Assembly (NCBI RefSeq): GCF_046119375.1
Contig: NW_027362765.1
Coordinates: 391,158,001-391,222,000, forward strand
From: Phyllobates terribilis
Taxonomy: Eukaryota
Reading direction: 5' to 3'
Length of the DNA stretch: 64,000 nucleotides
In this document: positions 1-64,000 of the stretch, one piece after another
How positions within the stretch are numbered: the first letter of the stretch is position 1
Layout of the letters: every line of letters begins with the position of its first letter
Notes under the pieces: generated by a model
Database searches by the model: none
What the model was told of the DNA's origin: nothing
Seen by the model: only the letters and a program-made list of their open reading frames with translations
Made by a program: the position numbers and the translations under genes

Positions 1-357
1 TGGATCCTGTGTTATCTACTGTATATAGAGGAGTTATCAGTCATTGTACAGGAGGAGGAGGTGAGCTGTGACATCACCTATTGTGAATGGTGGATCCTGT
101 GTTACCTACTGTATATAGAGGTGTTATCCGTCATTGTACAGGAGGAGGTGAGCTGTGACATCACCTATTGTGAATGGTGGATCCTGTGTTACCTACTGTA
201 TATAGAGGTGCTATCAGTCACTGTATAGGAGGAGGAGGTGAGCTGTGACATTACCTATTGTGAATGGTGGATCCTGTGTTATTTACTGTATATAGATGTC
301 ATCAGTCATTGCACAGGAGGAGGAGGTGAGCTGTGACATCACATATTGTGAATGGTA
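1..357. repeat. Tandem repeat, 87-90-bp unit, ~4 copies, probably continuing upstream of the window
   Basis: TGGATCCTGTG recurs at 1, 91, 178 and 268; unit TGGATCCTGTGTTACCTACTGTATATAGAG...GAGGAGGTGAGCTGTGACATCACCTATTGTGAATGG. Confidence 0.92.
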
Positions 358-1086
358 ATTTGTTTGGTAAGAGAAAGTTACACAGATGCTTCTGGATGGT
401 CGATGTAGCCCAATGGTGGATTTTACCTCTGAGATTTTGGTCCTAAACAGAAGTATATCCTCGTTTCTAATTATTATGACATGTTGACTATTTGCAATTT
501 GCTTATAGTGTTTAGAATATAAGACAAATATTCCCTATTCTGTAATGACCCTATTAATCGATTATCATTTTTCCCATCATAATGAACGAGAACCCTCAGC
601 CTAAGCATAGAATTAAAACAAACCATAAAGATCTACAAAACCCAGCAAAGTATTAGGAAAACTCATAATCCAAATATAAAGTGTTCATCACAAAGCCTAA
701 TATAGCTCACCGTATAGAGTTTTATTTAAAGAGATAAAAACAATAATGGGATTTCTTATAACTTGATGTCGTCCTAAATACTAATCTACTTTCGCAAAAA
801 GAGGCAGTAAACTCAGGAAATTACATTTGAACAGGTGCACGATATTCGTGAATGTGAAGGATCATCCTCATACGATCCCTTACCCTAGACGTTATTAATA
901 CAATGATGACTTATCAGTGATCTGATCATCTGATCAGTGGGATCTGACTGATGTGATCCCTGCTAATCTATAGGATTGGATAGTGTCTCTAGGGAAACGA
1001 CATGACATGTCACCTGCTGTTGGTTCCGCTCGACTTTTCACTGGAAGCCACGTGGTTGGCCATTGACTTTAATGGGATGATATTAA

Positions 1087-1405
1087 AGGGAATCTGTCGA
1101 TAGGATCAACCCTAAAGAGCCGTCTATATTGTCATGTAGGTCATAGGAAGCTGAATAAAATGATACCTTGATATCTGCGATCCGATGTCTTATTCCAGAG
1201 AAATCCACGTTTTTCTTAATATGTAAATGAGCTGTTAAGATCTATGGGTGGGACATAGATCTCCCCGAGAATCTGCCTCCAGAGCTGATTTTAAATGAAA
1301 GTGGGCGTTACCAGTGTGAGACATGTAATGACTGACCGTCTGCTCCCCTGATTTACATGCTCATATAGACGACTTAGGAGGGTTGATCCTACTGACAGAT
1401 TCCCT
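1087..1405. mobile_element. TTAA-flanked MITE (T2/Kolobok-type non-autonomous DNA transposon)
   Basis: TTAA at 1083-1086 and 1406-1409. Termini AGGGAATCTGTCGATAGGATCAACCC and GGGTTGATCCTACTGACAGATTCCCT are inverted repeats. Confidence 0.85.
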
Positions 1406-1779
1406 TTAAAGGTATGTAAACTTTTGCAAAGTATTTCTTGTACTGCTCCAAATACATCTACAAAAAGTCTTAACTAAGAATCTACCGTTTTCTGTTTACA
1501 GCTCCTATGCTGACTTATGTGTCTCCATGGTAGCAGGTGGCAAAAAAATCATTTTTTAGTTTAATTCAGCCATTTTTTACTCCTTGTCTCCCTCTTTTTT
1601 GCTAGTAACCTAAGACAAAAGGTGAAGGACATAGAAGAGAACACCACTCCAGGATCAGACTACAGAATGTTTGTTTTGTAGTCTGTTACCATGGAGACAT
1701 ATTGATTGTTTTCAAAGTTGCTTCACCTGATATTTTAGATACATTGAAGCAGCTGCATTGGTTGGAAACACACTCTTAA

Positions 1780-2147
1780 AGGAGTTGTGTAGGTGCTCTA
1801 CTGCTTGGCGTAGATAAACCCTAGTGTACATCGGGGGGACAGTTACAGAGGTAATTGTCCATTGTTCATGCACGGTCACTATTCCAGTTAATACGACCCA
1901 TTACAAACTTGACAACAGTCCCGATTTGGTGGCAGATTCTTGGAATCTGGACCCAAAATGCGTTGGCAATTATGAGTTTATGCAAACAATTGGGGCATTT
2001 TGTGAGATACCCAGATGTCTGTGGCACTTTACCTGGGACGGGGTTTACTATATTAGTCTGTATGGTGCACTATCATTTTTGGGTGTTGCTTGGTCACTTC
2101 AACAAGTTCTGTTTCTCTACAAATCGGAAAACGTCTTTACAGCCCCT
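1780..2147. mobile_element. Degenerate TTAA-flanked MITE
   Basis: TTAA|AGGAGTTGT at the start and ACAGCCCCT|TTAA at the end; imperfect inverted termini. Confidence 0.45.
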
Positions 2148-2929
2148 TTAAGACAAATATGTATAGAGAAAGCAGATATCTAGTAATTATCTTCCCAGTC
2201 TCCCCATATCTGACACCCTTGCTGCACACATTGACTTTCTGGTGTTAATAGGCCTCCGCACAGTTGGTTTCAGCATTAATAACACAATGTCCCAGATTTT
2301 ACACAAAGGATAGGGTCTCTCCGGTGAATCTCTGCGCCCTTCCTCACACTTCTTCATTTTTATTTCACAGTGAAGTTAACACTTCTGCAAATCTAGGCCG
2401 ATATATTCACAGGATTCATGGTCTACCCCACCACCGTAAATTATAATATTGCTGTGACGCTCTTCTCTGAACATTCCCTCTCGCATTATGCTACTCCACA
2501 AGTCTCAGTAGGTCCGAGATGAATAAATTATCCAGGAATGTCTCCCTTTCTAGAGGCTCAGTATAACTGGGCAGAAATAAAATGGCAATGGATCCAGTAT
2601 TTCTTCCAGACCAACCACATTATTAGGCTTTGTTTCCATCTGAACGCATTTACAATACCATGTTTGTTCCATCAAACAACCAATCCAACCAATCTCAATA
2701 GTGTCCGACTTGTAATGACCTCCATTGGAGTTCCATCAGGAAGTTAAGTCTCACCTGGTGACCTGGATCCATGAAACCTCTGGTTCCGATGAGAAGGTCT
2801 TAAGCAGCACGGAAAGGTGGTGCTGGTACAGTAGCACGGATGAGTCGGTATTGCAGTGTTACTGTTACTGAAGGTGTAGCTGAGCTGGTGTAGTGAAGCT
2901 GGAGTGAGGTGCTAGAACTGAGACGTGAA

Positions 2930-4200
2930 ACTGAAGTAGTGGAGACTTGGATACAGCAGATCTGAGCAATGGTACCGGAGTAGTGGAAGTTTGGCTATAG
3001 CAAAGCTGAGCAGCACAATGGAGACTTGGATGTAGCAAAGCTGAGCATCAGTGCTAGAGTAGTGGAAACTTGGGTATAGCAGAGCTGAGAAGTGATACTG
3101 ATGTAGTGACACATGGATGTAGTAGAGCTGAGAAGGGGACTAGGAGTAGTGACACATGGATGTATCAGAGCTGAGCAACATACTATGAGTAGTGACACTT
3201 GGATGTATGAGAGCTGAGAAGTGTACTAGAAGTAGAGACACAGGGATGTATGAGAGCTGAGGAGTGAATTAGGAGTAGTGACACATGGATGTAGCAGAGC
3301 TGAGCTGTAGACTAAAACTAGTGACACATGGATGTAGCAGAGCTGAGCAGCAGACTAGGAGTAGTGATACATGGATGTAGCAAAGCTGAGCAGCAGACTA
3401 GGAGTAGTGAGACTTGAATGTAGCTGAGCTGAGCAGCAGACTAGGAGTAGTGAGACTTGAATGTAGCAGAGCTGAGCAGCAGACTAGGAGTAGTGAGACT
3501 TGAATATAGCAGAGCTGAGCAGCAGACTAGGAGTAGTGATGCATGGATGTAGCAGAGCTGAGCAGCAGACTAGGAGTAGTGAGACTTGAATATAGCAGAG
3601 CTGAGCAGCAGACTAGGAGTAGTGAGACTTGAATATAGCAGAGCTGAGCAGCAGACTAGGAGTAGTGATGCATGGATGTAGCAGAGCTGAGCAGCAGACT
3701 AGGAGTAGTGAGACTTGAATATAGCAGAGCTGAGCAACAGACTAGGAGTAGTGATGCATGGATGTAGCAGAGCTGAGCAGCAGACTAGGAGTAGTGAGAC
3801 TTAAATATAACAGAGCTGAGCAGCAGACTAGGAGTAGTGATGCATGGATGTAGCAGAGCTGAGCAGCAGACTAGGAGTAGTGAGACTTGAATATAGCAGA
3901 GCTGAGCAACAGACTAGGAGTAGTGATGCATGGATGTAGCAGAGCTGAGCAGCAGACTAGGAGTAGTGAGACTTGAATATAGCAGAGCTGAGCAGCAGAC
4001 TAGGAGTAGTGATGCATGGATGTAGCAGAGCTGAGCAGCAGACTAGGAGTAGTGAGACTTGAATATAGCAGAGCTGAGCAGCAGACTAGGATTAGTGATG
4101 CATGGATGTAGCAGAGCTGAGCAGCAGACTAGGAGTAGTGATGCATGGATGTAGCAGAGCTGAGCAGCAGACTAGGAGTATTGACACATGTAGCAAAGCT
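2930..4200. repeat. 43-bp minisatellite, regular at ~3280-4180 and degenerate to the left
   Basis: Unit GCAGAGCTGAGCAGCAGACTAGGAGTAGTGA(GACTTGAATA/TGCATGGATG)TA; AGACTAGG at 3481 and 3524 gives a 43-bp period. Confidence 0.93.
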
Positions 4201-4812
4201 GATAAGCGGAGTACTGTAGTAGTGGAGATCCAGCAGGGATGCCATCTACTTAAATACTCATGCATCATCCCAACACCTGATACAGGTTTAAATGACCAGA
4301 TGACATGACATGGTCAGGATGCCTCTGGCTCTATTTTATTGTATATTTTGATGTCAGTGACACAGAGAGCATTCCCTGCCAACACCCCCAGATCAGCATT
4401 TGTAGAACAGTTTAAAAAATGTCTGGTTGAGTGGCAAAAACAAGAGACCAGCAATATTGTCAACTTGCGCAGTAGCGGGTGAGTGGAGAGAGCCCATCAA
4501 GTCTTCAAACCAAAGTGCCCAATGGCCAAGTCACAGTCTAGGAGAAAACGGGACGTGCCACATATGTATGTATGAAAAATTCCCATTTAGTGAAAGACGT
4601 GGACCAGTGGTTTGGTATTAGAGAACCTCTTAAAGGGGTTGTTTCAGGACAAGCATCGGTGGCATGTTGATGACACCGTACTAGTGATCAAAGTTCCACT
4701 CTATCTGCTCTTCTCCGCCTTTTTCAAAGGCTTCATGATTGGGTCATGAGCAGCGGCACAGCATCACTGCGCAGGCGTGGGACCAGCGGCCGGACATGTA
4801 GAAATGCGCATG

Positions 4813-5784
4813 TGTGACACCCCAGGGGTCTGGTTGCCACAGTGATAGAGATATTATGTCTGAGAGCAGGTGGGAGGTCCTTTGGTCAGGGATCCTGTGC
4901 ATGCCACACCTCCTGCCCAGTCTTGGGAGGGGAAGAACTTCCCCTGTATAAACCCGGGGCTGAGGCAGGGTGAGTCAGACAAGGAGAGTGGAGAAGAGAA
5001 GCAGCATAGGAAACAGCAGAGTTACAAGGAGTCAGGGGCTGGCAGCTGCAGAGCTCGCCCTGACTAAGAAGATTCTTTACCGGACCCGGAGTCCGAGGCT
5101 GTGGGGACTAAATCCTCCCCAGCAGCAGAATCCGTCGGGCAGGGGATTTCAGGTCCTCTGGCCCAGAAGCCTGAAGGCACGGTCACACGCGTGGGACCAG
5201 CACCGCCATCGTGGAGCGGAAGCCATTAGAAGGCCCCGAGTCACCGGCCATACGGGTGAGCACCACACGGTACACTCAGGGACGTGGGCTACTTACATCA
5301 GCTTCTAGCAAGGTAGCCAGAAGAGTACAGTCAGTTTGGGAGGCCTACAACTACGCCTGGCCAGGGGAGATCCCATCTGCTCAAAGACTGACCAGGCCCC
5401 GTTTGCTAGCAAGTACTCCGGGAGGGTCTGTCGTTGTTACCAGTAAAGACCCTGAACTACACCGTACCGTCTCTGAGTGGTTCCTGCTACCCCCATCATC
5501 CACGTCGGCTGCCCTGAGGCCATACCCCTCCCGTTGGGGGTTATACTATCACGCTGCACAATCCTACCACCGGCCTCAGCGGTCTGCCCTGCAGCAGCAG
5601 CTTCCTGGCTGCACTCAACGGGTGGCGTAGTCATCAACTATTTACTACTAATAGACTGCCGTCTAGTTTGACTCCCTGGGCACGGACCGGGTCACCGCCA
5701 CGAGATTACAACCCTCCACGGATCCGGCTCCGGGTAAGCTCCCGCGTGCGCACCGCAGCGCGACACAGGCCCAGGGGCGCGTCA
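4813..5784 (+). repeat. 5' LTR (972 bp)
   Basis: Starts TGTGACACCCC, ends GGGGCGCGTCA, followed by the PBS. Contains TATAAA at 4947-4952 and AGTAAA at 5442-5447. Confidence 0.96.
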
Positions 5785-5788
5785 ACTT

Positions 5789-5807
5789 TGGCGTAGTCGG
5801 CAGGATT
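5789..5807 (+). promoter_or_regulatory. Primer-binding site complementary to the tRNA-Ser 3' end
   Basis: TGGCGTAGTCGGCAGGATT is the reverse complement of AATCCTGCCGACTACGCCA, the 3' end of vertebrate tRNA-Ser(AGA/CGA/TGA) as recalled. Lies 4 nt after the 5' LTR. Confidence 0.88.
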
Positions 5808-5877
5808 TCGTGCCCGCAACCACCGGGTACTGCGTGCCTGAAAAGCAAAGACTGTTCAAACTTACCAGTGGTGAAGG

Positions 5878-6004
5878 TTTCCCGCCATCTGGCGCCATCT
5901 TCTACCTTCTTCCCGCCATCCGCGAAGTTTTCCCGCCATCCGGCGCCATCTTCGACCTTCTTCCCGCCATCCGTGGAGTTTTCCCGCCATTGGACGCCAT
6001 CTTG
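5878..6004 (+). repeat. 51-bp tandem repeat (~2.5 copies) in the retrotransposon 5' leader, rich in CGCCAT
   Basis: CCCGCCAT starts units at 5881, 5932 and 5983; each unit contains CGCCATCTT. Confidence 0.85.
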
Positions 6005-6229
6005 AGGACGCCGCGCGGGAAGAAGAGGGGCGTGGACTCCGAAAGCGCGCGAGAACTGAAGCCCCGCCTCACGTCCGGACGTTGCGTAAGGTCCTGGAAG
6101 GAGCCCAGCAGACGCCGACGTCACAGGAGCGCGACGGAAGGTCCTCAACCCTGACGATCCACTGCGGAGCCGCGGCCTACGGAAGAGGATCATCGCAAGG
6201 TAGGCCACGGTCCACTAGGGGGGAGGAAG

Positions 6230-7210
6230 ATGTCGGATACGGAGGAGAGCTTCACTGCCTCAACCCCCGCCAGCGCTACCGCTGCTGCAGTTATGCCCTT
6301 CACCATGCCCTATATCCCGGGAGCAGCTTGGCTACCCCAGTACTCAGGGGAGTCACATACCCTGCATGACTTTAGAGAAAAGCTGGATAGCCTCTTCCAG
6401 GTGTACCCCCTCACAGAAGAGCAAAAAGTGAGCATCCTGGTGGCCCAACTAACCGGGGCAGCCAAAAGGGAAGTAAAATCCTGGCCACCTGGGAGGAAGA
6501 CTGTCGCAGGGATACTAACCCGGCTGAAGGACACCTTTGATACCCGCACCTCAGCCGAGATTAAGCTTAGATTCTACGGGTGCAAGCAGCGAGCGCATGA
6601 GAGTATAAGGGACTATGCACTAAACCTACAAGAGGCCCTGAGGGCCATAAAGCAGACCGACCCTGATGGGGTGGGAAACGAGGACAGGCTGTTGACTGAA
6701 CAATTTATAGAGGGTTTATATTGCAATGCCCACCGAACCCAGTTGCGGGCAATGGCCTTACAGGATCCCCATCTGGACTTTGCACAGTTCAAGGACAGAG
6801 CCATCCGGGTGCTCCGAGAACCGGCACCAGGTGGCGTTGTGACCCACAGACGCCCCACTACCACTTACTACCAGGAGGCGGCGCCCTTGTCAGCAGGGCC
6901 TGTGGGAGCTGATGCGCAGGCTTTGGACAATGACCCGGCTCCAGACCTACACCATCAGGTCCAAGAGCTAGCTAAGAGCGTTGCTGCGCTAACCCGAACT
7001 GTGCAGTCTTTACAGGTTTCCACCCCAGGGAAGATCCAGCTGGCATCCGGACCGGAGGACATCCCGTGGCGTCGACCAAGGAGGACCCCACCGGCCAGAG
7101 GAAGACCCAGTGACCGATACAGTGAGGACGGACGACCCATCTGCCGCCGCTGCAATCAACCCGGACATATGGCAAGGTACTGTTCTTTAAACGGGCACAA
7201 CCTGAGGTAG
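6230..7210 (+). CDS. gag: Gag polyprotein (326 aa) with C-terminal CCHC zinc knuckle
   Basis: ATG-initiated ORF directly after the leader; CRRCNQPGHMARYC matches CX2CX4HX4C. Confidence 0.93.
   Translation: MSDTEESFTASTPASATAAAVMPFTMPYIPGAAWLPQYSGESHTLHDFREKLDSLFQVYPLTEEQKVSILVAQLTGAAKREVKSWPPGRKTVAGILTRLKDTFDTRTSAEIKLRFYGCKQRAHESIRDYALNLQEALRAIKQTDPDGVGNEDRLLTEQFIEGLYCNAHRTQLRAMALQDPHLDFAQFKDRAIRVLREPAPGGVVTHRRPTTTYYQEAAPLSAGPVGADAQALDNDPAPDLHHQVQELAKSVAALTRTVQSLQVSTPGKIQLASGPEDIPWRRPRRTPPARGRPSDRYSEDGRPICRRCNQPGHMARYCSLNGHNLR
7186..7192 (+). promoter_or_regulatory. -1 ribosomal frameshift slippery heptamer T TTA AAC
   Basis: X XXY YYZ in the gag frame (TTA AAC = L N). The -1 frame is open from 7186 into the protease ORF. 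Confidence 0.8.
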
Positions 7211-8187
7211 AGGGCCAACCCCCAGGAAAAAGATCACCAGGCCCATCGAACTGGCGCGACAGATATGTGGGAGGACGTCCAGTCTTGCCTGTGGTACTGG
7301 ATGGCATTCCCATGAGTGCCCTACTGGACACCGGGTCACAGGTCACCACCATCCCGTACGTGCTCTTCAAGCAGTACTGGAATGACTCGGATATTACCCG
7401 CTACCCCGACGACGACTTGAGTATCATCGCCAGCAATGGTCAGCCCGTGCCACAGATCGGATTTAAAGAGGTGACCATCAAAATTGGTAGAGTCGAACTG
7501 GCCGCACAGGGACTGATCATTGTAGATATCGATAAACATGAGAGTCACCCAAAAATAACTCTAGGAACTAATGTAATTGAAAATTGTCTTGCAGAGGTGA
7601 TTTTCCTTTTACAGCAGGTTGCCAAGAATGCCAGCTCCGGCGAGCAGCGGGTGCTCCAGAAAGAGATCCGGGCACTGATGCAACGGCAACAAGTGGAACT
7701 CTCCGGCGGTGAGATTGGTAGCGTAAGAATGTGTGACCCTTTTCCTATTGCCATGCCCCCAAAAAGTGAAATGATGATTTGGTGCCGGGCAGCTATTGGT
7801 CTGAGAGGTAGAGATTACCAGGCAATGGTAGAACCAGTTTACTCAGACAGTAGGCCCACCATTTTGACAGCACGGGGGGTGGTCAATGTACGCCATGGGA
7901 GGGTGCCCATTCGCATAATAAATATCGGGGAGAGGGAAGTGTACCTGCCCCGGTATGCCACGCTAGCCAAATTATATACCACTAATCAAAGTTCTATACA
8001 ATCTGTGGAACCCTTGCCTCCATCTCACCCGGAGGAAGGTAACAGCTCTAAGAAAGACATGGAGGACTGGTGTCAGCAACTACATTTGGGTACTGACTCC
8101 ACTCCCTCACATCAGAAACAAGGAGTCTATCGGGTGGTTCAAGAGTATGAGAGAGTGTTTAGTAAACACCCGTTAGACTTCGGGTGA
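7186..8187 (+). pseudogene. pol: Pol N-terminal part: aspartic protease plus linker, ended by a premature TGA
   Basis: ALLDTGSQVT protease motif. In-frame TGA at 8185-8187, after which the same frame continues (VKGVEHRIPTG...) into RT. Confidence 0.9.
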
Positions 8188-10518
8188 GTCAAGGGGGTAG
8201 AACATCGCATCCCCACGGGAGATCATCCTCCCATAAAAGAGAGGTATCGACCCGTACCCCCTGCACATTACCAACACGCCAAGGGGATGCTTAGAGATAT
8301 GAAGGAGGCTGGGGTAATCCGGGATAGTTGTAGCCCCTGGGCAGCCCCATTAGTTTTAGTCAAAAAGAAAGACAACACCATGAGGATGTGTGTAGATTAC
8401 CGGAAAATCAACCGTATCACACACAAGGATGCGTACCCCTTACCAAGGATAGAGGAGTCATTGGCTGCTTTAAGATCTGCTAACTTCTTCTCTACCTTGG
8501 ATCTCACTAGCGGGTACTGGCAGGTTCCTGTAGCAGAGGCGGACCGGGAGAAGACCGCATTCACCACCCCGATGGGACTTAGCGAGTTCACCTGCATGCC
8601 GTTCGGACTCTGCAACGCACCAGGAACCTTCCAACGCCTAATGGAGTGTTGTCTGGGCCACAGAAACTTCGAGACGGTCCTGTTGTACCTGGACGATGTC
8701 ATCGTATATTCCAAGACGTATGAGGACCACCTGAAACACCTGGCGGAAGTGTTCGAGGCTCTGGCGAGTTACGGCCTAAAGGTGAAACCCTCCAAGTGTC
8801 ACCTCCTGAAACCAAAGGTGCAGTACCTGGGACACGTGGTGAGCGCTGACGGAGTGGCTCCCGACCCCGATAAGATCACCGCAATTAAGGGATGGCCAAG
8901 CCCCTCCAGCGTAAAAGAAGTGCGGCAGTTCCTCGGGTTGGTAGGCTACTACCGAAGGTTTATTCCCGGTTTCACCAAAAAGGCAGCACCTATGCAGGAC
9001 CTCCTGATAGGCCAGTCCCGGAAGGCCAAGAACCAGAAGCCGCCCTTCAAATGGGAAGAGCTGGAAGAAGAGTCCTTCCGCCAGCTGAAGATGGCCCTCA
9101 CGGGGGACGAAATCCTGGCGTACCCGGATTATAGCCAGCCCTTTATCCTCTACACCGACGCCAGTAACATCGGGCTAGGAGCCGTACTGTCCCAGATCCA
9201 GCAGGGGAAGGAACGAGTAATCGCCTACGCCAGCCGAAAACTGCGACCCACCGAAAGGAACCCCGAGAATTACAGCTCATTTAAGTTAGAGTTCCTGGCC
9301 GTAGTATGGGCAATCACTGAGCGCTTTAAGCATTACCTCGCTTCTTCCCGGTTCACCGTGTACACGGATAACAACCCGCTGACACACCTGGACACGGCAA
9401 GACTCGGTGCCCTGGAGCAGAGGTGGATGGCCCGTCTGTCCAACTACGAGTTCACAATTAAATACCGGGCAGGACGCTCCAATACCAACGCGGACGCCCT
9501 GTCCAGGATGCCCAACCTGCCGGACGGAGGAGAAGATCCGGAGGGACTGGAAGAAGTTGAACTCCCTGCGTTCCACCGTCATGGGACTATTCAGTATTCC
9601 CACCGGGTAAGGAGTAAGCAGGCTGCTACGTTGAACCCCTTACCCCACTACAACTGGGCGGAAACGCAAGACAGCGACCCTGCCGTCCGACTGGTGAAGG
9701 AGATGCTGACTCGGCCGGAGGCTCGCCTTGAACCAGACGCTCCGGAGGAAGCCAAACAACTATGGGCAGAGAAGAGTCGACTGTTCCTTTACAAAGGGAA
9801 GTTGTGCCGCAGAATGGTTAACTCCCGGACGCATGAATTACTCTGGCAAGTAGTGGTGCCACGAAGAGACGCAGCCATGGTGATGGAGGCATACCACGAC
9901 GGAGCTGGACACTTTGGGTGGAAAAAGCTGGAGTTCCTGCTGCGCGAGCGGTTCCACTGGGTAGGCATGAGGGGAACCATCGAGAAGTGGTGCAGAGATT
10001 GTGGCCCGTGCAACCTGAGAAGGAAGGACCGAGCCAGCCAGAAGACTCCCCTGCAGTCCATCGTCACCCGGCAACCGTTGGAACTGGTAGCCTTGGATCA
10101 TGTAAAACTGACCCCAAGCAGAAGTGGCTACGTCTACGCGTTAACCATCGTGGATCATTACTCCCGGTTCTTGGTTGTCGTCCCCGTCAAGGACTTAACG
10201 GCTCAAACAGCAGCTAGAGCCTTCCAGCAGCACTTCTGCCTTCCACACGGGTACCCGGACCAAGTGCTGACGGACCAGGGACCTGCCTTTGAAGCGGAGG
10301 TCTTTCAGGAATTCTGCAATCTGTATGGCTGCCGGAAGATAAGGACGACACCCTACCATCCGCAGACTAATGGACTTTGTGAAAAAATGAACCAGGTGGT
10401 AATGGATCTTCTAAAAACGTTGCCCCTGGAAGAACGCAGTCTGTGGCCTGAAAAGTTGCCCGATCTGGTGGACCTATACAACCACATCCCGGTAGGTTCC
10501 ACCAACTGTACCCAATGA
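8188..10518 (+). pseudogene. pol: Pol RT-RNase H-integrase core
   Basis: RT motifs MCVDYRKIN, MPFGL, YLDD; RH motifs TDAS, TDNNPL, NADALSR; IN HHCC (HDGAGH...CGPC) and D(ALDHV), D(TDQG), E(LCEKMN). Ends at a frameshift near 10513. Confidence 0.95.
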
Positions 10519-11312
10519 GGGCAAGACCTGGTAAGTTACCTGTTGACCTGGAAATGGGAGTCCTGACCCCCGAGGACACTTCACCAGAAACAGACTGGGA
10601 CACAGAGAGGCAGCAGCAGTACCGGAGAGTACAGGAGAGCGTGGAGCGAAGTCTCTGTCAGGCTAGGGAAAGACAAGAGAAAACTTACAACCAGTATGCT
10701 CCCGCTGTTCCCCTGGTACCCGGAGAGCAGGTCTTGAAGAGGAAGAGACGGCTCCACAAGTTGGACGACCAGTGGGAGAAGGACCTGTACACCATACTGC
10801 CCTCAAGCCACGAGAACCCGAAGGTCTGTACCATCAGTAAAGACGGAGGGGAAACCACAGCCATTGTATCCCGGGACCACCTGAAGAAGTGTCCCGAACA
10901 ACTGAGGAACCCTGAAGAGGAACAAGAAGACCATCGACCCGTGGAAGAAAGGGAAGATATGGTTAGTACCGTGCTCGGGGACTTCCCTCAGTCTTGGACT
11001 CAAGTCAATGGTGCAGTTGTGGTACCCGTACTCACCTTCCTCCAACCATCATCCCAAGAACCTACGGAGCAACGGGTAGAGCTGGAAGAACAGCCGGTCC
11101 AGGAGGCAGAAGACTCCACACAAGCAGAACAGGAGAATCAACCCTCTGCTTATAGTGAGCCTGCCGTACCCCTAGTGAGACAAAGAGCCGGTAGACAGCT
11201 GCCCAGTTTACCCTTGACAGCTCCTACACCCTGTAGTTCAGGGCCAGACAGTCAGCTCCGTAGGTCCACTCGGGCCACTAGAGGCCAGTTACCCGCACGC
11301 TGGAGAATTTAA
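10515..11312 (+). pseudogene. pol: Integrase C-terminal continuation in a shifted frame (265 aa)
   Basis: MRARPGKLPVDL is the usual continuation after a (S/T)PxxL motif of Gypsy integrases; ends LRRSTRATRG..W. No chromodomain seen. Confidence 0.8.
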
Positions 11313-11661
11313 AGTGTATAAATTGTTTTATCTATGTTTTTCTGTGTCTTGTTGCTTGTGTATAATTTTGTGTTTCTAGTTATTTTTAGGAAACCTTGGT
11401 GGATTTACCGGGAATCCTTGTATATAGTTGGAGCGTAACCCAGGATGGACTAGAGACTGTTAAGGACTCGGGGTAGGACAGACCCCTACCTGGTTACGTC
11501 TCCCTGTGTTGGTGAAATGGACACCTTTGCTTTTCTTCAAAGACTGCATCCGGTTGCGGACACGCCGTAACCATCTTATGTGTTTTTCTTATAGTATTGT
11601 TATTGTTATACTTTGTTATGTTTTTCTAAATGTGTTTAGTCCCGGAGTACTAAATTTCACT

Positions 11662-11670
11662 AGGGGGGAA
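11662..11670 (+). promoter_or_regulatory. Polypurine tract
   Basis: AGGGGGGAA immediately before the 3' LTR TGTGAC. Confidence 0.85.
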
Positions 11671-12642
11671 TGTGACACCCCAGGGGTCTGGTTGCCACAG
11701 TGATAGAGATATTATGTCTGAGAGCAGGTGGGAGGTCCTTTGGTCAGGGATCCTGTGCATGCCACACCTCCTGCCCAGTCTTGGGAGGGGAAGAACTTCC
11801 CCTGTATAAACCCGGGGCTGAGGCAGGGTGAGTCAGACAAGGAGAGTGGAGAAGAGAAGCAGCATAGGAAACAGCAGAGTTACAAGGAGTCAGGGGCTGG
11901 CAGCTACAGAGCTCACCCTGACTAAGAAGATTCTTTACCGGACCCGGAGTCCGAGGCTGTGGGGACTAAATCCTCCCCAGCAGCAGAATCCGTCGGGCAG
12001 GGGATTTCAGGTCCTCTGGCCCAGAAGCCTGAAGGCACGGTCACACGCGTGGGACCAGCACCGCCATCGTGGAGCGGAAGCCATTAGAAGGCCCCGAGTC
12101 ACCGGCCATACGGGTGAGCACCACACGGTACACTCAGGGACGTGGGCTACTTACATCAGCTTCTAGCAAGGTAGCCAGAAGAGTACAGTCAGTTTGGGAG
12201 GCCTACAACTACGCCTGGCCAGGGGAGATCCCATCTGCTCAAAGACTGACCAGGCCCCGTTTGCTAGCAAGTACTCCGGGAGGGTCTGTCGTTGTTACCA
12301 GTAAAGACCCTGAACTACACCGTACCGTCTCTGAGTGGTTCCTGCTACCCCCATCATCCACGTCGGCTGCCCTGAGGCCATACCCCTCCCGTTGGGGGTT
12401 ATACTATCACGCTGCACAATCCTACCACCGGCCTCAGCGGTCTGCCCTGCAGCAGCAGCTTCCTGGCTGCACTCAACGGGTGGCGTAGTCATCAACTATT
12501 TACTACTAATAGACTGCCGTCTAGTTTGACTCCCTGGGCACGGACCGGGTCACCGCCACGAGATTACAACCCTCCACGGATCCGGCTCCGGGTAAGCTCC
12601 CGCGTGCGCACCGCAGCGCGACACAGGCCCAGGGGCGCGTCA
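11671..12642 (+). repeat. 3' LTR (972 bp)
   Basis: Copy of 4813-5784. Only two G>A differences noticed (GCTGCA/GCTACA, CTCGCC/CTCACC); other overlapping ORF translations are identical. Confidence 0.96.
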
Positions 12643-13840
12643 CATGCGCCCCACAATAATAGCGCATGCTGGGAGCAATATTCAAATACATGGGAGGAGT
12701 GACTGAATAGCAGGATCACACCCCTATGAGTGAAAATGAGCAGGTAGGACAAAGTGTATATAATGTAATAAAATTATTATAATACCACCGATTTTAATGA
12801 AAAAAGCTTGTTAGTGATGCACATTGCACATTGTATCACTAACAAAGCAATGGGGGCAGTGTAGATAGTAGATAGGACGTGACAGGTTCCCTTTAAAGCC
12901 AGAGATGTCAAATTCAAATACACAGAGGCCAAAGTTCAAAGCTTGGACAAAGTCGCCGACCAACCTTGATATTTATTAAAAAATATGTCTACAATTGAGG
13001 AAGTTTTTCTTTATCAAATATAACGATTCATTTAAAAATGATAGTGGAATATTATAATATGTTATGTAAAAGCAGTAAAAAGCACATGAACCAATGGCCT
13101 AATTTAAATATGTAATTTAACACAGGATAAAAATCCTTGAATGAAACAGATAATAATTAGTGTTGAGCGAGCACTAAAATGCTCGGGTGCTCGAAGCTCG
13201 GGCCGAGCTCGCCGTGATACTCGGGTGCTCGACCCAAGCAACGAGCTCAATTTTAGTCTATGGGAGACCCGAGCATTTTTGCGGCGGCACCCCCGGCAGT
13301 CTGTAGAAAGCTTAAAAAGTGCCCAAAACGATAGTGACAGTGCTCAAAAGACATGGGGGCAGCATGGGGATCGCCCCAGGAAGCATTTCTGACCCCCAGG
13401 TCACTGCTGTCAACAACGTGGTCAGAGGTATTAAGCCACTTTTACAGGCTCACAATAAAACGTTCAAAAACGAAAGTGAAACTTTTTTCCTGTGAAATAT
13501 GTTAAGGAACTTCCTTTCCAGGGTAAAGACTTGTGTATAAGTTAAAATAAATGACCAAAAACAAAAATACTCCTCCACACCTTCGGCTATGTTCACAAGT
13601 AGCATTTTTTATGCGTTTTTGCACTTTTGTATTGCTTTCAACTATGACAAATGCATTCACCGTGAAATGTCATTTTAACATTTTACAACCTTATCTGGCC
13701 ATGTGCTGTGTGACACATACATAAAGTGCTGAAAAGACAAGGGAACAGCATGGGGAAGACCCCTGGAAGCATCTCTGACTCCCAGGTCACTGTCTAAAAG
13801 TGTGCCCATCATAAGTGATCCTTACCGCATCAGAAGATGC

Positions 13841-15208
13841 AGACTTGCAACTATCCCCATGCAAGTTCTAGTCCCAGGGCAGTGTTCAATTGTACCTCCC
13901 CCATTCCTTGCAATACAAGCGCAAGTATGCAGCCTGCCACCCACCCACCCCCAGGCTGCAATACCATACTGCTTGCTTGCTTGAACTTGAAATTGGGCCT
14001 TTTAGGCATTTGGAGGCGGAATCTGGCCACCACATCATGGCTGTGTTGGCGGCCTGGAATCCATACTCAGTCCCCAGCCGCCCGGCGGCCGGGTGTCCAT
14101 ACTCGGTCCCCAGCCGCCCCGTGGCCGGGTGTCCACACACGGTCCCCAGCCGCCTGGGGGCAGCCGGGTGTCCATAAACGGTCCCCAGCCGCCCCTATTT
14201 CTCCTTGGAACATCCCCCCACACACTTTTCTTAGCCCGGCCTGCTTTAGGCAGCATTGGACGAGCCCACCAGAGAACTAGACTCCTCCAGTGAGCCCTGA
14301 CTTCTCCATCGGTGGAGTTGAGAGTGCCAAGGTGAGGAGCATGATGATGATGACAGAAGTTAGCATCTGCTATGTTTTCTTTTAATGCAAGTGTAAGTGT
14401 GCAGCCTGCCACCCACCCACCCCCAGACTGCAATTCTATACTGCTAGCTTGCACTTGAAATGGGGCCTTTTAGTTTGGAGGAGGCCGAAGCTGGCCACTA
14501 CCTCATGGCTGCTTCGGCAGCGAGGTATCCATACTCAGTCCCCAGCCGCACATATTTGTCCTGGTGTGCCTTATACATAAGATTAAGCGCGTATACCAAA
14601 ACATTACCTGTGCCCTCCCCAGTGCATTTAGTGGGAAGGAGAGCCTATTCCGCTGTAGTGTGTGCATGCCAAACCCCTGTTCATGGTACATGCGAAGATG
14701 CCTCCCACCTTGCACCTGTCGTTGCAGACTTGCAACTATCCCCATTCAAGTCCTTGTCCCAGGGCAGTGTTTAATTGTACCTCTCCCATTCCTTGCAATG
14801 CAAGCGCAAGTATGCAGCCTGCCACCCACCCACCCCCAGGCTGCAATACCATACTGCTTGCTTGCTTGCACTTTAAATTGGGCCTTTTAGGCATGTGGAG
14901 GCGGAATCTGGCCACCACGCCATGGCTGTGTCGGCGGCCTGGTATCCATACTCAGTCCCCAGCCGCCTGGTGGCCGGGTGTCCCCGCTTGCTCCCCAGCC
15001 TCCAGGGGGTGGCCGGGTGTCCATACTCGGTCCCCAGCCACCCCTATTTGTCCCGGTAACCTTTCCCACACTTTTCTTAGCCTGGCCTGCTTTAGGGCAG
15101 CATTGGCCGAGCCCACCGGACTATCAGACTCCTCCGGTGGGCCCTGGCTTCTTCATCAGGGGAGTTGAGAGTGCCAAGGTGAGGAGCATGATGAGGATGA
15201 TAGAAGTT
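13841..15208. repeat. Imperfect duplicated blocks inside the hAT (copies at ~13841-14375 and ~14724-15208, partial at ~14385-14550) with short CCATACTC(A/G)GTCCCCAGCC repeats
   Basis: CAGACTTGCAACTATCCCC...GCAGCCTGCCACCCACCC...GAGAGTGCCAAGGTGAGGAGCATGATGA occurs twice; parallel ORFs 13837 and 14662. Confidence 0.8.
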
Positions 15209-15718
15209 AGCAACTGCTTTGTTTTGTTGTAATGCAAGCGCATGTATGTAGTAGCGACTAGGCCTGAGGTGGTCAGCGTTTTGGCGCATATCCTACCTCC
15301 TCCGAGGATTGCTGGATGTTTTCCTGCTACTATCCAAGTTCTATGACTCCCGTTAAAACAAAGCTTCAGGTGATAAATGATGGATGAGGTAGTGGCAAAG
15401 GAGAAAGAGCAGGAGGAACAGGGACCATTCACATCAATATCAGGCCAGTCAACCAGATATGTCTTGTAGGATATGTTTCTGTAACAAAAGGAGCGGTTCG
15501 GCTACACAGTTATAGGGCATACAGTGAGTGCAATGCCTACCAAAAATTTCGAGCCACTCCAATGCCCCTTGGAAATGACATGGAGGTCAGAGTGCGTTAA
15601 CTAAACCTTTTTTTTCCATTTATAGCAACTGGGTCTCCCGTGCACTGTTGGCCTAAGCAGTGAATGGAAGGCTTTCCAAAAATTATGAGGAACTGCAATG
15701 CCCCTTACAAGAGCCATG

Positions 15719-16738
15719 TGTGGCACCCCAGGGGTCTGGTCACCACAGTAATAGAGATATTACGTCGGAGAGCAAGTGGGAGGTTTCCTGGTCAGGATCC
15801 CTTAAACATGCAACATCCTCCTGCCCCAATCCTGGGAGGGGAGAATTCTGCCCTTATAAACTGGATCTGGGGCGGGGTTGAGTGAGTCAGAGAACAGTCA
15901 GAGTCAGAGTGAGAGCAAGGGAAAGTAACAGCAAGGAGCTCTGTAGGAGCTAGGAGCTAAAGACCAGGGGCTGGAAGCTGAGCAGAGCTCGCCCTGGCAG
16001 AAGACAATAGGAACCGGACACAGGAGTCCGAAGCTGTGAGGACTTATATATCCAGCAGCAGAAACCAGCCGGCAGGGGATTTCAGGTCCTCTGGCCATAG
16101 AAGCCCGGAGGCTCAGTCACAAGCAAGGGACCAGCACCTCCGTCGTGGAGCGGAGGCTAACAGAAGGCCCCAAGTCACCAGCCATACGGGTGAGCACTAC
16201 ACGGTACACTCGGGGACGTGGGCTACTTCTACCCGCTTACAGCAAGGTAGCCAGGAAGAGTGCAGACAGACGGGGAGGCCTACAACTCCACCTGGCCAGG
16301 GGAACTCCTGCTTGCTCACAGACTGACCAGGCCTCTTATGCTAGCCAGTACTCCCGGGAGGGTCTACCTTATAATCATCAGTAAAGACCCTGAACTGCAC
16401 TGCAAAGACTCTGAGTCATTCCTGCTGCGCTCGTGCACCATCACCCCCATCATCCACACTCACTGCCCTGAGGCTATATTCCTCCCGAGGGGAGTTATCC
16501 CATTCTATGCTGCGCACACAACACCAGCCTCAGCGGTCTGCCTCGCAGCGGTGGTACTCCCTGACCGCAATCCACGGGTGGCGCAGTCGGACAATTAACC
16601 TCAAAGCCTAAGAAAGACTGCCACTGGTTTGACCAGCCTGAGCCACGGGACCGGGTCACCGCCACGGAGCCTACAGACCCCAGAGACCCGGCACCGGGTA
16701 TCCCACACACGTGTACACACGGCCCAGGGGGCGCGTCA
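15719..16738 (+). mobile_element. Solo LTR (1020 bp), diverged relative of the 4813-12642 LTR family
   Basis: TGTGGCACCCCAGGGGTCTGG...GGGGCGCGTCA, TSD CATG (15715-15718 and 16739-16742); collinear similarity to 4813-5784; no internal domain. Confidence 0.92.
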
Positions 16739-17922
16739 CATGCAGTACAGCATATTACAAACATAAGTCCCATTATTGGGGAGTGGGTGTCCCATGGTAT
16801 TTGCTTATGCTTTCCAAGCAAAAGCTGCCAAAAATTAGGACGGAGCAACTTGCAATGCCCCTTACAAGAGCCATGCAGTACAGCATATTACAAACATAAG
16901 TCCCATTATTGGGGAGTGGGTCTCCCATAGTATTTGCTTATGCTTTCCAAGCAAAAGCTGCCAAAAATTAGGACGGAGCAACTTGCAATGCCCCTTACAA
17001 GAGCCATGCAGTACAGCATATTACAAACATAAGTCCCATTATTGGGGAGTGGGTGTCCCATAGTATTTGCTTATGCTTTCCCAGCAAAAGCTGCCAAAAA
17101 TTAGGACGGAGCAACTTGCAATGCCCCTTACAAGAGCCATGCAGTACAGCATATTACAAACATAAGTCCCATTATTGGGGAGTGGGTGTCCCATAGTATT
17201 TGCTTATGCTTTCCAAGCAAAAGCTGCCAAAAATTAGGACGGAGCAACTTGCAATTCCCCTTACAAGAGCCATGCAGTACAGCATATTGCAAACATAAGT
17301 CCCATTATTGGGGAGTGGGTGTCCCATAGTATTTGCTTATGCTTTCCCAGCAAAAGCTGCCAAAAATTAGGACGGAGCAACTTGCAATGCCCCTTACAAG
17401 AGCCATGCAGTACAGCATATTACAAACATAAGTCCCATTATTGGGGAGTGGGTGTCCCATAGTATTTGCTTATGCTTTCCCAGCAAAAGCTGCCAAAAAT
17501 TAGGACGGAGCAACTTGCAATGCCCCTTACAAGAGCCATGCAGTACAGCATATTACAAACATAAGTCCCATTATTGGGGAGTGGGTGTCCCATAGTATTT
17601 GCTTATGCTTTCCCAGCAAAAGCTGCCAAAAATTAGGACGGAGCAACTTGCAATGCCCCTTACAAGAGCCATGCAGTACAGCATATTACAAACATAAGTC
17701 CCATTATTGGGGAGTGGGTGTCCCATAGTATTTGCTTATGCTTTCCCAGCAAAAGCTGCCAAAAATTAGGACGGAGCAACTTGCAATTCCCCTTACAAGA
17801 GCCATGCAGTACAGCATATTGCAAACATAAGTCCCATTATTGGGGAGTGGGTGTCCCATAGTATTTGCTTATGCCTTGCAAGCAAAAGCTGCCAAAAATA
17901 AGGATGGAGGAACTTGCAATGC
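16739..17922. repeat. 133-bp tandem array, ~9 copies
   Basis: CATGCAGTACAG at 16739, 16872, 17005, 17138, 17271, 17404, 17537, 17670 and 17803. Confidence 0.96.
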
Positions 17923-18067
17923 TGGCACCCTGGTGGTATAGTGGTGGTGGAGGCTGAGGATAAGGAGAAGAAGATTAAACAGCCGAAACGAGGAAGTGTA
18001 TACCCATGTGTGGGTGTGAAGCGGTGCATGTGAATACACCTCCCGAAATAACACAGTGGATTTGACT

Positions 18068-21000
18068 TTATGTTACTCTGCTGTCATTTGGTGGTGATGA
18101 GAAGTCTGGCCCAATCCAGCCCTTGTTCATTTTGATAAGGGTCAGCTTGTCAGCATTGTCAGTTGACAGGCGAGTGCGCTTATCAGTTATAATTCCCCCA
18201 GCGGCACTAAAAACACGCTCCGATAACACGCTAGCGGCAGGGCAGGCCAGGACCTCCAAGGCGTACAGAGCAAGTTCATTCCAAGTGTCCAGCTTGGATA
18301 CCCAATAATTAAAAGGCACAGAGGAATCACGGAGGACGCTGGTACGATCGGCAAGGTACTCCCTCACCATCTTTTGAAACTTTCCACTCCTTGTGAGAGT
18401 ACCCCGCGCCTCAGGGCCTGTAAGCTGGGCGGGTGTCAGAAAACTGTCCCAGAACGTTGACAGTGTTCCCCTGCCTCTGCTGGATTGGAGTTGCATCTCT
18501 CTCGCCTGTACGCCTTGGTTGGGCAACGAACTGTGACCTCTGCCGCTAGCGTGTTCAGATGGGAATTTTTTTAAGAGTTCTGCAGCAAGGGCCTTCTGGT
18601 ATTGCCCCATTTTTGTAGACCTCTCCACCTCAGGAATAAGAGAGTGAAAGTTCTCCTTGTAGCGGGGGTCTACAAGTGTCACCAACCAGTAATGACTGTC
18701 ACCCAACATTTTGACAACGCGAGGGTCACGGTTAAGGCAGCGTAACATAAAGTCAGCCATGCGTGCCAGACTGGTAACGGGCAAGATTTCCGTGTCCTCA
18801 CCAAGATGACGACTGACCATGCTCTCCTCCTCCTCCTCCTCTTCCTCCTCCCCCCTGTCCTCAGGCCACCTACGCTGAACCGACGGTATGACACTTGTAC
18901 AGGTACTACCGTCTACAACGCATGATAGCAGCTCCTGTTCTTCCTCCTCCTCCTCCTCCTCCTCCTCTCCCTCATTATCCCCCAATGCATGTTGGGATGA
19001 GATGAGGCTGGGCTGTGTGTAATCACCCGCTACGGCTTCTTGATCCATCTCATCATACTCTGGCTGCAATGGCTCCTCTTTAATTCTCTGCAGAGAGCGT
19101 TGCAAAAGACAGACAAGTGGGATGCTGACACTAATGATGGCGTCATCGCCACTCACCATCTTGGTGGCCTCCTCAAAGTTTGTCAGGATGGTACATATGT
19201 CAGACATCCAGGTCCACTCCTGAGGTCTTATGTGTGGAGTCTGACCTGAATATCGACGGCCTTGTTGCAGCTGGTACTCCACAACTGCTCTCTTCTGCTC
19301 ACAAATCCTTTGCAACATGTGGAGGGTAGAGTTCCAACGTGTGGGGACATCACACACCAGTCGGTGTGCCGGAAGCTGCAAACGCTGCTGCAACACAGCA
19401 AGGGCGGCGTAAGCTGTAACCGTCTTGCGAAAATGCGCTGACTGGCGGCGTACTTTCACGAGCAGATCTGGCAACTCGGGGTACGATTTAAGAAACCGCT
19501 GAACCACGAGGTTAAGCACATGAGCCAGGCATGGTACGTGTGTGATCTCACCTCGCCTCAGAGCCGCCACCAGGTTACGGTCATTGTCACACACGACCAT
19601 GCCGGGATGTAGGTTCAGCGTTCTCAGCCACAGATCTGCCTGCTCTTTCACAGCTGTCCACAATTCACAAGCAGTGTGAGGTTTATCACCTAAGCTTATG
19701 AGTTTCAGCACAGCCTGTTGCCGCTTGGCGGAGGCAGTACTGCAATGCTTCCAGCTTGTAACTGATGTAATATCTGAGATGGAGGCTGAACATGAGGAGG
19801 AGGAGGAGGATGCGCAGGAGCTGTACACTGTGGGGGCAACTCTGACTGACATAGGGCCCGCAATCCTCGGTGTGGGGAGGATGTGTTCCGTCCCAAGGTC
19901 CGACTGGGTCCCGGCTTCCACTATGTTTACCCAGTGCGCCGTCAGAGAGATGTACCGTCCCTGGCCACAAGCACTTGTCCACGTGTCCGTTGTCAGGTGG
20001 ACTCTCCCAGTAACTGCGTTGTTGAGGGCACGGCAGATGCTTTGGGACATGTGCTTGTGTAGTGCGGGGATGGCACACCGGGCAAAATAGTGTCGGCTGG
20101 GGACCGAGTACCGAGGGACGGCCACCGCCATAAGATTGCGGAAGGATTCCGTCTCCACCAGCCTAAAAGGCAGCATTTCCAACGCAAGCAGTCGTGAAAT
20201 GTGCGAATTTAGGACTGTGGCCTGTGGGGCGTTAGCTGCGAATTTCCGCTTTCGTTCAAAGGTCTGGGATATGGACAATTGAACGCTGCGGTGGGACGTG
20301 GACGTGGACGTTGATGCTGTTTCTTGAGAAACTGCCTTAACAAGTGAAGACTGAGAGGAGGGGGCATCTTTACATGCAGTATGGACAGGGGATTGCCTTG
20401 CACACACAACAGGGGGTTCTATTGCACGCACAACAGTGGAAGAAGCAGTGGTGACACCCGCTGACACTGGTCGTGGACCCTGGGTTTCGCCCCACAAAGT
20501 CGGGTGCTTTGCTGCCATGTGCCTGATCATGCTGGTGGTGGTCAGGCTGGTAGTTTTGTCACCCCTGCTGATGCTGGCATGGCAGGTGGAACATATGGCC
20601 TTTTTGGGGTTATCAGCAGAGTCTTTAAAAAAATTCCAGACTCTGGAAGACCTACCTCTTGTACTGGCAACGTCCCTCGTGTTGGTGTTACGGGGAACGG
20701 TTGCCTGCCTTCTGTCTGCGGCCACCACACTGCTTCTTCCTGCCTGTTGGGGTACTCTGCCTCCCTCCCCCTGTGTGCTGCTGGCCTCAGTCTGCATGTC
20801 CTCCTTCCACTTTGGGTCAGTTACTAGATCATCCACCACCTCCTCCTCTTCCACTTGCGCACCACGATCCTCCTCCTCACTTCTTGGCAATTGTGTCTCG
20901 TCATCGTCCACCTCTTGTGACAGATTGCCAACGTCGACTTCCTGTGGCCGTGGCTGTTCAAATATTTGGGCATCGCAACATGGGATCTCCTCTTCCACCA

Positions 21001-21154
21001 CTTCAAGCGTATCAGGCGAGGGGCCCAAATATGGAAATGGACCAGTGAACAGCTCTTCAGAGTCCAAGTGTGGGATCACTTGCTGTCTGACGACACTCGG
21101 CATGGTGGGAGGAAGGAGAATCAGGGTGAGGAGGAGTATGCGGTCGAGACTCAC
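18068..21154 (-). CDS. hAT (ZBED-like) transposase, 1028-codon open frame; first ATG at 21103
   Basis: BED finger (VWNFF..CSTC..HMAAKH), LTTDTWT (D), VCDNDRN (D), CLAH (CxxH), TRWNST, and C-terminal dimerisation region CPAASVLSERVFS (E). Confidence 0.92.
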   Translation of the reverse strand: MSLDRILLLTLILLPPTMPSVVRQQVIPHLDSEELFTGPFPYLGPSPDTLEVVEEEIPCCDAQIFEQPRPQEVDVGNLSQEVDDDETQLPRSEEEDRGAQVEEEEVVDDLVTDPKWKEDMQTEASSTQGEGGRVPQQAGRSSVVAADRRQATVPRNTNTRDVASTRGRSSRVWNFFKDSADNPKKAICSTCHASISRGDKTTSLTTTSMIRHMAAKHPTLWGETQGPRPVSAGVTTASSTVVRAIEPPVVCARQSPVHTACKDAPSSQSSLVKAVSQETASTSTSTSHRSVQLSISQTFERKRKFAANAPQATVLNSHISRLLALEMLPFRLVETESFRNLMAVAVPRYSVPSRHYFARCAIPALHKHMSQSICRALNNAVTGRVHLTTDTWTSACGQGRYISLTAHWVNIVEAGTQSDLGTEHILPTPRIAGPMSVRVAPTVYSSCASSSSSSCSASISDITSVTSWKHCSTASAKRQQAVLKLISLGDKPHTACELWTAVKEQADLWLRTLNLHPGMVVCDNDRNLVAALRRGEITHVPCLAHVLNLVVQRFLKSYPELPDLLVKVRRQSAHFRKTVTAYAALAVLQQRLQLPAHRLVCDVPTRWNSTLHMLQRICEQKRAVVEYQLQQGRRYSGQTPHIRPQEWTWMSDICTILTNFEEATKMVSGDDAIISVSIPLVCLLQRSLQRIKEEPLQPEYDEMDQEAVAGDYTQPSLISSQHALGDNEGEEEEEEEEEEQELLSCVVDGSTCTSVIPSVQRRWPEDRGEEEEEEEEESMVSRHLGEDTEILPVTSLARMADFMLRCLNRDPRVVKMLGDSHYWLVTLVDPRYKENFHSLIPEVERSTKMGQYQKALAAELLKKFPSEHASGRGHSSLPNQGVQAREMQLQSSRGRGTLSTFWDSFLTPAQLTGPEARGTLTRSGKFQKMVREYLADRTSVLRDSSVPFNYWVSKLDTWNELALYALEVLACPAASVLSERVFSAAGGIITDKRTRLSTDNADKLTLIKMNKGWIGPDFSSPPNDSRVT

Positions 21155-21431
21155 GGCTACTAAGAGTTGACCGTGTGAAAGACAGACCGGAGGTGGTGGT
21201 GCCCAGGTAACTGGAAGTATTATCTGCTATCCAATTAATAACCTGTTCACACTGATCAGTTCTCAATACTGGTGTTGTTCTGTGCTTCCCTAGTAATTCG
21301 GTCAAGAAGTGGGAGCGAGAAGATGTGGCTGTTGGTTGTGGCACATTTTCACCTAGGCCACGGCCCCGTCCTCTGCACGAACCATCACCAGAACGTCCAC
21401 TTCCACGTCCCTTGCCACGCGCCTTGCCCAT
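21057..21431 (-). pseudogene. Probable true N-terminus of the hAT transposase, out of frame with the main ORF
   Basis: ATG-initiated MGKARGKGRG.. RG-rich ORF overlaps the start of the main ORF by ~100 nt in another frame. Confidence 0.65.
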
Positions 21432-21512
21432 TGTAAATGAAGTAAAATAGCTTACACTTACACTATCAATGGAAAAAGGGTAATAAAGAGTAGATTAGAA
21501 CCGTGGAAGAGG

Positions 21513-24500
21513 AAAACCACAGTTATTGTTTACTGGGGTATACCACACTTTTTTAAATAGAGAAATTGGCGGGTGAACAGTGAGCGACACACTCAAACTG
21601 CTTTTTTTTTAGATACCAAAGGCCCAAAACTGGATAGTACAGCGATTTGACCCGTGGAACTGCGAAACCACACTGGGATGTCGGGCCTACACAAGACTAT
21701 TTTCAACAGATATATTTTTGTGTCACAACAGTCAGGAGACACTACTGTTTTTCTTTACGGAAAAAACTACCAAAACCTGAATAATAGAGATTTTTTACCG
21801 TGGGATGGCAAAACCACAGTTATTGTATACTGGGGTATACCACACTTTTTTAAATAGAGATATTTGCGGCTGAACAGTGAGCGACACACTCAGACTGCTT
21901 TTTTTTTTAGATACCAAAGGCCCAAAGCTGGATAGTACAGCGATTTGACCCGTGGAACTGCGAAACCACACTGGGATGTCGGGCCTACACAAGACTATTT
22001 TCAACAGATATATTTTTGTGTCACAACAGTCAGGAGACACTACTGTTTTTCTTTACGGAAAAAACTACCAAAACCTGAATAATAGAGATTTTTTACCGTG
22101 GGATGGCAAAACCACAGTTATTGTTTACTGGGGTATACCACACTTTTTAAATAGAGATATTTGCGGCTGAACAGTGAGCGACACACTCAAACTGCTTTTT
22201 TTTTTAGATACCAAAGGCCCAAAACTGGATAGTACAGCGATTTGACCCGTGGAACTGCGAAACCACACTGGGATGTCGGGCCTACACAAGACTATTTTCA
22301 ACAGATATATTTTTGTGTCACAACAGTCAGGAGACTCTACTGTTTTTCTTTACGGAAAAAACTACCAAAACCTGAATAATAGAGATTTTTTACCATGGGA
22401 TGGCAAAACCACAATTATTGTTTACTGGGGTATACCACACTTTTTTAAATAGAGATATTTGCGGCTGAACAGTGAGCGACACACTCAAACTGCTTTTTTT
22501 TTAGATACTAAAGGCCCAAAACTGGATAGTACAGCGATTTGACCCGTGGAACTGCGAAACCACACTGGGATGTCGGGCCTACACAAGACTATTTTCAACA
22601 GATATATTTTTGTGTCACAACAGTCAGGAGACACTACTGTTTTTCTTTACGGAAAAAACTACCAAAAGCTGAATAATAGAGATTTTTTACCGTGGGATGG
22701 CAAAACCACAGTTATTGTTTACTGGGGTATACCACACTTTTTTAAATAGAGATATTTGCGGCTGAACAGTGAGCGACACACTCAAACTGCTTTTTTTTTT
22801 AGATACCAAAGGCCCAAAACTGGATAGTACAGCGATTTGACCCGTCGAACTGCGAAACCACACTGGGATGTCGGGCCTACACAAGACTATTTTCAACAGA
22901 TATATTTTTGTGTCACAACAGTCAGGAGACATTACTGTTTTTCTTTACGGAAAAAACTACCAAAACCTGAATAATAGTAATTTTTTACCGTGGGATGGCA
23001 AAACCACAGTTATTGTTTACTGGGGTATACCACACTTTTTTAAATAGAGATATTTGCGGCTGAACAGTGAGCGACACACTCAAACTGCTTTTTTTTTAGA
23101 TACCAAAGGCCCAAAACTGGATAGTACAGCAATTTGACCCGTGGAACTGCGAAACCACACTGGGATGTCGGGCCTACACAAGACTATTTTCAACAGATAT
23201 ATTTTTGTGTCACAACAGTCAGGAGACACTACTGTTTTTCTTTACGGAAAAAACTACCAAAACCTGAATAATAGAGATTTTTTACCGTGGGATGGCAAAA
23301 CCACAGTTATTGTTTACTGGGGTATACCACACTTTTTTAAATAGAGATATCTGCGGCTGAACAATGAGCGACACACTCAAACTGCTTTTTTTTTAGATAC
23401 CAAAGGCCCAAAACTGGATAGTACAGCGATTTGACCCGTGGAACTGCGAAACCACACTGGGATGTCGGGCCTACACAAGACTATTTTCAACAGATATATT
23501 TTTGTGTCACAACAGTCAGGAGACACTACTGTTTTTCTTTACGGAAAAAACTACCAAAAGCTGAATAATAGAGATTTTTTACCGTGGGATGTCAAAACCA
23601 CAGTTATTGTTTACTGGGGTATACCACACTTTTTAAATAGAGATATTTGCGGCTGAACAGTGAGCGACACACTCAAACTGCTTTTTTTTTAGATACCAAA
23701 GGCCCAAAACTGGATAGTACAGCGATTTGACCCGTGGAACTGCGAAACCACACTGGGATGTCGGGCCTACACAAGACTATTTTCAACAGATATATTTTTG
23801 TGTCACAACAGTCAGGAGACTCTACTGTTTTTCTTTACGGAAAAAACTACCAAAACCTGAATAATAGAGATTTTTTACCATGGGATGGCAAAACCACAAT
23901 TATTGTTTACTGGGGCATACCACACTTTTTTAAATAGAGATATTTGCGGCTGAACAGTGAGCGACACACTCAAACTGCTTTTTTTTTAGATACTAAAGGC
24001 CCAAAACTGGATAGTACAGCGATTTGACCCGTGGAACTGCGAAACCACACTGGGATGTCGGGCCTACACAAGACTATTTTCAACAGATATATTTTTGTGT
24101 TACAACAGTCAGGAGACACTACTGTTTTTCTTTACGGAAAAAACTACCAAAAGCTGAATAATAGAGATTTTTTACCGTGGGATGGCAAAACCACAGTTAT
24201 TGTTTACTGGGGTATACCACACTTTTTTAAATAGAGATATTTGCGGCTGAACAGTGAGCGACACACTCAAACTGCTTTTTTTTTTAGATACCAAAGGCCC
24301 AAAACTGGATAGTACAGCGATTTGACCCGTCGAACTGCGAAACCACACTGGGATGTCGGGCCTACACAAGACTATTTTCAACAGATATATTTTTGTGTCA
24401 CAACAGTCAGGAGACATTACTGTTTTTCTTTACGGAAAAAACTACCAAAACCTGAATAATAGTAATTTTTTACCGTGGGATGGCAAAACCACAGTTATTG

Positions 24501-25520
24501 TTTACTGGGGTATACCACACTTTTTTAAATAGAGATATTTGCGGCTGAACAGTGATCGACACACTCAAACTGCTTTTTTTTTAGATACCAAAGGCCCAAA
24601 ACTGGATAGTACAGCCCTTTGACCCATGGAACTGCGAAACCACACTGGGATGTCGGGCGTACACAAGACTATTTTCAACAGATATATTTTTGTGTCACAA
24701 CAGTCAGGAGACACTACTGTTTTTCTTTTCGGAAAAAACTACCAAAACCTGAATAATAGAGATTTTTTACCGTGGGATGGCAAAACCACAGTTATTGTTT
24801 ACTGGGGTATACCACACTTTTTTAAATAGAGATATTTGCGGCTGAACAGTGAGCGACACACTCAGACTGCTTTTTTTTTAGATACCAAAGGCCCAAAACT
24901 GGATAGTACAGCGATTTGACCCGTGGAACTGCGAAACCACACTGGGATGTCGGGCCTACACAAGACTATTTTCAACAGATATATTTTTGTGTCACAACAG
25001 TCAGGAGACACTACTGTTTTTCTTTACGGAAAAAACTACCAAAACCTGAATAATAGAGATTTTTTACCGTGGGATAGCAAAACCACAGTTATTGTTTACT
25101 GGGGTATACCACACTTTTTTAAATAGAGATATTTGTGGCTGAACAGTGAGCGACACACTCAAACTGCTTTTTTTTTAGATACCAAAGGCCCAAAACTGGA
25201 TAGTACAGCGATTTGACTCGTCAAACTGCGAAACCACACTGGGATGTCGGGCCTACACAAGACTATTTTCAACAGATATATTTTTGTGTCACAACAGTCA
25301 GGAGACACTACTGTTTTTCTTTACGGAAAAAACTACCACAACCTGAATAATAGAGATTTTTTACCGTGGGATGGCAAAACCACAGTTATTGTTTACTGGG
25401 GTATACCACACTTTTTTAAATAGAGATATTTGCGGCTGAACAGTGAGCGACACACTCAAACTGTTTTTTTTTTTAGATACAAATGGCCCAAAATGGATAA
25501 TACAGAGGTTTGAACCGTGG
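21513..25520. repeat. 297-298-bp tandem array, ~13.5 copies
   Basis: Identical ORF starts at 21654, 21952, 22249, 22546, 23141, 23438, 23734, 24031, 24626 and 24923. Confidence 0.97.
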
Positions 25521-25980
25521 AAGTGCAAAACTACACTTCTGTTTCTCTAGCCTACACCAGACTATTTTCAACAGTTATATTTGTGTCTGAAAAATCAGAG
25601 ACACGCTTTTTTTTTGGGGGGGGGGGGGGGACACACCAAAAGGTTAATAAGACGGGTATTTGTACAGTGTGAAGGAGGAAAAAAGAAGGAGGATTTAGAT
25701 GAAAAAAAAAGGATTTTTCTTGGCCCCTGACACCTGGTGCTAAGTCCAGCAATTTCAGCAACAGGAGCACAGAGGACTGTAAGCAGCGTTTGCTGGTATA
25801 ACCACTGTGTCTCCTATACAGCCTGCCTGCCTGGTATCTGGGATGGATATTAGTCCTGAAAGGGACTGTTTGTTTGTTCTGGCAGCCTTTACAGACCCTA
25901 CACTAACTATTTCGCAGTTTATATCTCTCCCTAAATCAGCAGCGCTGTCCCTACACTGTCTAATCCGGAGCGACTGTGTC

Positions 25981-26160
25981 CAAGATGGCGGCGCCCCGTT
26001 TTAAATACTCGAGGTGATGCTGTGCGGCCAGCCAATCACTGTAATGCCCACAACCAACATGGCTGCAGCATTACAGTGACAGGCTGGCAATCCCTGCATG
26101 TTCATTGGCTCTGTAAAGAGCGCCAAACATGCAGGGCGGAGACCCGAGCTCCCGCCCGAG
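25981..26160 (-). promoter_or_regulatory. Candidate inward-facing Pol II promoter at the hAT right end
   Basis: On the minus strand: GGGCGGGA, CCAAT (26108-26104), ATTGG (26036-26032), TATTTAAAA (26007-25999), then YY1-type GCCGCCATCTTG (25992-25981). Confidence 0.5.
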
Positions 26161-26329
26161 TAACCCGGAAATGCTCGGTGCTCGCCGAACATCTCGAGTA
26201 GCGTGATGCTCGGGCGAGTACCGAGCAGTGTCGAGCATGTTCGCTCACCACTAATAATAATGTATAATGCAAACAAAAGTGCCTCCAAACACAGTATGAT
26301 ACCCCCACAGTGAATTCCTCCGCATTAGC

Positions 26330-29300
26330 CTCCACATGCACAGTATAATGACCCTACTGTCCCCCACCTCAACTCCCAAGGCAAAGTATGGTGACTCCAT
26401 CACAGGATGATTCCCCAACTGTGACCTCCACACAGCCCTCCATACAGTATAATGGCCATAAAAAGTCTATAATGGCCTCACATAGTTCTCCATACAGTAT
26501 AATGGCCTCACATAGTCCTCCATACAGAATAATGGGTCCACATAGCCCTCCATACAGTATAATGGCCTCACATAGTCCTCCATACAGTATAATGGCCTCA
26601 CATAGTCCTGCATACAGAATAATGGCCCCACATAGTCCTCCACACAGTATAATGGCCCCACATAGTCCTCCATACAGTATAATGGTTTTACATAGTCCTC
26701 CATACAGTATAATGGGCCCCACATAATCCTCCATACAGAATAATGGACCCACATAGTCCTCCATACAGTATAATGGCCCCACATAGTCCTCCATACTGTA
26801 TAATGGCTCCACATAGTCCTCCATTCATAATATTGGGCCCCTCATAGTCCTCCATACAGTATAATGGCCCCACATGGTCCTCCATACAGTATAATGGCCA
26901 CAAAGAGTCCTCCATACAGAATAATGGTCCCCACATAGTCCTCCATACAGTATAATGGCCTCACATAGTCCCCCATACAGTATAATAGCCACGTAGTCCT
27001 CCATACAGAATAATGGCCCCACATAATCCTCCATACAGAATAATGGGCCCACATAGCCCTCCATACAGAATAATGGGCCCCACATAGTCCTTCATACAGT
27101 AAAATAGGCCCCACATAATCTTCCATACATTATAATGGTCCCACATAGTTCTCCATACTGTATAATGGGCACCACATGGTCCTCCATACAGGATAATGGC
27201 CCCACATAGTCCTCCATACAGTATAATGGCCCCACATAGTGCTCCATACAGTATAATGGCCCCACATAATCCTCCATACAGTATAATGGCCCCACATAGT
27301 TCTCCATACAGTATAATGGCCTCACATAGTTTTCCATACAGTATAATGGGTATAATGGTCCCATATAGTCCTCCATATAGTATAATGGCCCCACATAGTT
27401 CTTCATACAGTATAATGGCCTCACATAGTTCTCCATACAGTATAATGGCCCCATATAGTCCTCCATACAGTATAATGGTCCCACATAATCCTCCATACAG
27501 TATAATGGGCTCCACATAGTCCTCCATAGAGTAAAATGGCCCCACGTAGTCCTCCATACAGTATAATGGGCCCCACATAGTCCTCCATAGAGTATAATGG
27601 CCCCCACATAGTGTTCCATACAGTATAATGGCCCCACATTGTCCTACATACAGTATAATAGGTCCCACATAGTCCTCCATACAGTATAATGGGCCCCACA
27701 TAGTCCTCCATACAGTATAATGGGCCCCACATAGTCCGCCATACACTATAATGGGCCCCACATAGTCCTCCATACAGTATAATGGCCCCACATAATCCTC
27801 CATACAGTATAATGGCCCCACATAGTGCTCCATACAGTATAATGGCCCCACATAGTCCTCCATACAGTATAATAGGTCCCACATAGTCCTCCATACAGTA
27901 TAATTGGCCCCACATAGTCCTCCATACAGTATAATGGGCCCCACATAGTCCTCCATACAGTATAATGGGCCCCACATAGTCCTCCATACAGTATAATGAC
28001 CCCACATAATCCTCCATACAGTATAATGGCCCCACATAGTCCTCCATGCAGTATAATGGTCTCACATAGTCCTCCATACAGTATATTAGCCACATAGTCC
28101 GCCACGCAGAATAATGGCCCCACATAATCCTCCATACAGAATAATGGGCCCACATAGCCCTCCATACAGAATAATGGGCCCCACACAGTCCTTCATGCAG
28201 TAAAATGGGCCCCACATAGTCTTCCATACAGTATAATGGCCCCACATAGTCCTCCATACAGTATAATGGGCTCCACATAGTCCTCCATACAGTATAATGG
28301 GCCCCACATAGTCCTCCATACAGTATAATGGGCCCCACATAGTCCTCCATACAGTATAATGGGCCCCACATAGCCCTCCATACAGAATAATGGGCCTCAC
28401 ATAGTCCTTCATACAGTAAAATGGGCCCCACATAATCTTCCATACATTATAATGGTCCCACATAGTTCTCCATACAGTATAATGGCCCCACATAGTTCTC
28501 CATACAGTATAATGGCCTCACATAGTTTTCAATACAGTATAATGGGTATAATGGTCCCATATAGTCCTCCATACAGTATAATGGCCCCACATAGTCCTCC
28601 ATACAGTATAATGGCCCTACATAATCCTCCATATAGTATAATGGCCCCACATAGTTCTTCATACAGTATAATGGCCTCACATAGTTCTCCATACAGTATA
28701 ATGGCCCCATATAGTCCTCCATACAGTAGAATGGCCCCACATAATCCTCCATACAGTATAATGGGCTCCACAAAGTCCTCCATAGAGTAAAATGGCCCCA
28801 CGTAGTCCTCCATACAGTATAATGAGCCCTACATAGTCCTCCATACAGTATAATGGCCCCACATTGTCCTCCATACAGTATAATAGGTCCCACATAGTCC
28901 TCCATACAGTATAATGGTCCCACATAGTCCTCCATACAGTATAATGGGCACCACATAGTCCTCCATACAGTATAATGGCCCCACATAGACCTCCATACAC
29001 TGTAATGGGCCCCACATAGTCCTCCATGCAGTATAATGGCCCCACATAATCCTCCATACAGTATAATGGCCCCACATAGTGCTCCATACAGTATAATGGC
29101 CCCACATAGTCCTCCATACAGTATAATAGGTCCCACATAGTCCTCCATACAGTATAATGGGTCCCACATAGTCCTAAATACAGTATAATGGCTCCACATA
29201 GTCCTCCATACAGTATAATGACCCCACATAGTCCTCCATACAGTATAATGGCTCCACATAGTCCTCCATACAGTATAATGGACCCACATAGTCCTCCATA

Positions 29301-29410
29301 CAGTATACATGGCCCCACATGGTGCTCCACAATGTATACATGGCTCCACATGGTGCTCCACACTGTATACATGGCCCCACATGGTTCTCCTCACAGTATA
29401 ATGGCCCCAG
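26330..29410. repeat. 32-33-bp minisatellite, roughly 90 copies
   Basis: Unit CCCCACATAGTCCTCCATACAGTATAATG(G)G; produces the dense cluster of artefactual repetitive ORFs. Confidence 0.96.
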
Positions 29411-31210
29411 ATTAAAATAAATAAATAAATACTCACCTCTGCCATTGCAACGCTGATCACTACCTACCTGTGTGCCCACGGGCCATCCCTTCACTCTTGT
29501 CAGTGCGCGCGCCCTCCCCCTTTCACTAGCGCTGCGGCCACTCTCCTATGCGCGCGCCCTCCCATCAGGTCGCGCGCTCTCCCATTGGGCCACGCGCTCT
29601 CCCATCCGGCCGTGCGCCCTGATGGAAGGGCATGTCCAGAGGAAAGTGGCTGCGGCAGTATTGAGGCGATGGCCGGATGGCCCAAAATCTCTGCTGGAGG
29701 ACCTGCCTGGGGGGCATTTGCCCCTCTGCCCCCCCGGCCTAGCCCGCCCCTGGGGCTTCATTCTAGTAATTGTTGGGGATCAGAAAAGTTAGATGAATAC
29801 CACTGATGAGACATCCGTGGCATATCCAAATGATGCCCATAAGACTCCAACCAGACCCCTTCATTACCTTACTCCCTGCAGGGTACTTGTCAATTTTGGT
29901 TGCCATCACACATAGGATCCTGATGCCAACCAGTGCCAGGATCATGTGTGAGGTGCCGTGAGGTGAAGTGGACCTTGGAGTGAGGAGCGGAAAGTCACAC
30001 TATAAATTACAGCTGGCCACGGGGCAACCCTTTTTTGCCAGCTTGTATTATGCCCCTGGTATGCAGTCAGAATACAATAAAGTGGCACAGCACCCATAGT
30101 GGGACACGTTACTTCCACTAGGTGCATTCTCTTACTGAAAAACAGTTTAGCTATATTTATTCTTCAAGAAATGCCTGCGTCCCCCCTCTCCCCTGGGCAT
30201 GGATATTCGTGTAGATCCTTACAGTGCGGCATTGCACGGTGCATGCTTGCACAGATAATACATTCAGATAGGAGGGCGCCATTTGTCATGTTGGCTATGA
30301 CTCGTCTACTGGCAGGTGCATTACCTCCTGGGTCTGGAGTAAAACACTGCCAGGAACATGATATTTAAATTGCAGTGATTGATAGCTTTGTCAATACCGG
30401 GGAAATAACCAGGGGCGGGCGCCTATGTGATGGATGCCAGCAAGATATTATTTAAGAGAGGAACACGGGAAATCTCATGTTGTGTCATCTCAGATCTGTC
30501 TTGTGCAAGCAGCAGATAATCCTGGAAGAGCAGGGACAAATATTTATAGAGCGAGGCGTTCACCGGCCTTGACTGACTTCATTCTCTGAAGTGTGTCTAA
30601 GGTGTCTGTCACGTTGTGCCACGTGTGATAAATTTGTGAAAGTCACATAAATTGATGTATCCTATGACAGTAATTCATACCCCTCATAGATTGTCCTATC
30701 TGACACATTTATGGCTTACCGACAGGTTGGGGGTCCGGTATAAATCCCTTTTGCAGTTTTCAGGATTGGAGTGATGGACGTGCATGAGATGTTTCCTTCA
30801 TTCATTTCCAGGTGCATGCAAGGCGTTAAAGTCTCCTCATACTGGCATGCCAGACCTGGCATGCCACTCTCCACAAGAAGAAACATTACCCTTTAGAGCC
30901 CAGTCTAAGCCTCTCACCTAGTCAAAGCAGATCGCATAGTCTCCAAATTGAGAGTCTGATTTGGCTTTTATCCTAAGTCATATGTCAAGGCTCGATAAAG
31001 GGTCGATATTGACTTGCAGGATTGCTACCTCCATAAACCACTAATTCCAAACAATGAAAAATGAATGGTTAATTAGTACACCTGTATCTACATCCCATAA
31101 ACTGGTTTTCATTCCAAAACGACAACTCCCAGCATGCCTTGACTGCTGCAGATGGTATGCTTTTTTTTTTTTTTTTACCATAGTCATATCCAAGGGGTGG
31201 CAGAGTTTAA

Positions 31211-31560
31211 AGAGATCCTGTCATTTGCCATAAATATGTATTTTTTAAGTTGCCTAGTATAAATGCCGCTGCTCTCCTGAATCCGGCGTTGTTTTTCTTT
31301 TGCTCCTGCGCCTCTCCGTTCCCAAGATATATCCTGTATAAAAATCTAGTCTTGTTAGCCAACCGGGCATGGTCCTCCAGAAGATCTTCAGACCATCCCC
31401 ACTTGGCTTGCAAGACTAGATTTACTGTATATACACGAAAGAAGGGACAATATCTCAGGATAGGAGAGGCGCAGGAACAAAAGAAAAACAACGCTGTATT
31501 CCTGAAAACAGCGGCATTTATACCGCTGAAAAAATATTACATATTTACGATACCCGCCCT
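31211..31560. mobile_element. TTAA-type MITE with long internal inverted arms; right end decayed
   Basis: TTAA|AGAGATCCTGTCA start. The arm at ~31264-31329 (GCCGCTGCTCTCCTGAA..CTCCTGCGCCTCTCC) is the reverse complement of ~31449-31519. Confidence 0.6.
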
Positions 31561-32749
31561 AAACAGGAGTCTTAGCAGAGCATTTTAACAAGCTCTTCGC
31601 TGCCCTTTGTTGGTCGAGGTGCAGTATTGCAGGAAGTGGCAAGACCTGCTTGTGCTATAACGTTCCCGTCACAAGTCATTTACAAGTCTGTCTGCTTTTT
31701 GCGGTAGCTTAGAACTAGTTTATGTTTTGCAGGTGATACAATTCTTCGAATAGCTGGCGTTTATTTGCAAAGTAACTGCAGTGCGCTTTCTAACATGGCA
31801 GGGGGGTGGCGGAGGAAATATAATATTCCACAGTTTTATTAGGGTTAGATACTAAAGGTAAAAGACTTTGCATTGATTTTTCTTTGTAATGGTGTAAATT
31901 GATGATACAGAGAGAGACACAGGATCACATTTTCGTCTCATATTGATTCTATAATCTGAGCTGCGGCCAGAAAATCTACTGTCCTGGCTATGTGCATATT
32001 TCAGCTTCATATTCTTCCGTCTGCGCTGTGTCGTGTCTTGTATTTCTCCGTGGCTTCCTAATATATGTGTTTTAATAGACGTCCTTGTGTCTGGGGAAAC
32101 TGGGTGATGACCAATGGGGGCGTCATTACAAACCTAACATAGGACTCCTGGAGTACAAAATGTAAAATATGGATACAGATGGACTTTTTGTCCTGGATGT
32201 TTATACCTGAATACAGCCATATTGTGCCAAATAATACTTCTATACTGATGTGGAAACCTGTATGAAAAGTTTTTTAGAAGAAACTCAAGAGGTTTCACAC
32301 GTTTGCCAGTTTCGATCGATCGGAGACAAGAGCACACAACCAGTGTCTGTCTGTGTACAAGGCTTGTCTGCTCTCAGATGCCCAATCACAAATTTTTATT
32401 ATATAAGGGAACTGGGAATGGCTTAATACATTAAATTACCTAAAAAGGAAGATATTTAAGTTGGGAATAACAAAGTCGTAAATTATGTATTCTTCTGAAT
32501 TCCTTCGAAACTGGTTATATCTAGTTTACTATACTTTCAGAAACAAAGGAAAGATTTAATACAAAGACATCTCTATATCAGACACAGTGCCCTGTGTTAT
32601 AGATTTAATAGATTTATAAATAACACTTATAAAGCTAATATTAAAATACAAGATTATCAAAGATCTACATATATTTAATTGTCTAAATAATAATCAAAGC
32701 AAAGTATAAAATATTAACCATAAAAATACTAAACTTCCCAAATAATACT

Positions 32750-35700
32750 TTCATATAAAGTGAAATAATGATGACTTCATACAGAATCCACATATAGTGC
32801 CCACATTATACTACCGTTCAATACCTAAACAAAGCTGCCATTCAGTGTCCAAATAATACCTCCACACAGTGCATATATAATAACGTCATACAGCATCCAA
32901 ATGGAACTGTCAGATGTGCCTTTCTTTAACTTTGCTTTTGGCTAAAAATTTCCTGGGATGAGTCCGACTTTGAAAAAGAAAAACATTTTGAGTTACTCTG
33001 TTGACTGCTGTAACGCAGATATTTTATTTATTTCTAAAGACGGTCATATAGCGCCATTTGTTTATTTATTTAAGGCTCGGAAAGACACATCTGTGAATGT
33101 TTTATTTGGATACTGTATGAAGTTATTATATGTGCACTGTGTGGCGGTATTATTTAGACTGTAATTGGCAGCTTTATTTGGACATTGAATGGCAATATTA
33201 GGTGGGCATGATATGACAGGTTTATTTGGATACTATATGGCCGGGCTTCTCAATGTTTTCTCTGTTGGGCCTCATCATCTGTAGTAGAACTTCATGCTGG
33301 AATTAAAAATATGAATCCGGTATTTTGTACTTTTTTTTTAAATAATAAAAAAAGCTCAATTAGTAAATTATATTTTTAAAGCAGTGCAGCCATAAGAAGC
33401 TTTGTGCAGCATGTGGTCACATCACCAACAGCTAAAGGGCTCCTCTCTGATTCAGAAGCACTGCTGTATGGAGTCATTATTTAGCTTTGTATGATGGTAT
33501 TATTTGGAGATGTATTATTTGGTATAGTATGGCTGCAGTTTGTCACATATTAATGCCATTCAGTGCCTAAAAAAACCTGCCAATCAGTAATGAAATAATA
33601 CTGCCACTATACAACACCTAAATAATGACTGCATATGGTTTCCAAATAAATCTGTATCTGTATAATACTGCAAATTCAGGCCTAAAACATCAATGTCCCT
33701 ATATTATCACCACACAGTACCTAAATAGCTCCATACAGTATATAAATAAAACTGTGTCCACATAATACTGTAATACTGCAATTTAATGGCTAAAAAAATC
33801 TGCCATTCAATGTCCCACTATGACCGCCACACAATACCTAAATAATAACTATGCAGTATGCAAATATATCTTTGTCCATATAACATTGAAATTTAGTACC
33901 TAAGGAAACTGCCATTCAGTGTCCTAATAATACCGCCAAACAGCGCCTGTTGGAAATAAAAGTATTTGCTTTATAGCACTCAAAAAGAGTGGCTCATATG
34001 TTTTTTTCAAAGCAAGTCATCTTGGAAAATCTTGAGCCATGGACAAAGGAAGGACACATCCTTAGCTCTCACATAATACTGACAACTGTTCAAATAATGC
34101 CGCTATACAATGCCTAAATTATTCTCCATAGGATATTCAAATAAAACTGCTATACAGTGCTCATATAATACTTCCATATATTTACCACACAATGCTGTCA
34201 TCCAGCACACAAGTAAAACCGCCATTCACTCTCAATATTATGAAGTGGTTAAATATTGAAGTGGATTTTTCTCTGTTAACCCCGTGTTGATCATTTTTTT
34301 ATGACCCTAATCTGAGATCCCGCAGACAGATGTGATCATAATGAAGCATTTTTCCAGGTTATCCCGGGAGACACAGAGCGCTGCATCTGCACAAATATTT
34401 CCACATCCCCCAGATGTTCCCGCGCACCACGTCTGTCACTGAGGGATATTAATATATATTCATACAGAATAACACAGCGTTCAGCTCTTCTTAAAGGGTA
34501 GGTCCATCAGTATTCATGATGAAAGTTGGAGGAGCTATAAATATGGTAACCGCTGCTGTGATCCCTTCCCGTTCCCTTCTCTAACTGTACGTGGCACCAT
34601 ATGGCGCTATTAATAAAACTATCTAGAGCAGACCATATAGTTAAGGCTGACAACTGGTGGTCAGTTAAAGGGAATGGCTGACTGGGTAGCTGTTCCATGC
34701 TCCATATGCGAGTGTTCTTCAGGCAGAGTATGGCGGTATTATTAGTTTGCTGAACTGTAGCTTTAATTGGGCATTAAATGGCAGTATTGTGTCTGAAGCA
34801 TAAGAATTATATGATAGTGTAATTTGTATGGATTTTTATTTAGGCATTGTGCGGCGGTATTATTTATACAGTGGTATGAATGCTAGTTTTATGTGGGCAT
34901 TGAATGGCAGTATTATACAAGAAATATAAGGCAGTGTTATGTGCCCATTATATATGGCAGTATAGATAGTTTGGGAGGCATTTTAAGGCAATATTATTTG
35001 CACACTGAATTATAGTTTTTTGAATGTCGGTATTGTGTATTGGCATTGAATGTGAGAAATGCTAGAATGTGTTATGTAGGTATTATATGATAATGTAATC
35101 AGAGTTTTATCTACGCAGTATATGGCGGTGTTATTTATATACTGAATAGTAATTTTATTTGGGAATCGAATAACAGTATTGTGTCAGAGATATACCATAG
35201 TGTTATGTTGGCATTATATGGTAGTGTAATTTGTATTGGAGTTTTATTCAGGCTTTGTATGGTGGTATTAATTGTACATTGAATTGTAGTTTTTGTATTT
35301 ATTTGGACATTATATGGCAGAACTACATGAGCACTATATGACATATTGTTTGACAGTATAACGTGTGTGGAAGTTTTATGAAGGCATTATATGGCAGTAT
35401 TTGTATGCTGAGTTTTATTTGGGCATTGAATGGCAGTAATATGTGGGAACTATAAGAACGTGTTAATCAGGTATTATATGATAGTATAATTTGTCAAAGA
35501 GGATAATTTAGGCATTGTATGGTGGTATTATTGTACACGGAAAAGTAATTTTACTTGGGTATTACATGGCACTATTGTATTGTAAATAAATAGTAGTGTT
35601 TTGACGGTATTATATGGTAATATAATTTATGTGGGAGTTTTATTTGGGAGTTTCATTTAGAAGTTATATATTACGTTAGATGGCAGCATTGTGTGAGCAA

Positions 35701-36440
35701 CATATGAAAGTGTTATTTAGGTATTATATGACAGTGTATGGGAGTTTTAGTTAGATATATATAACAGTATTATTTGTATACTGAATTGCGGCTCTATTTG
35801 GGCATGGAATGGTAGAATTGTGTGGAAAATATATGGAAATGCTATGTAGTTGTAAAATTGGAGGGTGACTTGAGTGGAAGTTTTATTTAGGCATTGTATG
35901 GCGGTATTATTTATATTTTGGTGTGAAGTATAGTTTTATTTGGAAATCTAGTAGCAGTGTTGTGTAAGAAATATATTTAGAAATGTGTTATGTGGACACT
36001 GTATGGTAGTATACATTAGTTTGTAAACAATAGGCATTGTATGGCGGTATTTATATTTTGGTGTGAAGTATAGTTTCATGTGGAAATCTAATAGCAGTGT
36101 TGTGTAGGAAATGTATTTAGAGATGTGTTATGTGGACACTGCATGGTAGTATACATTAGTTTGTAAACAATAGGCATTGTATGGCGATATTATTTATATT
36201 TTGGTGTGAAGTTTAGTTTCATTTGGGAATCTAATAGCAGTGTTGTGTAGGAAATATTATATTTAGAGATGTGTTATGTGGACACTGCATGGTAGTATAC
36301 ATTAGTTTGTAAACAATAGACATTTTATGGCGGTATTATTTATATTTTGGTGTGAATGATAGTTTAATTTTGGTATTGAATGAGGGTGTTGTGTAGGAAA
36401 TATTTAGAGATGTGTTATGTGGTCACTATATGGTAGTATA
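32750..36440. repeat. Degenerate AT-rich repeat family present in both orientations
   Basis: AATAATACCGCCATACA-like units at ~32750-32930 and ~33550-34230; reverse complement TGTATGGCGGTATTATT at ~33100-33240, ~33480-33540 and ~34720-36440. Confidence 0.7.
35889..36440. repeat. ~142-bp tandem repeat, ~4 copies
   Basis: TAG(G/A)CATT at 35889, 36031, 36171 and 36317. Confidence 0.85.
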
Positions 36441-37469
36441 TAATATTTTGTATTGCGACATTATTTATGTACATACCTTGAAACAACAAGAAACGCTTCT
36501 AAAACTGGAAAGTTTATGCGTTCTTCTTAGTTTGTTGCCCAAGACCCCATTTTCTATAGGTCCACCTCTGGCTGCCACTGGTGGGAACCCATGATCTTGA
36601 CCTTTGCCTTGACCTCGCCCCAAATTAGCCATGTTCAGGCTGAATTACTTGCATTAGGAATGACAAATTCATTGCATTCTACAGAGCGATGTAATGTTTC
36701 CCAGGACGTGATGGCTTTTCTTCTTCATCGTCAGCCATGCCGGGTACTTATAATTAATGGTTCCACCAGGGAGGCTTGGGTTAGGATTTAATTATTGAAA
36801 CCTTTATCCTAAGCAGCTGTTATATAAAAGGTTATTTTATTAGGAAGCGATCGCCGCTGTGGCCTCTTTTAACGTGTAAGCCGCAGGGAATCGCTGCTTT
36901 CTCTTCATCTACGTCTTCCTTTGTTTGGTCTCGAGGATTAAAAAACGAGTAAAGGATTTAATTCTAGTGAAAAAAACGGAGGTGATGTACAGTGCAAAGT
37001 AATGTAACGCAGGTCAGGGATATCTGCTCGTCATCATAATTCAGGAAACATCCTGGTCACAAATTTAATGCTGGCGAGATTTAACATCAACATTTTACAG
37101 ACTTGGGATCCAATCTACACAGAATATTCAGCCTTAAATTAAAAGGGTTGTAATGTCCACCTTTGGGGGAAATTTATTTTTCTGACTTGCACTGTCAATT
37201 GCTGGCTGCAGAATGAGTTAACTGAGGATCCATCAGTGAGCCAGCTATGATGGTTTGTCAGGGAGTTTGTAGCTCTTTTATCTGTCTTTTTCTGAGCTCC
37301 TCTCAGCTGATTTATAACCACGGACCACATCAAAGTTGAAGGCGCAGGGAATCAAGCTGCCTGTAAAAGCCATATGATGCAAAATTGTTAATAAAAATAA
37401 AATATTTTTAGCCATAAAAATGCATTTATAAAATCCCACTTTAATCTATCCTTATACACCTTGTTTTAA

Positions 37470-37836
37470 AGTAGTATTCCCATCTCCAAGATCCTATTCC
37501 AATATGTAGTAGGTGTAATAATAATAATATTAGAAAATATCTCCAAATTAGAAATGTAGTATAGTTCTTCTGATTCGCTATGTCTCTTTCCTCATGTGCA
37601 GGGCATTGCAAGACCTTAGGTATCCATGGTTACGACCACTTGCAACTAGCCAACTAACTGTCGCAATATCATTGGTCGTAACCATGGATACCTAAGGTCT
37701 TGCAAAGCCTGCACTTGAGGGAAGAAGCATAGCTAATCAGAAGAACTGTACTACTTTTCTAATTGGAGGTAATTGCTAATATTATTATTATACCTACTAC
37801 ATATTGGGATAGGATCTAGGAGATGGGAATACCCCT
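37470..37836. mobile_element. Palindromic TTAA MITE (367 bp)
   Basis: TTAA at 37466-37469 and 37837-37840; GTATTCCCATCTCC..GGAGATGGGAATAC termini; inverted symmetry extends almost to the centre. Confidence 0.88.
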
Positions 37837-38200
37837 TTAAGGCTATATCCACATTCACTAATTTTTTTACCGTCCCAGTGGATCTAAAATTAAAAAACAA
37901 CTTTTCAGTAGGACTTAGTTAATAAAAGTTCTTAATGTTTTGTGTGTACAGCTCCTATGCAAACCTGTGTGTCCCAGAGGTCACAGATAACCAAAACCCC
38001 GATTCTGCAGTCATATTTCCACATCCATCTATGCCTTGCAAATGTAGATTTAGTAGGTTGGTAAGAAGTAGGAGACAAATTGATGGGACTTTAACTGACT
38101 GCAGAATCAGACTACACAGGCTTTCTTTGCTGTCTATTACCATGGAGGTGAATAACTTTGCATGGGAGCTGCAGACACAAAATCATTTTTAAGTTTTTAA

Positions 38201-38639
38201 AGTGAATCTGTCATGCAGTTTTTGCTATGAGCGGCATAATATAGGGGTGAAGCGCATGATTCCAGGGATGTGTCACTTATTAGGCTGGTTGCTGTAGTTT
38301 TAATGCAATCAGTGTTTTATCAGCAGGAAATTATCACTGCTGGACTAGATCTCAGGTGCACAGCAGTCAGGCAAATCTGTGTAACCCCGCCTCCACCGCT
38401 GATTGGCAGCTTGCTGACAATGCACAGTGTACAGAGGAAGCAGCCAATCAGTGGTGAGGGCGGGGTTATATACAGCTCAGCATTCCCGAGCTCTGCTAGA
38501 TCTACAGCAGAGAAAACTGTGGTTCTATCAGGACTGAGGCACCCAGCAAACTAAGTGATACATTGCTGGAATCAAGGTCTCTGGCTCTACATCATGCTGC
38601 TGTTAAATTACAAAGCACAAACCTGCTGACAGATTCCCT
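38201..38639. mobile_element. TTAA MITE (439 bp) with the same terminal type as 1087-1405
   Basis: TTAA|AGTGAATCTGTCA ... TGACAGATTCCCT|TTAA. Confidence 0.85.
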
Positions 38640-40114
38640 TTAAATGCATGGGAACAATGCACAATAGTAAGAAGGTGGGACATATGTGTAATATCTAGGA
38701 CATACAGTCTATATTCTATGCTGCTGGACTGAACAGTCGTCGACTGTCACGGGTCTGGCTGCTGAAACCTCCAGGAATGAAAGATTTGACCAAATTCAAT
38801 TCACCAGATTTGCTTGAATTCAACTGGAAAATTCAATTTGCTTTGAATGTATGAGACAAAAATGGACACAAATGTTGATAAAAGCCATTTATTCTGCTCT
38901 GAAGTCTTTCCAGATCCCAGACCGTAATAATCAGAGGGGTTCAAAAATAAAAAAATATTATCCTCACTCTCACCTATTCAGTTGTGGTCCCCTTCCGGTC
39001 CTCCGCCGGCTTGCTTCCTTCCTCCGGCACTGGTCTTCTCTTCTGTACCTCCGGTGTTGACCTGGTCTCACGCAACGTCATGACGTCAGTTGAGTCCTAG
39101 ACACACCAGTGGCGCCGGAGATTGAGGACAGAAGAGAAGACCAGAGCCGGAGAAGAACAGGACAGACGAGGGTCGACGTGAGAATAATGTCTTTTTTTAA
39201 AAAATGTTAACACCTTCCTGGCCCTACATAATATCAAGAAGAATTGGCTGCCATTTTGCTTGAGTTGAACGAACCGAATGGCAAAAAATTTCAAATCCGA
39301 ATTTTTTTATGAAAATCAAAGCGAATTTGACAATTAATTGCCTTTGCTGTAGGAAATGTTGCAGCCTCGTTATGGACAATCATGAAATTATGCTAAAGTC
39401 CGCTTTTTTCAACAGTTATTTGTTCTAAGGTTAGGGTCCTCAGGGCGGCCGTCACTTCTGGTTGAAAGTCACATCTAAATGTGGAGGTGAATGAAGGTAA
39501 CACTGAGACATTCCAAACTTGTGCACTCATTCATCCCCACATTGGACGCATGCAACTTCTGTGTTCACACATTGTGGCTACGGTGCATCTCCTTCAAAAA
39601 TTGCAGAAAAAACTTGGGAGTTTTTTTTATTTTTTAAACGCAAGTGATTTCAGCCTTATTTTAGTAATGAGATACAATACAAACAGAAAAAAAGTAACTT
39701 TTAAATAAGTTTTCTTTTTGGTGGCATATCAAGCTGTTTTCAGAAATACGAGAACGAGTGCATCTTGCCCTTGTCCTGAAATTTTCCCCAATTACACACG
39801 CGGCTGTCTTAAAATGTCATTTTTAGTGGAGGTCCTGCAGAGCCCATCTGGAATTTCAAGCACCGTGACTTAGCATAAAATCTTGATTTCCAAGAAGATA
39901 CTTCAAACTCCTTGAGAATTGCTCTAAACCAACATGAAGATGATGTCAATTATCCTCCTAGTCCTAGTAGATTTCTATCAGAGAGCGCTAATGGAACACT
40001 GCACCGAAACTACACCAATCTTCTACCTAGGAACATAAATGGTTGCAGTGGCGCTGGGCCAGGACCGGGGAATAATCCATTTCTCCTTTCCTCTACAATA
40101 ACTTTTTGTAAACC

Positions 40115-40152
40115 TGCCTGAAGAAGGAGCCTCTGTGCTCTGAAATCTTGCA
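40115..40152 (+). ncRNA. Decayed minimal type-I hammerhead ribozyme motif (Penelope-like element remnant)
   Basis: TGC-CTGAAGA-A-GGAGC-CTCTGT-GCTCT-GAAA-TCTT-GCA: core boxes, 5-bp stem II and 3-bp stem I. Confidence 0.55.
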
Positions 40153-40397
40153 AACACAATTCTTCTGGTTAGCTACTAAAGGTATCACTCCTAGAATAAT
40201 TTTGTTATTTTTAGACATAAAAGTATTTATGTTGAATTTTTAGGAATTCGCTGAAGCCAGTGAACTAGAATAAATTGCAGTTCGCTTTGGGTGCCATTTT
40301 ACACATTGCAGAAGATTGTATCAGAAAGAGAAGGATGTTGGGTGCGGCTGGGCAGGCTACCCCATCATCAGGTGCGGACACAGCCAGAAGAACAATA

Positions 40398-42033
40398 CCG
40401 TGGGTATGGAAAGTATTCAGACCCCTTTAAATTTTTCACTCTTTGTTTCATTGCAGCCATTTGGTAAATTCTAAAAAGTACATTTTTTTTCTCATTAAAG
40501 TACACTGTGCACCCAATCTTGGCTGAAAAAAACCCCAGAAATGTAGAATTTTTTGCAAATTTATTAAATAAGAAAAACTAAAATATCACATGGTCATAAG
40601 TATTCAGACCCATTGCTTAGACACTCATATTTAAGTCACATGCTGTCCATTCCTTGTGATCCTCCTTGAGATGGTTCTACTCCTTCATTGGAGTCCAGCT
40701 GTGTTTAATTAAATTGATAGGACTTGATTTGGAAAGGCACACACCTGTCTATATAAGACCTCACAGCTCACAGTGCATGTCAGACCAAATGAGAATCATG
40801 AGCTTAATGGAACTGCCCAAGGAGCTCAGAGACAGAATTGTGGCAAGGTATAGATCTGGCCAAGGTTACAAAAGAATTTCTGCAGTACTCAAGGTTCCTA
40901 AGAGCACAGTGGCCTCAATAATCTTTAAATGGAAGAAGTTTGGGACCACCAGAAGTCTTCCTAGACCTGGCTGTCCAGCCAAACTGAGCAATCGTGGGAG
41001 AAGAGCCTTGGTGAGAGAGGTAAAGAAGAACCCCAAGATCACTGTGGCTGAGCTCTAGAGATGCAGTAGGGAGATGGAAGAAAGTTCCACAAAATCAACT
41101 ATCACTGCAGCCCTCCACCAGTCGGGCCTTTATGGCAGAGTGGCCCGACGGAAGCCTCTCCTCAGTGCAAGAGATATGAAAGCCCGCATAGAGTTTTCTC
41201 AGAAACACATGAAGGACTCCCAGACTATGAGAAATAAGATTCTCTGGTCTGATGAGATGAAGATAGAACTTTTTGGTGATAATTCTATGCGGTATGTGTG
41301 GAGAAAACGAGGCACTGCTCATCACCTTCCAATACAATCCCAACAGTGAAACATGGTGGTGGCAGCATCATGCCATGGGGGTGTTTTTCAGCTGCAGGGA
41401 CAGGACGACTGCTTGCAATTGAAGGAAACATGAATGCGGCCAAGTACAGAGATATCCTGGATGAAAACCTCTTCCAGAGTGCTCTGGACCTCAGACTTGG
41501 CCGAAGGTTCACCTTCCAACAAGACAATGACCCTAAGCACACAGCTAAAATAACAAAGGAGTGGCTTCAGAACAACTCTGTGACCATTCTTGACTGGAAC
41601 AGCCAGAGCCCTGACCTAAACCCAATTGAGCATCTCTGGAGAGACCTGAAAATGGCTGTCCACCAACATTCACCATCCAACCTGATGCAACTGGAGAGGA
41701 TCGGCAAGGAAGAATGGCAGAGGATCCCGAAATCCAAGTGTGAAAAACTTGTTGCATCATTCCCAAGAAGACTCATGGCTGTACTAGCTCAAAAGGGGGC
41801 TTCTATTCAATACTGAGCAAAGGGTCTGAATACTTATGACAATGTGATATTTCAGTTTTTCTTTTTTAAAAATTTGCACAAATTTCGACATTTCTGTTTT
41901 TTTTCAGTGAAGATGGGGTGCAGAGTGTACTTTAATGAGAAAAAAAAATGAACTTTTTAGAATTTACCTAATGGCTGCAATGAAACAAAGAGTGAAAAAT
42001 TGAAAGGGGTTTGAATACTTTCCGTACCCATTG
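40398..42033 (+). mobile_element. Tc1-family IR/DR DNA transposon (1636 bp)
   Basis: TA flanks; ~210-bp TIRs (C(C/A)(G/A)TGGGTA(T/C)GGAAAGTATTCA) with inner direct repeat AAGTATTCAGACCC. Confidence 0.93.
40798..41816 (+). pseudogene. Tc1 DD34E transposase pseudogene
   Basis: ELPKELRDRIV.. HTH region, WSDE, QQDNDPKH-x-SPDLNPIE with 34-residue D-E spacing. TAG at 41056-41058 and a frameshift near 41330. Confidence 0.92.
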
Positions 42034-43014
42034 TATATGGGCCCTTTGCAGTCCAATAAATCATCAAAATGCTCAATTTCACCTGCTTTGGAGCTGGGGG
42101 ACCCCTTACCTTTTGGGCCTCTGTGTGGCTGCACAGGTTGTACCAGAGGAATGTCCGCGCCTGCCCATAATGCCTTGCCACTATCACATCACATCGTATA
42201 GCAAAGCTGATCATGAAGGATTATGGTAGCCTGTATAAAAGCTAAGGCAGGGAATGTGGCAGCAATTTTATGGTGAACCTTGACAGAGAGAGGACATCAC
42301 AGCTCGCAGCTTAGCCATTGAGATAGGGAGAGAAATCCCTAAATAAAACACTGAAGAAACTGTAGAGCTGAGGTCCTGCGTTGCGGTTGTACTGTGTCCC
42401 TGGCAAAAATGAAGCATGTCAATGCAACAGCTGTGAAGAAGTTTAGTATGTGAGGAAAAGATAATAGGGTCATACATGGTTTTTTAGGGAACTTGGAGTC
42501 TTTGAGATTTTTTCGATTCGCAGTAGATTGAACTTCCTTGGAAAATTCATAGAATCTGGCAAATTCAAATTTTAAGAGACTCGCTCATCTCTGGTAGAAA
42601 CATTTGTAATAGCATCGTGAGAGGACATCTCAGATACAGGTTAACAATTGAGGTAAGGGAAGAAAGCTATAAGAAACTGAATAAACAGTACAGATAGCGT
42701 GTGACAGCACATAAACAGTTGCCATCCTTTTACCCATATCTATATGTTGTGAGGTCATTTTGACATTACCATGGATCTGTTTGCTTTACAAAAGCTTGAA
42801 AAGTGTTTAGTATCGTTGTAGGATACAATTGGAGCACTTCTGGTTTGCAGCAAATCAGTTTTTTTTTTTTTGCAAAAATGTAAAAATGTCAGTGAAATCC
42901 GGTGATTTCAAAGTTTAAAAGATTTGCTCATTCCTAATTATTTACAAATGGAGAAAGTGGAGATGAAAGTAGTAGTAAAGATGCAGTGGAAAAAATTCTG
43001 AAAGTATAAGATAA

Positions 43015-43526
43015 TGTTCACACGTTGTGTTTGGCATTACAGACACCTTCTTAGAGGCTGTCTCTAGGACCCAGCGGCTACCTTCCTCATGCTAATTAAC
43101 ACCCTGGCCTGGGTGTATAAATACCTGCTGTGTGTCAGAGGGAGGTGCTGGTGATATTCATTACTCCTTGTGAGCACCACTTCATCCTCTCTGGAGCTTG
43201 AGGACTTGCGCACATTTGTCTGGAGTCATCTAAAGCTAAGCAATTTTCCCTTCTTTGTCCTCCCTTGTTGTCTTTAGTGTTCAGTGGGTATCGACTAGTT
43301 CTCATGCTCTTCCTTCCCTAGCCAGGGCCAAGTGCCAGGGAAAGACAGGGCAAGGAACGCGTTCGGCGATTGGTGAAGAGCCAATATAGGGACGTTAGGG
43401 GAGACAGGGTGATATTCTATCAGCCAGGAGGTCTCCGCTCCCCCTATCCCTAGAGTCTGGGCTTCCTTTCCCTCTTTCCCTCTTCCCTTTGTGTTGTACT
43501 AAGTCTTTCCCACACCTTGCGTGACA
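43015..43526 (+). mobile_element. Probable degenerate Gypsy solo LTR
   Basis: GTATAAATA box, TAGGGACGTTAGGG motif and a ...GCGTGACA end resembling LTR termini; no TSD found, so the left boundary is uncertain. Confidence 0.4.
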
Positions 43527-43722
43527 CATATGTTTATGAAAAAATACACATTACAAATGTAACAGCGAGTTGAATTGGTCAGGAATACTTTACCTACGAC
43601 CTTGGCAGAGCATTGAGTTTATAGGACACTGTTTACTTTGGTCTGCCATGGAGTTGCTCAGGCATTGTTGAATTTCACACCTTGGTCTGCCAATGTTTAC
43701 TTATCACACATTACTAGTTTAA

Positions 43723-44277
43723 AGAAGTTGTCCACTACTTTATATGAACCCCCCCAATGTATCTTCCTGGGGCCCAGAAGTGTTTTTGTAAATACCTTGC
43801 AGTGCCTTTTCTGCCTCTGAGCGTCGCTATCGCTGGCCGCTCAGAGGCATCACGTTACCCGTCACTGATGTCACGTCAAGTGAGGCGTGACATCAGTGTC
43901 GCGCTACCCGCGGTGGATGCTGGGCTGTGGGCGGGGTTACCCCATGCATCACACCCAGCATCCACCGTGCGCTTTCCCAATGAATGAGGAGAGGGAGAGC
44001 CGCGTGGTGGATGCCAGGTGTGACGTGCTGAGTAACCCCGCCCACAACCCACCGTCCACCGTGGAACGCAGTAGTGAGTACCCCCTGCTGCAGCTGGAAC
44101 TTGACGTGTCATCAGCGGATTTCAGAGCCGGCTGCAGCCGGGGGTCAAGTGATGCCTGTGAGCAGCCAGTGATAGCGCCGCTCACAGGCAGAAAAGGCAC
44201 CACAAGGTATTTAGAGAAACACTTATGGGCCCTGGGGGAATACATTGGGGGATCATATAAAGTAGTGGACAACCCCT
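43723..44277. mobile_element. Palindromic TTAA MITE (555 bp)
   Basis: TTAA|AGAAGTTGTCCACTACTT ... AAGTAGTGGACAACCCCT|TTAA; long inverted arms (GGGGCCCAGAAGTGTTT/AAACACTTATGGGCCC). Confidence 0.88.
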
Positions 44278-44344
44278 TTAATTAAACTGTACTAATCCTA
44301 ACTGCCATCTCAGGTGACGATACCAAGACATTATGGTTTAAACT

Positions 44345-44648
44345 TGGGAAAATCACAAAAATAAATGTGTTTCACAGCTGTACCTGCTTTTCTTCACTAA
44401 AAACGCAGCAAAACCTGATGACTGCATTTTTGCACTTGCTCATTGATTTCTATGGGTGAAAAAACACTGAAAAAACACTGAAAGTACTGACATGTTGCAG
44501 TTTTCAAAAATGCAGCAGTTTTCCAATTCAGTCAGGAAATAAAAAACAGTGTGTCTCATAACTTTTGCTGGTACTGTAAAAGCAGCTTTCAATTTACATA
44601 AATTTGCATTAAAAACTAAGCAAAAACGCAACGTGTGAACATAACCTA
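44345..44648. mobile_element. Fragment of a PIF/Harbinger-type MITE
   Basis: Ends GTGTGAACATAACC|TAA; internal AAAAACGCA/TGCATTTTT motifs. Left terminus is not clear. Confidence 0.4.
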
Positions 44649-44663
44649 AATGTGTTTATTTAG

Positions 44664-44699
44664 CAACACATTTCAAAGCACACCTGCTTCTTCATCAGG
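44664..44699 (-). ncRNA. Decayed minimal type-I hammerhead ribozyme motif (Penelope-like element remnant)
   Basis: Minus strand reads C-CTGATGA-A-GAAGCA-GGTG-TGCTTT-GAAA-TGTGTT-G, followed by AATAAA; 6-bp stem II. Confidence 0.62.
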
Positions 44700-45134
44700 A
44701 TAAACCAAAGAAGTAAAAGTACAGCTCACAAGTTGTGAGTATAAATAGACAACTTATTTGTAAAAGGGCGCGCAACAACGACCCTCTGAAATCATATGAC
44801 CAATGATTGCAAAATTACAGAAGTGTTTGGACAGGCAAAGGGAGCAAAAGGGGGAAGAAGTAACTTTTATTACACTGCTCAAAAAAATAAAGGGAACGCT
44901 CAAATAACACATCCTAGATCTGAATGAATGAAATATTCTCATTGGATACTTTGTTCTGTACAAAGCTGAATGTACTGACAACAAAATCACACAAAAATCA
45001 TCAATGCAAATCAAATCAAATTTATTAACCAATGGAGGCCTGGATTTGGAGTCACCCCCAAAATTAAAGTGGAAAAACACACTACAGGCTGATCCAACTT
45101 TGATGTAATGTCCTTAAAACAAGTCAAAATGAGG

Positions 45135-45276
45135 CTCAGTATTGTGTGTGGCCTCCACGTGCCTGTATGACCTCCCTACAACGCCTGGGCATGCTCCTGA
45201 TGAGTCTCAGTATTGTGTGTGGCCTCCACGTGCCTGTATGACCTCCCTACAACGCCTGGGCATGCTCCTGATGAGG
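45135..45276. repeat. 71-bp tandem duplication of the transposase 3' end
   Basis: CTCAGTATTGTGTGTGGCC... at 45135 and 45206. Confidence 0.9.
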
Positions 45277-47302
45277 TTGTGGATGGTCTCCTGCGGGATC
45301 TCCTCCCAGACCTGGACTAAAGCATCCGCCAACTCCTGGACAGTCTGTGGTGCAACGTGATGTTGGTGGATGGAGCGAGACATGATGTCCCAGATGTGCT
45401 CAATCAAATTCAGGTCTGGGGAATGGGTGGGCCAGTCCATAGCTTCAATGGCTTCATCTTGCAGGAACTGCTGATGACGCACCCCCGGGGCAATGGGGTA
45501 CTCGGCAGCCGGGCCTATGGATGCTGGTGGGGGATAGGTCACAGTGGCTGGCCCGGTCCGTGGCCCAGGGTGGTCAACCAAAAAGGGGATTGTAACTTGG
45601 ATAGGAAAAATAAAAATAAAGTAAATAGTTCGTGACGCCACCTGTGGTACCTAGTAAGGTTTACCAGCGCTGCTGCAGACCTCCGGGGAGTGATGGGATG
45701 GCAGCTGAGGTGTTTCTGCTCCCCACAGGTGGAGCGGGCCCCCGGGGCAGTATGGAGTTTGATGGTGGGTGGTGATGCTGGGACCTGTAGGTCGGGTGGG
45801 ATGGCGCAGCAGGAGTAATTGACAGAGACAGGGGATTCGCTTCAATACCTTTACTGGTGCGGATGTCAGGTACGGTCCAGAGTACTCAGTAGGATGGGTG
45901 CACTTCTGGACTTTTCCCCAGTGAGCTGGTATAAGGCCTCCTGGTCCTTGTCTGCCTCTCTGTATGCTCCTGGTCAGCCTGCAACTGGGCCTAGCTTATG
46001 TGTCGTGACGTTCCTTCACCTGTCGCTCGGTAGTAGGACCTTCTGCTGGTAACCACTCTCCCTGGACGCTGGGGCCTTGTGGTTCCTGGTACTGTAATGG
46101 GTCTAGCTTCTGGTCGGCCAGGGACTTGTAGTCCTCCTGGAAGGCTGGTGATTCCTACTGGGTATAAAGGGACCCTGTAGGCGCAGACCCGGTGTCCGGT
46201 TTGTATATCAGGGTGAGCCTATGATGCTCCTCTGCCCCCTCAACTCCTCTCTTCCTCCTCCTCTTGCCTTCGGCCACACTCGGGGCCCTCAGAACTCAGC
46301 AGCAGACGAACTGCGTCTTCGCTGCTCTCAGCGTCAGCACGCTCTCAGACTCTCTCTCAGTCTGACTAAACTCTAAAACTGACTGACTGCCTGGCTCCAC
46401 CCTCCATATATATATATCCCTATCAGGGCTCCCTCTGGTGGTATGAGGTGGAAGGGTGGAGGTGTTTGTATGTAATGAGGGCCTCTTGTGGAGAAGTCCG
46501 TCTATGCACCCTGGGTCCTGTGGTACCTGTGCACAGCAGGGTGCCACACTGACACACTCCAGCCACATGAGGTCTGGCATTGTCCTGCATTAGGAGGAAC
46601 CCAGGGCCAACCGCACCAGCATATGGTCTCACAAGGGGTCTGAGGATCTTATCCCGGTACCTAATGGCAACCTCTGGCGAGCACATGGAGGGCTGTGCGG
46701 CCCTCCAAAGAAATTCCACCCCACACCATTACTGACCCACTGCCAAACCGGTCATGCTGAAGGATGTTGCAGGCAGCAGATCGCTCTCCACAGCATCTCC
46801 AGACTCTGTCACGTCTGTCACATGTGCTCAATGTGAACCTGCTTTCATCTGTGAAGAGCACAGGGCGCCACTGGCGACTTTGCCAATCCTGGTGTTCTGT
46901 GGCAAACGCCAAGCGTCCTGCACGGTGTTGGGCTGTGAGCACAACCCCCATCTGTGGGCGTCGGACCCTCATACCACCCTCATGGAGTCCGTTTCTAATC
47001 GTTTGTGCAGACACTTGCACATTTGTGGCCTGCTGGAGGTAATTTTGCAGGGCTCTGGCAGTGCTCCTCCTGTTCCTCCTTGCACAAAGACGGAGGTAGT
47101 GGTCCTGCTGCTGGGTTGTTGCCCTCCTACCGCTCCCTCCACATCTCCTGGTGTACTGGCCTGTCTCCTGGTGGCACCTCCAGCCTCTGGACACTATGCT
47201 GACATACACAGCAAACCTTCTTGCCACAGCTTGCATTGATGTGCCATCCTGGATGAGCTGCACTACCTGAGCAACTTCTGTGGGTTGTAGAGTCCATGTC
47301 AT
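45207..47302 (-). pseudogene. Tc1 DD34E transposase pseudogene, split by the LTR and a frameshift near 46665
   Basis: FTDESRF, QDNARPHVAGVCQ|QFLQ..SPDLNLIE (34 spacing once the LTR is removed), ends GGHTQY*. Confidence 0.9.
45475..46548 (-). mobile_element. Solo LTR (1074 bp), distant relative of the 4813 LTR family
   Basis: Minus strand TGTGGCACCC...GGGTGCGTCA; 4-bp TSD CTGA (45471-45474 and 46549-46552); removing it restores the Tc1 reading frame. Confidence 0.9.
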
Positions 47303-48130
47303 GCTACCATGAGTGTGAAAGCACAACCAACATTCAAAAGTGACCAAAACATCAGCCAGAGAGCATTGGTACTGAGATGTGGTCTGTGGTTCCCACCTGC
47401 AGAACCACTCCTTTATTGAGGGTGTCTTGATAATTGCCAATAATTTCCATCTATTGTCTATTCCATTTGCACAACAGCATGTGAAATTGATTGTCAATCA
47501 GTGTTGCTTCCTAAGTGGACAGTTTGGTTTCACAGAAGTTTGATTCACTTGGAGTTATATTCTGTTGTTTAAGTGTTCCATTTATTTCTTTGAGCAGTGT
47601 ATAAACAAAAATGTAATAAAAAAAAGGACATGGAATAGAGCTTATTAAAATGCGATACAATGAAGGAAAAGCGGTCTAGCTGTGTGAGCCACTAGGTATT
47701 TAATGATTGAAGAAGGAGGCAGAAGAATAAACAGAGTAAATGAGCAGCGAAGAAAAATAGAAAAGGGAAAAAAAGAAATCAGGAGGAGAAAAGTCAGCCA
47801 GTCTTTTCAGCTTTCACAGGGATTGTGCCTTTCACTTTGGACGGTGAGCATATTCTTTTCTTTCATTTAATTTTTTAACCCGGATAAGACTGTATTGCCC
47901 TCATTATCTTTCCAGTTTTTCATCATAATCATCTCTAATCATTGGTGCACAGATATATCAGAGACGGGTAGGATATTTAGCAGGATTGTGTTGCTTTACC
48001 TGCATCTACAACCCCTGACAAAAATTATGGAATCACCGGGCTCGGAGGATGTTCATTCAGTTGTTTAATGTTGTTGAAAAAAAGCAGATCATAGACATGG
48101 CACAAAACTAAAGTCATTTCAAATGGCAAC

Positions 48131-49846
48131 TGTAACATACCTGGCGGCGTCCTTGCATGGTGGTCCATCTCCCACTGTGCAAGAGCGCGCACTTGATCTC
48201 CAGTCCACAATGTCTCTCTGGCTTCCCTCCATGCTGTCTGTTTGTGTCTGTTTCTGCTGCTTAAGGGCGGCGCCCGATCACTTCCTGCTTTTTGTACCTG
48301 TTGTGGGTCACACCCCTTGTGCGTCCTCAGCCTATTGCTGTCTGTCACCTGGTATATAGCTCAGCTGCTCCCATCTATCCCTGCCTGAGCATTGTGTTTC
48401 ATTCAGTGTGTGCTTGCACTCTGAAGGTGCCAGGTCCCGTTCTGTGTTTCTCTTGTCTGCCTATCCTGGAGGCTGTATTTCCAGGCCTGTCTGAACACGC
48501 TCCTAGCCTGTTCCTCCCGCCTTCTAGCGGCCGATTACCTAGACCCGCTCCTGTATCTTGTCTGTCCTGTCTGAACACGCTCCTTGCCTGTTCGTCCCGC
48601 CTCTCTGGGGGCCGTATTCGCAGACCCGCTCCTGTATCCCTCTGCAGTGTCGGTCTCCTCCGTACACTCAGTTCCAGTCTGAACTCTCTCCTATCCTTTA
48701 CCTGTTTTGCCTCTATGTCCGATGTCCGTTCCCTTCCTTTTTCTGCAGAGTCTGAACTCGTACCTAACTCCTGCTTGTTGTCTCTGTACTCCCGTTTGTG
48801 AGTTTGTGGTCCACTCGCTACTTCACTGCAAGTACCCTGTGGGTATCTGGCTCTGCCTTTCTCTTCCTGTCTGTTCCGTGTGAACAGAGCCCTGTCCCCC
48901 CTGCTCTGCCTTGCTCACCGCTCCGGCGGTTCTAGCCTACTCTGACTCCTTTGCCCACTGCTCCGGTGGTTCTAGCCTGCTCTGACTCCTTTGCTCACCG
49001 CTCCGGCGGTTCTAGCCTGCTCTGACTCCTTTGCTCACCGCTCCGGCAGTTCTTGCCTGCTCTGACTCCTTTGCTCACCGCTCCAGCGGTTCTAGCCTGC
49101 TCTGACTCCTTTGCTCGCTGCTCCGGCAGCCTTGCTCCGCTCTGACCCTTTTGCTCACTGCTCCGGCAGTCTCGCTCCGCTCTTATCCTTTTGCTCACTG
49201 CTCCGGCAGTCTTGCTCCACTCTTGCTCACCGCTCCAGGCGGCCTCGTCCTGCTTTACTCTTGCTCACTGCTCCGGCAGTCTCGCTCAGCTCTGACCCTT
49301 TGCTCACCGCTCCTGGCGGCCTTGTCCTGCTCTACTCATGCTCACCGCTCCAGGCGATCTTGTCCTGCCCTGTTCTCGCTCACCTCTCTGGGCGGCCTCA
49401 CTCTGCTGTGTTTGTCCGCCACATCTGTGGTTCTGTTCCTGAGTCCCAGTGTGTACTGGGTCTTATCCCGCCTGTGTTCCTACCTGCTAGTGCCTCCCTG
49501 TCTGCACTCTAGCTGTGCTTGCCTGTACCCCCCTGCCTGCATACCCGCCTGCCTGCATACCAGTCGTGCCTGCCTATACCCACCAGTCTGTGCGCCAGCC
49601 TAACCAGTCTGTTCCTGTATTCCCCTGTGTGGGTCAACAGCCGTGTCCGGGGTCTGTCCTGGAGTAGCACCTGGTCCCTCTGCTCGGTTCCTCCTTGGTG
49701 CACTGGCGTCGTATGCCGTCGTGCGACCCTGGTCGGATCGGGTGAATACCTAGTTACGCCCCTCCAGGCATTCACTCTCCGGCACGGTCCAGTGGAATCA
49801 CTACAATCACACGCACACGCCGCTCAGCCCGGGCGTGTACATTACA
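48131..49846 (+). mobile_element. 1716-bp solo LTR-like insertion with internal tandem repeats
   Basis: TGTAAC...ATTACA termini; 5-bp TSD GCAAC (48126-48130 and 49847-49851); no coding domain. Confidence 0.78.
48915..49380. repeat. 40-bp tandem repeat inside the solo LTR, decaying rightwards
   Basis: CTCC(G/A)G at 48921, 48961, 49001, 49041, 49081 and 49121. Confidence 0.88.
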
Positions 49847-49986
49847 GCAACTTTAGGGCTTTAAGAAACACTAAAAGATTTTTTTCAGACCAAGCAGAGG
49901 GAAAAAATTATGGAATCACTCAATTCTGAGGAAAAAATTATGGAATCATGAAAAACAAACACACAAAAGAACACTCCAATACATCA

Positions 49987-51009
49987 CTAGTATTTTGTTG
50001 CACCACCTCTGGCTTTAATAACAGCTTGCAGTCTCTGAGGCATGGACTTAATGAGTGACAAACAGTACTCTTCATCAATCTGGCTCCAACTTTCTCTGAT
50101 TGCTGTTGCCAGATCAGCTTTGCAGGTTGGAGCCTTGTCATGGACTATTATCTTCAACTTCCACCAAAGATTTTCAATTGGATTGAGATCCGGACTATTT
50201 TCAGGCCATGACATTGACCTTATGTGTCTTCTTTCAAGGAATGTTTTCACACTTTTTGCTCTGTGGCAGGATGCATTATCATCTTGAAAAATGATGTAAT
50301 CATCCCCAAACATCCTTTCAATTGATGGGATAAGAAAACTGTCCAAAATATCAATGTAAACTTGGGCATTTATTGAAGATGTAATGACAGCCATCTCCCC
50401 AGTGCCTTTACCTGACATGCAGCCCCATATCATCAATGACTGTGGAAATTTGCATGTTCTCTTCATGCGGTCATCTTTATAAATCTCATTGGAATGGCAC
50501 CAAACAAAAGTTCCAGCATCATTACCTTGCCCAATGCAGATTCTCGATTCATCACTGAATATGACTTTCATCCAGTCATCCACAGTCCACGATTGCTTTT
50601 CCTTAGCCCATTGTAACCTTGTTTTTTTCTGTTTAGGTATTAACGATGGCTTATGTTTAGCTTTTCTGTATGTAAATCCCATTTCCTTTAGGCGGTTTTT
50701 TACAGTTCGGTCACAGACATTGACTCCAGTTTCCTCCCATTCGTTCCTCATTTGTTTTGTTGTGCATTTCCTGTTTTGGAGACATATTGCTTTAAGTTTC
50801 CGGTCTTGACGCTTTGATGTCTTCCTTGGTCTACCAGTATGTTTACCTTTAACAACCTTCCCATGTTGTTTGTATTTGGTCCAGATTTTAGACTCAGCTG
50901 TCTGTGAACAACCAACATCTTTTGCAACATTACGTGATGATTTACCTTCTTTTAAGAGTTTGATAATCCTCTCCTTTGTTTCAATTGACATTTCTCGTGT
51001 TGGAGCCAT
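49987..51009 (-). CDS. Intact Tc1 DD34E transposase (340 aa)
   Basis: ATG to TAG with no interruption; GRPRKT linker, FSDESR, QDDNASCH-x-SPDLNPIE with 34 residues between D and E. Confidence 0.95.
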   Translation of the reverse strand: MAPTREMSIETKERIIKLLKEGKSSRNVAKDVGCSQTAESKIWTKYKQHGKVVKGKHTGRPRKTSKRQDRKLKAICLQNRKCTTKQMRNEWEETGVNVCDRTVKNRLKEMGFTYRKAKHKPSLIPKQKKTRLQWAKEKQSWTVDDWMKVIFSDESRICIGQGNDAGTFVWCHSNEIYKDDRMKRTCKFPQSLMIWGCMSGKGTGEMAVITSSINAQVYIDILDSFLIPSIERMFGDDYIIFQDDNASCHRAKSVKTFLERRHIRSMSWPENSPDLNPIENLWWKLKIIVHDKAPTCKADLATAIRESWSQIDEEYCLSLIKSMPQRLQAVIKARGGATKY

Positions 51010-52462
51010 GATTCATGACAGTCCACTTAGTGCAACAGCTCTCCAAGGTGTGATCACTCCTTTTTAGATGCAGACTAATGAGCAGATCTAATTTAATTCA
51101 GGTGTTAGTTTTGGAAATGAAAATTTACAGGGTGATTCCATAATTTTTTCCTCAGAATTTAGTTATTCCATAATTTTTTCCCTCTGCTTGGTCTGAAAAA
51201 AAATACCCTTACTAAGTACCACATTTTTTAATCTTGATTTCTTTTAGTGTTTCTTAAAGCCCTAAAGTTGCCATTTGAAATGACTTTAGTTTTGTGCCAT
51301 GTCTATGATCTGCTTTTTTTCAACAACATTAAACAACTGAATGAACATCCTCCGAGCCCGGTGATTCCATAATTTTTGCCAGGGGTTGTACAAGGTTTGT
51401 CTGGCAGATTAGTTTCCTTATTTTTACCCATATAAACAATAACGAGTGAAAATTGACATAGAAATGATATTCATCACAAATAAAAATAGTAAAAAGAGCA
51501 GAATCCTCCTGGGAGGCGCACACAAGACAATCTGTTATATTATTATTACATCCGTGAAGTGCAGCAATAAATTCCCCATCAATCATAGCAGTAACTATTG
51601 AATTATAACTCCCTGGTGCTGAAGTGAGAAGTATGGCGATCACAATAGTAATTAGTTTAGGGTCTTCTATTCCCAGCTGTGGCCCTACTAATGAATGAAA
51701 TCTATATGGCTGTTGTCACAAGCTTTCCCTGGTAACAGTCATATATATGGTTACAGGGTCCTCGGGTTACGTAGCACAAGCATCAGACACACCGCAAATA
51801 CAGAGATTTTCATGGATTGAATCATTTTCCACATTCCCACATCACAAATCCAGCTTCTTTGTAATATTTCTTCCCCAACTTTTTGTTTCCCATTTTACAG
51901 ATTTTTTTGTTGCAACCGTGAAGAAGCTGCTTTTGACTGATCTGGTATTGTTATTATGTCTCTGTTTTATACTGTGAGTGTAGTATACAGAATTCTCATT
52001 GGGTCTCATCTTAACCCCTTAATGACTGACAATACTCCTTTATGGTGGTCATTAAAGGGATTTTATTAAAAGGGTAAAATTGACAAGTGCTTGTTAAAGG
52101 AAATTAGTTAGTAGGTTTTTGCTTCATAACCTGAGAGCAGCATGATATAAGGCAAGAGAGCCTGAATCCAAGAATGTGTCACTTACTGGACTGCTCGGTT
52201 CAGTTTTGATAGAATCACTGTTTTATCTGTGAATAACCCCGCCCACACCCCTGATTGGTAGCTTCTTGTGTGCACTGTTAACATATGTGTTTTCAATGGG
52301 GAGTAATGAGTAAGCCAATGCTAGGCAGCTTCAACATTGAAACTTAACATGCCCAATCCCATCTACAACAAATGAGCATTGCGGCTTATTAATGGGGGAT
52401 CTTTGGTGATACTGTGGTATGTAGAATGAGACTGTTTCGGCCCTGTAAGCAAAGAATATCAG

Positions 52463-55400
52463 GGAGACAAGAAGGAGTGACAAGAACTTCAACATGGAGT
52501 CAAGAAGGAGCGATAGGGACATCAACATGGATACAAGAAGGATTGACAGTGACTTCAATATGGAGACAAGAAGGATTGACAGTGACTTCAACATGGAAAC
52601 AAGGAGTGATAGGGACTTCATCATGAAGACAAGAAGGAGTGAAAAGGACTTCAACATGGGGAGAAGAAGGAGCAAGAGGAACTTCAACATGGAGACAATA
52701 AGGAGTGACAGCCAGAGTCTTCAACATGGAGACAAGAAGGATTGAAAAGGACTTCAACATAGGGAGAAGAAGGAGCAAGAGGAACTTCAACATGCAGACA
52801 AGAAGGAGTGACAGCCAGGGACTTCAACATGGAGACAAGAAAGAGTGAAAAGGACTTCAACATGGGGAGATGGTAGAGCAAGAGGAACTTCAACATGGAG
52901 ACAAGAAGGAGTGACAGCCAGACACTTCAACATGGAGACAAGAAAGAGTGAAAAGGACTTCAACATGGGGAGAAGAAGGAGCTAGAGGATCTTCAACATG
53001 GAGACAAGAAGGAGTGACAGCCAGACACTTCAACATGGAGACAAGAAAGAGTGAAAAGGACTTCAACATGGGGAGAAGAAGGAGCAAGAGGAACTTCAAC
53101 ATGGAGACAAGAAGGAGTGACAGCCAGGGACTTCAACATGGAAACAAGAAAGAGTGAAAAGAACTTCAACATGGGGAGAAGAAGGAGCAAGAGGAACTTC
53201 AACATGGAGACAAGAAGGAGCGACAGCCAGGGACTTCAACATGGAGACAAGAAGGAACGAGGGACTTCAACATGGAGACAAGAAGGAGTGACAGCCAGGG
53301 ACTTCAACATGGAAACAAGAAAGAGTGAAAAGAACTTCAACATGGGGAGAAGACGGAGCAAGAGGAACTTCAGCATGGAGACAAGAAGGAGTGACAGCCA
53401 GGGACTTCAACATGGAGACAAGAAAGAGTGAAAAGGACTTCAACATGGGGAGAAGAAGGAGCAAGAAGAACTTCAACATGGAGACAAGAAGGAGCGACAG
53501 CCAGGGACTTCAACATGGAGACAAGAAGGAACGAGGGACTTCAACATGGAGACAAGAAGGAACGAGGGACTTCCAGGACAGCCAGGGACTTCAACATGGA
53601 GAAAAGAAGGAGCGATAGGGACATCAACATGGATACAAGAAGGATTGACAGTGACTTCAACATGGAAACAAGGAGTGACAGGGACTTCATCATGGAGACA
53701 AGAAGGAGTGAAAAGGACTTCAACATGGGGAGAAGAAGGAGCAAGAGGAACTTCAACATGGAGACAAGAAGGAGTGACAGCCAGGGACTTCAACATGGAG
53801 ACAAGAAAGAGTAAAAAGGACTTCAACATGGGGAGTAGAAGGCGCAAGAGGAATTTCAACATGGAGACAAGAAGGAGTGACAGCCAGGGACTTCAACATG
53901 GAGACAAGAAAGAGTGAAAAGGACTTCAACATGGGGAGAAGAAGGAGCAAGAGGAACTTCAACATGGAGACAAGAAGGAGCGACAGCCAGGGACTTCAAC
54001 ATGGAGACAAGAAATAGTGAAGAGGACTTCAACATGGGGAGAAGAAGGAGCAAGAGGAACTTCAACATGGAGACAAGAAGGAACGACAGCAAGGGACTCC
54101 AACATGGAGACAAGAAAGAGTGAAAAGGACTTCAACATGGGGAGAAGAAGGAGCAAGAAGAACTTCAACATGGAGACAAGAAGGAGCGACAGCCAGGGAC
54201 TTCAAAATGGATACAAGAAGGATTGACAGTGACTTCAATATGGAGACAAGAAGGATTGACAGTGACTTCAACATGGAAACAAGGAGTGATAGGGACTTCA
54301 TCATGAAGACAAGAAGGAGTGAAAAGGACTTCAACATGGGGAGAAGAACGAGCAAGAGGAACTTCAACATGGAGACAAGAAGTGACAGCCAGGGTCTTCA
54401 ACATGGAGACAAGAAGGATTGAAAGGGACTTCAACATGGGGAGAAGTAGGAGCAAGAGGAACTTCAACATGGAGACAAGAAGGAGTGACAGCCAGGGACT
54501 TCAACATGGAGACAAGAAGGAGCGATAGGGACATCAACATGGATACAGGAAGGATTGACAGTGACTTCAACATGGAAACAAGGAGTGACAGGGACTTCAT
54601 CATGGAGACAAGAAAGAGTGAAAAGGACTTCAACATAGGGAGAAGAAGGAGCAAGAGGAACTTCAACATGGAGACAAGAAGGAGTGACAGCCAGACACTT
54701 CAACATGGAGACAAGAAAGAGTGAAAAGGACTTCAACATGGGGAGAAGAAGGAGCTAGAGGATCTTCAACATGGAGACAAGAAGGAGTGACAGCCAGACA
54801 CTTCAACATGGAGACAAGAAAGAGTGAAAAGGACTTCAACATGGGGAGAAGAAGGAGCAAGAGGAACTTCAACATGGAGACAAGAAGGAGTGACAGCCAG
54901 GGACTTCAACATGGAGACAAGAAAGAGTGAAAAGGACTTCAACATGGGGAGAAGAAGGAGCAAGAGGAATTTCAACATGGAGACAAGAAGGAGCGACAGC
55001 CAGGGACTTCAACATGGAGACAAGAAGGAACGAGGGACTTCAACATGGAGACAAGAAGGAGTGACAGCCAGGGACTTCAACATGGAAACAAGAAAGAGTG
55101 AAAAGAACTTCAACATGGGGAGAAGAAGGAGCAAGAGGAACTTCAACATGGAGACAAGAAGGAGCGACAGCCAGGGACTTCAACATGGAGACAAGAAGGA
55201 ACGAGGGACTTCAACATGGAGACAAGAAGGAGTGACAGCCAGGGACTTCAACATGGAAACAAGAAAGAGTGAAAAGAACTTCAACATGGGGAGAAGACGG
55301 AGCAAGAGGAACTTCAGCATGGAGACAAGAAGGAGTGACAGCCAGGGACTTCAACATGGAGACAAGAAAGAGTGAAAAGGACTTCAACATGGGGAGAAGA

Positions 55401-58400
55401 AGGAGCAAGAAGAACTTCAACATGGAGACAAGAAGGAGCGACAGCCAGGGACTTCAACATGGAGACAAGAAGGAACGAGGGACTTCAACATGGAGACAAG
55501 AAGGAACGAGGGACTTCCAGGACAGCCAGGGACTTCAACATGGAGAAAAGAAGGAGCGATAGGGACATCAACATGGATACAAGAAGGATTGACAGTGACT
55601 TCAACATGGAAACAAGGAGTGACAGGGACTTCATCATGGAGACAAGAAGGAGTGAAAAGGACTTCAACATGGGGAGAAGAAGGAGCAAGAGGAACTTCAA
55701 CATGGAGACAAGAAGGAGTGACAGCCAGGGACTTCAACATGGAGACAAGAAAGAGTAAAAAGGACTTCAACATGGGGAGTAGAAGGCGCAAGAGGAATTT
55801 CAACATGGAGACAAGAAGGAGTGACAGCCAGGGACTTCAACATGGAGACAAGAAAGAGTGAAAAGGACTTCAACATGGGGAGAAGAAGGAGCAAGAGGAA
55901 CTTCAACATGGAGACAAGAAGGAGCGACAGCCAGGGACTTCAACATGGAGACAAGAAATAGTGAAGAGGACTTCAACATGGGGAGAAGAAGGAGCAAGAG
56001 GAACTTCAACATGGAGACAAGAAGGAACGACAGCAAGGGACTCCAACATGGAGACAAGAAAGAGTGAAAAGGACTTCAACATGGGGAGAAGAAGGAGCAA
56101 GAAGAACTTCAACATGGAGACAAGGAGGAGCGACAGCCAGGGACTTCAAAATGGATACAAGAAGGATTGACAGTGACTTCAATATGGAGACAAGAAGGAT
56201 TGACAGTGACTTCAACATGGAAACAAGGAGTGATAGGGACTTCATCATGAAGACAAGAAGGAGTGAAAAGGACTTCAACATGGGGAGAAGAACAAGCAAG
56301 AGGAACTTCAACATGGAGACAAGAAGTGACAGCCAGGGTCTTCAACATGGAGACAAGAAGGATTGAAAGGGACTTCAACATGGGGAGAAGTAGGAGCAAG
56401 AGGAACTTCAACATGGAGACAAGAAGGAGTGACAGCCAGGGACTTCAACATGGAGACAAGAAGGAGCGATAGGGACATCAACATGGATACAGGAAGGATT
56501 GACAGTGACTTCAACATGGAAACAAGGAGTGACAGGGACTTCATCATGGAGACAAGAAAGAGTGAAAAGGACTTCAACATAGGGAGAAGAAGGAGCAAGA
56601 GGAACTTCAACATGGAGACAAGAAGGAGTGACAGCCAGACACTTCAACATGGAGACAAGAAAGAGTGAAAAGGACTTCAACATGGGGAGAAGAAGGAGCT
56701 AGAGGATCTTCAACATGGAGACAAGAAGGAGTGACAGCCAGACACTTCAACATGGAGACAAGAAAGAGTGAAAAGGACTTCAACATGGGGAGAAGAAGGA
56801 GCAAGAGGAACTTCAACATGGAGACAAGAAGGAGTGACAGCCAGGGACTTCAACATGGAGACAAGAAAGAGTGAAAAGGACTTCAACATGGGGAGAAGAA
56901 GGAGCAAGAGGAACTTCAACATGGAGACAAGAAGGAGTGACAGCCAGGGACTTCAACATGGAGACAAGAAAGAGTGAAAAGGACTTCAACATGGGGAGAA
57001 GAAGGAGCAAGAGGAACTTCAACATGGAGACAAGAAGGAGCGACAGCCAGGGACTTCAACATGGAGACAAGAAGGAACGAGGGACTTCAACATGGAGACA
57101 AGAAGGAGTGACAGCCAGGGACTTCAACATGGAAACAAGAAAGAGTGAAAAGAACTTCAACATGGGGAGAAGACGGAGCAAGAGGAACTTCAGCATGGAG
57201 ACAAGAAGGAGTGACAGCCAGGAACTTCAACTTGGAGACAAGATAGAGTGAAAAGGACTTCAACATGGGGAGAAGAAGGAGCAAGAAGAACTTCAACATG
57301 GAGACAAGAAGGAGCGACAGCCAGGGACTTCAACATGGAGACAAGAAGGAACGAGGGACTTCAACATGGAGACAAGAAGGAACGAGGGACTTCCAGGACA
57401 GCCAGGGACTTCAACATGGAGAAAAGAAGGAGCGATAGGGACATCAACATGGATACAAGAAGGATTGACAGTGACTTCAACATGGAAACAAGGAGAGACA
57501 GGGACTTCATCATGGAGACAAGAAGGAGTGAAAAGGACTTCAACATGGGGAGTAGAAGGCGCAAGAGGAATTTCAACATGGAGACAAGAAGGAGTGACAG
57601 CCAGGGACTTCAACATGGAGACAAGAAAGAGTGAAAAGGACTTCAACATGGGGAGAAGAAGGATCAAGAGGAACTTCAACATGGAGACAAGAAGGAGCGA
57701 CAGCCAGGGACTTCAACATGGAGACAAGAAATAGTGAAGAGGACTTCAACATGGGGAGAAGAAGGAGCAAGAGGAACTTCAACATGGAGACAAGAAGGAG
57801 TGACAGCAAGGGACTCCAACATGGAGACAAGAAAGAGTGAAAAGGACTTCAACATGGGGAGAAGAAGGAGCAAGAAGAACTTCAACATGGAGACAAGAAG
57901 GAGCGACAGCCAGGGACTTCAATATGGATACAAGAAGGATTGACAGTGACTTCAACATGGAAACAAGGAGTGATAGGGACTTCATCATGAAGACAAGAAG
58001 GAGTGAAAAGGACTTCAACATGGGGAGAAGAAGGAGCAAGAGGAACTTCAACATGGAGACAAGAAGTGACAGCCAGGGACTTCAACATGGAGACAAGAAA
58101 GAGTGAAAAGGACTTCAACATGGGGAGAAGAAGGAGCAAGAGGAACTTCAACATGGAGACAAGAAGGAGCGACAGCCAGGGACTTCAACATGGAGACAAG
58201 AAGGAACGAGGGACTTCAACATGGAGACAAGAAGGAACGAGGGACTTCCAGGACAGCCAGGGACTTCAACATGGAGAAAAGAAGGAGCGATAGGGACATC
58301 AACATGGATACAAGAAGGATTGACAGTGACTTCAACATGGAAACAAGGAGTGACAGGGACTTCATCATGGAGACAAGAAGGAGTGAAAAGGACTTCAACA

Positions 58401-61282
58401 TGGGGAGAAGAAGGAGCAAGAGGAACTTCAACATGGAGACAAGAAGGAGTGACAGCCAGGGACTTCAACATGGAGACAAGAAAGAGTAAAAAGGACTTCA
58501 ACATGGGGAGTAGAAGGCGCAAGAGGAATTTCAACATGGAGACAAGAAGGAGTGACAGCCAGGGACTTCAACATGGAGACAAGAAGGAACGAGGGACTTC
58601 AACATGGAGACAAGAAGGAGTGACAGCCAGGGACTTCAACATGGAAACAAGAAAGAGTGAAAAGAACTTCAACATGGGGAGAAGACGGAGCAAGAGGAAC
58701 TTCAGCATGGAGACAAGAAGGAGTGACAGCCAGGGACTTCAACATGGAGACAAGAAAGAGTGAAAAGGACTTCAACATGGGGAGAAGAAGGAGCAAGAAG
58801 AACTTCAACATGGAGACAAGAAGGAGCGACAGCCAGGGACTTCAACATGGAGACAAGAAGGAACGAGGGACTTCAACATGGAGACAAGAAGGAACGAGGG
58901 ACTTCCAGGACAGCCAGGGACTTCAACATGGAGAAAAGAAGGAGCGATAGGGACATCAACATGGATACAAGAAGGATTGACAGTGACTTCAACATGGAAA
59001 CAAGGAGTGACAGGGACTTCATCATGGAGACAAGAAGGAGTGAAAAGGACTTCAACATGGGGAGAAGAAGGAGCAAGAGGAACTTCAACATGGAGACAAG
59101 AAGGAGTGACAGCCAGGGACTTCAACATGGAGACAAGAAAGAGTAAAAAGGACTTCAACATGGGGAGTAGAAGGCGCAAGAGGAATTTCAACATGGAGAC
59201 AAGAAGGAGTGACAGCCAGGGACTTCAACATGGAGACAAGAAAGAGTGAAAAGGACTTCAACATGGGGAGAAGAAGGAGCAAGAGGAACTTCAACATGGA
59301 GACAAGAAGGAGCGACAGCCAGGGACTTCAACATGGAGACAAGAAATAGTGAAGAGGACTTCAACATGGGGAGAAGAAGGAGCAAGAGGAACTTCAACAT
59401 GGAGACAAGAAGGAGCGACAGCAAGGGACTCCAACATGGAGACAAGAAAGAGTGAAAAGGACTTCAACATGGGGAGAAGAAGGAGCAAGAAGAACTTCAA
59501 CATGGAGACAAGAAGGAGCGACAGCCAGGGACTTCAATATGGATACAAGAAGGATTGACAGTGACTTCAATATGGAGACAAGAAGGATTGACAGTGACTT
59601 CAACATGGAAACAAGGAGTGATAGGGACTTCATCATAAAGACAAGAAGGAGTGAAAAGGACTTCAACATGGGGAGAAGAAGGAGCAAGAGGAACTTCAAC
59701 ATGGAGACAAGAAGTGACAGCCAGGGTCTTCAACATGGAGACAAGAAGGATTGAAAAGGACTTCAACATGGGGAGAAGTAGGAGCAAGAGGAACTTCAAC
59801 ATGGAGACAAGAAGGAGTGACAGCCACGGACTTCAACATGGAGACAAGAAGGAGCGATAGGGACATCAACATGGATACAGGAAGGATTGACAGTGACTTC
59901 AACATGGAAACAAGGAGTGACAGGGACTTCATCATGGAGACAAGAAAGAGTGAAAAGGACTTCAACATAGGGAGAAGAAGGAGCAAGAGGAACTTCAACA
60001 TGGAGACAAGAAAGAGTGAAAAGGACTTCAACATGGGGAGAAGAAGGAGCTAGAGGATCTTCAACATGTAGACAAGAAGGAGTGACAGCCAGACACTTCA
60101 ACATGGAGACAAGAAAGAGTGAAAAGGACTTCAACATGGGGAGAAGAAGGAGCAAGAGGAACTTCAACATGGAGACAAGAAGGAGTGACAGCCAGGGACT
60201 TCAACATGGAGACAAGAAAGAGTGAAAAGGACTTCAACATGGGGAGAAGAAGGAGCAAGAGGAACTTCAACATGGAGACAAGAAGGAGTGACAGCCAGGG
60301 ACTTCAACATGGAGACAAGAAAGAGTGAAAAGGACTTCAACATGGGGAGAAGAAGGAGCAAGAGGAACTTCAACATGGAGACAAGAAGGAGCGACAGCCA
60401 GGGACTTCAACATGGAGACAAGAAGGAACGAGGGACTTCAACATGGAGACAAGAAGGAGTGACAGCCAGGGACTTCAACATGGAAACAAGAAAGAGTGAA
60501 AAGAACTTCAACATGGGCAGAAGACGGAGCAAGAGGAACTTCAGCATGGAGACAAGAAGCAGTGACAGCCAGGGACTTCAACATGGAGACAAGAAAGAGT
60601 GAAAAGGACTTCAACATGGGGAGAAGAAGGAGCAAGAAGAACTTCAACATGGAGACAAGAAGGAGCGACAGCCAGGGACTTCAACATGGAGACAAGAAGG
60701 AACGAGGGACTTCAACATGGAGACAAGAAGGAACGAGGGACTTCCAGGACAGCCAGGGACTTCAACATGGAGAAAAGAAGGAGCGATAGGGACATCAACA
60801 TGGATACAAGAAGGATTGACAGTGACTTCAACATGTAAACAAGGAGTGACAGGGACTTCATCATGGAGACAAGAAGGAGTGAAAAGGACTTCAACATGGG
60901 GAGAAGAAGGAGCAAGAGGAACTTCAACATGGAGACAAGAAGGAGTGACAGCCAGGGACTTCAACATGGAGACAAGTAAGAGTAAAAAGGACTTCAACAT
61001 GGGGAGTAGAAGGCGCAAGAGGAATTTCAACATGGAGACAAGAAGGAGTGACAGCCAGGGACTTCAACATGGAGACAAGAAAGAGTGAAAAGGACTTCAA
61101 CATGGGGAGAAGAAGGAGCAAGAGGAACTTCAACATGGAGACAAGAAGGAGCGACAGCCAGGGACTTCAACATGGAGACAAGAAATAGTGAAGAGGACTT
61201 CAACATGGGGAGAAGAAGGAGCAAGAGGAACTTCAACATGGAGACAAGAAGGAGTGACAGCAAGGGACTCCAACATGGAGAC
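52463..61282. repeat. 8.8-kb purine-rich satellite: 33-37-bp monomers, 103-bp trimer and ~1.8-1.9-kb higher-order repeat
   Basis: CTTCAACATGG(A/G)GA(C/G)AAGAA core; 103-bp spacing (53914, 54017, 54120); exact 1944-bp offset of many ORFs (53325/55269, 53546/55490, 54721/56665). Confidence 0.97.
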
Positions 61283-61704
61283 TGTTATGTTCTGCTACCA
61301 AAGCTAAGGAAAGAGAGGAGATCTGTCCCTACTATAGGACTCAGCTGAATCCCTACGATGTAACAGGGAACCTGATCCTGCGATCAGACCTGCTAAAGTC
61401 CTAATCTAGTCTGTACGGAGACCTATAGATGTGGGGAGGGAATCCCTACAAGTACTAAGGACTGGGAGGAATATGGGACACCTCCTAACAGAAATAGTAG
61501 CAGACAGACGAACAAACAAAATAGATAGAACATAGAGGTCCGTAGACCAAGCAAACTAACAGAGCTAGATACAGAGCACAGGCTAGCTAGAAAGTAGATA
61601 TACAATGAAGTCCAGCAAAGCCAGAAGGGCGGAGCAGGATTAAATAGGCCAACAAGGTCATGTGACCAGCAAAGGAAAAAAAACCTAACAGCAAGGTTCT
61701 AACA
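61283..61704 (-). repeat. 3' LTR (422 bp)
   Basis: Minus strand TGTTAG...CATAACA, 3 nt after the PPT; ends exactly at the satellite junction. Confidence 0.85.
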
Positions 61705-61707
61705 GTA

Positions 61708-61718
61708 CCCCCCCTTCT
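61708..61718 (-). promoter_or_regulatory. Polypurine tract
   Basis: Minus strand AGAAGGGGGGG just upstream of the LTR. Confidence 0.8.
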
Positions 61719-64000
61719 AAGAGGATCCTCCGGATCCCCTAGGACCAGGCTTATCAGGAAATCTCCTGTGAAACGCTCTGATAAGTCTGGACGCGGAAAC
61801 ATCATCTGACCTCACCCAAGAGTTATCCTCGGGTCCGAAACCTTTCCAGGCCACAAGATACTGCAAACTACCTCTATACCGTCTAGAATCAAGGATGCGA
61901 GAAATTTCATATTCCCCGTCCTCCACCACCGGAGGAACAGAGGCAGAGGCGTCACCATCCGACACAACAGCTTTTTTTAACAGAGAGACATGAAAGACCG
62001 GATTAATTCTCCAGGAGGTAGGAACCTCCAACCTAACAGCAGATTGGTTGACAACCTGAAGCACCTTAAAGGGCCCTACAAACTTGGGACCCAATTTCTT
62101 AGAAGGAATCCTCAACCGCAGATTCCTAGAGGACAACCAAACCATGTCACCAACAGCGAACAAAACCTCCTGTCGTTTCCTATCAAAGTAGTCTTTAGAT
62201 TTTCTGTTGGCCTCCTGAAGATTACCACGCACATCCGTCCAAACTCTTTCCAAATCACCGGAAAAATTCTCCTCCTCAGGCACGGCAGATCCCAACTTGG
62301 AGAACGACCCAAACGACGGATGTCTCCCAGAACAACAAAAAAAAGGCGAACAACCAGCAGAAGAAGATGTATGATTGTTCAGAGCAAATTCGGCAAGTGG
62401 CAGAAACTCAGACCACCCCTCTTGATTGTCTGCCACAAAACAACGCAAGAACTGCTCAACATCCTGGTTTTTCCTTTCTGTCTGGCCATTAGATTCAGGA
62501 TGATATCCGGACGAAAACGACAAATGAATTCCCAACCTGTCACAAAAGGCACGCCAAAAACGAGCCACGAACTGAGGACCCCTATCAGAAACAATGTCAG
62601 TAGGAACGCCATGAAGTCTGACAATTTCCTTGACAAAGGCCTTAGCGAGAGTTTTAGCGCAGGGCAGTTTGACGAAGGGAACCAAGTGACACATCTTGCT
62701 AAAACGGTCCACGACCACCCAGATGACAGTAAAACCCTCAGAGGGGGGAAGGTCAGTTATAAAGTCCATAGCCAAATGTGTCCAAGGAGCACTGGGGACC
62801 TCCAAAGGACAAAGCAACCCCGCAGCAGGAGTATGTGAGGACTTAGATCTAGCACATATAGTACATTGGCGCACCCACTTAATGACTTCCTTCTGCCATC
62901 CAGGCCACCAAAAACTGCGACCCACCAGTCTCTTGGTCTCAGAGATTCCGGGATGACCTGCCAACCGAGATTCGTGACACTCAACAAACAAATCTCTCCT
63001 AAAGGTCCCAGGCACAAACAACCTCCCATGAGGAATGTTAGATGGGGCATTCTCCTGAGCTTTAAGAATCTCATCTTCCAAAACGGAGTCTAAAGCAGCT
63101 ATCACAACACCTTCTTGTAAAATCTTTTCCTCTTTCTCAGCACCGACTATGGGAGAAAAACTGCGAGACAAGGCATCCGCCTTAACATTCTTAGTACCAG
63201 GGATGTAAGTAACGGAGAAATTAAACCGCGAGAAAAACAGTGCCCACCTAGCCTGACGGGCATTCAGGCGCTTGGCAGCATCAAGATATATCAGATTTTT
63301 ATGATCCGTAAGAACCTGAACGGGAAATTCCGCACCTTCCAAGAAGTGGCGCCAGTGTTCAAATGCGAGTTTAATAGCCAATAATTCCCGATTACCAATA
63401 TCGTAATTCAGTTCAGTCTCCGAAAATTTTTTTGAAAAAAAGGCACAGGGATGTAATCCATCCCCGTTATCCTGAGACAATACTGCGCCAACCCCCACAG
63501 AGGAAGCATCAACCTCAACCAAAAACGGCCTAGTAACATCAGGCTGCATAAGGATGGGAGCAGAGGTGAACCTCTCCTTGAGATACACAAAAGCTTCAAT
63601 GGCCTCAGAAGACCACTGAACCGCATCAGCACCTTTCCTGGTGAGATCAGTCAGAGGTTTGACAATACTAGAAAAATTTTTTATGAATTTTCTGTAGTAA
63701 TTGGCGAAACCCAAAAACCTCTGTATCGATTTCAAACCAATAGGCCTAGGCCATTCCTGCACAGCCTGAACCTTAACCGGATCCATCTCAAAACCTTTGC
63801 TGGAGATAATGTAGCCCAAAAAACTAATTCTCTGTACAGCGAACTCACATTTCTCCAGCTTAGCAAAAAGCGAATTGTCCATTAATAACTGTAATACCTC
63901 ACGCACGCTCCGCCAATGAGACTCCAGATCCGGCGAATAAATCAAAATGTCATCCAAATACACAACCACATTTTTACCGATCAATGGTCTAAGGATGTCA
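61717..64000 (-). CDS. pol: Pol fragment: RT (YLDD)-RNase H-integrase-chromodomain, open to the window edge
   Basis: VYLDDILIYS; VDASS, TDHKNL; GHPG, MDFITDLP, SDRGPQF, NGQTER; GPF motif; chromodomain EYEISRILDSRR..YLVAWKGFGPEDNSW. No stops in 755+ codons. Confidence 0.96.
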   Translation of the reverse strand, partial: DILRPLIGKNVVVYLDDILIYSPDLESHWRSVREVLQLLMDNSLFAKLEKCEFAVQRISFLGYIISSKGFEMDPVKVQAVQEWPRPIGLKSIQRFLGFANYYRKFIKNFSSIVKPLTDLTRKGADAVQWSSEAIEAFVYLKERFTSAPILMQPDVTRPFLVEVDASSVGVGAVLSQDNGDGLHPCAFFSKKFSETELNYDIGNRELLAIKLAFEHWRHFLEGAEFPVQVLTDHKNLIYLDAAKRLNARQARWALFFSRFNFSVTYIPGTKNVKADALSRSFSPIVGAEKEEKILQEGVVIAALDSVLEDEILKAQENAPSNIPHGRLFVPGTFRRDLFVECHESRLAGHPGISETKRLVGRSFWWPGWQKEVIKWVRQCTICARSKSSHTPAAGLLCPLEVPSAPWTHLAMDFITDLPPSEGFTVIWVVVDRFSKMCHLVPFVKLPCAKTLAKAFVKEIVRLHGVPTDIVSDRGPQFVARFWRAFCDRLGIHLSFSSGYHPESNGQTERKNQDVEQFLRCFVADNQEGWSEFLPLAEFALNNHTSSSAGCSPFFCCSGRHPSFGSFSKLGSAVPEEENFSGDLERVWTDVRGNLQEANRKSKDYFDRKRQEVLFAVGDMVWLSSRNLRLRIPSKKLGPKFVGPFKVLQVVNQSAVRLEVPTSWRINPVFHVSLLKKAVVSDGDASASVPPVVEDGEYEISRILDSRRYRGSLQYLVAWKGFGPEDNSWVRSDDVSASRLIRAFHRRFPDKPGPRGSGGSS

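Follow-up and report, generated by a model that had tools for sequence, protein, structure and literature searches.

A transposase-coding hAT family of Phyllobates terribilis carries satellite seeds that probably grow in place into giant arrays

The route from a repeat carried by a transposon to a satellite is already known from two systems. One is miDNA4 of Xenopus tropicalis, a non-coding Tc1/mariner MITE of 300-600 bp (Scalvenzi and Pollet 2014, as related in PMC9659126, PMC12054243 and PMC12628747); it has TIRs and an internal tandem unit whose copy number varies, and the model related in these papers is that long arrays lose their ends and become free satellite. The other is Tetris (TIR-220) of Drosophila virilis, in which repeats already present were amplified inside the element, according to PMC4079207. 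The hAT family described here differs from both. The miDNA4 repeat is said in those papers to have been captured, whereas the hAT elements are 9-13 kb long, encode a transposase, and have two slots filled with apparently home-grown units, with giant copies closed by TIRs and target-site duplications (TSDs). Tetris, as PMC4079207 presents it, is a non-autonomous foldback element with repeats in its TIRs and at most 66 copies in the assembly, compared to up to about 870 between intact ends here.

Other elements resemble this family in part. FEDoR of Rana temporaria is likewise a dispersed frog element with TIRs, a TSD and internal tandem motifs, but is given in PMC12054243 as about 3.5 kb long, with no ORF and no superfamily assigned. 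The young hAT hobo_AC of Anolis carolinensis (PMC3014272) is 9-15 kb long, with fixed fragments of other elements and recombination between copies, but it has 290 copies rather than thousands, and satellites are not mentioned in the main text of that paper (0 occurrences). A preliminary description of our locus had set its 13-kb size against the few kilobases of Ac and Hermes; the length stands, but hobo_AC provides a precedent for long, cargo-laden hATs. Hermes and the hAT superfamily share the BED finger, dimerisation domain, short TIRs and 8-bp TSD, but differ in length and cargo. The 1723 element of Xenopus laevis, which Kay and Dawid are said to have described in 1983, is reportedly 6-10 kb long and interspersed in thousands of copies, with 8-bp flanking repeats and an expandable internal tandem region; by description only, its size, copy number, 8-bp flanks and tandem region resemble those of our family, and we know of no giant or escaped arrays in it.

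As in miDNA4 and Tetris, dispersed copies contain a unit whose copy number varies, and long arrays of this element-borne unit occur, some without element ends, but the carrier is not a non-autonomous MITE or foldback element, as its family encodes a transposase. Literature outside subscription journals yielded no transposase-coding hAT with TSD-closed arrays >100 kb. What is new, relative to the sources cited above, is a complete series of TSD-closed copies within a family that encodes a transposase. We are fairly confident that a young hAT has spread seeds and a solo LTR over thousands of sites, and that its 297-bp seed likely grows in place and has once likely been freed.

Layout of the window element

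The window, the 64-kb stretch of DNA that we analysed, contains a hAT element of 13,096 bp (13158-26253, forward-strand coordinates; Table 1). Its ends and contents are as the preliminary description had given them. The 13-bp TIRs at 13158 and 26253 differ by one mismatch and are flanked on both sides by an identical 8 bp, ATAATAAT, a low-complexity TSD that is weak evidence taken alone. The 297-bp and 133-bp arrays, described as about 13.5 and 9 copies 5' and 3' of the transposase, measured 13.7 and 8.9 by TRF around a gene on the minus strand; the GC-rich blocks are indeed duplicated (at one or at least two copies in other family members); and the solo LTR has TG..CA ends and a 4-bp duplication. 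By analogy with known hATs, the subterminal repeats may bind the transposase.

Table 1. Features of the window element (window positions) and of the six giant copies traced to both TIRs (assembly positions)
Feature	Position	Strand	Remarks
8-bp TSD, left copy	13150..13157	.	
3' TIR, 13 bp	13158..13170	-	then short subterminal repeats to about 13248
GC-rich internal duplication	13827..15251	.	with 36-39-bp minisatellite; 83-91%
Degenerate 133-like units left of LTR	15522..15718	.	
Solo LTR, Gypsy-type retroelement	15719..16738	+	CATG duplication; fixed in family
133-bp array, 3' of transposase	16739..17922	.	TRF; 8.9 copies (98%)
hAT transposase gene	18068..21431	-	frameshifted in window; about 1,120 aa where the ORF is open
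297-bp array, 5' of ATG	21513..25582	.	TRF; 13.7 copies (96%); dimer of 149-bp unit
Predicted promoter	25980..26108	-	what we take to be CCAAT-like boxes, a TATA-like box (26000-26007) and a YY1-like motif (25980-25992)
5' TIR, 13 bp	26241..26253	-	
8-bp TSD, right copy	26254..26261	.	
Giant copy	C2:660934066-661201980		267,915 bp; 297-bp array span 260 kb
Giant copy	C1:44874942-45037774		162,833 bp; array span 155 kb
Giant copy	C5:568471037-568615951		144,915 bp; array span 126 kb
Giant copy	C4:426606503-426714034		107,532 bp; array span 99 kb
Giant copy	C4:644455029-644513000		57,972 bp; array span 36 kb
Giant copy	C2:513525508-513554600		29,093 bp; array span 20 kb

Judged from its sequence, the element belongs to the hAT superfamily, with short TIRs, an 8-bp TSD, a BED finger (zf-BED, E 1.4e-8) and a C-terminal dimerisation domain (Dimer_Tnp_hAT, E 2.8e-10); Hermes is the best solved relative (E 9e-13). 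In the transposase we also read by eye what we presume to be DDE, CxxH and W motifs. The frame that opens with the ATG at 21431 is broken near 21063 by the loss of 2 bp, so that the window copy does not encode the full protein and lacks the open ORF expected of an autonomous copy. The full-length ORF is open in 7 of 31 young copies, and the largest copy (268 kb) has an open ORF of 1,121 aa. Downstream of the stop in the window copy we found no AATAAA and only two ATTAAA, both far away. The transposases diverge by 1.13% from their majority sequence in a star-like pattern (750 singleton sites), which corresponds to a rough family age of about 3.5-4 million years at a substitution rate borrowed from Xenopus, as quoted in PMC9250109.

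The solo LTR is of Gypsy type, from its TG..CA ends, its 4-bp duplication and its 74-75% likeness to the LTRs of a Gypsy-type PR-RT-RH-IN element at 4811-12644. Every one of the 29 copies with a whole LTR has the same LTR junctions, and the empty insertion site is present in a sister that lacks the LTR; we conclude that the LTR inserted once and was then multiplied by the DNA transposon. It is a fixed part of the family rather than a later, local insertion into the window copy. As a separate observation, the element at 4811-12644 is also flanked by a CATG duplication.

Both slots hold different units in different relatives. The halves of the 297-bp dimer are 71% alike (score 123, compared to a shuffle maximum of 65); a sister subfamily has a 448-bp trimer in the 5' slot, and older relatives, at 93% and 82% identity in the transposase, have homologous 150-bp units there (80-82% and 61% identity). 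The 3' slot of relatives is filled by units of 52 bp or 130 bp; in one sister that lacks the LTR, an array of the 52-bp unit extends over about 57 kb, as judged from three samples. The 133-bp unit is not clearly homologous to the 52-bp unit (scores of 38-52 against a shuffle mean of 52 in a comparable test), and its likeness to the 130-bp unit is borderline (72 against a shuffle maximum of 70). No ATG occurs on the sense strand of the 297-bp unit, compared to 4.45 in dinucleotide shuffles, and only one in the 448-bp unit (8.74 expected); the 133-bp unit shows no such depletion (5 against 3.73 in shuffles). Because of the ATG depletion in the 297-bp unit and the promoter-like motifs at 25980-26108, the 297-bp array likely lies in the 5' UTR. 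An intron, our first idea and now a less favoured candidate, was dropped for this reading; no splice joint across the array was found in the contigs searched.

Copy number and dispersal of the family

Queries from the 5' end and from the start of the transposase returned 2,337 and 2,324 candidates, respectively, in the 10.57-Gb assembly, of which 40 were scored for each query; the 297-bp unit lay at the same place in all 60 loci returned (the window and one other element each being counted twice). A 28-nt sequence joining the 3' region to the LTR had 6,008 exact matches genome-wide (controls, 0) and was matched exactly in 16 of 20 position-ordered copies, from which we estimate that the family would comprise roughly 7,000 copies, haplotigs included. 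Among 13 other copies with both ends, eight had a perfect TSD (seven distinct, two loci being duplicates), two matched at 7/8 and 6/8 positions, and three were composites, two of which were resolved later.

The monomers are far more numerous than the copies that carry them. The 133-bp motif had 50,074 exact matches genome-wide and the 297-bp motif 98,478 (controls, 0 for each). All of the first 20 of the 23 133-bp arrays listed in position order on C1 (2.8-18.8 copies each) adjoin hAT parts, as do 16 of 20 position-ordered 297-bp arrays, and the other four (not fetched) are 5-11 kb from a junction match. Because the 58 matches of the 297-bp motif found ahead of one giant array, over the initial 44.9 Mb, extrapolate to only about 14,000 of the 98,478, we estimate that 80-85% sit in large arrays; the exact-match rates (0.56 and 0.79) give an estimated satellite total of about 50 Mb. 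Short arrays are over-represented among the complete small arrays sampled, and contig depths from sequencing runs were not taken as copy numbers. We saw no giant 133-bp array, though the counts suggest a tail.

The preliminary description had proposed that this family may mobilise satellite seeds, and the comparison between copies agrees with it. Since the TSDs differ and the copy numbers of both units vary (1.9-18.8 for the 133-bp unit in other family members), the seeds travel with the transposon, as is also shown by the arrays in all loci returned and by variant monomer haplotypes common to unlinked copies. Because such haplotypes recur at unlinked small copies, we conclude from the monomer sequences that parents with different short arrays jumped, that some of the growth preceded these jumps, and that small-array sizes are partly inherited. 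Monomers also occur in arrays on contig C18 that show no hAT end; common occurrence outside hATs, which would count against the proposal, was thus found in part, although variant polarity marks the C18 arrays as probably hAT-derived.

Giant arrays and arrays without ends

All six giant copies traced to both TIRs have matching 8-bp TSDs, with lengths that rest on one assembly rather than on long reads. The parts follow the same order in every giant (5' end, 297-bp array, transposase, 133-bp array, LTR, 3' end), and the LTR is partly deleted in one of the six. Their arrays were sampled in 10-kb pieces rather than tiled (about 71 of 260 kb in the largest); the pieces all lie on one strand, and the arrays hold other insertions. 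The 3' TIR was not recovered in another two large copies, with arrays of about 44 and 34 kb, both of which showed their 5' end and transposase. What looked like a 3' end at a distance of 835 kb from the C1 giant belongs to a separate element. Overall, 19 of 27 array loci have at least one hAT end, three on C18 have none, four are unresolved and one was not fetched.

Eight of nine large arrays carry variants at 15% or more that are <1% elsewhere, and the ninth had none at 15%. Such private variants reach 15-38% in a giant and stay <0.5% in the others (for example, 90T>G at 0.38 compared to 0.001). The best block lag is specific to each large array (for example, 23, 25 or 28 monomers at 0.4-0.6% divergence), and the window array itself contains a 5-monomer block duplication (lag 5, 0-2 differences). 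Because most giants carry private variants, their 297-bp arrays likely grew in place, the other possibility raised in the preliminary description, with which the block duplications also agree. Non-CpG divergence is 0.9-2.0% in eight of the nine large arrays, above the 0.63% of small arrays, and the transposase of the largest giant is only 0.95% diverged; the excess divergence may reflect mutagenic expansion.

On C18, a 23-Mb contig, 297-bp arrays lie near 8.1, 11.6-11.86 and 14.87-15.28 Mb, the last spanning 408,581 bp. No hAT end was seen at the three of six outer ends examined, which abut 36-bp or 49-bp satellites, two of them with the same junction. Variants common to all C18 arrays are at 0.000-0.007 among 1,118 other monomers (253C and 123G at 0.000), and outgroup 448-bp units have the hAT-majority state in 12 of 12 cases at four C18-variant sites. 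Because the variants are absent or rare elsewhere and the outgroup holds the hAT-majority state, the C18 arrays likely derive from the hAT-borne form, as escaped descendants of one founder spread by large duplications. The hAT ends of this founder were not found.

Alternative explanations and significance

We propose that a cut-and-paste hAT with a 297-bp seed, a 133-bp seed and a solo LTR inserted at thousands of sites, presumably mobilised in the recent past by open-ORF copies. The 297-bp seed would then grow by duplication of multi-monomer blocks, through unequal exchange or replication template switching, to hundreds of kilobases in some copies. The array would be a tolerated 5' UTR passenger, with upstream ATGs kept out of it in the transposing lineage; giants may be dead ends for transposition, and in one case an array would have shed the transposon ends to become free satellite.

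Capture of a pre-existing genomic satellite by the hAT, as proposed for miDNA4, would make the C18 blocks the source, and free arrays of up to 409 kb do lie there among 36-bp and 49-bp satellites; we consider it highly improbable, as the C18 variants are derived and absent from the other monomers (253C and 123G entirely so), and the corresponding slot of older relatives contains homologous 150-bp units. It is also hard to credit that the giants transposed whole, with 20-260 kb of satellite on board. Their ends and TSDs are intact and the 268-kb copy retains its open ORF, but private variants are common to no two giants, block periodicity differs from giant to giant, and the efficiency of cut-and-paste transposition falls with element length. 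Nor do we give more than a very slight chance to assembly artefact, despite the dependence of the lengths on a single assembly: the 219 monomers sampled from the largest giant include 190 distinct ones, other insertions lie within the arrays (one has an 8-bp duplication of its own), the TSDs match across 268 kb, the head-to-tail 297-bp joint occurs in an independent run, and the 133-bp unit and LTR pieces occur in runs of three studies.

Growth in place is compatible with a further reading, which we regard as unlikely but worth weighing, that the transposon has selected the arrays as functional parts (an enhancer, a nucleosome-phasing 149-bp unit or a spacer). Both slots persist across relatives while their units turn over (297, 448 and 150 bp; 133, 52 and 130 bp), and upstream ATGs are avoided. 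However, copy number runs from <2 to about 870, close subfamilies have replaced their units, and ATG avoidance indicates constraint on the UTR rather than a benefit of the repeat. Returning to growth from transposon-borne seeds, we lean towards the broader view that one hAT burst planted thousands of seeds of the same age, that a whole life cycle is visible (2-copy seed, the 14-copy array of the window, TSD-closed giants of up to 268 kb and end-less blocks within a satellite domain, together about 50 Mb), and that the two slots are a lineage-long satellite factory with turning-over units.

The passage from transposon to long satellite has mostly been argued from its end points, whereas here the intermediates are bracketed by their own ends and TSDs. 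These give each array a defined starting state and date, and the birth-in-element model thereby becomes testable in many replicates; if it is true, each giant's own transposase would be an internal clock against which satellite growth, block-repeat formation and excess mutation rates could be measured. The family shows that tens of Mb can be added to a genome of 10.6 Gb by the passenger repeat of a DNA transposon, and a single solo LTR multiplied several thousand-fold without retrotransposition would mislead LTR-based dating.

Array divergence and abundance

We found that monomers in the large 297-bp arrays (tens to hundreds of kb) were up to three times as divergent as those in the small arrays of ordinary family copies, with family age equal. 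For the 133-bp monomers, we estimated ~84,000 genome-wide; at 7.3 per copy, the average in our sample, ~51,000 would be expected. Among the sampled copies we saw no large 133-bp arrays, and bigger ones may exist in the genome. On the 23-Mb contig C18, 297-bp blocks that lack hAT ends alternate with abundant 36-bp and 49-bp satellites, a possible centromeric or heterochromatic domain. Pieces of the hAT family, including its LTR and both the 297-bp and 133-bp units, also had matches of 96-99% identity in sequencing runs labelled as three organisms.

Locations of features in the window and at loci fetched from the assembly (L-numbers; C1, C3 and C18 are contigs)
Feature	Location	Remarks
Gypsy-type element	window 4811-12644	LTRs 99.8% identical; CATG duplication
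43-bp array x 27	window 3021-4190	outside hAT element
30-bp array x 96	window 26468-29409	outside hAT element; starts 215 bp from 5' TIR
33/99-bp array x 258	window 52463-61282	outside hAT element
Recurrent insertion	L140, L154, L168/L188, L176, L181, L187, L193	several kb; in many family members
36-bp and 49-bp satellites, end-less 297-bp blocks	C18: L209-L216, L229, L244-L248	23-Mb contig
Composite subfamily	L261+L111 (C1:10643362-10657241), L262+L110, L033, L124	
52-bp array in LTR-less sister hAT	C3:753557255-753614600	L157, L156, L207, L155

Insertions by other elements

The pol of the Gypsy-type element is broken across several frames. Because another member of its LTR group is inserted at CATG within a 133-bp unit (locus L012), and the window element is flanked by a CATG duplication, these insertions suggest that the group has a target preference. 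The recurrent insertion, which contains decayed hAT and LTR fragments, is probably a cargo-carrying hAT that is very abundant in this genome.

Nested and composite copies

Nesting also involves the LTR-less sister hAT: one sister, with a 52-bp array spanning ~57 kb, lies within the 3' arm of a copy with a large 297-bp array. In the composite subfamily the young element sits inside the transposase of an older LTR-less sister, at a single site, and the outer TSDs matched in both copies traced. The mobile unit of this subfamily is the sister's 3' arm plus the entire young element, transposing together.
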